This document shows, in pieces, positions 1-64,000 of a DNA stretch of 64,000 nucleotides. The translations under genes and the position numbers were made by a program. Source of the DNA: Thalia democratica (lineage: Eukaryota); the NCBI GenBank assembly GCA_965202585.1, contig OZ241830.1, forward strand, positions 19,282,001-19,346,000, given 5' to 3'. The notes under the pieces are model-generated. The model saw nothing but the letters and a program-made list of their open reading frames with translations, was not told the DNA's origin and searched no databases. Position 1 is the stretch's first letter, and every line of letters starts with the position of its first letter.

Positions 1-365
1 CATTGGTGAGTGAAGAAGGTCTCAGTACGATGTGAAAGAATTCTTCAGAACGAGGCAGGAGGCGCGAGAGAGCAAAGAAGCAGGATGTTGAGATGATACA
101 AGATCTAAGATCAGATAGGAACCTCAACATTTTCTCATCCGTTATGGTAGATAATAGTGTATTTTAATGTGTTATTTTTTTTTGTATTAACAAATTTTAA
201 TAACCAAACACTTTGTACTTTTATTGTATTTTGGGTAAATAGTTTGTAGCATAGTTGCAAAATCGATCTTTCTCTGTCGGTATTTGTTTTTTCAAAGCAT
301 AGCAGTCATAATTAAAAACATAGTAATGCTAACTTTTATTTATTTTAGTACTTGGTGCATTACGA

Positions 366-575
366 CTAGTGATGTACCGGACCCGGATCCGGACTTTATT
401 TTCAAATCAGAATCCGACCGGAACCGGATCCGGACTTTTTTTTAAATTAAAATCCGGCCGGAACCGGATCCGGACTTTTTTTTCAAATTAGAGTCCGGCC
501 GGATCCGGATATCAGACAAAAATGGCAATATCCGGCCGGACCCGGACCCGGATAGTGAGTCCGGTGCATCATTAG
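366..575. mobile_element. Short non-autonomous TIR element made of about 41-bp CCGG-rich internal repeats (copy 1)
   Basis: Ends ctagtgatgtaccggac / gtccggtgcatcattag are inverted repeats; internal unit gaatccggccggaaccggatccggacttttttt-caaatta; second copy at 1838-2060. Confidence 0.7.
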
Positions 576-1837
576 TATAAACTAGCCTGAGTCAGAATGA
601 GATTTTTTAAAACTAAAAAAAAAGAACTTTAATCTAATAATAAGTAGAACAGCTAGCCACAAGGTTTACAAATTTAGGTGTTATTTACAATTAAAAATCT
701 GAAATCAAGTTCTTGAACATAATACACTAGAAAATTACAAAATATTGAAAACTGGATCAGATCAAACTTATTCAAAATCTAAAAGAAAACTAGCCTGAGT
801 TTTTATAAAAAACTAAACTAGCTTGAGGCAGTCCAAGATTTTCTAAAATTCCCAAATTTTTTCAAACTAGCAGGGTTGCCACTGTTTAAGTCAATAAAAC
901 TAGCTAGAGTGAGTATAAACAAGCCTGAGTCAGAATGAGGTTTTTAAAAACTGAAAAAATTACTTTAATTTAATAATCAGTATAACAGCTAGCAAAGGTT
1001 GACAATTTGGTAGTAAAGTTGTGGACTGATTGTGGTACACTTAACTTATTAGTACTACCCATCATATTTAAATCCTACCTTATCTAATTAATATCTAAGA
1101 AATACTAAATTTTAACTGAGACTACTTTCTATAATCAGACACGACAGTTTTGAGTGATGAATCTTTTATATAAAACACAACAAGAAATACTAGCATATAC
1201 AAAATTATTAATTACTTTGGTAACACTTTAAAACTGGAAGCTCTTTAAATCTATATCAAAAGACTTAAAACAATAAACTAAAAATTGAATAAAACTTTCA
1301 GTAAACAGGAAACTGTAAATTTTTTAAAAAACTTTTAAACTATAAACTTGGCTTAAATATTTAAACAATTAAACACCAGTTGAATTATTCACTTTTAAAA
1401 CAAAACACTACTTACAATAACCATTCACAAAAAAGTTCAAGATATTTTGTTGCATCAAGCTGCAAACCAAACTAACTAACTGCCTGTCATGTTCTGATGT
1501 TTTGTTGCATCAGTATTTAGTTTGAAACATTTTGTAATATGATTCTCATTGGCTCGTACATTCAACCGTATTAACTCTAAATATTCTCTGAGCTCAACTT
1601 TAAACAATAAATAATGCAAGTATTCATTCAAAGTTTTCAAATTTACAACATATGTAAAAAGTTGCATTTCTGAAATGTTTATTTCATAGTTTAAATGTAA
1701 ACAAATGTAAATTAGTCACGTGTACAAAATGAGCCAATCGGGGTAGGTGTTTAATTTTAAGTGACGAAAATGACTCTTATTAATTTACACAGGGTTTGTT
1801 TTTGAAAAAATACTTTTCAGTATGCTCTTTTTTACTA

Positions 1838-2060
1838 ACTAGATCTAAGTCCGGCCGGATCTCTGTTAGGATCCGGCCGGACCCGGATCCGGACTTTTTT
1901 TTCAAATTAGAATCCGGCCGGAACCGGATCCGGACTTTTTTTTTCAAATTAGAATCCGGCCGGAACCGGATCCGGACTTTATTTTCAAACTAGAATCCGG
2001 CCCGATCCGGATATCAGACAAAAATAGCAATATCCGATAGTGAGTCCGGTACATCACTAG
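1838..2060. mobile_element. Second copy of the CCGG-repeat element, same orientation
   Basis: Same internal units and 3' end gtccggtacatcactag; 5' end differs from copy 1. ORF 1796-1993 is a by-product of the repeats. Confidence 0.7.
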
Positions 2061-2427
2061 TGGCAACATACAAGTGTTTTTCAAATACAGTGCCTACACT
2101 TTTACAAACAATAGAATATATAATTAAAACATCAATAGTCTTAAAGAGAGATTTTTGTTCAATCACAACAGTAAGATTTGGAGCTTATGGCTACTTTTTA
2201 ATAAGAAGTTAATATTTTTTTTTGTGTAGAAAAATTTTTGTCACTAACTTAATTTGACTTTATTATCAATAATGTTATAGTATTAACAAATTAAACTAAA
2301 CTAAATCTGCCATACTAAGATTTCATTTTTACACCTTAAAAAACGAATGATACATTACATCATTAACTAACATACTAATGCTAGCAAAACTATGAAAAAA
2401 GCTGTATTACAAAACATATCACGTCAG

Positions 2428-2433
2428 TTTATT
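2428..2433 (-). terminator. Poly(A) signal AATAAA of copy A
   Basis: About 20 nt after the stop, followed by ctgacgtgatatgtttt; equivalent context in B and C. Confidence 0.55.
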
Positions 2434-2453
2434 GCTTCAAAGTGCGCTCCATT

Positions 2454-5400
2454 TTATTTTTTTGGCCTTATCATCATTTTCGTTTTTTTGAGCCGCGATC
2501 TTGGCACCACGTCAATCCTGCACTGGGTCTTGGTCAAAAATGAAGTCCAATAGAAATAGCAATTGGGGTCATTCGTGTATTTCGCGTTCACGTTCATATA
2601 AGCGCAACGCTTATACCAGTTACCGCCCAAGCCGAATAGTTTTGCGCAATTTAAATTAGACTTATCGTTATCGTTGTCTCGCGTGGTAAACTGCATGCCG
2701 TTGTGGGTAAAGGTGAGCGAGTCGCCTGCAAAATTACATTGGGAGTTAAAGTTTGAGTTGAAAAGTAAAAGTTTCTGAAACTGAAAACTGCTTCAGGTAG
2801 TATTTATGTGTTTAAAAAATCTCTCCTAAGTTTAAAGTCCCTTTTTTCATTTAAAAAATTTTTTAACAGTTTATTTTTTTATGTAACAAAAGAACATAAG
2901 GGAACCTCCTTAATTTTTACAATTTTTTTGTACAGTTTAATCTGAATTATAAAAGTTTTTTAGCTACTTAAGAAAAGTAATTTTTGAGATAGAAGCGATC
3001 AGAGTCAATAACCGCAATAGGTTCTATATTGTTCTCAAAAGAGACTTTACCACTTAAAATCTATCTCCTGCATCATTTTTAACCAATCTTGTTTTAAATT
3101 TCACAGCAAGTTAACAACTAATATTTTAATCGATTGAATGCAGGAATTATTGAATTTTATTTACATAAACATTTTTTTTAATCTAAAGCTTTCATTGTTT
3201 GATCTTTAAAAAGTCCCAGAATTTAACAACCTTTAACTATAAGAAAATTTGACATGGAAATATTCGTTTTCTAGCTATAAAAGTAAAAAAGAAAATAGAT
3301 TTTTTTTGAACTTTTAAATTTCGGAGAAATTCGACCTTTAAAGGTTTAAGATTCAAGCGTTTAAATTGAAAACTTTTTTACGAAAACGTTTAAATCTTCA
3401 AAACTAAGCATAATATTATATTCTAAAAAAACTTACTATACGTAGTACGTACTATAAGCTTTCATATAAGAGCCAATGTAAGTTTTTGTAAAAATAAATG
3501 TAGACTTCTATATGCCCTTAACTTGTGTTTTTAGTTGTGTATCGAAAGTCTACCTTTTAAAAAGACTTGAGCATTACAAACCAACTCACCTGCAGTGCCT
3601 CCTTTGTACCCAGAAACACTCAGTCGATATTTGTCTGAGACGTCTGCAACTTTGAAATGGCTGAAACATTCGTATTAATTATAGTTTCTGGTGAAAGCTT
3701 TATCAAATAAATAGAAAGTTGTGACAAAAAGCAACATTTAACCTGTAATGAGCGTACGCTGATTCATCGTCTACAGTTGTTAAATCTACACGAAGTTCAG
3801 CATCGAACATATGAGTTAGTGCACTAACGTATTCTAGACCTGATGCATTTCATTTTATAACTTTAAATATGTATTACTGTTTATTAAGTACAACTGTCTA
3901 AAACAGGGGTCGGCAGGCAGTTGGTGCTCGCGGGCCAAATTTAAAGTTTCCAAAGTCTTCGCGGGCCGCAGTTTTAGTTTTAGTGACATTTGAGTAATAT
4001 TTTGCTTTTAGTTCTTTTTATAGAAAGTTTTACTTTTATTCACTTTGATGTTTAAAGTTACTTTTAGATATACATAGAATGTCTATTTAAGTCATAGATA
4101 CTTATTAGAATAAAATTTACATTGACTAATGTACTTAGTCTTAATAAATTATGTACTTTCTTAAAGACTAATAAGTTAAACATAATATTTTTGTCATTTT
4201 ACTTATAACCTAACTCTCTATAAAAACCGAGCTTAAAAATATTTAAGGGGTCACTTTTATGCATTTTTTGTACTATTAGCCCTTTTTTCATGTTTCTCAA
4301 AATATTTACTTTTAAAAATAATTTTTGCGTCTAAAATAATTTACACACTTTAAAAAATTCAGTAATTAATAAACTAAATAACTCGAATACCTTTTTGCTT
4401 GTAGAAAATTGAAACAATTTTTTAACAATATTTACTCTCGAATACCTAATAAAATACCTTATTAGTAATTAATTAGTATTTTACATGGTTGCCACTTTAA
4501 AAGCAAAATGTCTAAGTTATATCAAACCAGCCAAGTTAATTAAAAGTTTAAAAAGTTTAAAACGTAGTGTTAATAAAGCTTAAATACCTAATTGAAATAT
4601 CATCATTGTAAAAAAGTACACAATATGTAAGAAAATAAGAAAGAAAAATACAATTAGTAAACTACATTACAGTGTAAAAACTATTCTGAGAATTCGAAGA
4701 TTTATTCAAAGTATTTAAATTAAAAGTTTCATACACACCTGAGTCTTAAAAAATGTCTTAAACAGGTTTAACCTAGTCTGGATTCTTTTAACTTTCAAAC
4801 TAGGCTATTTGTTTAGCAACTCTGTTTAATAGAAAGTTCACAAAATATAGAAATAACGAAATTTTTTAAAGGTGAATTAAATATATAGCAAAAAAAAGGT
4901 ATTATAAGTCAGTTTCAATGGACAATAAGGGTTTATTAAACATTTTTTATAAATGTATAAAAGCTTATTATACCTTTGTTGAAAAAGAAAAACTAATTTT
5001 TTATTAAGCATTATAGCTATTCTTGCTATATTATTTCATTATCTGCAATAAACGCTTGCATTTGAAAAGAGTGAATGTGAAATATATGACGAGCTATAAG
5101 CATTGAAAAACGTTATTTAGAAGTTTTGGCAAGAAACAAAAAAAAAACAAATCGCTAAAGTCAGTTCAAACAAAGCACATGATTATCTTCAGTAACTACA
5201 GACTGGTCGATGAAAAACTTAAGACAAGTTATAAAGTAGCAAAATTATTTACTAAAAAGAAGATACCATTTAGAACTTTCATTTTTTTAAAGAATTCATG
5301 TTGGCGGTAGTATAAGATTTTTGTTTATTTCTTTACTGACAACAAAAAGTTGTGTTTAAGAAATACCTAAAGATTATAAAGCCGCATAAATCAAATTAGG

Positions 5401-8400
5401 ACTTTAATCAATCTGTTAAGATGAGAGCACTGATACAACAAGTATTGTTATCTGTGAATTTTTGTTTGAGGTATTTTAAATAATTTTGACATTTTAGAAG
5501 AATTTCTAGGTTTAGTTCCAATGCAAAGCACAGCAATTGGTAAATAGATATTAAAAGCAAAGGCTCAATGCACCAATATAAAGTTTGTGAAAGTACAATT
5601 TTTTCTTCTATTTTCAGTATAAATTTAAACTAAACGTAAAAAAAATCTTTTAAACATAATATCAATTTTACAAATATGCTCTTAAGCTACTTTGAATGAG
5701 TTTTTTAATAAAACATTTATATGGTAAATTTTTTGTTTCAAATCTAAATTTCATTACTTTACATCTAAAAATTGTTTTAATTTCAGGTTTTTTCAAAAGT
5801 TCTCAAATTCAAACTTTTTCTAGATTAGTTCAGTATAAATTGTCAGATTCCAAGATAACCGGGACTTAAGTTCTTTGGCAACACTGATTATTCACACTTA
5901 TTTACAGTAGTATAAATAGTATTTCAAATTATATCAGCTGCAAGATTTAAAATTTAACATATATTATAGTTCAATCAACACTGTGTATTGTTCAAAACAT
6001 ACAATATAGATTTAGTTTGCCACTCTTCAAAGAAAAAAAGTCAGCCTTAATGACAAAAAACTAGCCTGATATTTTCGTATACAAAAATCAGTCTAACTCA
6101 ATAACTGACAAAAAAACTAAATTGGCCTGAGATTTAAAGTCTTCAAATGGTCATAGTCTGAGTTTGTAGCAATGTAAGTTATTTATTTAATTGAACTTGA
6201 AATAATTTGATTCACAATGTACAAACTTAATAAATTTACCATCCTTAAATATAGTTTGTTTTAAATTGGTAGTTTCAAAAAGCAGCAATTGTTTTTATAA
6301 GTATGCAACGCATTTAAACTAACTTAATTTACCAAAAAACATTGTTTCAAAAATTAAAATGTGTACATAAAAAAAATTATTTTAATTTGTCACATTTATA
6401 TTGTTTTAAATGTTTCTTAACACACTTAGAAATTACATATAGATACAATAATGTTAGAAAGCTATGCATAAATTAAACTTATCTAACTTAAGCAGTAAAT
6501 AAAAAGTGTTTTAAAGTATAAGCATCTTTGTACACTTGTGTGCATTGGATTTAATTTTAAATGCAAAAAACTACTTAAAATTCGAAACATGTTAAACCAA
6601 AATCAAATAAACCTTATTTATTATTATTATTTTAAATTAAATGTTTTTGTGTACACACAAATATAATATTCAGTCATAATAAATCTATAAAAGAAACTTA
6701 GGTATAAAATACATTTAAAATGAATACCTAAACTGTAAAGAAATACTATTTTAATTAATTACTGTACAGTAACCTCTCGCTTATTTACGCACATTGTGTC
6801 CACAGAAAAAGTGCGTAAAGATGCGAGATATCGTAAAGATACGAGAGGTACCAAATATACTAACTATAATGGCTGTTTTTTGATATTGCTTCTAGTTAAA
6901 AGCAGACTGGGAACTTTCTCACTCAAAACAATTTGTTTACTTTATTTATAAATATGAAAACAAAAGATAAAACTATACATATACTAAAAAATAGGTTGAA
7001 AATATATCTAAAATAATAAGTAGATTTTATCTCTTTCTTTATTTAAATGTCACTTATTTGATACTTAATATTCATATTATACTACTTAGCAAATTCAATT
7101 TGTAATAAAGCATTTGGTTACAATTTAAAAATGGTGTGGTGTTTATATAAAAATTTGTGTTGCTTTATTCATATATAGTGCAAGTGTGCTGTATTGTTTT
7201 TTTGTGTTTTTAACTCTCATAATTTCATTATACTTTCATTATTTAACACAGTCATATTTCTTTCAGAATTTTTATTTAATCTCTTATTGCTGACATAATT
7301 AATCTAAATGCTTATCAATTAGTCAAGAAACATAAGTTTACTAAGTCTAAAGATATAGAAAGGTGAGATAGCATTTAACAACATATTTTAAATTAAAAAT
7401 ATACAACAAACCTAACTTGTGCAATACTAAAAAAAACTAAAATTTTTATTTTTTGAATTTTTAGAATTCTAAAATGCGTAACTAAACGAGAGTGCGTAAC
7501 GTCACGAGTGCGTAAAGATGCGAGAGGTTACTGTACATTACTTTTGTACAAAATGAAAAACATTTGCATTTGGTTTACTTACTAAGTAGGTAAAATATAA
7601 CTTACTTACTAAATCTAAGCACTCTTTACACTCTTTTTTCAAACAATTAAATGCTGTTGTAAGAAGAAAGTTATTATGAAAATAAGAAAATACCCTGTTA
7701 GAAAGCTAATCTTTCTTTTTCACATTTTTAAGCTAATACAGTAAAGTATCTATATTATTTAAAAATGTAATACATCAACTTAAAACTAAATCAAATAAAA
7801 CTAAATTATCAGAAAAATATAATTTAAGACATATTGTTGTTCAGCGGGCCACATTAACATGCTCGCGGGCCACAAAAATTTCTTTCGCGGGCCGCATTCC
7901 ATTCAAAAAAATAACGTGATCGCGGGCCGCAGATTTACCCTTCGAGGGCCGCAGTTTGCCGACCCCTGGTCTAAAACGTCATCAAATAGTTTACAGTTGT
8001 TACTTTATTAAACTCTAATGATATATTTTTGTCCATATGAAATGAAAAATAGTAAGCCTAAAATATATTATTTATAAACGAAAAAAATAAACTTTCTTTA
8101 TAGGATTCAAAGTTTCCAAAAAAACTTCTAACATAACCATATAATAGAAACTATGTTTTACAGACTCATAAGCTGTGTTTTTTAGTAAATACTTGTTAAA
8201 GTATAAGATGGTAATAAACAAAAACTCCTAAAATGGTATAAAAGTACTAGTACTAAAGTGAAAAATTAAATGAAATAAATTAAAGCAAATTTTTTTCTCA
8301 CCAAGCCAATGGTTAGTATTTTTATCTCCAAATCCCCATCGATAGTCATTCCAGTATTTCGCAAAGTCAGAATTACTTATACGCCGTTGAAAAACCTGAA

Positions 8401-11400
8401 GTATTGATCAAATATTGATTAACAAATGTGGTCAATAATGGCTTATAACACTATAAATATGATAATGTTTTAATCTTTATTTTGTTGGTTTACAATTAAT
8501 AATGGGCTTCAATAATTAAATTTGAGAATAGTATGAAGATGCTATAAAATATTATTCAATGAAAATATTACTTCACGTTATTTTTATTAATATCCAAATA
8601 GTTTTTTACCTGCGATGACAAACTACAATAATAAAAATGATTATCTGTTAACACTATAAATTCCACACAAAAATATTTTTTCTCTACTAGCCTAGACGTG
8701 TTTAATGCTTCGATATCATTGTAAAAATAAAATTTTCAGACTTACTATTAAACACATTACTTTTTTTAAGTTTTAACAAATTCATCATTAAATAGTTGAT
8801 AAAAAACAAGCTAACAGTCCATCCACCACCATCAGTTTTCATATCACAATAAGCTGTTACTTCTTTTCCACGTATAACAATTTTGTAAGGCTTTGAAGGT
8901 AAACTTTTGCCTAGATTTGCACCAAGTATGTCCTTACAATTGGATGGATCTGTAGTTTAGAATATGGTTTTCAAGTAAAAAATTGCAATAAAAATCAAAT
9001 AATTTTTCAAAGAACCATTTCCTGCGATTTCTAAAAATAAAAGAGATTTAAAAAAGTAATTTAGCTAAAAACGAAAAAAAAAATAAACCCAATAATTTTA
9101 ATACTTTAAACTAAACATTTAAACATTTCTATTTATTGTTATTTGAAAATGTAAAACTAATAACGACTTAAACAAACGTTAAAATGGAAAAATAATTATA
9201 AAAAAATATACTAAAAACACAAGTAATTGAAAACTAAAGAAAAGTTATTACAGTAAAAGTAGTAATTTAAATAGTTTTAACACACACTGAATTATACGAA
9301 ATGTTTCCATAAATTATATTGAATTTTTGAATTGAATGTCAAAATATGATATATTCTCTATGCGATAAAAATCAAAACCTGATAAATTCTATGACTTAAT
9401 AAATAAAAGAACCTTTATTTATAATACTATAAATTAACTATAAATAATTAATTTTTATACTATAAAATAAATTTACAAATTCAAAAATAAATTACATAAG
9501 CTCATTTCATATAAACAGAACATATAGTTATTTCCAAAAATAAAAGCATGAAGGATAACTTTTTTTACAAAATAAATCATTAAATTCTAAATACCTAACT
9601 CACGAATCAAAACTATACTTTCGGTAGAACTACTTCAAAAACAATTAACATAATAGAGTTTTAACCCTAACTACTAAGATTAATAAATAAACTGACGTTT
9701 ACAGTTCAGTCCAGTATTGTCGAGAATTTTCCCGCCCTTACATACGCACATGAAAGATCCAACAGTGTCTTTGCATTCGGCATCATTTCCGCAAGGGTTG
9801 TTACTACATTCATTTATGTTCTCGCATTTTCTAGTTTTTTGGCTTGCTTTGAAGCCTTTTTTGCACTTAAGTTCTAAATAAAGTGTTTATTTTTAACAAA
9901 CTTTCTGATGTAACTTTCTTATTACAGTTTTGTTTAAAGTATATTTAAAGCTGAAAGATACTTTACGGGCCGCAGTTTACCGACCTCTGGCTTAACAAAC
10001 TTAAAAACGCGTCGATATTTATAAGAAAATATACGAAAAAAAAACGAGTAAATGAAAAAGATATAAAATTTTTAAAGTAAAAATAGTAGTTTAAAAAAGT
10101 TTAATAACACAGTTAATTTTTTTTAATGTTTTCACCAAATTACTGTAGAGTTATTTAACTGAATTTTAAAAGCTAATATATCTTCTATGCGGCGACAAAA
10201 TAAAACTTTATATATATTTCTAAATCTCATAAATAAAAGAACCTATCTTTGGTAATTGCTTTAAACACTTATATCAAAATGTTGTTTTATACTTATTTCC
10301 TTAAAAGGTATTTTGATCATTAAATAAACTGACCTTTACAGTTCAGACCAGTATCATCGAGAACTTTTCCGCCCTTACATTCGCACATGAAAGATCCAAC
10401 AGTGTCTTTGCATTGGGCATCTTTTCCGCAAGGGTTGTTACTACATTCGTCGATGTTCTCACATTTTCCAGTATTTGGGTTTCCCGTGAATCCGTTTTCG
10501 CACTCTGAGTAAAGTGTGTATATTTTTTTATTTTCATATATTTTGTTTTTACTTAGTGTAAAACATTTACTGATCTATAAGTCTCTATGACACTTAAAAG
10601 ATCGAGAAAGTATAACTTTTTATTTTCAAAACGAATCTTTTTAGCTCATTAGTATGAATTAACAAAAAAAACGAAAATGTTCAAGTAAGCAATTTGGATT
10701 CTTAAAAAAAAAACAAAATTTATTATTTAAAACGCAGTTAAAAAATAGCATAGCAACTTATATAAGAACTGGTTGATTATTGAAGGTATTGCAATAAGTA
10801 AAAAACAATCAACTATGGATAAAAAAATATATTACCATTTATTATTAGGGTACTTTTTAAGTTATCTAGTTATAAAATTTGTGGAAGTTAATGAGTTTGT
10901 TTACAAAACGTTTGTACTTTTTTTAGTCAAGTTAGCTCTTTTATAAATGAAAGCAATTTAAGTGTTTACTAATTAAGTCGTCTTTTTATGACAAGGATAT
11001 TCAAGTAGAAATGTTTTAATTTATTAGCTAAGTATCTAGTATAATAATAAACTAATTTATACTATTTTTTTTGAAAACATAATTTGCAAAATTATGTTAA
11101 TGTTTTACTTAGTCTTTTTGGAGTTTTCAAACCAAAATTTGAACTAATGATATTAGTAATGTTTTATATTTCTTAGTAAATGGTTATACAATAGGGTTGG
11201 GCAACAAACGGCCCGCCTAAAATACATTTCTATGCCGCAATGTATTTTTATTCTGAAACTTGACCAAAACAAACAGAATAGAGATATTTTAGACAAATAA
11301 TTTAAAAATATTCTTTTTTAGTACGTAATACCTTAGATTAAAATTTCCATGATTTAGAGTTTTTTGTGAATTAGCATGTCATGTAGTATAGATAAACGCA

Positions 11401-13582
11401 AACAAAAGTTTCCTAAATATAGCAACTGTGTATAGTAGTAGTGCTTATAAAAGGACTATTTTATTTAAACTTTGAATTATGATCATATAAGAAAATGTTA
11501 AAGTAAAATAGTAATTAAAAAATTGTCACACACACTATATTGTACAAAATGGTTTCACTAAATTACCATTCACTTAAATAACTGAATGTTAAAAGCTGAT
11601 AATCTTCCCTGCAATAAAATATTTAAACCCACTGGTTTTTTTAATGTTAAAAATTAAAAAGTCTATCTTTTGTTTATATTTTTAACTTTTATATCAAAAC
11701 GATGATTAAGATTAATTTTCTTAAAACTTAAACTTATTGAGCAAGAAAACAAAAATGCTAAAAAAAAGTGGCCTAAGGATCTAGTGTATAAAAAAAAATT
11801 CTGTAATCCTAATTTTCGTTATTTAAATAAAGTATCGTTATTTAATAAAAATTTTCTTTAGTCTTATTTTCAAAACTACTTTTCGACTCAACTTATTTTA
11901 TTTAAATAAAGGTAAGCTTATAATCTAAAAGTAAAAGTATTAAGGTCAAAAAAAAAAATTACAAAATACATAATAAAATAAAAAAAAAAACGAGTAAATG
12001 AAAAATATAGAAAAGTTTTGAAGTAAAAGTAGTAGTTTAATAACACAATTAAATTATTTTAATGTTTTCAATAAATTATTGTAGAGTTATTTAACTGAAT
12101 GTTAAAAGCTAATATCTCATCTATGTGGCTAAAAAATAAAAATTTATATATATTTCTAAATTCCATAAATAAAAGAACCTATCTTAGGTAATTGCTTTTA
12201 ACACTTGTATCAAAATGTTGTTTTATACTTATTTCCTTAAAAGGTATTTTGATCATTAAATAAACTGACCTTTACAGTTCAGTCCAGTAACATCGAGAAT
12301 TTTCCCGCCTTTACATTCGCACATGAAAGATCCAACAGCGTCTTTGCATTGGGCATCTTTACCGCAAGGGTTGTTATTACACTCGTCGATGTTTTCACAT
12401 TTTCCAGTATTTGGGTTTCCCGTGAATCCCTTTTCGCACATGAAGTCTAAATGAAGTTAGTTTTTTCATAATTTTAATGTATTATGTTTCTAACCAGTTT
12501 AAAACATTTACTGAACTCCAAGCTCCTATAACAGTCAAACATATTAAAAGAGAATCTTTTTTTTTTTTTTACCTTTTATTGAATTTTTCAGCTTATCAGT
12601 ATATAATTAATAAAAAAGCTAAAAAATTTAAGCGTTCAATTAGGAATCTTTGAAAAAAAGTTTGCAAAAGCTTTAAAATTTGAAACGCACTTCAAAATAG
12701 TAAAAGTAATCTTTTTAAGATTTGATTTATTATTCAAGGTATTATAATAAAAAGAAAGCAATTAACTATGTACATATTAATTTAACAAACTAATACTAAA
12801 GTTTTTCTAATTAAAGAAAAAATGGTATTAAATTAAAATTATGCATCTTTAAAAAGTCCAAAAAATCATATATCATTTATTTTGGCAAGTTAGTGCTTTT
12901 ATTGTATATAAAAGCAACTTAAATTTTTACTGATTGAGTAACTTTTTACGGCAAAAGAAATCTAAGCACAACTATTTTATTGTACTAGTTAAAACTTTAA
13001 TATAAAAGTTAATTAATTCATTCAATTTTTTAGATACTCATAATTTAAATACTTCTGTTAATATTTTATCCAGTTGTTCCGCAGTTTTTAATACAGTTCA
13101 TAGTAGTAGTGCTTATAGAGTACTTATTATAATAAAATTTAGAATTTATCAGAGTTTTCCAAATAAGTAGAAAATAATCAAATTTTACACTGCCGCATAA
13201 AGTATTTGTGATGAATACTGTACACCTTCATAATCAATAACTGTTATATTGTTTACATTAACTTGCTACAATATATAAATACAGCATCTAGTACCAAATG
13301 GTTTTAGTTGGTAGCACTACTTTACTCTGCGCTTCAATTTTCATTTAACTTTACAACTTAAGACATAAGCACGAATTTCACCTTACCAGCCGTAGCGTCT
13401 TCAGTTCTCGTTCCGCCAGTTCCACTCGTTTCAGCATCACCTTTATTTCCTAGGAAAAAGTAAGCGGCTCCTCCTCCTCCAAGTAGAAGAAGAACTACAA
13501 CAACTCCTCCAATCACAGCTTTGCTTTTACCACCTCCGCCTCTTCCATAGTAAGACGAATAGCCAGAGTAGTAGTCCGACAT
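2454..13582 (-). CDS. FReD receptor copy A: type II TM, 3 EGF exons, fibrinogen-related domain (predicted 462 aa, 9 exons)
   Basis: Exons in transcript order: 13582-13387, 12446-12270, 10504-10334, 9873-9697, 8949-8816, 8395-8302, 3839-3743, 3660-3590, 2725-2454. All GT-AG, phases match, total 1389 nt with no internal stop. Motifs: KSK then hydrophobic AVIGGVVVVLLLLGGGGAAYFFLG; NIDEC cbEGF; YCDMKTDGGGWTVFQRR, WLG, NGMQFTTRDNDND, KMMIRP. Confidence 0.9.
3904..7968 (+). mobile_element. Decayed hAT (Buster/Charlie-like) DNA transposon, 4065 bp, in intron 6 of copy A
   Basis: 12-bp TIR caggggtcggca / tgccgacccctg; perfect 8-bp TSD gtctaaaa (3896-3903, 7969-7976); broken transposase remnant near 5000-5600 (TSYKVAKLFTKKKIPF, like the ASYxVAxxIAKxxKPF motif of SPIN/GTF2IRD2-type transposases). 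Confidence 0.88.
6767..7533. mobile_element. pogo/Tigger-like (Tc1-mariner) MITE nested in the hAT element
   Basis: TIR cagtaacctctcgcttatttacgcac versus reverse complement cagtaacctctcgcatctttacgcac; TA on both sides (6765-66, 7534-35). Confidence 0.85.
9960..9989. mobile_element. Isolated end of the same hAT family
   Basis: gggccgcagtttaccgacctctg matches the right end of 3904-7968. Confidence 0.55.
10020..12446. repeat. Direct duplication of EGF exon plus adjacent intron (about 10020-10500 and 11990-12440)
   Basis: About 300 nt of intron next to each donor and the exons themselves are nearly identical. Confidence 0.85.
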
Positions 13583-13650
13583 TTGAACAGCTTAAACTTG
13601 TGTACTTTTGAAACATTGGTTTTGCTGAAAAATATAAAATGATAACTAAC

Positions 13651-13657
13651 TACGTCA
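13651..13657 (-). promoter_or_regulatory. CRE/ATF-like TGACGTA about 70 nt upstream of copy A ATG
   Basis: Same motif at the same relative position in B (23541) and C (33941). Confidence 0.4.
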
Positions 13658-14974
13658 CAATAAAAAAAATCAAAGTTTTAGGTTTTCTGATAACTTTCTA
13701 AATTTAATAAAAAAACGGTTCTTCACATTAACATAAATTACTGCTTTAAAACAGTTTTGTTGTCATTGGCTTATTATTTCGATATGACTTAAAAACAAGC
13801 TTAGAAACAAGCTCGATAAAAACAAATTGCGTTTAGAGTAGTTTTTGAAAAACATCAAATAAAATTGACGGCTCAGTTTTTAAATTCTGATTTTTTTTTA
13901 CTTAATTTAAAAACAATTTTCTAAATAATATTAGTAAGTATTTATGTACTAATTTAGTTTTTCTTAAAAAAAAATCAGTTTAATTATTGGTCAAATAATG
14001 TGAAATAAGATAAAATACGCAAACAAACGCTTAAAAACTGAACATTAAGTTAATTAATGGAGGGTTCAAGTTTTTCAAGTGTCAAAAATAACATATGGAC
14101 TTAGAAAAAACTACTCAAAAAACTGAGTCAGCATAGTCTAAATATTGTTAATTTTGTTAATAAATCCTATTTTTGAAAAACACCTAAAATTTGGTCTCTA
14201 GCTTACATTTTAAAAATTCTAGACTTTTTGATACTTTTATTTTAATGAAAAACAAAAGTGTCGTTGTTCTCAACAAATACAGTTGAAGCTAAAACTATTA
14301 AGTCGAAAGATTTATCGAAGATACAATAAAGGAAGATTACTGTATAACTTGCTTTGACTTTAAATCTATTCATTACAAATACCATGAATTCATTTAAAGA
14401 GAACTGTTAATATAATTTAATTGTTTTTATTTTATTTATAGTTTTTTTTTTCAACATAAGTTCTTAAATGTTCTTGTATATATAAAATATAGCATTAAAT
14501 TTTAATTGTTACTTATCTAATAATATCTTTATAACTATCATTATTATGTGTTACCCTTAAAGGAATAATTGTTTTGTTTAAAAAGTGTGTAATATTAGAA
14601 AGTTTAATTAATAAAAAGGAACTTTCTTTATTAAGCAAAATATTTTAATTTACTAACATTAATAAAAATAACAAAATTCTAACCTTTTAAATTTGTTCCT
14701 CTAGTCATGATGACAGTTTCTTCCACACCAGTCAATGGACTTGACAATAGTTTTAAGCATTTTCTATTCTAGCTTCAGGTGTTTCTTCAACAACATTCTT
14801 CATATAGAGAACAATATGTGAGATTTAATACAAAAATAGATCTTGAGAGTAAAGTAGCCACTAAACCAAAATCCAAATTAAACACCAGGGCTCGTTTTAA
14901 ATTTTATGTTGAACTATGGCGCTTAAAATAGATAAATGTAACAATAAAAAATGGAAAATTGTTTGTCTAATCTA

Positions 14975-15025
14975 AAAATTTCGTGCACCCCAAAAAAATT
15001 TTCGTGTACACCTTGACGGCCACTG
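14975..15025. mobile_element. Truncated end of the cagtggtcg-type hAT MITE family
   Basis: Reverse complement cagtggccgtcaaggtgtacacgaaa...ggggtgcacgaaa matches the left end of 29037-29533. Confidence 0.6.
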
Positions 15026-15426
15026 ACTTAGACTATAAGCAAAAGTTTTTCAAAATTATGTAGATTAAGCCTAATATCTGTAAGAAAAACTACAACAACT
15101 GCAGTAATTTTTGTTAGCAGATTTAAAAAACGATTAAAAGTTTTATTAAACAAAATCAAAGAAAAAAATCCTATGGAAACTTTTAAGCATAAAATTTTAG
15201 TCAAATAGAGGAATAAAAAAATTAATTAGCTTAAGCTATCACACAAAATTAGATAAATACTTTAATATGAGTTTTAAAATCAATAGTCAAATCAATAGTT
15301 GCAAGTTATTCTTAAAATAAAATTTTAAATTTAAGACGTGTAGCTACTTTAAAGAAAACAAATATACAAAATATCAAAATTTTTATGCTTTACTTTTCAT
15401 TACATACGGGTTAATAAAACCTGTTT

Positions 15427-16900
15427 CTATACGAAGCATGCAGACTAAATTCTCCCATAACCACTGGAACTCACATTCCTTATTATTTTCCAAACAACTC
15501 CGTCTTCTACTAACTGTTCACTTTCATCAAACTTAAAAGCCCTGACTTTGGTGCAAATGCCATTAAGATTAAAACTACATGAGCCTACCACGCGCACTTT
15601 ACCGTCCTTGCAAGTAGCAAACACTCCCCTGTCGCTTCTGTTAGGTGAACAGAAGGGCAGAATGTTCTCGTCAAAGTAAAACAAGCCGTGCTTCATATCG
15701 AACACGAGCACACGTCTCTGCTTTGGTGGTCCCTTTCCCTGCAGGCGGTTTTGATGAAAAGATTTTCGTGATTTCCGCTGTAAAACAACTTTTCGAACTT
15801 GCGCACTTCGACTTCTTCCAGCCTCTGGTAGTACTAAACGAACCTCACGTTTTCAGCGCCCAGCTTTCGGTTTTTCAAAATGCGAAATTTTCTGCTGCAA
15901 ATTACCAGCAAATGAAAGCTGTGATATCTCGACCACTTTTCTGGCGTGTGGTAGAATAGAATACGTAAAGTTTGCCGTCGCAACAATGCGATAATAGTTA
16001 TTTGGTATTGTACAAATGTTACTAATAGCTTAATTTGCTCAAGATAGGTTTTTTGCTAAAACCAGTTGTTTGGAGTAATCTAGATATTTTGAAATTTTTG
16101 GCTTTGCAAACTTCCAAGCATTTCGTATTCTCTTTTCTACACAGCGACGACAAACATAAAGTAAAATTTTTGTACCCGTTCTCGACTTGGTTTTAAAGAT
16201 ACAGGTTTTCAGTGTCCGTGCTAATCAACGACTTGTTGTCATCTGTTTGGTCTGTACCGTCAATCACATGCTTGTACACATTTCCCGACAAAAGATCGCA
16301 TTGAAACACAAACAAACAGTTTCCACAGAAGCCAACGAACACAGCATACTGTCAAAGTAATGTAGTTTTTAATCAAACTAAACTTTTTAACCACGTGGGC
16401 TGATTCGGAACGCTTAGGTTTGTTTGTCAAGCACCATGTCTCTTCTCTGTTTTGTTGCATAAAGTACAAGCCTGAAAACGACATATTGCCGGTTTCTTTA
16501 AACATCAAAGCTCTCTTTTCTTATTTTCCAAACAAGCGACCACGATTTGAAATTAAGTCCAACTGTGACTGCAAAGTGTTTCGATTTAGATTGAGAGTAG
16601 GTCGAGACAGAACTGTTGCAGACTATCAATTTGTAAAAACTTTGCAAGGTGGTATGCTTCAAATATCGAGATAATATAAAAAGTGATACTGCCACTGGTA
16701 ATGATTTTACGTTATCGAAAGTTTTTTCGTTTTCAAGAATTTAAAAACCGTTCAAGTCAGACTTGTGGTCTTTGTAATGTTTTTAAGACATTGTTCGGAA
16801 ATAAGCAGATTTATCAAGCAGCTTTTGCTCATCAACTTTTAATACCAGTTCATCATTACGACAAAAACAACAATATTTTCATTTTGATGAATATTAAATT
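15427..16900 (-). pseudogene. BTB-domain pseudogene, paralog of 52330-53796
   Basis: Collinear homology over the whole CDS and into the 3' UTR; multiple frameshifts and stops (e.g. TTG to TAG at 15445-47); pieces appear as ORFs 15445-15711, 16260-16508, 16498-16695. Confidence 0.88.
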
Positions 16901-19900
16901 AATCTTAAATATCAAGCTGTTTGATAAAATATGTATAGGTTTAATCGTGTGTATGATATTTAAAATCTGCAACTTTTAGTCTATTTTTAATACCATATAA
17001 AAAGGCTTAAATAAAAAACATCAAAGTTTGAAACAAGTTTCACAACAGTTAAAAAAAAATTATAACTTTTTTTTATAAAGCATTTAATTGTAGTTTTTAG
17101 CTAATAGACTGTTATAAGTTTTCTGAGGATGGATTATAAATCTGAAAACGTTTTAAACTTATGTAATATGCAATAAAGTTTGTAGACTTTTCAAAACTAT
17201 CTTTTAGTTTTTTCTAATTATTAATTAAGAAGAAAAATTACAAAAAATATTTACTGGGTCCTAGACTGATTTAAGCATTTTTATATAAATATTGTCTATT
17301 ACACAATAGAATAAAAAAAAAATTTCAAATCATTTTTCACTAGACCCACTTAAAAACGCTTTTATTTAGTTTTAAAAAATGTAAAATTCAAAAACCTGTA
17401 AATATGTTTTTTACAGTTTTTTTTTCACAATCACCAGCTATGCTATTTGAACAATTCAGAAACATTCTAAAAGTAAATGAAGCAAAAATCTAGCCTTAGC
17501 TACATCAAACTAGTCTGAGTCAGCCTGAGTTAATGATATTAATTTAATTAGAGCAAAAATATGAAAAAGTACTGCTTATCAAGCTTGAATATCAAAAACT
17601 ACTAGTACAATAACAAAACAACTACAAAACGAATAAATGTTAATTAAAAAAAAAACAACAACAACAACAAAAAACATTAAAACTATAGAAACTAGCATTA
17701 AGACACAAAAAAATACCAAAACTTTGATAACTCTAGAGAAAAAAATAAAACAAACTTGTGGCAGCCTTATTTTCTAAAAAAGTTAAAACTATCCGGAGTT
17801 TTCTAAAATTTTAAACTAGCTTGAGATATATTGAGTAGCCAGAGTTTAAGGTAACTTTACTATATTAACATTGAATAAAACTTATGTTAACGAAAAGCAA
17901 AATCAGATTTTAATCTTTTATACCCATCAATAAAGTTGAAAACTTTGTTTGTTATATATCAAGTCGAGTTATAAAGATTAAACATGAAAATATATTTAGG
18001 ATTCACCAAGCTAAGATGTATCAAATAAAGTTTACAGTTTTATTTTTCATAATTCAGATAAGATACCTATATTAATAATTTAGTTTAATAATCATAAAAT
18101 AAAAAGAATTAACCAAACATACTTTAGCTAGTAAATTAATTGCAGTTATAATTCACTTTTGTAGAAAACCAACTTTCATGTAAATTAGTATATTAAAATC
18201 ATTGTTTTAAATTTTGAAAAAAAAAAACTTCTTTGCTGTTATTATATACAATGTAAAAATATATCCTTGCATTATGGAGCTAACATGTGGAATGAAAACT
18301 TTTAACTTAACATACTAAAAATAAAGAACTATCAAAAATTAGTAATAAACTTGTCTTCATAATAGAAAAATATGCTCAATGATATGTAAACCAATTACTT
18401 AATTAAATAGTTCCAGTCAAAACAGTCAAGCTAATCATTATAACGAGAACAAATAAAAAATCAATAAAAATTAACATTAACAAACTAAGCAAAGTTCTAA
18501 ATTTCTTACCACTTAAAGATGTATTTTATAAAAATTTATCACTAAGAAAACCAAAGTTCTTAAAAAGATTTTAAGATTGAACTTACTAAAACTTGTAAAA
18601 TAAACTCAATTAAAATACTAGAAATGAGAGCCTTCACATTTTTTAGCTAAACTGAGTTAATTAACAAACACAAAGTAATATTCTGAAATATATATATACA
18701 AATTTATGTAGAAATATTAGCTTAATGCTACTTGATGCTTCTCAAAAAATTAATTTTTTACATTTTAACTTTAATTTACGGTTTTTAGAATAAATAAAAT
18801 GGTTAATCACTTCATCTTTAAATGATAGAAACTCTTGTGTAATTTTTAATTACAAGAAAGAACAGCTAAATATTGGACATTTTTTAAGTAAAGTTGTACT
18901 TATAGTTGAAAAACAATACTTAATCAAAAGTTATTTACACTAAGTAACAATTTATAGTTGTAACTAAGAGCATCTTAGTAAAAAGTTTCCAAAAAAATAA
19001 TGCTACTTTAAAACTTTTACCTATTATCACGTCAACATTAAAATTTTATTTGAAATCTATTTCAGCTAGGCAAAAACGATCAGTTTTGTTACGGAAACTT
19101 ATAATATTTTAGTGTTATAAATTCAACATTCATTATTCAAAGTTTACCAAATAACCAAAACAAAGTCAATAAACAACGTTTTTAGTGATGTTCTAAGAAA
19201 ATTTTTTCAGTTTTTCTTTTTTTTTTCAGGGGGTCTACAGGAAACATGAAACCAGTCAAAACACGTCCCTGCTTGTAAATAAAATAAATAATTATAGATC
19301 TTTCCACTCGGCAATATAATTTTTTTATAAGAATGGTCTTGTTTTTGCTTATAGTCACTTAAAATGATTAAGGCAACTAAAAATAGAAAACTTAACAACA
19401 GTTTACTTTAAGTTTACTTTAAAGTTAATTAAAAGTGTTAAAAAGATTGTTATTGGACTATTGGCTTATAAGCAAGACGTTGTAAAAAATACATATGAAA
19501 ATCTAATACTTAATCTGTTCTAACAATAAAAACAAACTTTAGTTTTATTTTAATAACATGAAAAACTAGCTTTATAGATAAAGTATAGTAGTTTAATTAA
19601 CATTGACTTAATAATCACAAAATAGAAAAATAATTATAAATATTTTTAGGCTACTTTAAAACTTTGACAAAAAATATTGATAACGTTTAAACATAAAATT
19701 TGTAAAATATTAAATTTATAAAAAGTATTTATTTTTTTAATAAAGAAGTTATTATTTCATAACTATAAAATACACAGCATATGATATTGTAACTCTTATA
19801 CGATTTTTATTGGCCAAAGTTAACTTTATGATTTAACGATCAGTTTTGTACTTATACAGCTTATAAAACTTTATTTATTGTATAATCAATCATTTATTTA

Positions 19901-20675
19901 AATACAAAACTATTTAAGCTTATTTGTACTTATAATAAAACGGAACAGTTATGAAGCTTAGTAGTTATAACTGTTGAAAGTGTTTGTCACATTCAGAAGA
20001 GACTTATAAAAGAGACGCAAAAACAGTATCAAAAGCCGAGCGCGGTTTAAGGTCGTCGCATTTTTAAAATATCTTAGTCGTCGCAGTTTTACGATTCTGA
20101 AGTAAGTTCGTTTCGCAGACGTATTTCCGAATGTTGAGTTTATTTTTTCGTTTTTCTAAGAAGTCTTAAAGTAATACTTAAGCTTCACTTTGTGAAAGCT
20201 TCACTTCACTGGTTTGAACTGTGATGGAGATTTACGGCAAGTTTGAACTAAAAGCGTTTTACAAGCAGGTTGAGGTTGGTCCATTTCGCTACAAATATTT
20301 TTCAATTGTTGTTTGTTTACATTTACATTGTATAACAAAAGTTGCATGCTTAATCGTCCTTTGCTCAATCGTCCCATGCTTAACCGTTTTAAACATTTAA
20401 ACAAGTTTTTCAGATATAAGGTTAGAAAATCAGAGAGTTCAATATGGGAGTACCGAAGAAAAAATCAAAAATTGATACATTTTAATAAAAATGTTGTTTC
20501 TGCTACAATCTTTAAGTAATAATTCTCAAACTTTTACAGTTTAATCTTAATATAATAACAATCATTTCTAAGGAAGTTGCCTTTATAAATTTTGAATAAA
20601 CTTTTTTTTCTTAAAAAAATATTAATCATACTAATTTTTATTTCTATCAATATAAATAAGACTCTATTTTTGAGA

Positions 20676-20709
20676 ACAATATATATTTCATGCTTCTTTC
20701 GTCAGTTGT
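20676..20709 (-). ncRNA. Degenerate minimal hammerhead ribozyme at the 3' end of the Penelope-like element
   Basis: Minus strand acaa-CTGACGA-aagaagcat-GAAA-TATAT-A-ttgt: core boxes, palindromic ATATAT helix III, AUA triplet, 4-bp helix I; helix II is broken. Confidence 0.5.
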
Positions 20710-22190
20710 ATACTTAGCAATAAAAATAAAATTTCAAATCTAGCTTATATAGTGAAAATACAATCAACGTAATTAATAATAAAGAAAAAGGGTAATGAAC
20801 AATGCATAAATACTTCTAATTAACATCCAACTAAAAAAAATAATAAAACAGAGCAACAACTTATAAAACGACTTAAGGAAAACAACGAAACAGTATAATT
20901 AAAATCTTTATGTTTACACAACTTAGGTTTTCTTAACAAAATACAAACAGCCTCAAGTTTAAATAAATCAGAAATGTGAAAACAATTTTTAAGTATTTTA
21001 AATCTTTTTAAATTATAATTACTAGCACAATCAAGGTTATTTACTAAGTGTTCAGCAATAGCAGGTCATTTTGAAGCGTTTATTACTCTAATAGATTTAA
21101 TTTTCTTATTACTCATACAAACTTAATCGATACTTTTTGGAATATGTTTGTTTATTCTTTTGCCAAATTGTCTTGAGGTCATCCCGACATAACTAACTTC
21201 ACAGAATTAGTTTAACTGGTAAACTACCATACTTTGTTTAACTTCTGCTATTGGATCGTTGCCCCCAGATCTAAACATCGATTTGGATACGAAAATAACG
21301 ATCGGCTTTGCCAAATGATAAGTCCTACTTACTAATTGACAGATATCTTTTTCTAAAAGTCTTGAGTTCTTATTGACATAAGGCAGTACTAAAGGAATCA
21401 AGCATTTTTACGGCCCTGCTGGTTTTATTTTGTTTAAACTATTAAGATGTAAATTTATTATTTTATTAGCAAGTTCTTGTGGATAGCCATTTTTATTTAG
21501 TATCAATTTTATTTGTTTTGTTTCGTCAGCAAAAAATTCTCTTGAACATATTTCATATGCTCGATGGCAAAGCGTTCTTATTAAGTTTGTCCTTTTCTTC
21601 ATGCTATACAAAAGTTAATAGTCCCAGTAAACGTTTTCTTTCTATAAACAGATGTAAACAGTTGGTTCTTCTGTCGTTTAACTAAAACGTCAAGAAAAGC
21701 CAATTCATCGTTATTTTCCTTTTCTGATGTAAATTTATTGAAGAATGTGTTTTGTTCAACACACTAAATAGTTCATCAATATCTTCCTCACCTTTTCCTA
21801 ACACAAAATAATCGTCGACATATCTATAATAAGTTACATTGTACTTAGAGATCACCTTTATTTCTATAAAGTCCATGAATATTTTTGAAAAAGTTGGCCC
21901 TAATGTAGAGCCCATGGCTATTCCATCATGTTGGGAATACATTTGTGAATTAAATTTAAATTTTACACCACTAGTTGATAACTTTGAAAGTTGACGAAAA
22001 TTGTTTTTGCTTACACTGGGTGTCTCAAGTCTGTACAAAGTGTCAACACAAATATCTAATACTTCATCCAGCGGTACATTTGTGAATAAAATCTTGACAT
22101 CAAAGGATGCCATATAAGTATTATTTGAATTAATCCTTTTTATTTGATCAGCAAAAAAATGAGTCTTTTAACATATAGTATTTTTTCTTT
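20676..22190 (-). mobile_element. Penelope-like retroelement relic (RT plus GIY-YIG), 5'-truncated and frameshifted
   Basis: RT motifs SFDVKILFTNVP, GIAMGSTLGP, YYRYVDD; thumb RAYEICS...KNGYP; GIY-YIG remnant VVYQ...YVGMTSRQFGKRI near 21150-21230. Confidence 0.88.
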
Positions 22191-23151
22191 CTGTCATTGC
22201 AATTTTTTTATAATTTAAAAAATATTTAAAAGAGAAATTTTCTTATATTGCAATGAAAACTAAATGGAAATAAGAAGTCAGTCACTAAGAAATTAAAGAA
22301 AAGTATTTTGTGCCTTTTTTAAAACATTGAGAAAAAAAGGTTTAATTTTTTTTTAATTTTTTTTGATGAGCTTATGATGAAAAACAGATTCTGTTTCAAT
22401 TCACTAACGTTTATGTTACTAATTTGGTGGAAAACAACTTAAATGTTTTGTTAATTAAATTTTAATGTTTATGTTTGTTGTTGAAATATATAAAAGTGTT
22501 CTAACATAACTAGCAAGTAAATTTGTTTAAGATTTAGAGAATTACAAATGTTTGTTACAGGTTTTATAGTTTAATTGTTGTTATTTTTATATTTAGAATG
22601 AAAAAATTGCCTTAGTCTGTTTCTATTTTAACTTTAATTTATTTTTGTATTTTATTTAGCTTTACAAATAAAGTTTTATGTTTAGTTATATTTTTGGTTG
22701 CTTCTGAACACCAATTTCTGACACCTCGTCATTCAGTTTTTTATAGAAAAAAAGCTTGACACTTCTTTTTATTCTAAAAACGACATCTGATAGAAATTAT
22801 ATACAAAATAAGTCAATGTGTTAATTTTGACGATAAAAATACTTGAACCCCTAATGGCCTTAATGTAAGTTTTTAAGCATTTTTTTTGGCTTATTCTATT
22901 TTTATTAATACGCACATATTCAACACCATTTTTACCAAAATTTTCTATAAGTTATTTAAAAATTAAACATGTGTACAATATATGTATAAATACAAGTTAT
23001 ACTTAAAAGTTTGTTTTTAACTTGAGTAAAAAATGTTAAGAATTTAAAAACTAAGCCGTCGGCTCTAATTTATGTTATTTTACAAACGACAATAAGTGTA
23101 AATTTCTTTAGAAAATTTAAGTTTTTTTAAAACCATACCGCAATAATAAGT

Positions 23152-23452
23152 CAGCAGTCGGCAAACTGCGGCCCTCTAAGTCAAAATTTGCGGCCTGCGA
23201 GCTCCTTTTCAGCCAAAAATATACGTTTTTAAAAAACAAAAAACAAAGACTTTGTAAAAAAAACTTACAGTTAGGCTCTTAATTCAATAAATACATTTGT
23301 TACTGCTCTAATATTGCTTAATTTATCATATTTTTGATCTTAAACAACATTTTTCTACTGAGTACTGAAAGTTTTTTAACAAATAATGCGGCCCGCGAGC
23401 AACTTTTCCAAGGAAAATTGACCTGCGAATTACATAAGGCTGCCGACCCCTG
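23152..23452. mobile_element. 301-bp hAT MITE (family of 3904-7968) upstream of copy B
   Basis: Ends cagcagtcggcaaac / tgccgacccctg; perfect TSD taataagt; the homologous site in C (about 33810) is empty. Confidence 0.85.
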
Positions 23453-23540
23453 TAATAAGTCAAATAATTTTAGAGCAGTAAACCATGATAACGTTAAAAA
23501 ACCGTTTAAATGAACTCAAAATTTTTGAAGTTTTTTATTA

Positions 23541-23547
23541 TGACGTA
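23541..23547 (+). promoter_or_regulatory. CRE/ATF-like TGACGTA upstream of copy B
   Basis: Positionally conserved in all three paralogs. Confidence 0.4.
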
Positions 23548-23627
23548 TAACTTAATATTTTTTATCAAAAATAATGATTAAATAGTAAAAAGTTTGCAAA
23601 CCGGTTTATAAAGTTTAAACTGTTCAA

Positions 23628-26600
23628 ATGTCGGACTACTACGACTATTCGTCTTACTATAAAAAAGGCGGTGGTGGTGGTAAAAGAAAAGCTGTGAATG
23701 GAGGAATAATTGTAATCCTTCTTCTCATTGGAGGAGGAGTAGCCGCGTACTTAGTCTTAGGAAGTAAAGGTACTTAAATTTTTAGTTTATAAAAGATAAA
23801 TGAAAATTGAAGCGCATAGTAAAGTATTGCTTTTAAAACTGGTACTAGATGGTGTTTGTATCTGTTGTGGTAGGATAGTGTAAACAATGTAGATAGCCAT
23901 TGATTTTTAAGGAGAGGAAAATATTTATTTCAAATATTTTCCGTAGCAATTGGAAAGAAAAGACCTTCGATTGACGGAATTATAGTTGTTAGAGTATGAA
24001 TAGTTGTGTATTCCAAACCTTACTATTTAATATTTGCTAAAACAAATAATACATTACAAATTTATTTAGTTTACATTTTGGTTTAAAGGCTGCGGAACAA
24101 CTAAAAAATATAACAGAAGCTTTTAAAATATGTATTTCTGTAAAATTAAAAAAATCAGTTTATCTTTTTGTTTAAGTTTATTTAATACAAATAAACATTT
24201 GTGTTTAAATATTTTAGCCGTAAAATAAGACTTAATCACTAATAATTTAAATTGCTTTTAATTATAATGGTAGAGCTTTTTTTACTAATAAAAAAGTTTT
24301 CAGACTATTCATAAAAATGCATAAATTTAGTTCAATACTAATTTTATTTTTAATAAAAAAAATTAACAACAACTTCTAAAATAATTAAAAACATAGTAAA
24401 TTATTTACAATATATTACTTTAATTTAGATAATAAAATAATACTTAAAAAAATACTTTTACTTTTTTAAACTGCCTTTTGAATTTTAAATCAAGCTAATG
24501 AATTTTTTTTTAACATTTTTGTTCTTGGTTATTTGTATAAAAATAAGCTAAAAAGATTTAACTGGACAAAAACATTATTTTTTTGCTAACTTAATCTTTT
24601 TGACTGTTAAAGAAAATAGAGTTTATATTTTTTTCAATGATCAAAAAAATACATATAAAAACTATGAAAATACAAACTTTAACTTAGACCTTGTGTGCAA
24701 AAAGGGATTCACAGCAAACCCAGAAACCAAAGAATGTGAAAATATCGACGAGTGTAGTAACAACCCTTGCGGAAATGATGCCGAATGCAAAGACACTGTT
24801 GGATCTTTCATGTGCGAATGTAAGGGCGGGAAAATTCTCGATGATACTGGTCTGAACTGTAAAGGTCAGTTTGTTTAATGACTTAAGTAATTAAGGTTAG
24901 AACTCTTTATTTTTTTATTTTTTAATGAATTAAAAGTATTTTTGTTAAGTATTTTTGAACCATAAGTTTAGTTTGATATTTTAAATTTATTGATGTAGTT
25001 TGCAGTGGCGTCTCGAACTCAAGACCTCCTTATATTTCTTCTACATCAATTGTTTAATGTAACGAGAATTTTTTTGCTAAAAAATGTAAAAAAAACAATT
25101 AAAGTATTTAAACAATTGAAAGCTATTATGGTCCTGCTCGAGTTGCCCTTCTCGAGTTATACCTCTGCTCGAGTTGCTCCTGCTCCTAAGCATTTAATAA
25201 TTAATGTTCACCTAAGCTCATTTGATCTAAATAAAAGGTAAGCTCATATTCTGAAAATAAAATTTTGAAGGACAAAAGTAGATTTTTATCAAACAACGAT
25301 ACTTTACTTAAATAACCAAAGTTACGATAACTGAAATTTTTTCTTTTATATACTAGGTCCTTAGGCCGCATTTTAAGTATTTGTGCGTTTGTTAACTCTC
25401 CACATTTAAGAACATATCTAAATCAACATTTTGATATTAGTAAAATATTTACCAAATATAGACTCTTTCATTTATAATACTTTAAAAGTATATAAAGTGT
25501 TTATTCTTTATTGAAGAGAAAATATATCAGCTTTTAACATTCAGTTACATAAGTAAATAGTAATTTAGTGAAAACTTTTTGTATAACATTTTTTGTGATA
25601 CACTTTTTTTAATAAAAGTTTAACTTAAACAGTTTCTTTTAATAATTAAATTCGAAGTAACAATGAAGTAGTGTTTTATTAACACTACTACTGTGCATAG
25701 TTGCTAGAGACTTTTTGTTTGCGCTTGTCTATACTACATGCTAATTCTCAAAAGAGCTCAAAATCATTGAAATTTTTAATTATGCTACTACGCACTAAAA
25801 ATCAAAATATGAACTCGTTTTAAAATAGTCAGCTAAAATAAATCGTTTGTGTTTGTTTTGGTCAAGTTGTTTCAAACTAAAACAGCCAATGCAGACTAGA
25901 GATGTCCGCTAGGCAAGCAGTAGATTGCCTAACCCCTCTACTGTATAACCATTTACTGAACTATTTAATAACTCAAAAATAATTTAGAAAAATATTAACA
26001 TACGTTTGCAAAGTGTCTATTTAAAAAAAACTAAATTAATTAATCTATCTTTATAGTAGAAATTTAAAAAATACAAAGAAACATTTGTATTTAGATATTT
26101 TTTGTAGTAAAAACAAGAATTAGTTAGTAAAAATATAGACTGTTTTTATTTATAATAGAGCTAACTTGAGTGATTTAAGTACATAAGTTTAGTTAGAAAT
26201 TTATTAATTTGCACAAGTTTAACTTAAGACAACTTGAAAAACACCATTATAATAAACGGTAATTTTTTTTTTATACCTAGTTGATTGTTTTTTATTTATT
26301 ACAATATCTATTATAATCTACTAGTTCTTCAAATAACTGCTTTAACTACTTAAACTGCATTTTAAATCATAAACTTTGCTTGTTTAATTTTCTTAAATAG
26401 TTCGAATTGATTGCTTGAATATTTTCGTTTGTTTGTTAGTTCATACTAACGAGCTAAAAAGATTTAGTTTGAAAAAAAAGAGTTATAATTTCTCAATCTT
26501 TTTGACTGTTGTAAAAGCTTTAATTTTAGTAAATCTTTTACACTAAGTAAAAACAAAATACATAAAAATTATAAAAATACACACTATACTTAGAGTGCGA

Positions 26601-29600
26601 AAAGGGATTCAAAGCAAACCCGGAAACTGGAAAATGTGAAAATATTGACGATTGTAGTAACAACCCTTGCGGAAAAGATGCCGAATGCAAAGACACTGCT
26701 GGGTCTTTCATGTGCGAATGTAAGAACGGGAAAGTTCTCGATGATACTGGTCTGAACTGTGAAGGTCAGTTTGTTTGCTGGTCTAAGTAGTTAGGAATAA
26801 GAATATTTTTTCTATTTATTAGGATACCATAAAAATAGTTCTTATTTATCTATTAGATGCTAAAAGTTTTTTGATGTCTAATTTTGTCTTTCATAATTTA
26901 TTTTTAGAATATAACTATATTTCGAATTAAATGAAACGATCTTATGTACATAAAGTTTTTTTTGTTATAAAGAAGTAAAAATAAGCCAAAAAAAATCATT
27001 AAAACAATAACGAAACTTTATTAAAATAACCAAAACTAAGTTGACAGCAAGTTTTTTCTATGCACTTGGTCCTTAGACAACAGTTTTTAAACGTTCTGTT
27101 TTTTGTGCTCAAAAAACTTAAATTTTAACGAAATAATTCGTAATCACCATTTTGATATAAGTGTTAAAAATATTTACCACAGATAGAATCATTCATTTAT
27201 AACATTATAAAAGTAAAAATTAATTTAATAAAAATTTTTAGAACATGCATTGTGTATCACAGCGTTTTTAAACTTTTTTTTTTTGAATTTTTTTTAATAA
27301 TTTTATTAGTATTTTGTGACTTTTTAAAATACTATTGACAACATTTTTTTTGTTTTTGAATAAGAAAAACCAAAATGTTTTAACGTTTAGTTTTATGCAT
27401 TACAATATTTGGGTTAATTTAAATCGTTCTGGTTTTGGCTAATATAATTTCTAAAATTTTTTTTTTGCTACAATCTCTGTAAAAAGTACTTCTAAATTAT
27501 GTTTAACTTTTACTACTTTTTTTTTACTTGAAAACTATCTTTTAAACTGCAGAACCATCCAATTGTAAGGACATACTAGATGCTAATCCAGGCAAAAATT
27601 TACCTTCGGAACCTTATAAAATTTTTATTGGTGGAAAAGAAGTAACAGCTTACTGTGATATGAAAACTGATGGTGGTGGATGGACTGTTAGTTTGTTTTT
27701 TATCAATTATTTAATGATGAAGTTGTTAAAACTTAAAAAAAAGTGTGTAATGTGATTTCCAAAAAGTAATTGGACTATCTTAATGTAATAAACTACTATT
27801 TTTTTGTAAAACATTATTAAATACGGTTTAATAACCACATTTTTTTATTTACATTTGATCAACACTTTAGGTTATTCAGCGGCGAATAAGTAAATCTGAT
27901 TTTTCGAAGTACTGGAATGATTATGCAATGGGGTTTGGAGATAAAAGCACTAATCATTGGCTTGGTAATTAAATCATTTGCCTTAAATTATGTCATTAAA
28001 TTTGTCATTTATTATTAAAACGTCTATGCTATTTTAGTAACTTTTGGACATTCTCATCATACACTTTAACAATACTTTTTATAAAATACATAGTGACATG
28101 ATTACAAAACTTAACAAGTAGTTATTTAAGATGTTTCCAATAAACTTGAATTTTAAACAATGTTTCTGATTCTTGAAATACTACATTATGCGCTCACTTT
28201 CTTTTATTTCTTATACAATGAAATATCTAATCGAAGTTTATCAAACAATCAACTGTAACTTAGTTTAAGATGTGTTAGGCAGTTTGAAAGGAAGTTGTAA
28301 TTTATAAGCAAAATATTAAACTACAATGCTGTTAAATTATTTGCATTAGGTCTAGAATACGTTAGTGCACTAACTCATATGTTCGATGCTGAATTTCGTG
28401 TAGATTTTACAACTGTGGATGATGAATCAGCATACGCTTATTACAGGTTAAATGTTGCTTTTTGTCACAAATTTTTATCTTGTTGATAAAGCTTTCACCA
28501 ACAACTATAATCAATACAAATGTTTCAGCCATTTCAAAGTTGCAGACGCTGCAGACAAATACCGACTGAGTGTTTCCGGATACAAAGGCACAAAAGGTGA
28601 GTTGGTTTGTCATGAATAATTATTTTAAAAAATTAGTTAGTGTTTTTATGCAATAAGCAGTAAACTCACAGACACAAGTGGTTCAGTTTCTGTATAGTAG
28701 CTTAAATCTAAAGGACTTATAGTTAAAAGCCGCTTTTCTTGATTGTTAGGCTTACTTTTTGGAGACATATTCATCATAACTTATTAGTGTAAAAAGTATT
28801 TTCAATGACAAGTTTATTAAAAAACAAAAATTAGGATTAATATAACGAACCACTGATAATAGTTTACAAATAAAGAGTTTGATACAGCAAGTTTATCAAT
28901 AAAAAATGTTATTAAAACAGATAAAGTTGCACAAATTAATAATATTCAAAAATAGTTACTTCCATTCCAAATAAAATGAAAACAACACTATTAATAAAAT
29001 CTAATTGCTCACCTGATGCAAGGCCGTACTCTAAGGCAGTGGTCGACAAGGTGTACACTGGTGCACACTAGTGTACACGAAACTTTTTTTGGGGTGCACG
29101 AAAGTCATTTAGGGGTGCACAAAATTTTGAGATTACAAAAAAAAATACATAGATTTAGATTAAGTAGGTAGTTAATATTTAATAAAGTATTTAAAGAATA
29201 CTGAACTGGGGATTTTGTTGTAATTGCAGAGAAGTTTTCAATTAATAAGTATGTTATATAAAGCCATATAACTAAAATATCATTGTGAAAATAAGATAAA
29301 ACAAATAAAGCAGTCAATTTAAAAGAGGATCAAGAAAAAAGTTTCAGCTTCAGTTGTTAAATGGTTTGCATGTAAATACAAACTGAGTTATGACTTTTAA
29401 GGAGAAATGCACTAATAAAAGTGTTTACGTAGTCCCACCACTAGAGGCGCTTAAAAAATTAGATCTTGGGGTGCACCGATTTTATTTTTTGCAGCTTGGT
29501 GTACACAGAATCTTATTAGCTTGACGACCACTGCTCTAAGGAATGCAAATCTAGTGAAGGAATCACTGCAGTGTCATCAAAAAACTGTTTATAACTAACT

Positions 29601-30227
29601 GACTTTAACTATGAAAGCCAACTATTTTTATACCAAATTTAGGTAGCAACCGAGTATCATAAATAAAATTAAATTTTCAATTTTATATTTTTTTTATAAA
29701 AGCTTTATTTTGAATAAAAGTAAACACTGCTTTACAAACCAGGGACTATTCGCGATTTCAAATACAACAATAAAAAACACAAGTAAAATTACAAAAAAAA
29801 TTGGCATAAAATTCATAACAAACTTATAGGAAATTTAAACTTAAAAAAAACATAACTTTTTACAAACAACTACTTAAAACAGTTTTAGAATTTTTAAATT
29901 TTTAATTGTGAACACGAATGTGCAGGCGACGCGTTTGGCAGCGAAGACGGTGACACAAAACAACTCGCTGTTGCCAACGGCATGCAGTTTAGCACGCGTG
30001 ACCAGGACAACGACAGTGTCAAGACCCACCATTGCTCGCAGAAATTTGGCAACAGCGGCAACTGGTACAACAGATGTTTCAAGCAGAACCTGAACGGGCC
30101 TTACGACCCCAAGCTCTGCATGTTCAGTTGGAACAGCTTCCAAACTTCCACCAAATGCAAGGACATCTTTGGAAACGACAGATCGCCGCTCAAGGAATCG
30201 AAGATGATGATCAGGCCTAAGAATTGA
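23628..30227 (+). CDS. FReD receptor copy B: type II TM, 2 EGF exons, FReD (predicted 394 aa, 8 exons)
   Basis: Exons 23628-23769, 24688-24864, 26594-26764, 27553-27686, 27871-27964, 28350-28446, 28529-28596, 29926-30227; GT-AG, phases match, 1185 nt open. N-terminus MSDYYDYSSYYKKGGGGGKRKAVNGGIIVILLLIGGGVAAYLVLGSK. The exon 1 donor is the least certain junction. Confidence 0.88.
29037..29533. mobile_element. 497-bp hAT MITE in the last intron of copy B
   Basis: TIR cagtggtcgacaag / cttgacgaccactg; perfect TSD ctctaagg. Confidence 0.9.
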
Positions 30228-30247
30228 GATGGAGCGCGCTTAAAAGT

Positions 30248-30253
30248 AATAAA
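30248..30253 (+). terminator. Poly(A) signal AATAAA of copy B
   Basis: 20 nt after the stop; conserved context atgacgtgatacgtttt. Confidence 0.55.
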
Positions 30254-31556
30254 ATGACGTGATACGTTTTGTCGTGCTACTAATTTTTAAGTTAAACTAG
30301 TATTTGTGGCTTAAATTACAACATATTTTATCATACACTGTTAATTACATACTTAACTAAAAGCTTAATGCTGCGGATTTCATTTATAAAAAAAGTATTA
30401 GGAAATACATTAAACTTAAAAAAACTACATTATAAAATTATTTACTACTAATAAAAAAGACGCTGTACGTTATTCATGATACTTGTTTTAAAGGAAAGTT
30501 TTATTCTAAGACTTTTAATGTTTAAAGGTTTTTTATATTGTTTTTCAAAGTGAAGCAGTAGTTAGAATAAAAACGTTATTATTTTGTTACAAAGTTGTTA
30601 ACTATATTAAAATTAAAACTTATAACTACCTATAAAATTTTTATTAAGTAACTTCTCAACATTTCACCTTTTAGTTGCTGCTTGTTGTAAAAAGTCTTGC
30701 CTATTGATTTTTACTTAATACTAATAGTTTATTGATAGTGCTTGCGCAGCCATGTTTTTCTAAAAAGCCTAGGGAAATTTAATTTCAATTCTTCTCGTTT
30801 ATAGTTTTATCTTGAACAATGTTGATTCTATCTAAACAGTATGCTTATTATAACTGCAGATCTTATCAGTCGTGAATGAGTTAATTTAGGCAAAAGTCAG
30901 CGGTTTGAGCCTTTTTATAAATTTCTTGCTCGAATTACTTAAACTATTACTTTTTTCTTATTTTATCTCAAGTTTGAGAAGTTCATTTGTAATTTTTTAA
31001 GACAAAATACTGAACATTATTTAAAGTAACGTTATCAACTCTATTCTAAATAGCTTTTTTTAAGAGCTAAATAAAGCATTGTAGGTTTATTAAATCAAAG
31101 CAAAAAATTATAAAAACTAAGGAAAAAAACTCAAACTAAAATAGTGTTTAGAAATCTGCTTTGTTATAACCCAGATTTTAGTTTTAAAAGTTATATATAC
31201 ATATATTTATCTAAACTACGTTTGCTACACATAACAAAATACAGAAATAATAAGTAGCGTGACAATTCGAATTTGGAGAACTTAAACTTCTATAACTTAA
31301 ATTCTAAATAAAGTTAATGGGCAACAAATTAAAAAGCACTATATATTTGCAAAAAAAATTAAAGATGAACTTTGGAATTTACTATTAAATATTTTAATTT
31401 AAAACTTGATTTATCAATATTTCCAAAAATATCTAAATGTTTGAAAAGAAAAAAAAAGTTTGTTGGTATCAATTAAACCTACATATAAATTTTTATTCAT
31501 TTTCATATATACTAATTTTTGATTTGTGTCGCTTAAATTTTTTTTAACGTTTTAGT

Positions 31557-31870
31557 TTGTACGAATTTGAATACTCCAACTTATACCCGCGAAGGTTTGC
31601 ATATTCAAAATTTGGTCGGCAGCCACTGAATGCCAATCCCTGCTTTGTAATTAAACAACACTTCGCTGTTACAATTGTTCTTGGTAAAAACTATCTAAAT
31701 ATTACCAAAGAAGAAACTGAAGTGATAATGAAAGCCAGATCAGTTTTGTTTTATCAAGATAAATTATAGAATAGTTATAATAGCGTTTATATTAACTTTG
31801 GTAAAGCTATGTAACCTTTCTATGGTGCCGATACTTATGATGTTAACTCGATCAAACCCCAAGCGTAAAG
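31557..31870 (+). mobile_element. Small degraded RT fragment, probably the same Penelope-like family as 63280-63985
   Basis: NLYP and NITKEETEVIMKARSVLFYQDKLW resemble the segment that precedes the MGSY motif in these RTs. Confidence 0.45.
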
Positions 31871-32097
31871 TCAAACACTATTAGTTGCAGGTTGACTTCA
31901 CAGCAGATGCTATCGCATAAAAGCAATGATACAAATATGTGGTTATTACCTAGAAGGTTAAAACAAGATGTAGTAAAAGTTTTTTTAACATTTTCAACAT
32001 CGTAGGTTTTCGTTTACTAAAAAAAAGAATTATCCCTAAACTTTTCAACTAACAGCTTCCAAATATATTCAAAACCCAACACCAACATAATCTACAT

Positions 32098-32330
32098 CAG
32101 GGCTTGCCAAACTTTTTTCAAAAGGTCCAAAGAAATTAAAAAAGCTATGCCCCCCTTCAGGAAGATTAGTCAAAAAACAAACATAAAAAACACCTAAGAC
32201 CTTTTTTGCTCTTCATCATCAACTCAAGAACATCTAGTGTAAGTTTCAAACTATGAACTCATGGCCCCTTTGCTGCTCATGGCCCCCTAAATTTCTGTGA
32301 TGGCATCAAAGGGCTTTCAAACTCCCAAAC
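32098..32330. mobile_element. Degenerate copy of the MITE family of 62868-63123
   Basis: cagggcttgccaaactttttt..., ttttttgctcttcatc, atggcccc shared with 62868-63123; more remnants at about 42320-42690. Confidence 0.6.
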
Positions 32331-32652
32331 CACCATCTATAGGCCGTCTCAGTGGTGTTGATGAATTTTCGTTTCATCTAAATTTTGCCTTTTAAAAAGT
32401 TTTTGTTTTGTTATCTAGTTTAAAACTTGAAGATTAAAGGGCTTGTGAAGTCTTTTCTTAACATTTCCAGCGCGCTAAAGTTTAATAATCAGATCCGCTA
32501 ACAAAGAATCTGCTGACCTCTTAGTTTCCTAAAATGCATTCAAAATCATACTACATTAAGTATATGCCAGGAGTATTCCTTAAGCACAACAGGTCTCAAC
32601 AAAACTAATTTCGGAGACAAAGTTAATATTAAATTTGTTTAATTACACAAAG

Positions 32653-32690
32653 GCAACGACGTTTCTCCCCTAAGGGATCTTCAGGCCTGC
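32653..32690 (-). ncRNA. Minimal hammerhead ribozyme core (Penelope pLTR type)
   Basis: Minus strand gcaggc-CTGAAGA-tccc ttag ggga-GAAAC-GTC-gttgc: both catalytic boxes, 4-bp helix II, palindromic ACGT helix III, GUC triplet; helix I imperfect. Confidence 0.7.
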
Positions 32691-33940
32691 AAAATAAAAA
32701 AAATAAGACGACCGATAACTATACAAGTATATTATAATTCAAGACATTACAATCAAATGAGAATTAAATTAAAAATCATGATATCAATATAGTACTGTTA
32801 CTAAATAATTAAAGTAACAAAAGTAAAAAACAAAAACAAGAATAAGAACAATAAATTTTAAATACCACTTTTACTTACAATAGTTGATATGATTTATACA
32901 GATTCAGATTAAGCTTATAACAACACGAAACAAAATGGCACTTAACAGTACTCTTCCTCTTTAACTCGCTAAAACTACCCTAAAAACCTTGTGATCAAAA
33001 AACAAGTTTAGTACTTTTCAATCCAGCCTACAACATATTCAACACTAGCTAAATGTTAATGAAAAGCAATTTTAGTTTAAGGTTTTTAATATTGCTTGAA
33101 ACTAAACTGAAAACAAAAAGAAAACATTCACCAACACTAATAAACATGCAGTAAAAAAAAAGAAAATAAAGAACCGTGGAGTTTACATCTAATGCTTTAT
33201 AATTCAAAAGAAATAAAAAAAAATAAAAATGTAAAAAAGACCTTTATAAAACTCACATGTTAGAAATCAAACAGTTTAATTTATATTGTCATTAATTTGA
33301 ATTAAAAAATCAGTATAAAAGTTGCATAGAAGTCAATGTTAAAACCAAAATTTTAAACAATAGTACCAATGAAAATGTAATAAATTAAATGCGAAATCTT
33401 TTAAAAATAAAATATTTTAAAGGTTATGAAAATGAGTTTAGGAAACCTAGATGTAGTTACTAAACCAAGTTAGTTTTCGTAGACTTTGACAAATAATGTT
33501 GTTCTGATTGAGCATATAAACCTACTATTTACATTTATTGATATGAATATAAAATTATTTGAATTTATATTCTTAGTTACAATTAGACTATAGAGTTTAA
33601 AAGTAGTTAAAACAATACATATGTTAATAAAGTGTAAACCGTTGAAGCATATTCCTTTGGTCTACTTTTACATTTTTTTATTTAAGAAATACATGTTAAG
33701 AATTAAAAAAAACTAAGCCGTCTCCTTTCTTTGATGTACTTTCAAAAACGACGTTAAATACAATTTGTTTTTATCGAATTTAAACTTTTTTAAATCATAC
33801 CGAAATAATTAATCAACACCAACAAATCTTACAGCAGTAAATTATGAAAACCTTAGAACCGTTTTATTTATCTTCGTGTAAATTTTAGAAATTTTTAAAA
33901 AAATAAACCTTTTGTTTTCAAATATTTTGAAATTTCATTA

Positions 33941-33947
33941 TGACGTA
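33941..33947 (+). promoter_or_regulatory. CRE/ATF-like TGACGTA upstream of copy C
   Basis: Positionally conserved in all three paralogs. Confidence 0.4.
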
Positions 33948-34015
33948 GTCGATTACCATTTTACATTTTTCAACTAAAACAAAGTTTAAAATTAAAAAAA
34001 GTTTGACTTGTTCAA

Positions 34016-37000
34016 ATGTCGGACTACGATTCTGACTATTCGTCGGACGATGAAGACGATGGCGGGGGTAAAAGAAAAGCTGTGATTGGGGGAGTTGTTT
34101 TAGTCCTTCTTCTCATTGGAGGAGGAGGAGCAGCCGCCGCGGCCGTCATCGCAGGAAACAAAGGTGACGCTGGAACTGGTGGAACAAGAGCTGGTAAGAC
34201 GAAACTCGTACTTTAGCTTTTAAGCTATAAAAGTTAAATGAAAATTGAAACGCAGAGTAAAGCAGTGCTACCAACTAAAACCATTTGGTTCTAGATGCTG
34301 TATGTACCTATTGTAGGAATTTCAATGTGAGTAGTGTTACTTTTTAGTAAGGAGGGACAAAATACATCACAAATCCGCGGCAGTTTTTTGTATGTTGATT
34401 ATACAGTTGAAAAAAAATTAATAAAATTCAAATTTATAATGAAACAATTGCTTAAGGTGCAATATTACTAAGTAGTGAAAAAAAACGCATACTTTAAAAT
34501 AGTTCCTTTAAAAAATACTCAGTTCTGTTTGTTTTTGTCATGTTGTTTTTCAACTAAAAGTATGCGGGCAAGAGATGTCTGCTAGGCAGGCCGTACATTG
34601 CCCAACTTTAGTTACATGGCAATTTAAATTTGGACAATTCAAATTCCGACAATTCAAATTCCGACAATTCAATAAATTAGTTCTAAAGAGCCAAAATTAA
34701 AAAACAAACATATTTGAAAAAAAACGCATGTTTAGGTCTGATTAATACCTACAATCACTTTTTTCTAGAAAACTTATTTACCAAAAATGCTTATTTTTTT
34801 GTAAATATTTAAAAATGTTTGAAGTTTTTCGAAAAAATTTTTTTTGTAAGTATTTCAAATGGACCTACTTAGGCATTTTTAATTTTTTTAATATACATTA
34901 CTTTTTGAGTTGTCGCCTTTTAAAATAAAAACTAAGAACTTGAATTGTCCGAATTTGAATAGTCGTGCACCCCAACATTACTGTTTAACCATTTACTAAT
35001 ACATAAAAAAACTATTAGTGAAATTAGTTCATATTTTGGTTAAAAAACTGCGGAACAACTAAAATACCTTAACAGAAATTTTTTAATTATGTATTTCTAA
35101 AGAATTAAAGGAACTATATTATCTTTATATTAAAATATTAACTAGTGCAAATAAGTACTTATCCTTAAATTTCTTTTGCCGTATGAATAAGGAGAATACG
35201 ACTTAATCAATAGAAATTTGATTTATTTTTTATTTTAATAATAGAAGTAACTTGTCTAATTAAAGTACAAAAGTTTTGTTAGAATATTCATAAATATCCA
35301 TAAATTTGATTTGATATAGTTTTTTCTTGAGAAATTAAACAATTAAAATATGTTAAATTAGTATATACACTGTTAATTGCTTACTTTTTTTTTATAATAC
35401 CTTCAATAACGAACCTTTTCTTGCTAGAAATTACTTTTGGCAACTTAAAACTGCGTTTCAAATCTTATAAGAAGCCGGTGAAAATTTTTTATGTAAAGGT
35501 TACTAACTTATTGCTTAAATATTTTTGTTTGCTGATTATTTTTATACTAATGAGCTAAAAGAGTTTAATTAAAACTTTTTTTATAACGTAATTGAATTAT
35601 ACAAAAACTATTTAAATACACGCTTTAATCAGATCTTGTGTGCGAAACGGGATTCACAGCAAACTCAGAAGCTAGCGAATGTGAAAATATCGACGAGTGT
35701 AGTAACAACCCTTGCGGAAAAGATGCCGAATGCAAAGACACTGTTGGATCTTTCATGTGCGTATGTAAGGGCGAAAAAGTTCTAGATGATACTGGTCTGA
35801 ACTGTAAAGGTCAGTTTATTTAATGATCTAAGTAATTAGGGTTAGAATTCTGTTTTGTTTAATTAGTTTTTAACGAATATATTTTGTAAAATGGTGTTTT
35901 TAGTTATTTCATTCATAACTTTATTTCTAGAACATAACTATACTGACTAATTTTTTTTTGATCCAAGGTCCTTAGACAACTTTTTTTGAAATTTCTGTTT
36001 TCGTGCTCAATAAACTGAAACTTTACGAAATAAATCTAAAAAAAAATTGATTTAAGTGTCGAAATAGTTACCAATGTTAGAGTGTGGCATAAGCCAGGGG
36101 TCTGCAAAGTCAAGCCCTCGGCCGAATTCTGCGCTAAAAATAAAAATATGCGGCCTGTGAGGTACTTTTTAGCTTTAAATATACCTATAACGAAACGGTA
36201 ATAAATTTTTTGGTGAAAAAAGAAATATTAGGCTCTTAGTTTAACATTTACTAATTACCAGTGGTACTATTTTGCTTACATTACAATTTTTTTCGGTTTA
36301 ACGTAGTAATAAGATATTGATTACTACATTTATTTAAAAATAACTGCAACCCGCGAAGACTTTTATCTATTCAGTGCGGTCGGCAAACATTTTTCAAGAA
36401 AAATTGGCCAGCGATTTATGAAAAAAATACCAAATCCTAGTTTAAGCCCCAGTTTTATATTTTTAGGATATATATTTTTAAGTAACAAATAGAATTGTTT
36501 AAACGTTTAGTTTAAAGTACTAAAGTTAATGGGTTTAAACTAATTGACTTCGTTTTTAGCTAACTTAATTATTAAAGTCTGTATTTTATGTAAAAATCTC
36601 TGTAAAAAGTACTTTTAAATTATGTTTAACTTTTACTACTTTTTTTACTTGAAAAATATCTTTTAAACTACAGAACCAACCAATTGTAAGGACATACTAG
36701 ATGCTGATCCAGGCAAAAATTTTCCTTCGGAACCTTATAAAAATTTTATTGGTGGAAAAGAAGTAACAGCTTATTGTGATATGAAAACTGATGGTGGTGG
36801 ATGGACTGTTAGCTTGTTTTTAATCAAATTTGATTTGTTAAATTGTTAAAACTAAAACGAAAAAATGTTACTTGTGATTAATAAGTTTATCTCTACAAAG
36901 ATAGTTAAACATAAAGCAAAAACTTTCCAAAGTGTAAAATAACAGTTTAAAAATAAAGCCTATAATGACCATGTTTGTTAATGCTGATGTTTGATCAATG

Positions 37001-39476
37001 TTTCAGGTTTTTCAACGGCGTATAAGTAATTCTGATTTTGCGAAATACTGGAATGATTTTGCAATGGGATTTGGAGATAAAAACACTAATCATTGGCTTG
37101 GTAATAAAATTATTTGCTTTAGATTATGTCATGCATTTTAACATTATTTTATTAATACTTTTATATAACTTTAGCAGTTGTTATACATTACCCATTTTAC
37201 ACTTTTGCGTTTCTTTTATTATAGAATACGAGCTTTTGTGTCTGTATAATACTATGACTGCGAAGCCTAATAAATGATTACGTAAGCGGTTTTTGAAGAA
37301 TATGAACCTTAAACAAAGCTTTGTTTGTTTATTCTTAAAATACAAATATTTATGCTTAGTTTCTTTTATTATTGTTTTAAATGGCTATAAACACAGCGAC
37401 CCTTGAGATTTCAGCTAATATTTTTTTTTGGCAAATATCACAAAAACACTATTGCAAAATGTTTGACGATTCTAAAGAACTTTCACTTTGGCCCCATTCG
37501 CTATTTTGAAAACCAACCCAAGTTTTTAGGGACCTAATAAATGCGAACTTGGAGTTTTTAGCTGGAAATGTTTACATGTCACAACTATTAGAAAACAAAT
37601 TGGTTACAATTTAAAACGATTTAATAAAACTTTTAAAAAGGTACTTCTTAATATTTTGGAAAAGATTGTAAATTCAAGGAAACTTACAAAAAGTGATAAA
37701 AAATTACATAAAATCAAGAAGAGCCTTCATAAAACTTTGTTTAAATCGTCTTAAATTTGGAACAACATGTATTTGTGATAATTGCCACATGTAAAAAAAT
37801 CCAGCTAAAATTTTTTTAGTAAAAAAATTGGGGTCCCTTACAGTTTTAATTGGGATGGTTATTAAAAATCGATTGCTGTAAAGTTAAAAGTTTCTTCAAA
37901 GCATCTATAATTTTGTACAGAGTGTTTTTGTGATTCTTGTAAAATAATCTAATGTGAAAAAAAAAGTTTTGCTAAAAACTTAAGGGTCGCCGTATGTATA
38001 AGTACTCTATTATAGTTTGTTATTATTTGTAATTCAAATTAAAATTAGTTGAACAAGTGCCCTATTGTACATGTTTCATTAAACTTTTACAAACCAACAA
38101 CTATAAACTCATTGAAGATATTTTAGGCATTTACAAAAGCAAGTTGTACTTGATCATCAGTAATATTTATTTAAATTTGATAAATAAAATGTATTAGGTC
38201 TAGACCACCTTAGCGCACTAACTCATATGTTCGATGCTGAATTTCGTGTAGATGTGACAACTGTAGACGATAAATCAGCATACGCTTATTACAGGTAAAA
38301 TTTTAATATTTGACAATTCTTTTAGATTTTTTATTAAGAATTTCACTAAAAACGATAAAAAATGCAAATGTTTTAGCCATTTCAAAGTTGCAGACGCCTC
38401 AGACAAATACCGACTGAGTTGTTCTGGATACAAAGGCACTGCAGGTGAGTTGGTTTGTCATGCTAACTTAATTTTTTTTTTAAATACAATATACGGGTAG
38501 CTGTCAAATTTGCACGAGGAGACAAAAATGCATAAAAGATGTTTTTGCATAAAGGGTATTTTTTGCACGAAGAAACTTTTTCACGAGCAGAAAATTATAC
38601 ACAGAGAAACTTTTGCAAAAGTTTTTTTTTTTTTGTAATTTTTTTTATTTTAGTATAACTTTTACACCTAGCCGTTTCCCTCGGTCGGTAGATTTTTTTT
38701 TAATAATAATTTTTATTAGTTATTTTATATTTTTAAAATTTTACTATTACTGTTACCCCTAACCCTTACCCTCAGTAAGTAACTTATTTCTTCATTGTTG
38801 TTAAAAATTGTCTTTTAGTTTATTTTTTTAATTTTTTACTCTCGTGCTAAAATGTAACTCATGCAAAACTGACCCTTGGTGCAAAATCGTCTTCGTGCAA
38901 TTTTGTTCTCTCGTGTAATTTTGTGCAATCGTGCAAACTTGGCTTCGGGCATTTTTAAGCATTCGTGCAATTTAGTCTTTGTGCAATTTATACCCGTTTC
39001 CACAACATACAGCTAAAAACTTAAGTTTAGTTATAAAAGAACTAAACTTTTCAAAAAATTCATAACAAAAATAAAGGGTTTCTAAACTTAAAACAGTGCT
39101 TTTACAAAACTTCTACTCGAAGCAGTTGTCAGTTTCAGCAACTTTTGCTCTTTTAAAAAGCTGACTTTAAAAACGCGCAGGCGACGCGATGGGAAAAGAC
39201 GCGGACGAATCTAGCACCGCCCACGGCATGCAGTTTTCCACCAGGGACCAGGACAACGACGTGCATGCAACCAGCCACTGCTCGAGGTACTTCCACAACA
39301 GCGGCAACTGGCACAACCAGTGCTTCCGGCAGAACCTCAACGGGCAGTACCGGGCGGACGCCCACTGCTCGTTCACTTGGAACACGTTCAAGACCGAGAC
39401 GAGGTGCAAGGGGAAGAGCGGGAACAGCAGGTCGCAGCTCAAGGGGTCGAAGATGATGATCAGACCGAAGAGTTGA
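34016..39476 (+). CDS. FReD receptor copy C: type II TM, 1 EGF exon, FReD (predicted 347 aa, 7 exons)
   Basis: Exons 34016-34193, 35633-35809, 36674-36807, 37007-37100, 38198-38294, 38377-38444, 39181-39476; GT-AG, phases match, 1044 nt open. Confidence 0.9.
34607..34970. mobile_element. MITE-like insertion in intron 1 of copy C
   Basis: Imperfect inverted ends (aatttggacaattc / gaattgtccgaattt), 15-bp repeats caattcaaattccga, flanked by cccaac on both sides; homologous intron segments of A (about 11200) and B (about 25930) lack it. Confidence 0.6.
36095..36439. mobile_element. Older hAT MITE copy (family of 23152-23452)
   Basis: Starts caggggtctgcaaa; internal gcggcc motifs; degenerate TSD gcataagc / gtttaagc. 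Confidence 0.65.
38493..38997. mobile_element. TIR element with subterminal tgcacga/tcgtgca repeats in the last intron of copy C
   Basis: Ends acgggta / tacccgt; ttgcacga repeats on the left and tcgtgcaa on the right; related fragments at about 42845-42925 and 62025-62090; no clear TSD. Confidence 0.6.
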
Positions 39477-39489
39477 GATGAGGACATGT

Positions 39490-39495
39490 AATAAA
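39490..39495 (+). terminator. Poly(A) signal AATAAA of copy C
   Basis: 13 nt after the stop; conserved context ctgacgttatatgtttt. Confidence 0.55.
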
Positions 39496-41984
39496 CTGAC
39501 GTTATATGTTTTAAAGTTTAAACTAGTGTTGGTTAAGTTATGAAGTGTTGTATCTCAAGCTTTTGTTAAGGTGTTCAACTGTTTAGCAAATTTAATTTAG
39601 TTTGAATCTTTGTGAGTAAAAAAGTATTAAATATAAGTCATATTGAAAAAAAAGCTTAATCTTTGTTACAATGTTGTACTACAACAGTTTACAAAGACTG
39701 TAAAATAGGCTGTGAGCCATTTTAATAGCCTTAAATAATATTATTTGATTTTGAACAACACTTACTTTTTTCTAGAAAAAAATTGTAGGTAACAAACGTT
39801 ACATACTTACAAAAGTTTAAAGCTCGGTTATAACAAAGCGAAACTCTACAAAATTTTTGTTTTTGTTTATTACCTACAATTCTACTGGATAAGATTTCGT
39901 TGTGTTTTCTTATATCACTTTATAAGTAATAACATTTTCTTAATAAAAATTCTATACTACCTTAATCAAACATAAGTTGTTTTTTCAAATATATATTGAA
40001 GTTTAAACAAACAAACGTTTTCGTAGCAAGATAACATTTTAGCCACTCTGTTAATAAGTAAATAAACATTATTCTTATTACTTCATAGAATTAAGTTGGT
40101 CTACATTTCTAAGTTTTGCTGATATCAATTTTAGTTATTCGATAAAACCTAAAAAATATTTTGTACTGAAAGTTGCGACTCTTTTGTTAAGTTTAGTTTT
40201 AATAATATTTAATATTATGTCTCAAAAACTTACAAAATAAATTCTCAAACTATAGAGAAAATAAGAGAAAATTTTTACATAGTATAATTCGATTGAGTAA
40301 TTTATAAAAAAAATTTGAGTAATTTTTTTTTTGTCTAAATGAGATTTTTCGGCTAGACAAGTAGCCAGTAATTTGACGTCAGACATACAACAACAAGATT
40401 TAATTACTTACAATTGAATTGTTTAGCTATACGTATCTTATATACTATTTAATCTGCATTGGGAATTAGTGAACACTTTTATAATAATATAGTAGCGCTA
40501 TGTCTGATTCAATTGTTTCATATTTTGTACATTTAATAATAAAGTTTAAAAAAAGACTATTTTTTTGTTTTTAATTTAACTAGAATTTAATGAAACGTAT
40601 ACTATCATTTTAGCTTTTAAGTCAAAGTAGAAACTAAATAGCTATTATACGTATGCGATAAATTTGCGAGTAATCTTGTTGTTGTTGTAGTTAAATTAGT
40701 ATTACTTAACTACTCAACTAATTAAAATATTTAAAGCTTATCTAATTTACGTAAGCAGACTAAAGTTTTATACTTACAGTTAATAAGCTAGCAACACTAC
40801 GGATCTAGTTTAAAACTTATCGAATAAAGTTGTATACTAATTTCAATACTCTCTCTATTAATCACTGAGCTAAAAGAATATATTAAGTTTAAGAGTACCA
40901 TAAATAGCACATAATCTGTTTTTAGCGTTTAGTGTCTAATTAAACATTTGGTAACCAAGTTCTAGTGGCTCTAGTATAATAAAAAAATATCTATATATCA
41001 CACCTATAGTTGCTAATTACTTTAATAATTAGAACTTTCACAAAATAAGGTTTTAAGCTTATAGAACAGTTTTACATATCATAATATTATTTAGAATAGC
41101 TTAAAGTTTCAAAGAATTACTTTATTTTGTTTATGTATCAGTTTCTTTTTATGATTTAAGTATGTTCTTATTCGTTTATTGAATTCTATATCTTGTTCAT
41201 TTATAATTTTTTTACTATTAATTTTGGTTTAGCTTCTGTTGTGCTGATTTATTTTTGTGTTTTATCAGTTTGTAAAAAAAAAACATTTATTTTACTTTTT
41301 TGTAAACTAGGGTTTTCAAAGATTTCCATTTTCCATGTTGTTTATTTTAGTTTATAGTGTTTATTGTTATCAGAAACTTATTATTATTTAAAATTGTACT
41401 TAAGAGAAAAACAAGGACACAAGTAAATGCATGTAATGGTTTTCATCAAACTTCTACCAATTTTTACCAAAGTAAAAATTTTAAGAAAAAAAAAACTATC
41501 ATGGACAAAAAGCTAAAATCTACTGAAATAAAAAACAGTCTTATAAAAAATTAGTTTTTAAATAGTCACGTGAATTTTTTCATTTTTTCTAGCAACATAA
41601 AAATATACTACTAGCTTATTACAACTTTTTAAACTATGCTTTTCAGTTAATAAATCTAAAATAATTTTTTACTGTTTTTAGTTTGTATAATTTTTAATTA
41701 TCTATATATTTGTAGTAGTTTTTGCAATAAATATATTTATAACCTTAGCTTTGTTGATAAACTTTGTGTTATAGATACAATATGTTTAAAGTATTGGAAT
41801 ACGTATGATCTATCACAAAACAAATACAAAATTTATTGTTTTTTCCTTAAAATTAAAAAGGTAGTTAATTAATTATTAAAACTATGTTATTTACAACTTA
41901 TCTTTGGCGAAAAAGTTAATTTAAACTGTGTAATAGTGAATTCGGTATAAGCTGTCAGGAAATATATGTATTCATTATGGGAGT

Positions 41985-42238
41985 CGATCATTTCTAACCC
42001 GCTATCATTTCTAACCCGTTCACTTCTAACCCGATCACTTCTAACCCGATCACTTCTAACCCGATCACTTTTAACCCGATCATTTCTAACCCGATCACTT
42101 CTAACCCGATCACTTCTAACCCGATTATTTCTAACAATATCATTTCTAACCCGATCATATCTAACCCGTTTTAACCCAATCATTTCTAACCCGATCATTT
42201 TTAACCCGATCGCTTTTAAACCAATCGTTTCTAACCCA
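41985..42238. repeat. 15-bp minisatellite (ttctaacccgatcac)n, about 17 units
   Basis: Directly visible; produces the repetitive ORFs 41887-42198 and 41966-42382. Confidence 0.95.
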
Positions 42239-45200
42239 TTCTACTTGTTTATTTTATTTTTTTTTTTTAATCTGGACTTCATGCAAAAACAAACTAGTCT
42301 TAATAAAGTTTTATATACGCCTAAGACTTTTTTTTTGCTCTTCAGCGTCAATTTCCAGTATAAGTTACAAATTTTGGATTAATAGCTGCTTATTGCCCAA
42401 GTAAGCCCTGGTCTAGTATAAGTTGCAAAACTACACTTAAAACGCTTTAGATCTTTTTTTTTTTAATTTTTAGCTCTTAACCATCAACTCCAGAATATCT
42501 AGTATATGTTTTAATACTACTCTAAAATACGCCTAAACCTTTTTTTGCTACTCATCGTCAACTACAGAACACTTGTGTAAATTTCATATTATTGCCTCAT
42601 GGCCCCTGTAGCCACTTAACTACTCACGCCTCTCCCCCATTTCAGCTTATAGGGCCTTAAATTTCTGTAACGGCTTACTGTGGGAAACTTTTATCGAATA
42701 TTAAAAAAAATAACTAAATAAAAATAGAATAAGTTAAATACATCACACAAAGAGACTAAATTCAGTAATTTTTTACACTTCTGTTTTGAAAGTTTTGAAA
42801 TTTTGATATTTGAAAGTACTAAAACCAAAAACTTTATTTTAAGGTCAGCTGTCATATTTGCACGAGCGTACAAAACTGCACGAGGGCACAAAAATGCACG
42901 AAGATACATTTGCACGAGGGGAAAATTTCACTTTCTTTACCAAAAATTATATTAAGGAAATAGTATCAAGTTTTCAATCCATACAAAATTTTATTTTTGT
43001 GAAGCTGTTGCCAGCCACCTTAATTATTCTAAATTTTTATGTATAAATGGATATAAGTTAATTTATGTTGTATTAAATTAATAAGAAAGTCTAAATTAAA
43101 GTTTGTGTTCTTAACATCTTGCTACTTGCTTATTATTTTAAGAGGTACAGTACATTATAAACAAAAAAAACGCTAAAATGCTTATTTTATTTTCTTCTGT
43201 TGTTTTCTTACTACAAGTATTATCTATCAAATAAAATTGTAAACTTATAACGTCATAATTTTCAAAGGTAGGCTTTACATTATGATACACATATGAACTT
43301 ATTGGAATTAATTATTGTTTAAAGAATACTTTTTTATCTATAGTTTTTTTTTGATTTATTTATTTGTAATTGAAAATTTTAGATAGTTTAGTATTTTAGC
43401 AAACTTAAAATTTTAGTCATTGTTGGTGATTTCTTAGGTTTATAAAACTTTTTATAAGAAAATTGTTATTTTATAGTTGTTAGTTAAAATTAAGTGAAAG
43501 ATTAGATAGCAGTTGTTTGATCAAACTGTTGACTCATTTCTGAAAGTAATTTTTAACTATTATTTGTTTACCTGTTTATTTCAATACTTTTGTTCCTTTA
43601 CATGGTTTGTAGAAATGTGAAGTTTACTTTTTACAGAAAAGTATAAAAAAAAAAAGATTTCTCCTTAAGTTTTTCAAAACATACAAGTGTTTCGTTAAGA
43701 GTAAAAATTTGCTTGTAAAATATAATTGTATAAGTACTTATATAATAAAATAAATGTTTGATTAGAAAAACACAAAGTTTAAAGGGTTCTAATGGTTTTG
43801 GAAAGCTTTAATATTTATAAAACAGTGAGCAATTTTGGTAATCGGCAAGCAAGATATAATAAAAAAATATTTTTACGGACCAACCTTATTTCGAAAAATC
43901 GTCGCGTTGTTTAAAAAATTTACACTGTGAAAATTGAAAACATATTTATGAGAAAAATTGTATTACATTGATATTTAATAATCACTACTGGGTACTAAAA
44001 ACTAAATTGAAAACTAGTATAGTACATACTTCTTTTGATTGAAAATTAAACTTGCTGGTTTAGCAAAAATTTACTTTTAGAATAAATTTAGTCGTGCGCC
44101 AGTTATGGCTCTTCTAAACGTAGGTTTGCTGCAAGTAGTATAATAAAAAATATTAACTTAGGCAAACTAGCCTTTTTTTTAATTTAAAATTATGTGAAAC
44201 AAAACTTTTGAGTTGAAAGATTTAATACAATATAACAACTAATACAGAATTAATAGTTTAAAAAAAGTATCATAACTTTTAAACAAAATAATAGTATATT
44301 TTATATTAGACAGACACTTAGGTGGTGAAAAACTTTTAATAAAAAATAATAACAGTTTATTATTTACAGACATATTTGTTTTAAGTTTCTATTCATGCAA
44401 ATTAACATTTTGATATCAAAAATACATATAAAAAAGAGAAAACAATTGAACTTATTAAAAGTAAACATAAGGTGACCTAACTTATAGTATATTTATTTTG
44501 AGAAAAAGTTTTTAAAATAGCAAGATTATTATTAATAAAATAAAGCTTAGAGTAACAACGTTTATTTGAATAATCAATAAAAATTATATATATTTGACAT
44601 TAATTGAAATTGTTCCTGCATTTTATTAGATTATGCGTTACAAAAAAGAAAAACTCAATAAGTACTTTTAATAAATTTAATTATATAATGTTTTTTCAAT
44701 TAGAGAAATTAAGTACTTTTTAACTAAAAATTAGCACAAACAAATAAGTTGATTATAAATTAAGTGTATGATAACAATACTAACTATACTAACTTGTTTT
44801 AAAGTACACTGGTACGAATTATTATTGTTAATAAATAGAACTTCAAAATTTATGAACTATTTATAAAGTTCATAAATAGCAACAAAAATTTAAAATAAAT
44901 GACACATTGACTTTTTCCTGCCCTCACAGTTTTATCGAGCTGCTTTCTTTTTTCAAATATTTAGTTAGGTGCTATAGCCCTAGGGCAAATTGGCGTAAAT
45001 TTTTACCACTAGTAGGACAACCGCTATTGTGAAACTAAACGTGAGCTAAAATTTTGATAAGTTCAAAGGATCTAACGAGAGTCTTAACATTTTCACACGA
45101 AAAAGTCCATTTAACTTGAGATCTTGAAATTTAGTTTTATAACAACCTGCAGTAACAAAAAGTTGTTGGCTTAATAAACTTATGCTTTTATGTTTTAATA

Positions 45201-45782
45201 TGTTTTAGTTTATGCTGTAGTTATAGCTAATTTTCGAGCATTAAGAAGTTTTTAGAGTTTTAGTCTAATGAACCAATTAAAGTTTATTTTTGACTTATTT
45301 TTGCCTAGATATACAGAAATATTTAACCTGCAAAGTATTTTTACAAAATAAGAATTTGTATGACAATAAAGATTGTGTTTTTAAGTTAATTAAGAGTTTT
45401 ATCAGTATTTTAGTTTTTTAGTTATTGTCACTACATAATATTTGGTTTAATAAATTAGGTTTTTAATTATATTAAAAATGTGATTTTGGTTTATAATCTA
45501 ATACCTATAAAATCAGACTTTGTAAAATTTTATTTAACCAGGTTTTTTGTTAATGTAATGCTTACCCTTCATTTTAATTTTTGTGAATTTTATAGTTTTT
45601 GTTTGTTTAGTTAACTTTTACAACGTAACAGTAAATTTAATTTTTATTTATATTTTTAGTGTTAGAAATATGTAATTTATTTTAAATAAGCTATCATATT
45701 AATGATACTAATAATAAAAACAATAACAAAGATTTGCTATTTCAGTAATTGATTTATAGTTAATTCATGGATTATTCATAGA

Positions 45783-46024
45783 CTTCGACAACTGACCCCG
45801 GCACTAAAGCCACCCTGCCAAGACGTTTAGTTCGATTGAACAAGCCAACAAATGTCGAAATAAAAGAAGGTGACTATCAGTTTCAAGTGAAGATTTAGGA
45901 TAATAAAATAAAGAAAGGTGAAAGTTGCCCGACCAGCTCTATTTGGTTAAATTGATTCGTCAGAGTTTTTAGATACATTGTATTAAAAGTTTCATCAATG
46001 ACAGAAACCTTTTTAGTTTGAAAG
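45783..46024 (+). pseudogene. Decayed exon of an unknown protein (left palindrome arm)
   Basis: TLPRRLVRLNKPTNVEIKEGDYQFQVKI*DNKIKKGESCPTSS...INDRNLFSLK then aaag|gtatgt; stops and a frameshift. Confidence 0.5.
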
Positions 46025-49000
46025 GTATGTCAGGTTAGAATTTTAGCAAAATTTTAAAGTTATATTATGTTATCATATGTTATTTATCTAATAAACTTTA
46101 ATAAAAGCGTGTGTAAAGTATTTAGAAAAAGGTAATTGCTAGTAAGTCTTTTGGTAGCATTATTTAAACTAGTTATAAATTATTCAATGTTCTTTTCAAT
46201 GCTTCATTTAATTTCGGTTTCATTAACTGCTGCTTAACATTAAATTTGCAAAAATAATTAATATTTTTAAAAGCTTAAATTATACTGTTTTGTATCAAAT
46301 TTTTTTGTTTAGCTTGTAGTATAAGCAAGGAGTAAAGTACATCAAATTTAAAAATCACATATAAACATAAGTATCAGATGTGTTTTGGCCTAAATAAGAA
46401 AAATTAGGAAAATAGGATAAAATTCTGCAAAAAAAAATGTTGCACCCTAAAAAACTGGATTGAACCAAAAAAAATTACATATTTACTAGTTTTTCGACAT
46501 AAGTAGTAATGAAGTCACTTATACATGTTCTAGACTAGACTTATAATCTATATCTTAAATGAAAGCTTATAAATATAGGCATACAATTTAAAGACCTATC
46601 AACTGCTTTTAATATGTTATGACGTAATAATCATACGAAACATGCTTTTTTTTTTAATTTGTACTTTTTTTTTATAATTGTAAAAATCAAATTCTTCTGC
46701 TGTACTAATTTTCATTTCTTTGATTTTTACAACCAAATGTGTGGAGTCAGTTAACTAGAAATAAACTACTAATCTAGTGTCATTTTAATTGCATGTTGAC
46801 AAAGATATAAAATACATTTAAAATCCTTTTTAGTTATTAAATATTTTGATTATTGAGAACACCTGAATAAGTGTAAAAGAATTTGGCCTATAACCGAAAA
46901 GGTTCTTTGGTAACCAAGATATACTTCGTGTACCAGGTTCTAGAACCAAACATCTGAGCGTCTTTTTTTGTTGTTCAATAAACTATATATATATTTTAAG
47001 AAATGCATGTAAAATTATTGAAGTTAATGTAATTTTATTGTTTAAATATAAAAACTTTTTATTTAATTAAGCAATCTGTATTTTTCTGTATTAATATGTT
47101 ATTTTGATTTAGTATTAATGATGTTTTTGTTTTCACAATACTAATAGTTTAAGTTTTTAAAGTATTTCACATTTAAATTAATTTTAACTTAAATTGTAAG
47201 TTAGTTTAAATCTTTCAATTTTATAATTTGAAAGCTGTATATCAAATCCTATTAAGTTTTAAATCATATCTGATTATTCTTGTATTTACTTTACATAAAT
47301 GCTATTTACAAGACTTAGCTCTAAGCAAGGTTATAACTTTAATATATAAAATATATAACATACAAAAGCCTACAACTTGCTAAGAGCTATATTATACACA
47401 AAGTAGAATTATATTTTACTAGGTATTGAGTTGATAATAACTATATACTATGTTTTTGTTGAAGAACAAAACAATTCTAAAGCATAATCACAGTAAAATG
47501 TTATTATTAGATATGTCACTTGAGAGTATTTGTGATTTACTTCTTTGTTAAAATAGTATAATACTGTTTTCTGGGACACCTTTTTATTTAAAATTTTTTT
47601 CTAAATATACTTTATTAAAGTGAAAAGTAAAATTTATTACTGTTAACAAGTTTCGTTTTATTTAAAACTTTGAAAGAACATATCTTTAATAAGTGCTTAG
47701 ACCTACTATAAATTGAGGGCTTATAACTATGCAGAACTACAATCTTGCATCTTTGTTTTATTTTGGCCTACAAAAAATGCTAAAGATATTAATAGCAATG
47801 CAGACTAAAGTATTTGGTGAAGGGTATGTACTATCGAAATCCTAAGTAAAACTGAGATTGATATTAGTAGTAAATTATTACTTTAATATAATATATGTGA
47901 AGCAATTCAATTATAAAAAAAAAAAACAAGATAGAAAGGTGTCCCTAGAAGCGATATAATACTATTTTACACAAAAGTAAATGACAACTACTTTTAACAC
48001 GGATATTTATAATGTTTTTCTATAATGAATATGATTTAGGCTAATTTTTTGTTCTTTAAAGTTATTATCAACTCATTACCTAGTAAAATGTAATTTAGTA
48101 TGTGTTTGATATAGCTCTTAGCAATGTATAAGCTTTTGTATGCTTTATAGATAAAAGTTTATACCTTGTTAAGGGCTAGTTTTGCGAGTATCATTTGTAA
48201 AAAATATATACAGAAATTAACTGCAATAAGTTTAAAGCTAAAATGAATTTTGTATAAAGCTTTTAAATCAGAGAATTAAAACATTTAAAGAACGGTACTA
48301 ATTATGATTTAATTAATTTAATCATAATAAATTTAAAACACTTTAACATCTGTACCAATAGTTAAGTAAAAACAATTACATACTTAATCAAAACTTTAAA
48401 AATGAAATTAATAAAGATAAACATATGTTGTTTACCAAATAAGTAGTCTTTATATTAGAACAATAGAATAACACTAATTTTCTTAAGTTTACATGCATTC
48501 TTAAAATACATAAGTATAGTTCTTTTACACTCAGTCAGGTGCTCTCAATAATCATAATACTTAATAACTGAAAGCGGTTTTGAATGTATTTAATGTTTGT
48601 ATCAACATGCAATTGAATTAACATTACATTAGAAATATCTTTCTGCTTAACTGACTCTACTTATTTGAAAATAAAAATTAAAAAACTAGAATTAAAACAG
48701 CAGAAGCATTTGATTTTATATTATAATAAAGTACCATTTTAAAGATGAAGTTTGCATATTTAGTGTGGTTATAACGTCATAACAAATCAAAAACAGTTGA
48801 AATGGTTTTAGATATATTTCTACAATTATAAGCTTTCTTTTAAGATATAAATTATAAGACTAGCACATGTATAAGTGACTTTATTACTACTTAAGCAAAA
48901 ATTAAAAAAATGTAGTAAGTTTTGTGTTTAAACCAGTTTTTAAGTTTTCAACATTTTTTATTTTTTTTAATACTTATAAATTAAGCCAAAAAATATCCAA

Positions 49001-49550
49001 ATCATATACTAAAATGTGTTTTACAATAATATATGTTGTACTTCTTACACTTAATGTAAGTTAATAAAAAAATTTAATGCAATTAATGTAGAAAATTAAA
49101 CTTTAAAAATCTTCATAAAGTTTTGCAAACTTGACGTTAAGCTGCAGTTGATACTACTAAATTTAGATGATGCATTTAAATTTTATGTGCTTAAAAAAAA
49201 CAATGCGACGCCACTGCTTGCAATTACCTTTTTTATATAATTTACATTTACTTAGATAAGTAATATATAGTAAAAAATAAAACACTTTAAAATTATGCAA
49301 AAGTTTTAACCTGACTTGCCTTTCAAATTAAAAAGGTTTCTGTCATTGATGATATGTATAATGCAATTTTTCTCTGAACTCTGACGCATCAAGTTAACTA
49401 AACAAAAGCTGGTCAGGCAATTTTCACGTTTCTTTATTTTATTATCCTTAACCTCCACTTGAAACTGATGGTGACCTTCTTTTTTCTCGATTGGTTAACT
49501 TGTTTAATCCAGCTAAACGTCTCGGCAAGTTGGTTTTAACGCTTTTGGTT
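45790..49550. repeat. Degenerate inverted duplication: arms about 45790-47590 and 47930-49550, spacer about 340 bp
   Basis: Collinear matches: 45810-46035 with rc 49305-49535; 46560-46645 with rc 48750-48840; 46820-46880 with rc 48520-48590; 47310-47585 with rc 47930-48190. Confidence 0.85.
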
Positions 49551-49715
49551 GGTAGTAGAAGTAAAAGTGTTATTTATTATTCAGTCTAAACAGCTGTACG
49601 CTCTTATTAAATACAACCAACAAAAACATCGGTGATAGTCTGCAGAGCAGAAGCCTAGACTTTTTTATGCCGTGTGAAAAGATTAAGTTTAACAAAAGTG
49701 TTGTTCATACCAATT
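49319..49715 (-). pseudogene. Decayed exon of the same unknown protein (right arm, extended 5')
   Basis: IGMNNTFVKLNLFTRHKKV*...QTITDVFVGCI...NLPRRLAGLNKL(fs)KEGHHQFQVEVKDNKIKKRENCLTSFCLVN...IINDRNLFNLK then aaag|gcaagt. Confidence 0.5.
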
Positions 49716-49922
49716 TAATCATCAGACTACAAGCTTTGGTTAGACCTAGACCGGTTTCGTCCTTATTACGACTTGTCAGCCACTCACAACTGAAAAACTT
49801 GCAGTCATCAATCTACAAACGGTTTATCATGCTTTTACATGAACCAAGCGTTTGCTTGTAGTTTGCTTGCGGATCATTGAAGTCAGCATTGTCTTTTTCC
49901 CTGCAACGTGGTCGTATGATCG

Positions 49923-50100
49923 AATTGGTATGAACAACCATATCTTAAACTTGAGCTTGTATCACGGCACACGAAAGTCAAGGCTTTCTAATGCCTGGAC
50001 GTTCTGCACTCTTTCGCCAATGTTTTTATTGGTTTTATTTTCAATAAGTTACTTAAAATTTCAAAGTTTTCCGTTAGAAGCTTTTGATAAATTTTGCACT
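49923..50100 (+). pseudogene. Third, inverted fragment of the same unknown gene (5' part)
   Basis: 49923-50048 is about 70% identical to rc 49603-49715; reads IGMNN(fs)LKLELVSRHTKVKAF*CLDVLHSFANVFIGFIFNKLLKIS. Confidence 0.45.
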
Positions 50101-52329
50101 AGTGTGCGTAATTGTTCTAATTAACATAAGGAAAAGAGGTCATAGGGTTGCCACTTTTTCAGTCAAAAAACTGCCTTAAGTGATCCATTTTTAAAATTCT
50201 CGAAAAAAAGTTAATTAAATATAATATGTGAAACTTTTACATTTTTAAACTGTTTCTGTTTAGTATAAACTGAAATCATGATAAATACTAGTTTTAGATA
50301 CAAAACAAAAACTAGAATTTTATTTTTTAGAATAGCAGCAAGGTTGAAAAAATTATAAAGAAAAATTTCTAAATAGATAAAAGTTATAATCTAGAACAAA
50401 ATTTGTTATATATAGTAACAAAATATTGAAACTAAATCACATTTTAAATTTTTAAAAAATATACTATGATACTTTTTCAAAAGCTTAAAACTATTGTGAG
50501 TCAACCTGAGTTTTAAAAAAATATTATGATTATTCCGTGTTACCCTGAATCTCCCTGAGATTTTCTGAAATTTCGAAATTTCCTGTGTTTATATTGAATT
50601 ACATAAATGAAAAACCCTGTACTATCTTTTGTACATAAAGTTTTAGATTACAAATAATCTCTTAGTAACGTAATAATATTTAAAGTTTTTTGCATAATTT
50701 AATATAGATTTTGATTGAGTGAAACATTTGTATCAGTAGATCATAGCGTCGTATAAATATATAAAGAACGTATACATATTCAAATTTGCTATTGTTGATA
50801 TTAATTTTTATAGGAAACAAGTTTGTTTGAGTATATAATACTAACAACAAACTTTTGAATACATTTCTTCATTTAACTGACATTTGTTTATTGTGCTGTA
50901 TAGTTAACATAGTTCCACGAAATTCTGTAAAAAATTACAGACTGCGGAAGAGAAAAGGTAATAAATATGTAAAATCACTAAAACAAAAGACATAATTGTT
51001 ATGGATCAATTTCTTATAGCAGGTAAAATATGTGTTAATCAATCACATCTTAAAATTGAGCAAATCAATAAGCAGTAATTTTTAAGTACAGTATCGTGAC
51101 GTAAACTATCATCCGAAAATTATATTACTAAACTACTGTTTTACTTTATACTTTAATCACTTTGTGAAACTTTTAAAGTTTTTCTTAATTGTTTATTAAA
51201 TTATAGATACTTCACTTTTATTATAGTTTTTCTTTTTTCTTTTTATCAATATACTAATTTATTTATATTACTTCTAGCTTATATAATTTTTTTTTACTAT
51301 AAGTTATTATTTTACTAGTATTGAGTAATAAATGCAACTTTTAAAAGTGTTTCTATTAGGTTGTATTAAATGATCAAAATATAACTTTTCAAAGTTCTAC
51401 AGTTTAAAAAAGTATATGGATACTTATTGGTTTACTTTACTTTACAATATAAATTGTTAAAATGTATTAATGTACTACTATTTTTAATCTATAATAGTTG
51501 TTGATTATATTTAATTAATATACACATCAGTTTTCTGTTATTTTTTCAGCATAAATTTAAAAAATTAATTCAGTGCAACTGTGTTATCTATTTAACACAC
51601 ATATGTCAATTAAATTAAAGAATAAAACTGCGCAAATTGTTGTTAATGTTATATATTTATAGAATATAAATCAAATAAATTATTTTAGAAAAAAGCTGCA
51701 CCCAAAGTATGTACTTGTTTTTTAATGTCTTTTTAAATATTTGAAATCACTTACTTTGAATAGTTATGATTTTGTTCATAAGTTTAAAGCTAAATAACAG
51801 GAAATTATGTAAGTAATTCATGTACGTAATTTATTTTTAGGTTATAAGTTTCAAATAACAGTACAACAATTCATGTATTTTAAATAGCCAGTGCGATCTC
51901 AACGTTTTTAAGACAGAGCAAACTCACTAAAACATTTAAACAATTCTTAGTTTAGTCAATGAACTGATTATTTAATTTTAGCAATAGTTTGTTTTGTTTA
52001 ATATGAAGTTTTAATAAATAGTTAGGGTATAAAAATTTTAAATAACACATGACTTAAATATCTTCCTTTAGATCTATTTGTACTTATGTTCTTTTTAAGC
52101 GTTACTTTGCTGCGAAAAATTATTTTGATAAAAAACATAAATCATAAAAGTTTTAATTAAGTTAATTTAAACTATAAAACTTAAAAGTTTGTAAAACACA
52201 TTTAAAATTTCTGACATTTTAACTTAATACTTGTTATTGTGTACTGATTGAAAATTTCTAATAGTTTTAGATATATATAATTTTACATACAAAAAAACCT
52301 ATATTTCTTTAAGCTGATTGTTTTTTAAT

Positions 52330-53796
52330 ATGAATTTAAGAAGTGCCAGAAAAAAAAACAGTGTTGTTTTTTATCGCAATGATGAGCTACTAATAGAAGT
52401 TGATAAGCGAAAGCTGCTTAACATATCTGGTTACTTTCACTCGATGTTTAAAGAATGTTACAGAGATCACAAGTGTGACTTGATTGATATTTATTTTCCT
52501 GGAAAAGAAGAAATGTTCGATAAGGTAATGCAACTGATTAGCAGTGGCAGTATCACCCTTGATATTGACTCAATATTTGAAACATATCACCTTGCCGAGT
52601 TTTTACAAATAGACTGCCTCCAAAAGTTTTGTCTTGACCATTTTACTCTCAACCTAAACCGAAAAACTTTGCAGTCACATTTGGGTCTGAGCGCAAAATT
52701 TCCTCACTTGTGTTTGAGAGAATTCGAAAAGAGAGCTTCGACGTTTATAGCGACTGGCAACGTGTCGTTTTCAGGCTTGTATTTTCTGCAAGAAAACACG
52801 GAAGGGACATGCTTGGTAAACAAATCTAAGCATTCGGAATCTGCCCACATTGTTAGGCAGTTTAGATTGATAAAATATTTCGGCGAGCTGCACTACGTTG
52901 ACAAAATGCTGTGCTCGTTTGCTTCTGTGAATCGCGTTTGTTTTATATTTCAGTGCGATCTTTTGTCGGGATTTTTGTACAGATATGTGCTTGAAGGTGT
53001 GAAAAAAATTGAAGACAGCAAGTCGTATGTTTGCACTGACGGAAAAAACCTGTACCTGTTTAACGAGAATGGTGAGAAAGATTTCACCTTGAGTTTGTCG
53101 TTACTTCGCAGGAAAGAAAATAGAGGCTGCTTGAAAGTTTGTAAAACCGAAACTTTTAGCCTTTCTAAATTACCCGGAACACGAGTTGTCCGCAGATCAT
53201 CGAGGTGGAAAACAATGCTTTTCACGCATTGCCACGACGATAAACTGTACGTTTTTTACTGCATGCCCGAAAGATCGCGCCAAGCAATCTACACCTTTAA
53301 AAACACGTGTTTGTTGGTACTTTGCAGCAAAACCCTTCGAATTTTGAAACACCGAAAGGTGTGCGATAAAAACGTGAGGTACGAACGGTGCTTTCACGAG
53401 CTGAAAAAACTCGAAATGCTGTCATTCAGCAAGCTATTTTACAGCGAAAAGCACGAAAAGCTCTACATCAAAACCCACTGCAGGGAATGGAACTTTCAAT
53501 GGAGTGACAAAGTGCTCGTGTTCGATATGAAGCGCGATTTGTTCTACTTTGACGAGAACATTCTGCCCTTGTGCCCACCTAACAGAAGCGACAGGGGAGT
53601 GTTTGCTACTTGCAAGGACGGTAAAGTGCACGTGGTAAGCTCATATAGTTCTAATTACAATGGGACCTGCAGCGAAATCAGAGTGTTTAAGTTTGATGAA
53701 AATGAAAGGTTAGTAATTGACGGCGCTGTATGGAAAAGTATGAGATTTCCGAATTCAAGTGGTTATGGGAAAGTTTTGTCTGCATGCTTTGTATAG
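52330..53796 (+). CDS. Intronless BTB/POZ-domain protein (488 aa) with unrecognised beta-rich C-terminal region; probable Cullin-3 adaptor
   Basis: First ATG at 52330 (the track starts at an upstream TTG). BTB signature KRKLLNISGYFHSMFKE...FDKVMQLISSGSI...HLAEFLQIDCLQKFC; no GG-Y-W kelch repeats recognised. Confidence 0.85.
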   Translation: MNLRSARKKNSVVFYRNDELLIEVDKRKLLNISGYFHSMFKECYRDHKCDLIDIYFPGKEEMFDKVMQLISSGSITLDIDSIFETYHLAEFLQIDCLQKFCLDHFTLNLNRKTLQSHLGLSAKFPHLCLREFEKRASTFIATGNVSFSGLYFLQENTEGTCLVNKSKHSESAHIVRQFRLIKYFGELHYVDKMLCSFASVNRVCFIFQCDLLSGFLYRYVLEGVKKIEDSKSYVCTDGKNLYLFNENGEKDFTLSLSLLRRKENRGCLKVCKTETFSLSKLPGTRVVRRSSRWKTMLFTHCHDDKLYVFYCMPERSRQAIYTFKNTCLLVLCSKTLRILKHRKVCDKNVRYERCFHELKKLEMLSFSKLFYSEKHEKLYIKTHCREWNFQWSDKVLVFDMKRDLFYFDENILPLCPPNRSDRGVFATCKDGKVHVVSSYSSNYNGTCSEIRVFKFDENERLVIDGAVWKSMRFPNSSGYGKVLSACFV

Positions 53797-55159
53797 AAAC
53801 AAGCTTGACCAATTCGTATGTTATGAAGAATAAAAGCATAAAAGTCATCTTTTTTTATGTGAATTATTTCTTTAAATTAGTTAATTTCAAGTTATAAAAT
53901 AAACAACTAACTAAATAAAAGTTGCAAGTTGTTCTTAAAAAGTATTATAATTTTAAAACGTTTAAGTATGTATTATGATTTTGTATGAGTTAATTTCAAC
54001 TGATTATTATTTACTCTTTTATAATTTTCTTATAGATCAAATTTTAGTGCCTAAAAGGTTTCATATAACTTTTTATTTGCTTTTTATCTATAAATAAATT
54101 GTAGCATTTTTTTCAAATCTACTTGAAAAAATGCAAATATTGTAATTCCTTTTAAAGATATAAAGCTTTATCTATAAAATTAAAAAAAAAATAGTTGCTC
54201 ACAGGCTAAAAACCATTTAAATTAAATGAAAACTAACAACATTATAGTAAAATAATAATTCAAAAACTACTTTTTTACCTGAAAACTTTTTCAAAATTAG
54301 GTAAAAAGTAGTTTTTAAAACTTAAATGAAAACTTAAAGTTGCGAGCTTAAATACCTTTGTTTTAACTTGAACTAAATTGAAGTCTTATTAGATTTCAAG
54401 TACATGAAAAACTTATTCTTTAAATCTGGTTTATAAGGCTGTAAATGGTGATCAGTCGAATTTAAATGAAGCAAATTAAATTCTAAATATGTTACGGTTA
54501 GAAATATATAGGTAGACTAAATTTTTGACCTGGAATTTTTAGTAGAACTATAGAAGCATAAAATATTTTCTTTATTCTACGACTAAAGACTATTTAAATT
54601 AATTTTGTTATTAATGATCAAATGAAGGTTAATTTTCTAGATTTTCAGACTTGTTTACAGTCTGATTTAAGTATGTTAAGTATTTTACCATCTATGCACA
54701 AAGCATTCATTACTTCTATTTACAAATAGAAAAATTCAATAAGTTTTTTAGCTTTTTATTCCATGAAATTCAACATTCATAAAACATAAAGTAGTGATTT
54801 ATTTAGTTTAATGGCTAAAATTAATACAACCTGTATTTTCCAATTGTATAACTAGTACACAATTAAAATTAAGAAAGCTTTTGTATTCAGCTTCATTTGG
54901 TTTAAGCACAATATGGAATTCATTTAAACGGAAGAAAGGGGGACAAAAATATTAACACTTCTAATAGTTCAACAATCTTTTTATAAAGCCGATATCATTC
55001 TTTGCTCAAAATAAGATACACTTTTATAAATTAAAATTATACATAAAATATTTACTAGCATTAATAACTCGCGAATATTTTAGTTTAGATCACATAAAAC
55101 TAATTAACTTGAATACGATCATTTTATACTCAATCATGTTAGACTTTATTATAATAAAC

Positions 55160-55390
55160 TCAATCATTCTAAGCAAAATCGTATTAAACTCGACCCATTT
55201 AATTCAACAATTTAAACTCAATCATTATAAACTCGATCATTTTAAATTTGATAATTTTTAACTTTAGCATTTCAAAGTTGATAATTTTTAACTCCAGCAC
55301 TTTTAACTTGGTCGTACTGTAATCGACCATTTTAAGTTGTTCAGTTAAAACTCGTTTATTTCAATCTTAATCAGTTTAAACTCAATAACT
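55160..55390. repeat. Degenerate 15-bp minisatellite (aaactcgatcatttt)n
   Basis: Recurring aaactc(g/a)atcatt at about 15-nt spacing. Confidence 0.65.
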
Positions 55391-57150
55391 TCAAGCTTTT
55401 TATTGTTGTATTATATAATTATAATAAGCAAAAATCACTAGTTCTCTCAATCAGATTAAACCATTTTAATAAGAAAACGATCTAAAAGTTCTTCTTATTT
55501 AATGTCATTTGTGCAAGAAATTTTAATCTTATAAATTAAAAAAACTAAAGTTTGCTGAAAACGCACAACATTTTTTCTATAATATTTAGATTAAACGTTT
55601 TGAAGAAAAAGTGCTATAAATTCTCTAATTTTATTGAAAAAAAAACTTCGCTAGCCTTTAGTTATAGCTTTTAAGCACTATCAATTTTAAGATACTACGT
55701 AGAATAAAAAAGTTTTAGATATTTAAAGTATTCATATATTAAACATTAATTTTAAGTTTAAAAGGTATCCGTATTAGACGTTAATCAAACCAAAAGTTTC
55801 GAAACTATCAAAATGTTTTTTATAAAGATACTTAAAAACACCTGAAACTTATTATTTTGATGCTAATTTTACTGTAACTGTTTTAAAATCAAGAAACTCT
55901 ATGAGCTACTGCTAAAACAAGTAAGTTGACTTAAACGATAAAAAATGTATAGAGATAACTTTTTGATAAATTACAACTTAATAGTGTCATATTTTAATGC
56001 TTAAGAAATAATTAAATGTGTTTGTTATATAAATAAGATTTATATCTAGTTGTGTTTTCTTCAAAACGTTTAACCTATATATTATAAAAAAAATGTTGTG
56101 CGTTTTCAGCAAACTTTTGTTTTTATTAGTTTATAAAACTAATATTTCTTGCACAAATGACATTAAATAAGAAGAATTTTTAGATCGTTGTAAATAGAGT
56201 TTTAAAAGAAAACAAATTATGTTAAAAAAGAACATAAAAGTATAAAGGTAAACAAGTTTTTATAATTAAGTTATAAACGTTACAAAGCTAGTTTAACACA
56301 GTTCATCAATTTAATCTTTTGTACTTTTTCGTAAAAAGTTAAGATAGATACGTTTCTGTACAAAAGAAAATTCTTACATATTTTATATAGAAACTTACAG
56401 CATAAGATGAGAAAAGCTAATAAAATTTTAATAAATTAGAAAATGTAAAAATAAAACTTAAGTTAATTGCTTAGTTTATTACATCAAGTTTGTGTAACAA
56501 GAAGCAAGTAGTCAATATTTTGACCCTGTTTTATATAATAATTTACAAAAGATCATAATATATTGTTTTTATTAAAATAAAAGTGCGCAAATCAATATTT
56601 CTCTATGAACTTAAGTATTTTAAAACATATAGTCGTGTAACTTTCATAGCCTGTTTATTTGTAAAAATCTTTGTTTTCACTTTTTAAAATATTTCTTTTT
56701 AAATTTAAAACAGTTAATAATTTTTTTAAATTATATAAACATTCGGGTTAGTTTTGATCAAACTTATAAATTTTATTCATTTTAAATTGCTTAAAAGCAT
56801 TTTTATTTAATAGTTTTAGTTTATAATAATTGTTCATGAAAACTATATTATTTCTTTTTAATCAAACAGAGTTATCAAATTTCTTTTTTAAATTTTATCA
56901 TTAAGAACAGTTTAGTATTTCTCAAAAATAGGATTTGATAAATAAAATTTTACAATAACTAGACTAGATTAATTAAATTTGTTCTAAAGTAGAACTAAAC
57001 TTACCTATATTTCATTTTAAACTAATTGAACTTTAAAATTTAACTTTTGTAAACAACATATTAATTATAACTCATATTCTAAATTTTAATTTTTTTTTTC
57101 TATGTGTATTTTCATTTTCCAATTCATCGCTCTGTATATTTTTGTTTTCA

Positions 57151-57204
57151 GCTTTTTTCGTCTGATGAACTGCTCTGCAGGGAAACGGCGTAACGCAATA
57201 AAAG
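57151..57204 (+). ncRNA. Stand-alone minimal hammerhead ribozyme core
   Basis: cgt-CTGATGA-a ctgc tct gcag g-GAAA-CGGCGT-A-acg: core boxes, 4-bp helix II, near-palindromic ACGGCGT helix III, GUA triplet, helix I cgt/acg extending into tttttt/aataaaag. Confidence 0.7.
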
Positions 57205-59792
57205 TTTAACAATAAATTCATGTAGAACTAAACTGCTTACAAGTAAATAAAAAAAATATATATTTTAGTTTCCATTTAGAGGTAAATTTTATTTAACATA
57301 TACAAATATTCAAAGCCTTTTTATCAAAATTTCTAATAAGAGAGCTTTTTCACATTAGTAAAAATATTTATTTTTTGAAATGCTTAGACTTGTTTGAGTT
57401 TGTTTGACAATTTTTTTCTAAACTTAGGCTTGCTTAAAGTTCTATTTAAAAAACTATGGATAAATTGTATCTATTTCCTAAATATCTATATCTGAAAGTA
57501 CTTTTAATTAAAACTTTATTATTATAACAATGAAATTTTAGTTGTTTAAAATATAATTTTCAGGTTTATACTCAAAGTTAGTTTGTAGTTATTTGTTTTG
57601 GGAAAAAGGAGTTAAAGCTTGAGTCAAGCAGACATTGACTATTTTAATATTCAGTCAAGTGTTTTACAAAGTTTAAATTGAAGATACTGTTTTCAAAATT
57701 AATTTTCTTTTTCTCTTTGTTAACTATTTCAGAATTTGTGTTAGATAAAATAAAATTAGTTTTTGTTATTTTTAAATATAAAATCATTCAAATACTTCAT
57801 AATCGTTAACATTAAATGTCTTAAAACAACTACACAAAATCAAAGTTTTTCTTTAGAAATATTATTTTTTAATATTTTCTTAGTATTTCTTTTAGTTGAA
57901 CTTGTATAGTTGCACTAGTAAATATTTATAAAACATTAATTTAATCTCAGTAAGACAAGTTGATTGAAAACTTAAAGCTTTAGAATTTTTCACATTACAT
58001 TTTTAATGTAGATAGGCTTTTAACTATTGTTTCTTAAAGCTCAAAACGTTTTTTATTAAAACATACAAAAGCTTTTTTAAGTTTATTTTTAAATTTTTTC
58101 TTTATGTGCCTGGGAAGGATTAGGTGAGATTTGCAATCGGTTATTATAAAAAATTCTTAACCCTAATAATACCTTTAAAGATTAAAAGCTAAAATTGAAA
58201 TCTTGCTTTAAAATCAATTTCGACTATTAAAATAGATTATACAAAATCAAACCAAAAAAAAACTAGTGTTGTTGTTAAGAACTTTTTACATTTTGTATTA
58301 GGAAATAATTATAAAAACATTAATAAGTAATATGTAGGTAGGCAATTTAGTTAGTGTTGTGTAGTTAAAACAGGTCTTAATTGTAAGGTTCTATTTTTTT
58401 ATTAATTGGTAGTTTTTAACTAAAGAGATTACAAAAAATATATTTTTATCAAACACTTAGTTTTATACTATTAGTTCATATAAAAGTCAGGTAGCTTGTC
58501 AACCATACCATGCCTAGATACTAATGTTTATAAAACTAACACAAGATAGGTTTCTTTCTTCTAGGAAGTTTTCAAAGTAACCATTGTTAAAATAAAATAC
58601 TTTATCCGCAATTTTAGTTTTATGTTTGCTCTTACAAACTTTTTATGTGTCTACTATTATTATCAATCTATAAGTTTTATAAAATTCAAGAAAATTCGAA
58701 ATTGTTATCACCAGTAAAAACAAATATTTTCTTAAATTTTCTATAGCTACGTCATAACTCAAATTAGAAAAAAAAAACTTAAACCTCTTGTGCTACACAA
58801 GTTTACTTTAACAATCTTTACTTTAAAAACTTTAAAAAAGAAAGAAACCTGCATATAAGTTTTTATTATTGTTCTTTTACATAATTTTTTGATTAACATC
58901 TTAGTTTTGATACATAACCCTAAAAAATCTAAACTGTAAGATGCATTAAACCGTAAGATAAAAATTTAGTCAGTTTTGTTTTATAAGTTAAGATTTATTC
59001 TTTTGTAACGATTATTTGTTTTAATTCTCTTTTTAACAATGTTTCCATTACTACCATATCTCTTTCTATATTTTTACAAAAAAAAAAAAAAACATTGAAG
59101 AGGTTTTTGACAGAAACTATTCTGCTTTAGAATATCTTGAAAGTATTTGATAAGTGTTATATATATGTGAAAAAAACAACTTAATACAACTAGTAAAACA
59201 CTATTTATTTTCAATATGGGTCTTCAAAATCTAAAACAGGCTTAAACTGCTACATTAACAGATATTATCCATAAACATGTTCATTTAAGTTTTCGAAAAA
59301 ATAGGTGTGACAACCACAAAAAATTGTTAAGCAATTTGAGAAAAGATTTCGAGACGTTGTTTACAACGATGTTTGTAAAAATTTCAGAAAACGCTTTATT
59401 TAGTGTAATGATTTTAATGCGTTTTGACAGAAAAAGTTATTTATAAGCTTTAACAACATAATCAATCGTTCAAATTACATATCAGTTGTTTTCGATGTAT
59501 AATAAATGCACAAAGTATTTATCGCTAAATAAAAATTTTAATTTTTGTTAACTAAGATTCACCATTAAAGAAAAAAAAATATTAAGTTAATTACTATTAT
59601 ATTATATTTTTTTTAAATAGACGCAGAAAAAAAAAACTTTAATTTTGAAACCAATTTTAAACAGCTATAAAAAAACATAGTTTATAATCGAGAAGTCTGT
59701 GGAGTAACAATATAACAAACACTTTACAACTCAAAATTATTTTCCTATTACTAAATTAGAGCGTAAGTTCTACAAAGTTCTCACTAGTTTTG

Positions 59793-61145
59793 TCAACAGC
59801 AAATATGACGACAATTTGGGCACTGAAATTTTGCTGTTTCCGGAACGTCTTCTTCTATGTCGTACTCCGGAAATTCGAAATCTGAACTATCATAACTTCT
59901 ATCAACTACATCGTTTTCATCAACTAAATCTTCAGACTCTGATTCGTAAATTGATCTATCCGATGCAGGAATTTCTAAATCTAAATCTTCCGACCTACTC
60001 AGGTTTAACTCATCCGAGCTTACTAAACTGTAAGAGTGATTTGTTTCTGATTCATCAGAGCTACTAGTTTCTGAAATTACAGAACTATTAGATTCCGAAT
60101 CGTCAGAGCTACTAGATTCTGATTTTGCATATTTAGAACAAGATACTAAAGAATTGTCAGTATTATCTACATCCATACGTTCTTCTGCGTAGTCTGACTT
60201 TTTGAAATCATGAAGTTCTTGTTGTCCGTAAACATAATCAAATGCAAACGGGTTGGGTAGACATAGACCTTGCTCATTGTAGTCTGTATTTTTAGCAACA
60301 AGTGTACTAAAAGGTGGAAGTCTCTCATCTTCTTCTGTTATGAACTCACTGGTCGGCGCTTTCAACCATTTTTGAATGCAGCTTTTGTGAAAAACATGGT
60401 TGCACGGCATTCGACACAGTTTTTGACGAACTCTAAACATTTGCTGACAAATACTGCATTGCTTTTCAGCGATGGACTTTTTAGTTGTTTTGTTGAGCTT
60501 GAACGAAAGCTCTTCAATTCGTTCAGCAGATACAACTTTTTCCATGAAGTCTCGAGTTCTTCTCGTAATCTTTTCCTTGAGATCTGCATACGAACACTTA
60601 CTGCGGTTTAATTTTTGATAAACAAGAAAAGGTACATTTTGAAAGTTTAGAGTTTGTTCAATGGTAATGTCTGCAAATGGTCTTTTAAAAATTTTTTCAA
60701 GAAGAACGACATATCCACATGGTTTTAAATGAAAATTAGTGAAACCCTCTACTGTCAACTTCGCACTACTTATTTGATCTTTTACTAAACAAAACATATT
60801 CAATGAATTAAAGTTAACAAAATCATCAGCAGAAGAAAAGCTTTCAATTTGAAATTGAAGAAAATCTTCGCTATCTACTTTTATTGTATAGTGACCGATG
60901 GAAACGAAGTTTTCGTGCTGCTTGACAAAATCAAACATGTCTTGTCTTACTTCTTTAAATTTACTTTCGTTTAAATCTTTATCAGTTGAATCTTTAAAAT
61001 GTTCACTAGATATATTACATAAGAACCTAAAGTAACAATCTACAACATCTGAAACCACGTCTTTGAGAATTTCCATGTGTTTCATGTACACCAAACTCTC
61101 TTTGGTTATAGTTTCTTTCTTGTTGTATAAAGATAACATACTCAT
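59793..61145 (-). CDS. RING-H2 zinc-finger protein (450 aa), putative E3 ligase with split RING
   Basis: 1353-nt ORF; CSIC...CNHVFHKSC-IQKWL, then a Ser/Asp/Glu-rich tract, then CPNC at the C-terminus; acceptor-like ttttttctcag about 30 nt upstream of the ATG (AG at 61175-61174). Confidence 0.85.
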   Translation of the reverse strand: MSMLSLYNKKETITKESLVYMKHMEILKDVVSDVVDCYFRFLCNISSEHFKDSTDKDLNESKFKEVRQDMFDFVKQHENFVSIGHYTIKVDSEDFLQFQIESFSSADDFVNFNSLNMFCLVKDQISSAKLTVEGFTNFHLKPCGYVVLLEKIFKRPFADITIEQTLNFQNVPFLVYQKLNRSKCSYADLKEKITRRTRDFMEKVVSAERIEELSFKLNKTTKKSIAEKQCSICQQMFRVRQKLCRMPCNHVFHKSCIQKWLKAPTSEFITEEDERLPPFSTLVAKNTDYNEQGLCLPNPFAFDYVYGQQELHDFKKSDYAEERMDVDNTDNSLVSCSKYAKSESSSSDDSESNSSVISETSSSDESETNHSYSLVSSDELNLSRSEDLDLEIPASDRSIYESESEDLVDENDVVDRSYDSSDFEFPEYDIEEDVPETAKFQCPNCRHICC

Positions 61146-62867
61146 AAAAATTAAGATCTCTCATTAATCATACCTGAGAAAAAATAATTAAATTATTATA
61201 GTAAGCATATAGTAGTTTTAAATTTAACTTTTTTTAAAACATACTCTAAGTTTTAGAATGGTGTTTTATCATTTTAAAAAACTATACAATTAAAAAAAAT
61301 GCATTATAAATTTAACGAAAACTTAAAAAAAAACTAAATAGCAAATTTATTCAAATTTTTAACTGCATTATTGCATTTTTCAGAATGTAACCAATAAATA
61401 AAGTCTAAGAAAAAATCAAGAACTCTGTAGCATATATTCTTGTCTACAATCAGTAGTGTTTTAAAAATTTTAAATAAATTTTAGATCTAATTTTCTAAAT
61501 AGCTGTAGTTAAAAAAGTTCTAAATCAAAAAATTAATTATAATACAGAAACTTAAAAATTAATAATTTTTTATACTCTTACATCGTCAAAAGAATGTTCT
61601 TAATATTTTCGAACAGTAGTACAGAACTACTTAATTCAGTTTTATTGTGTACATATTTCAATTACCATGAAGTAAACTGGTTTAATGTAAAAGTTTTACC
61701 ATTACATAGTAAACATATTTTAAAATAAATACAAGCTTTTTTTTTAGTTTACTCAATCTGTATATGTTTGGATTATTTTTGAAAAACAGTATTTTACTTG
61801 TAAATATATACTGTTTTTAAGAAAGTTTAAACTAAGTTTTACATAAACATCTCTAAAAAAATTAAAAATATGTTTAAAAAATTCAAATAAATTTAAATTT
61901 ATATAATGAAACAAAAACATGTAAATTTAGTCTACATGTCTTTTATATAACGTCTTTGTTATTTAAATAATTTTACTTTTAGTATACATATTATAGTATC
62001 TTAAAAACATGGGTAAGTGTCAGAAATGCACTAAGGAACATTTTTGCACAAAGACACTTTTGAATGAAGGGTCTCTTTTGCTAGAGCATTCCTTTTTGTA
62101 AGACGTCAGTTTTAAATGGGTTTAAACCAGGATTTCCCATACTCATTTACTAAATCGCCCCCTTTTTAAAGATTTGAAGAAAAATCGCCCCCCCCCCCAT
62201 GATTTTAGAAAGTATTTTTTTTTCTTGAGTACGCACTTATGAGCCAAAAACGTTGTATTCAAAATTTAACTTAGTCTGGACTGGAAATTCTTTGTATTGA
62301 TGCGTCTTTAGTATAATACAGGGCTTAAAAAATAACTTTTTTATTTACAGTTATTTTCTTTTAATCCCAGTAAAGTGTAATAAAATACTTAAATATTAAA
62401 AAAGCCCTTTGTAATCTGTAATCAATTCTGTTTAAAAACGAACTGTTTTAAAACTAATAAAACCTTTAGGTTAGTTGTTGACAACTTTTGTAGTCACAAG
62501 TCATTTTACTAATCTAAATCAGCTAAAATTGAGGACCTTACAGAAAATAATGTCTGTAACTGAAGTCTAATCTAATGTGAAGGATGAGCTTCATGACTGC
62601 TTGCAAGTTTTTCTGTATCTTGTTCTATAACAGTCAAATAAATCCTCAAGTTTTCTACTTTATAAATATACAATTTGGAAACCAAATGAGTAATAGCGCT
62701 TAATCTTGAAACAGAAAGCCAAATTAATTTATAATTTATTGACGAAATTGCAACCTTACTAACCCGGTTTCACCTAAAAAAGGATCTTCAGAGTCTAGGT
62801 AGCAATAAAAATGAAGCACACTGATATATATAGAAAAAATAATCAAATTAATAGGCACTAATTAGAC

Positions 62868-63123
62868 TAGGGTTTCCCAAACTTTTTTGAAAATGGCCCC
62901 CTTTAAAGAGTTTGAAAAAGCAATGGCCCTCTTCAACATATAGGTTACTCATAAACTATACACATAAGACCTTTTTTTTTTGCTCTTCATCTGCAACTCA
63001 AGAATATCTAGTAGTTTCAAGTTATGGCCTTATGGCCCCCTGTGGCTCCTTTACTGCTCATGGCCCCCTGAGTATCTGTCATGGCCCCCTAGGGGGCCAC
63101 TTGGCCCACTTTGGGAAACCCTG
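62868..63123. mobile_element. 256-bp hAT MITE
   Basis: TIR tagggtttcccaaa / tttgggaaaccctg; perfect TSD aattagac. Confidence 0.9.
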
Positions 63124-63279
63124 AATTAGACTAATCAGTACTAATTAGACATAAATTAGTAATTAAGTAATTTATAGATATTTTTAAGTGAAATTAATTA
63201 ATAACTTGATAAAAACTTATTATGTTTAATTAGTAAAAATTATCATAAAATTTATAAAAGTCTAAAAAAAAAAGATGAA

Positions 63280-63985
63280 GTTTAACATATAAGATGGTAA
63301 AAATAGTAAAAATATATACACTAATAACCTCGATGTGCCTATGGGTAGTTATATGGGTGCAGAAATTTTCGATCTGATAGGATTATATATCTTGTCCGAT
63401 TTGTCTTCAATTGACATTTTAGTTTCATTTGGGTTATATCGGGACGATGGTCTAACAGTTTTAGAGAAATCCAAATGTGAAAATGAAAGGGCAGCTAAAA
63501 CAATCAGAAAGATTTTCCAGAATCATGGGTTTAAGATAACTGTGAAAGCAAATTTAATCCAAACTGACTATTTAGACATCACGATGAATTTATCAAATAA
63601 CACATATGCCCCATTTCGAAAAGAAAACTCGCATATAAGATATATAAACAACCAATCAAATCACCTTAAACTAATAAGAAAGAGCATAGGCCCAATGGTT
63701 AGTAACAGATTAGGTAAACTTTCCAGTAGCGAAGAGATTTTCAATAACATCAAAAAAGACTACAATGAAGCCTTAACTATAAGCGGATACAACAAACTCA
63801 AAAGCTACAACGAAACTATCTCAAAGACCAGATAGTCCACGAAAATTATTTACTTCAACCCCCCATTCTGCAATTCTGTAAAAACAAACATTGGTAAACA
63901 ATTCTTGGATCTTGGACGACTTCATTTTCCAAGAAATAACAAACTTCACAAGATCTTTAATAAGAACACCATTAAAATTTCATAT
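63280..63985 (+). mobile_element. Penelope-like RT fragment (second family)
   Basis: DVPMGSYMGAE, GLYRDDGL, DYLDIT, YINNQSNH; after the stop at 63833-35 continues KIIYFNPPFCNSVKTNIGKQFL...KLHKIFNKNTIKISY. Confidence 0.85.
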
Positions 63986-64000
63986 ACAGTAGACTACCGC

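Follow-up and report, generated by a model that had tools for sequence, protein, structure and literature searches.

A short tract shared by a BTB-Kelch pseudogene and two live paralogs probably arose by interlocus gene conversion

How does a gene copy that has decayed to ~74% overall identity come to match a live paralog almost perfectly over a patch of little more than one hundred nucleotides? The question arises in a 64,000-nt stretch of chromosome 6 (G000:C6:19282001-19346000; GC 27%), hereafter the window, in which a pseudogene (P) lies 38 kb from, and inverted relative to, a live BTB gene (L1). An initial annotation of this DNA had proposed that the patch reflects recent gene conversion between the two copies or from a common donor, and that the pseudogene may serve as a sequence reservoir. 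In our analysis divergence is locally collapsed, synonymous sites included, and the collapse is confined to L1, P and a third copy, L2. Judging from the sequences, the tract probably results from interlocus (non-allelic) gene conversion among these three chromosome-6 BTB-Kelch copies. We infer the mechanism, the number of events and their direction, the last two by parsimony only. Coordinates are collected in Table 1.

Table 1. Location of the genes, tracts and duplication arms (window positions unless a chromosome or contig is named)
Feature	Location	Strand	Description
Live intronless gene L1	52330..53796	+	open frame, 488 aa; N-terminal BTB domain and predicted Kelch-type beta-propeller
Pseudogene P	15427..16903	-	homologous to the whole L1 coding region
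Paralog L2	G000:C6:18944538-18945998	-	intact
High-identity tract in L1	53512..53643	+	encodes aa 395-438, penultimate propeller blade
Same tract in P	15580..15711	-	no indel, no stop
L1-P perfect match, 54 nt	53576..53629	+	equals rc 15647-15594
L1-L2 perfect match, 76 nt	53541..53616	+	core of the proposed L1-L2 exchange
Conserved motif, 37 nt	53600..53636	+	encodes FATCKDGKVHVV; identical in T035
Right arm of large inverted segmental duplication	27372..64000	.	continues to at least G000:C6:19.376 Mb
Left arm, carrying L2	C6:18.8997-18.9743 Mb		partner of right arm
Second, distant BTB-family gene pair	C6:18908897-18910321 / 19367665-19369089		
L003	C542:13538-14983		
L004	C1:41220890-41222335		
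L011	C1:40130370-40131848		
L019	C1:40163910-40165388		
L006	C6:34585066-34586505		
L020	C6:19805962-19807350		

The BTB domain of L1 was detected with Pfam (PF00651, aa 15-105, E = 7.6e-5, 23.3 bits against a cut-off of 20.5) and was the sole domain found there, with no Kelch or BACK match. An AlphaFold model built on 24 family members (pLDDT 82, pTM 0.81) places a helical linker between a BTB domain and an all-beta C-terminal part. Foldseek matched it best to KBTBD4, KBTBD2, KLHL proteins including KLHL22, KLHL15 and KLHL32, and designed Kelch propellers; the all-beta part matched Kelch structures at E = 1e-7 to 1e-11, with a whole-chain TM of only 0.35-0.48. Together, the BTB domain, the confident model and the Kelch-type structural matches suggest that L1 has the architecture of the KLHL/KBTBD BTB-BACK-Kelch CUL3 substrate adaptors in strongly diverged form. 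L1 has in common with these proteins the Pfam BTB domain, the predicted helical linker and a predicted Kelch-type propeller, but it is only 9-13% identical to its structural matches, is without a Pfam Kelch or BACK domain, is intronless and belongs to a lineage-specific family; a CUL3 role is here only putative. The family is likewise intronless and is large: the L1 protein has at least 90 matches in the 802 Mb genome, most of them intact single-exon genes of ~480-510 aa.

P was initially annotated as a pseudogene, and this is borne out by 15 disabling changes in total: the start codon reads ATT instead of ATG, 8 indels shift the frame and 6 in-frame stops interrupt it. Homology to L1 extends ~50 nt into the 3' UTR (to 15381) and ~60 nt 5' of the former start codon, and the indel-to-substitution ratio is typical of neutral decay. 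For most of its existence P has clearly been nonfunctional, and selection on P can therefore neither have kept the tract nor explain why fewer private changes are found in it. A 1-nt frameshifting deletion lies directly at the 5' edge of the tract (P 15714). Around P, Logan unitigs from the likely source sample contain two equal-depth haplotypes ~6-7% apart (at 15050-15286, 15859-16052 and 16625-16861) that are further set apart by small indels, one of them a 9-nt insertion behind 15912, so that this locus is very highly heterozygous. Immediately 5' of the pseudogene, at window 17072-17200, unitig depth rises abruptly to 1,900-7,600, which marks a high-copy repeat. On a contig from a second organism, a BTB-type gene meets this repeat at the gene's 3' end (15557 to 17083), a junction that is not interpretable.

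As first reported, L1 and the reverse complement of P agree at 123 of 132 positions across the tract, with 9 differences, no indel and a 54-nt perfect run. The lower identity described toward the stop was also found (75%, 113 of the 150 nt aligned beyond the tract), and the 5' flank comes close to that value (822/1122, 73%). The best L1-P segment spans 53545-53629 (82/85). L2, the closest relative of L1 (protein identity 69%), lies on the same chromosome at a distance of 390 kb and also carries the tract: the best L1-L2 segment, 53521-53616, matches at 95 of 96 positions, and the 76-nt perfect run is the longest in the 4.5-kb L1/L2 alignment (next longest, 52 nt). Over the 132 nt, whose boundaries were picked after inspecting the data, L1 and L2 agree at 124 positions and L2 and P at 115. 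For L1-P and L1-L2, identity thus rises from 73-81% in the flanks to 93-94% in the tract; for L2-P it rises from 73% to 87%. Conversion should be rare between copies so diverged, the three being only 74-81% identical overall. A genome search with the tract returned three good copies (L1, P and L2) and one match at 71%, ruling out a fourth donor copy in the assembly. An RNA element embedded in this region was likewise ruled out (no Rfam match at E <= 1; fold z-score -1.0). L1 belongs to one arm and L2 to the other arm of a large inverted segmental duplication (each arm at least 67-75 kb, spacer ~335 kb); P is not part of the arm. Homology between the arms stops within continuous sequence at the two inner boundaries, where no N occurs.

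In sliding windows the tract was the single identity outlier for all three pairs within the trio, while identity between L1 and the other paralogs was ordinary there (65-77%). A binomial test of the L1-P tract against the pair's own flank rate gave p = 7e-9, with a range over pairs of 7e-9 to 1e-4. Since the BTB domain is regionally conserved and so mimics tracts, a plain permutation (Sawyer-type) scan was misleading; it returned dozens of 'significant' pairs and was dropped. We instead used a rate-aware scan, in which the match probability of each site is set by its conservation in the other 18 paralogs and by codon position, and the null is simulated. The top segment gene-wide fell within the tract for all three trio pairs: 82/85 matches against 61.7 expected for L1-P (p ~2e-4), 95/96 against 77.2 for L1-L2 (p ~4e-4) and 69/72 against 51.6 for L2-P (p ~4e-4). 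Synonymous differences all but vanish in the best segments, with pS of 0/18.5 inside versus 0.278 outside for L1-L2 and 1/17.5 versus 0.39 for L1-P. Over the whole tract, Nei-Gojobori dS is 0.12 versus 0.35 in the 5' flank for L1-L2 and 0.115 versus 0.57 for L1-P; against other paralogs it is saturated (1.3-2.0), as in the flanks. Within the trio, then, synonymous sites in the tract are not as diverged as those in the flanks (pS 0-0.06 versus 0.28-0.39).

An outside relative served as a control for local rate. T035, the single clade relative found in the protein database, is encoded on a Tara Oceans metagenome contig (L035; ENA ERZ907857, 2709 nt; protein P0001), is 76% identical to L1 at the DNA level and is probably from another species. 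Two metagenome scans for orthologs of L1, L2 or P that could be used for dating found none. The maximum likelihood tree of the flanks is ((L1,L2),T035),P, in which T035 joins (L1,L2) at 99% and P falls outside at 99%. The unrooted tract tree, by contrast, sets L1, L2 and P apart from T035 with 93% support. In AU tests the tract topology fails on the flank data (p = 0.03), but the flank topology is not rejected by the tract alone, 132 nt with little power (p = 0.35). The two ends of the tract behave differently. In its 5' 88 nt, T035 and L1 differ at 19 sites, about the flank rate, as against 2 for L1-L2 and 7 for L1-P (Fisher p = 0.0013 and 0.015). In its 3' 44 nt, T035 and L1 differ at a single site and L1 and L2 at 6. 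With T035 as rate control, the signal over the whole tract is weaker (Fisher p = 0.03 for L1-P and 0.10 for L1-L2).

The 3' end thus has to be set apart. L1 and T035 are identical at 37/37 positions of 53600-53636 (p = 0.013 gene-wide, rate-aware scan), and L1-P identity over these 37 nt is therefore weak evidence for conversion. This part of the tract is a conserved motif, which owes at least some of its identity to conservation; conversion cannot account for its match to T035. The initial view of the tract as one uniform event is consequently not supported, given that the 3' 37 nt are identical in T035 as well and the 5' 88 nt are not. L2 alone carries a cluster of 5 derived changes in the motif, at 53617-53628, and a sixth difference at 53643. 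The cluster amounts to 5 substitutions in 12 nt, 4 of them non-synonymous, turning KDGKV into KHDIL; it could represent a multinucleotide event or a local adaptive change.

Could the entire tract be explained in the same way, with no conversion at all? On this account the tract simply evolves slowly, under a conserved blade motif and preferred codons, and the three copies have kept the ancestral sequence. Besides the motif and the low-powered AU test of the tract, two observations speak for it. Most states private to L2 or P are derived, with L1 keeping the outgroup state, and amino-acid conservation in the tract is about double that elsewhere in the gene, with dN against other paralogs about half that of the flanks (0.18 versus 0.37 against L003). 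We nevertheless consider slow evolution unlikely. Tract synonymous sites are saturated against all other paralogs, and T035 differs at 19/88 sites in the 5' part where trio pairs differ at 2-9/88. Private changes in the long-dead P should spread evenly, yet they make up 6.8% of sites in the tract versus 15-19% in the flanks. L1 and L2 have evolved equally in the 5' flank, with 87 and 88 private sites in a three-way comparison (P, 171), but have 0 and 8 in the tract, where P has 9. The zone lacking any L1-private site covers alignment columns 1251-1400, 146 nt, the next longest being 51 nt. Finally, the rate-aware scan, which already allows for site conservation, still gives p < 0.001.

Gene conversion among the three copies, the reading we prefer, may have proceeded as follows. 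A short heteroduplex would have formed where the copies were still most alike, at the conserved propeller-blade motif, and its repair would have copied ~90-130 nt from one copy into another. L1 agrees with L2 or P at every variable tract site, and two events with L1 as the hub therefore suffice. The older, between L1 and P, would have covered at least 85-132 nt, with 7-9 differences gained since; the younger, between L1 and L2, would have covered ~96-105 nt and has gathered 1-2 differences. The similarity of L2 and P would follow from these two events, so that no third is needed. The proposal of recent L1-P conversion is supported by the dS collapse, the rate-aware scan, the 146-nt zone and the disagreement of flank and tract trees. 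The suggestion of a common donor is answered in part: L1, being without a private change over 146 nt, is the hub, L2 is a third bearer and there is no fourth copy.

As for direction, P would have received sequence from the functional lineage, and L1 and L2 would have exchanged it with each other. The opposite history, in which P donated to L1 and L1 then to L2, is what the reservoir idea implies. It takes two events, as few as the preferred history, and the unrooted tract tree cannot separate donor from acceptor. Moreover, conversion of genes by pseudogenes is known from other systems, such as the chicken immunoglobulin pseudo-V genes and human CYP21A1P, which converts CYP21A2. The present locus is like these in that a dead and a live copy lie close together and share a patch; it differs in that no P-derived states are seen in L1, there is no cassette array and the patch is conserved, not variable. 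Neither L1 nor L2 has any of the 9 states private to P in the tract, of which at least 6 are derived relative to outgroup paralogs and the remaining 3 could be read either way. The shared tract also keeps all the invariant or nearly invariant residues of the family (L396, D399, K401, F405, Y406 and F425). Over the 5' 88 nt, T035 and L1 differ by 10 synonymous and 9 non-synonymous changes (hand count from the alignment; pN/pS ~0.25), and the shared tract has a dN/dS of ~0.2 against T035; with purifying selection of this kind, a neutral, pseudogene phase in the donor's past is hard to accommodate. Derived and private P states, conserved residues and a purifying pattern fit a functional donor better than a decayed one. 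Transfer from live gene to pseudogene is therefore more likely, and a pseudogene donor has, in our estimate, little probability. The reservoir idea finds no support, as no tract site shows a derived state common to L1 and P but absent from L2 and the outgroups.

An assembly artefact, in which the P or L2 tract is a chimera of consensus calling or polishing, or L2 is no separate locus but an uncollapsed L1 haplotype, is the least probable account. The unitig haplotypes at P are ~6-7% apart, close to the ~5% arm-to-arm divergence, and the short Logan unitigs, from two samples, do not reach from the tract into unique flanking sequence. L1, L2 and P nevertheless differ among themselves inside the tract at the private sites given above. 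Reads also carry a P-type variant (15648/15649/15652), with a unitig depth of about one copy, and the L1/L2-type unitig reaches ~2.4-3.2 haploid depths, above two copies of one diallelic locus. Moreover, no N occurs in the window or in sampled stretches of the other arm, homology ends in continuous sequence at the inner boundaries, and reading L2 as a haplotig would leave the L1-P tract unaffected. Unitig depth in the bin containing the tract is raised, as expected for sequence common to several loci.

We also looked at base composition. The tract has 50% GC in both L1 and P, compared with 40% for the whole gene, and ranks in the top 1.1% of 132-nt segments in the window. As noted at the outset, it lies within the GC3-richest part of L1 (66% in the tract; 62-68% over alignment columns 1056-1320). 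However, the GC-biased signature that had been read into this is not borne out by the changes themselves: when polarised, those in P are 4 W-to-S versus 4 S-to-W and those in L2 are 2 versus 4, counts too few to exclude a weak bias. Flank GC* is 0.35-0.43. At the same columns GC3 is 64-66% in the trio versus a family mean of 64% (range 44-86%), and nearly all paralogs have a GC3 peak at columns 1056-1320 (family mean 60-64%). GC richness so predates the conversion event. The events did not produce it: this part of the gene is GC-rich throughout the family, and the GC richness of these exons is a long-standing feature of family and genome alike. More generally, the GC richness of converted regions can be cause or effect of conversion (bioRxiv 10.1101/135152). 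The 64-kb window contains ~30 GC islands, which by their position are probably mostly exons.

Beyond the trio, the rate-aware scan of 249 family pairs yielded 12 pairs at p <= 0.001, versus 0.25 expected by chance. L003 and L004 share with L011 and L019 a 231-nt tract in the BTB region (columns 207-437) with 96% identity versus 67% overall and pS of 0.08 versus 0.60; this is a clearer conversion tract than the focal one. L006 and L020 are identical at 84/86 positions over columns 1165-1274 (pS 0.14 versus 0.45). This second tract overlaps the focal GC3-rich region of the C-terminal blade, which may be a recurrent hot spot. With two clear tracts besides the trio, conversion appears from these alignments to be general in the BTB-Kelch family. 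Short conversion patches of this kind would distort trees, dN/dS and duplication dates across the at least 90 family matches, and the C-terminal blade should be masked or modelled when copies are dated. They can also make a long-dead pseudogene look locally 'fresh' without function. The value of the finding is mainly for annotation and evolutionary analysis of the genome.

The setting of L1 and L2 in an inverted duplication raises a further point. Arm-to-arm identity is a mosaic, with 94-96% in parts, 87-91% elsewhere and only ~80% in the 4.5 kb that surround the BTB gene, where coding and non-coding sequence are equally affected. The second, distant BTB-family pair has ~82% identity over the ~2 kb compared (the last ~320 nt of the gene and downstream sequence), and both BTB blocks are the most diverged among the arm stretches compared, with window 32402-42302, 48288-50842 and 55266-58483 left out. 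It is conceivable, though we think it rather doubtful, that BTB-Kelch genes are 'islands of divergence' in a duplication otherwise held at ~95% identity by arm-to-arm exchange, and that only the penultimate blade still exchanges, drawing in the nearby P. If this were true, selection or mismatch-driven suppression of recombination would hold these putative substrate-recognition genes apart against homogenisation, and conversion would strike the GC-rich C-terminal blade repeatedly, as a hot spot; columns 1165-1368 contain two of the three clear family tracts. GC-biased gene conversion has been described in the arms of palindromes and inverted repeats, for example X-chromosome palindromes (PMC8981503). 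L1 and L2 resemble such cases in lying in inverted-duplication arms that are ~95% identical elsewhere, as expected under arm exchange. In contrast to palindromes, the arms here fall well short of 99% identity, similarity is lowest in the BTB block (~80%) and no GC bias is measurable in the changes.

Conversion at this locus is otherwise an ordinary case of a known process and calls for no new mechanism. Interlocus gene conversion (IGC, or NAGC) between paralogs in segmental duplications is well documented (Dumont & Eichler 2013, PMC3790853; Dumont 2015, PMC4467073), and the tract has its usual features: a short, near-identical stretch in diverged same-chromosome paralogs, synonymous sites included, with sharp edges and in a GC-richer part. 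Its length, ~100-130 nt, is in keeping with published tracts, whose mean is ~250 bp, and its GC contrast, 50% versus 40% for the gene, with the published 48.9% in converted versus 39.6% in matched unconverted regions (Harpak et al. 2017, bioRxiv 10.1101/135152). What sets it apart is that the copies, at 74-81% identity, are far more diverged than the human duplications studied, that three copies are involved with one as hub, that no W-to-S bias is shown and that the host is a non-model marine animal. Finally, a second marine metagenome relative, L036 (ERZ17174903), is intact and has 85% DNA identity to paralog L007. Together with L035 it shows that intact relatives are present in marine metagenome assemblies; these are useful outgroups and hint that the family is found in related pelagic animals.
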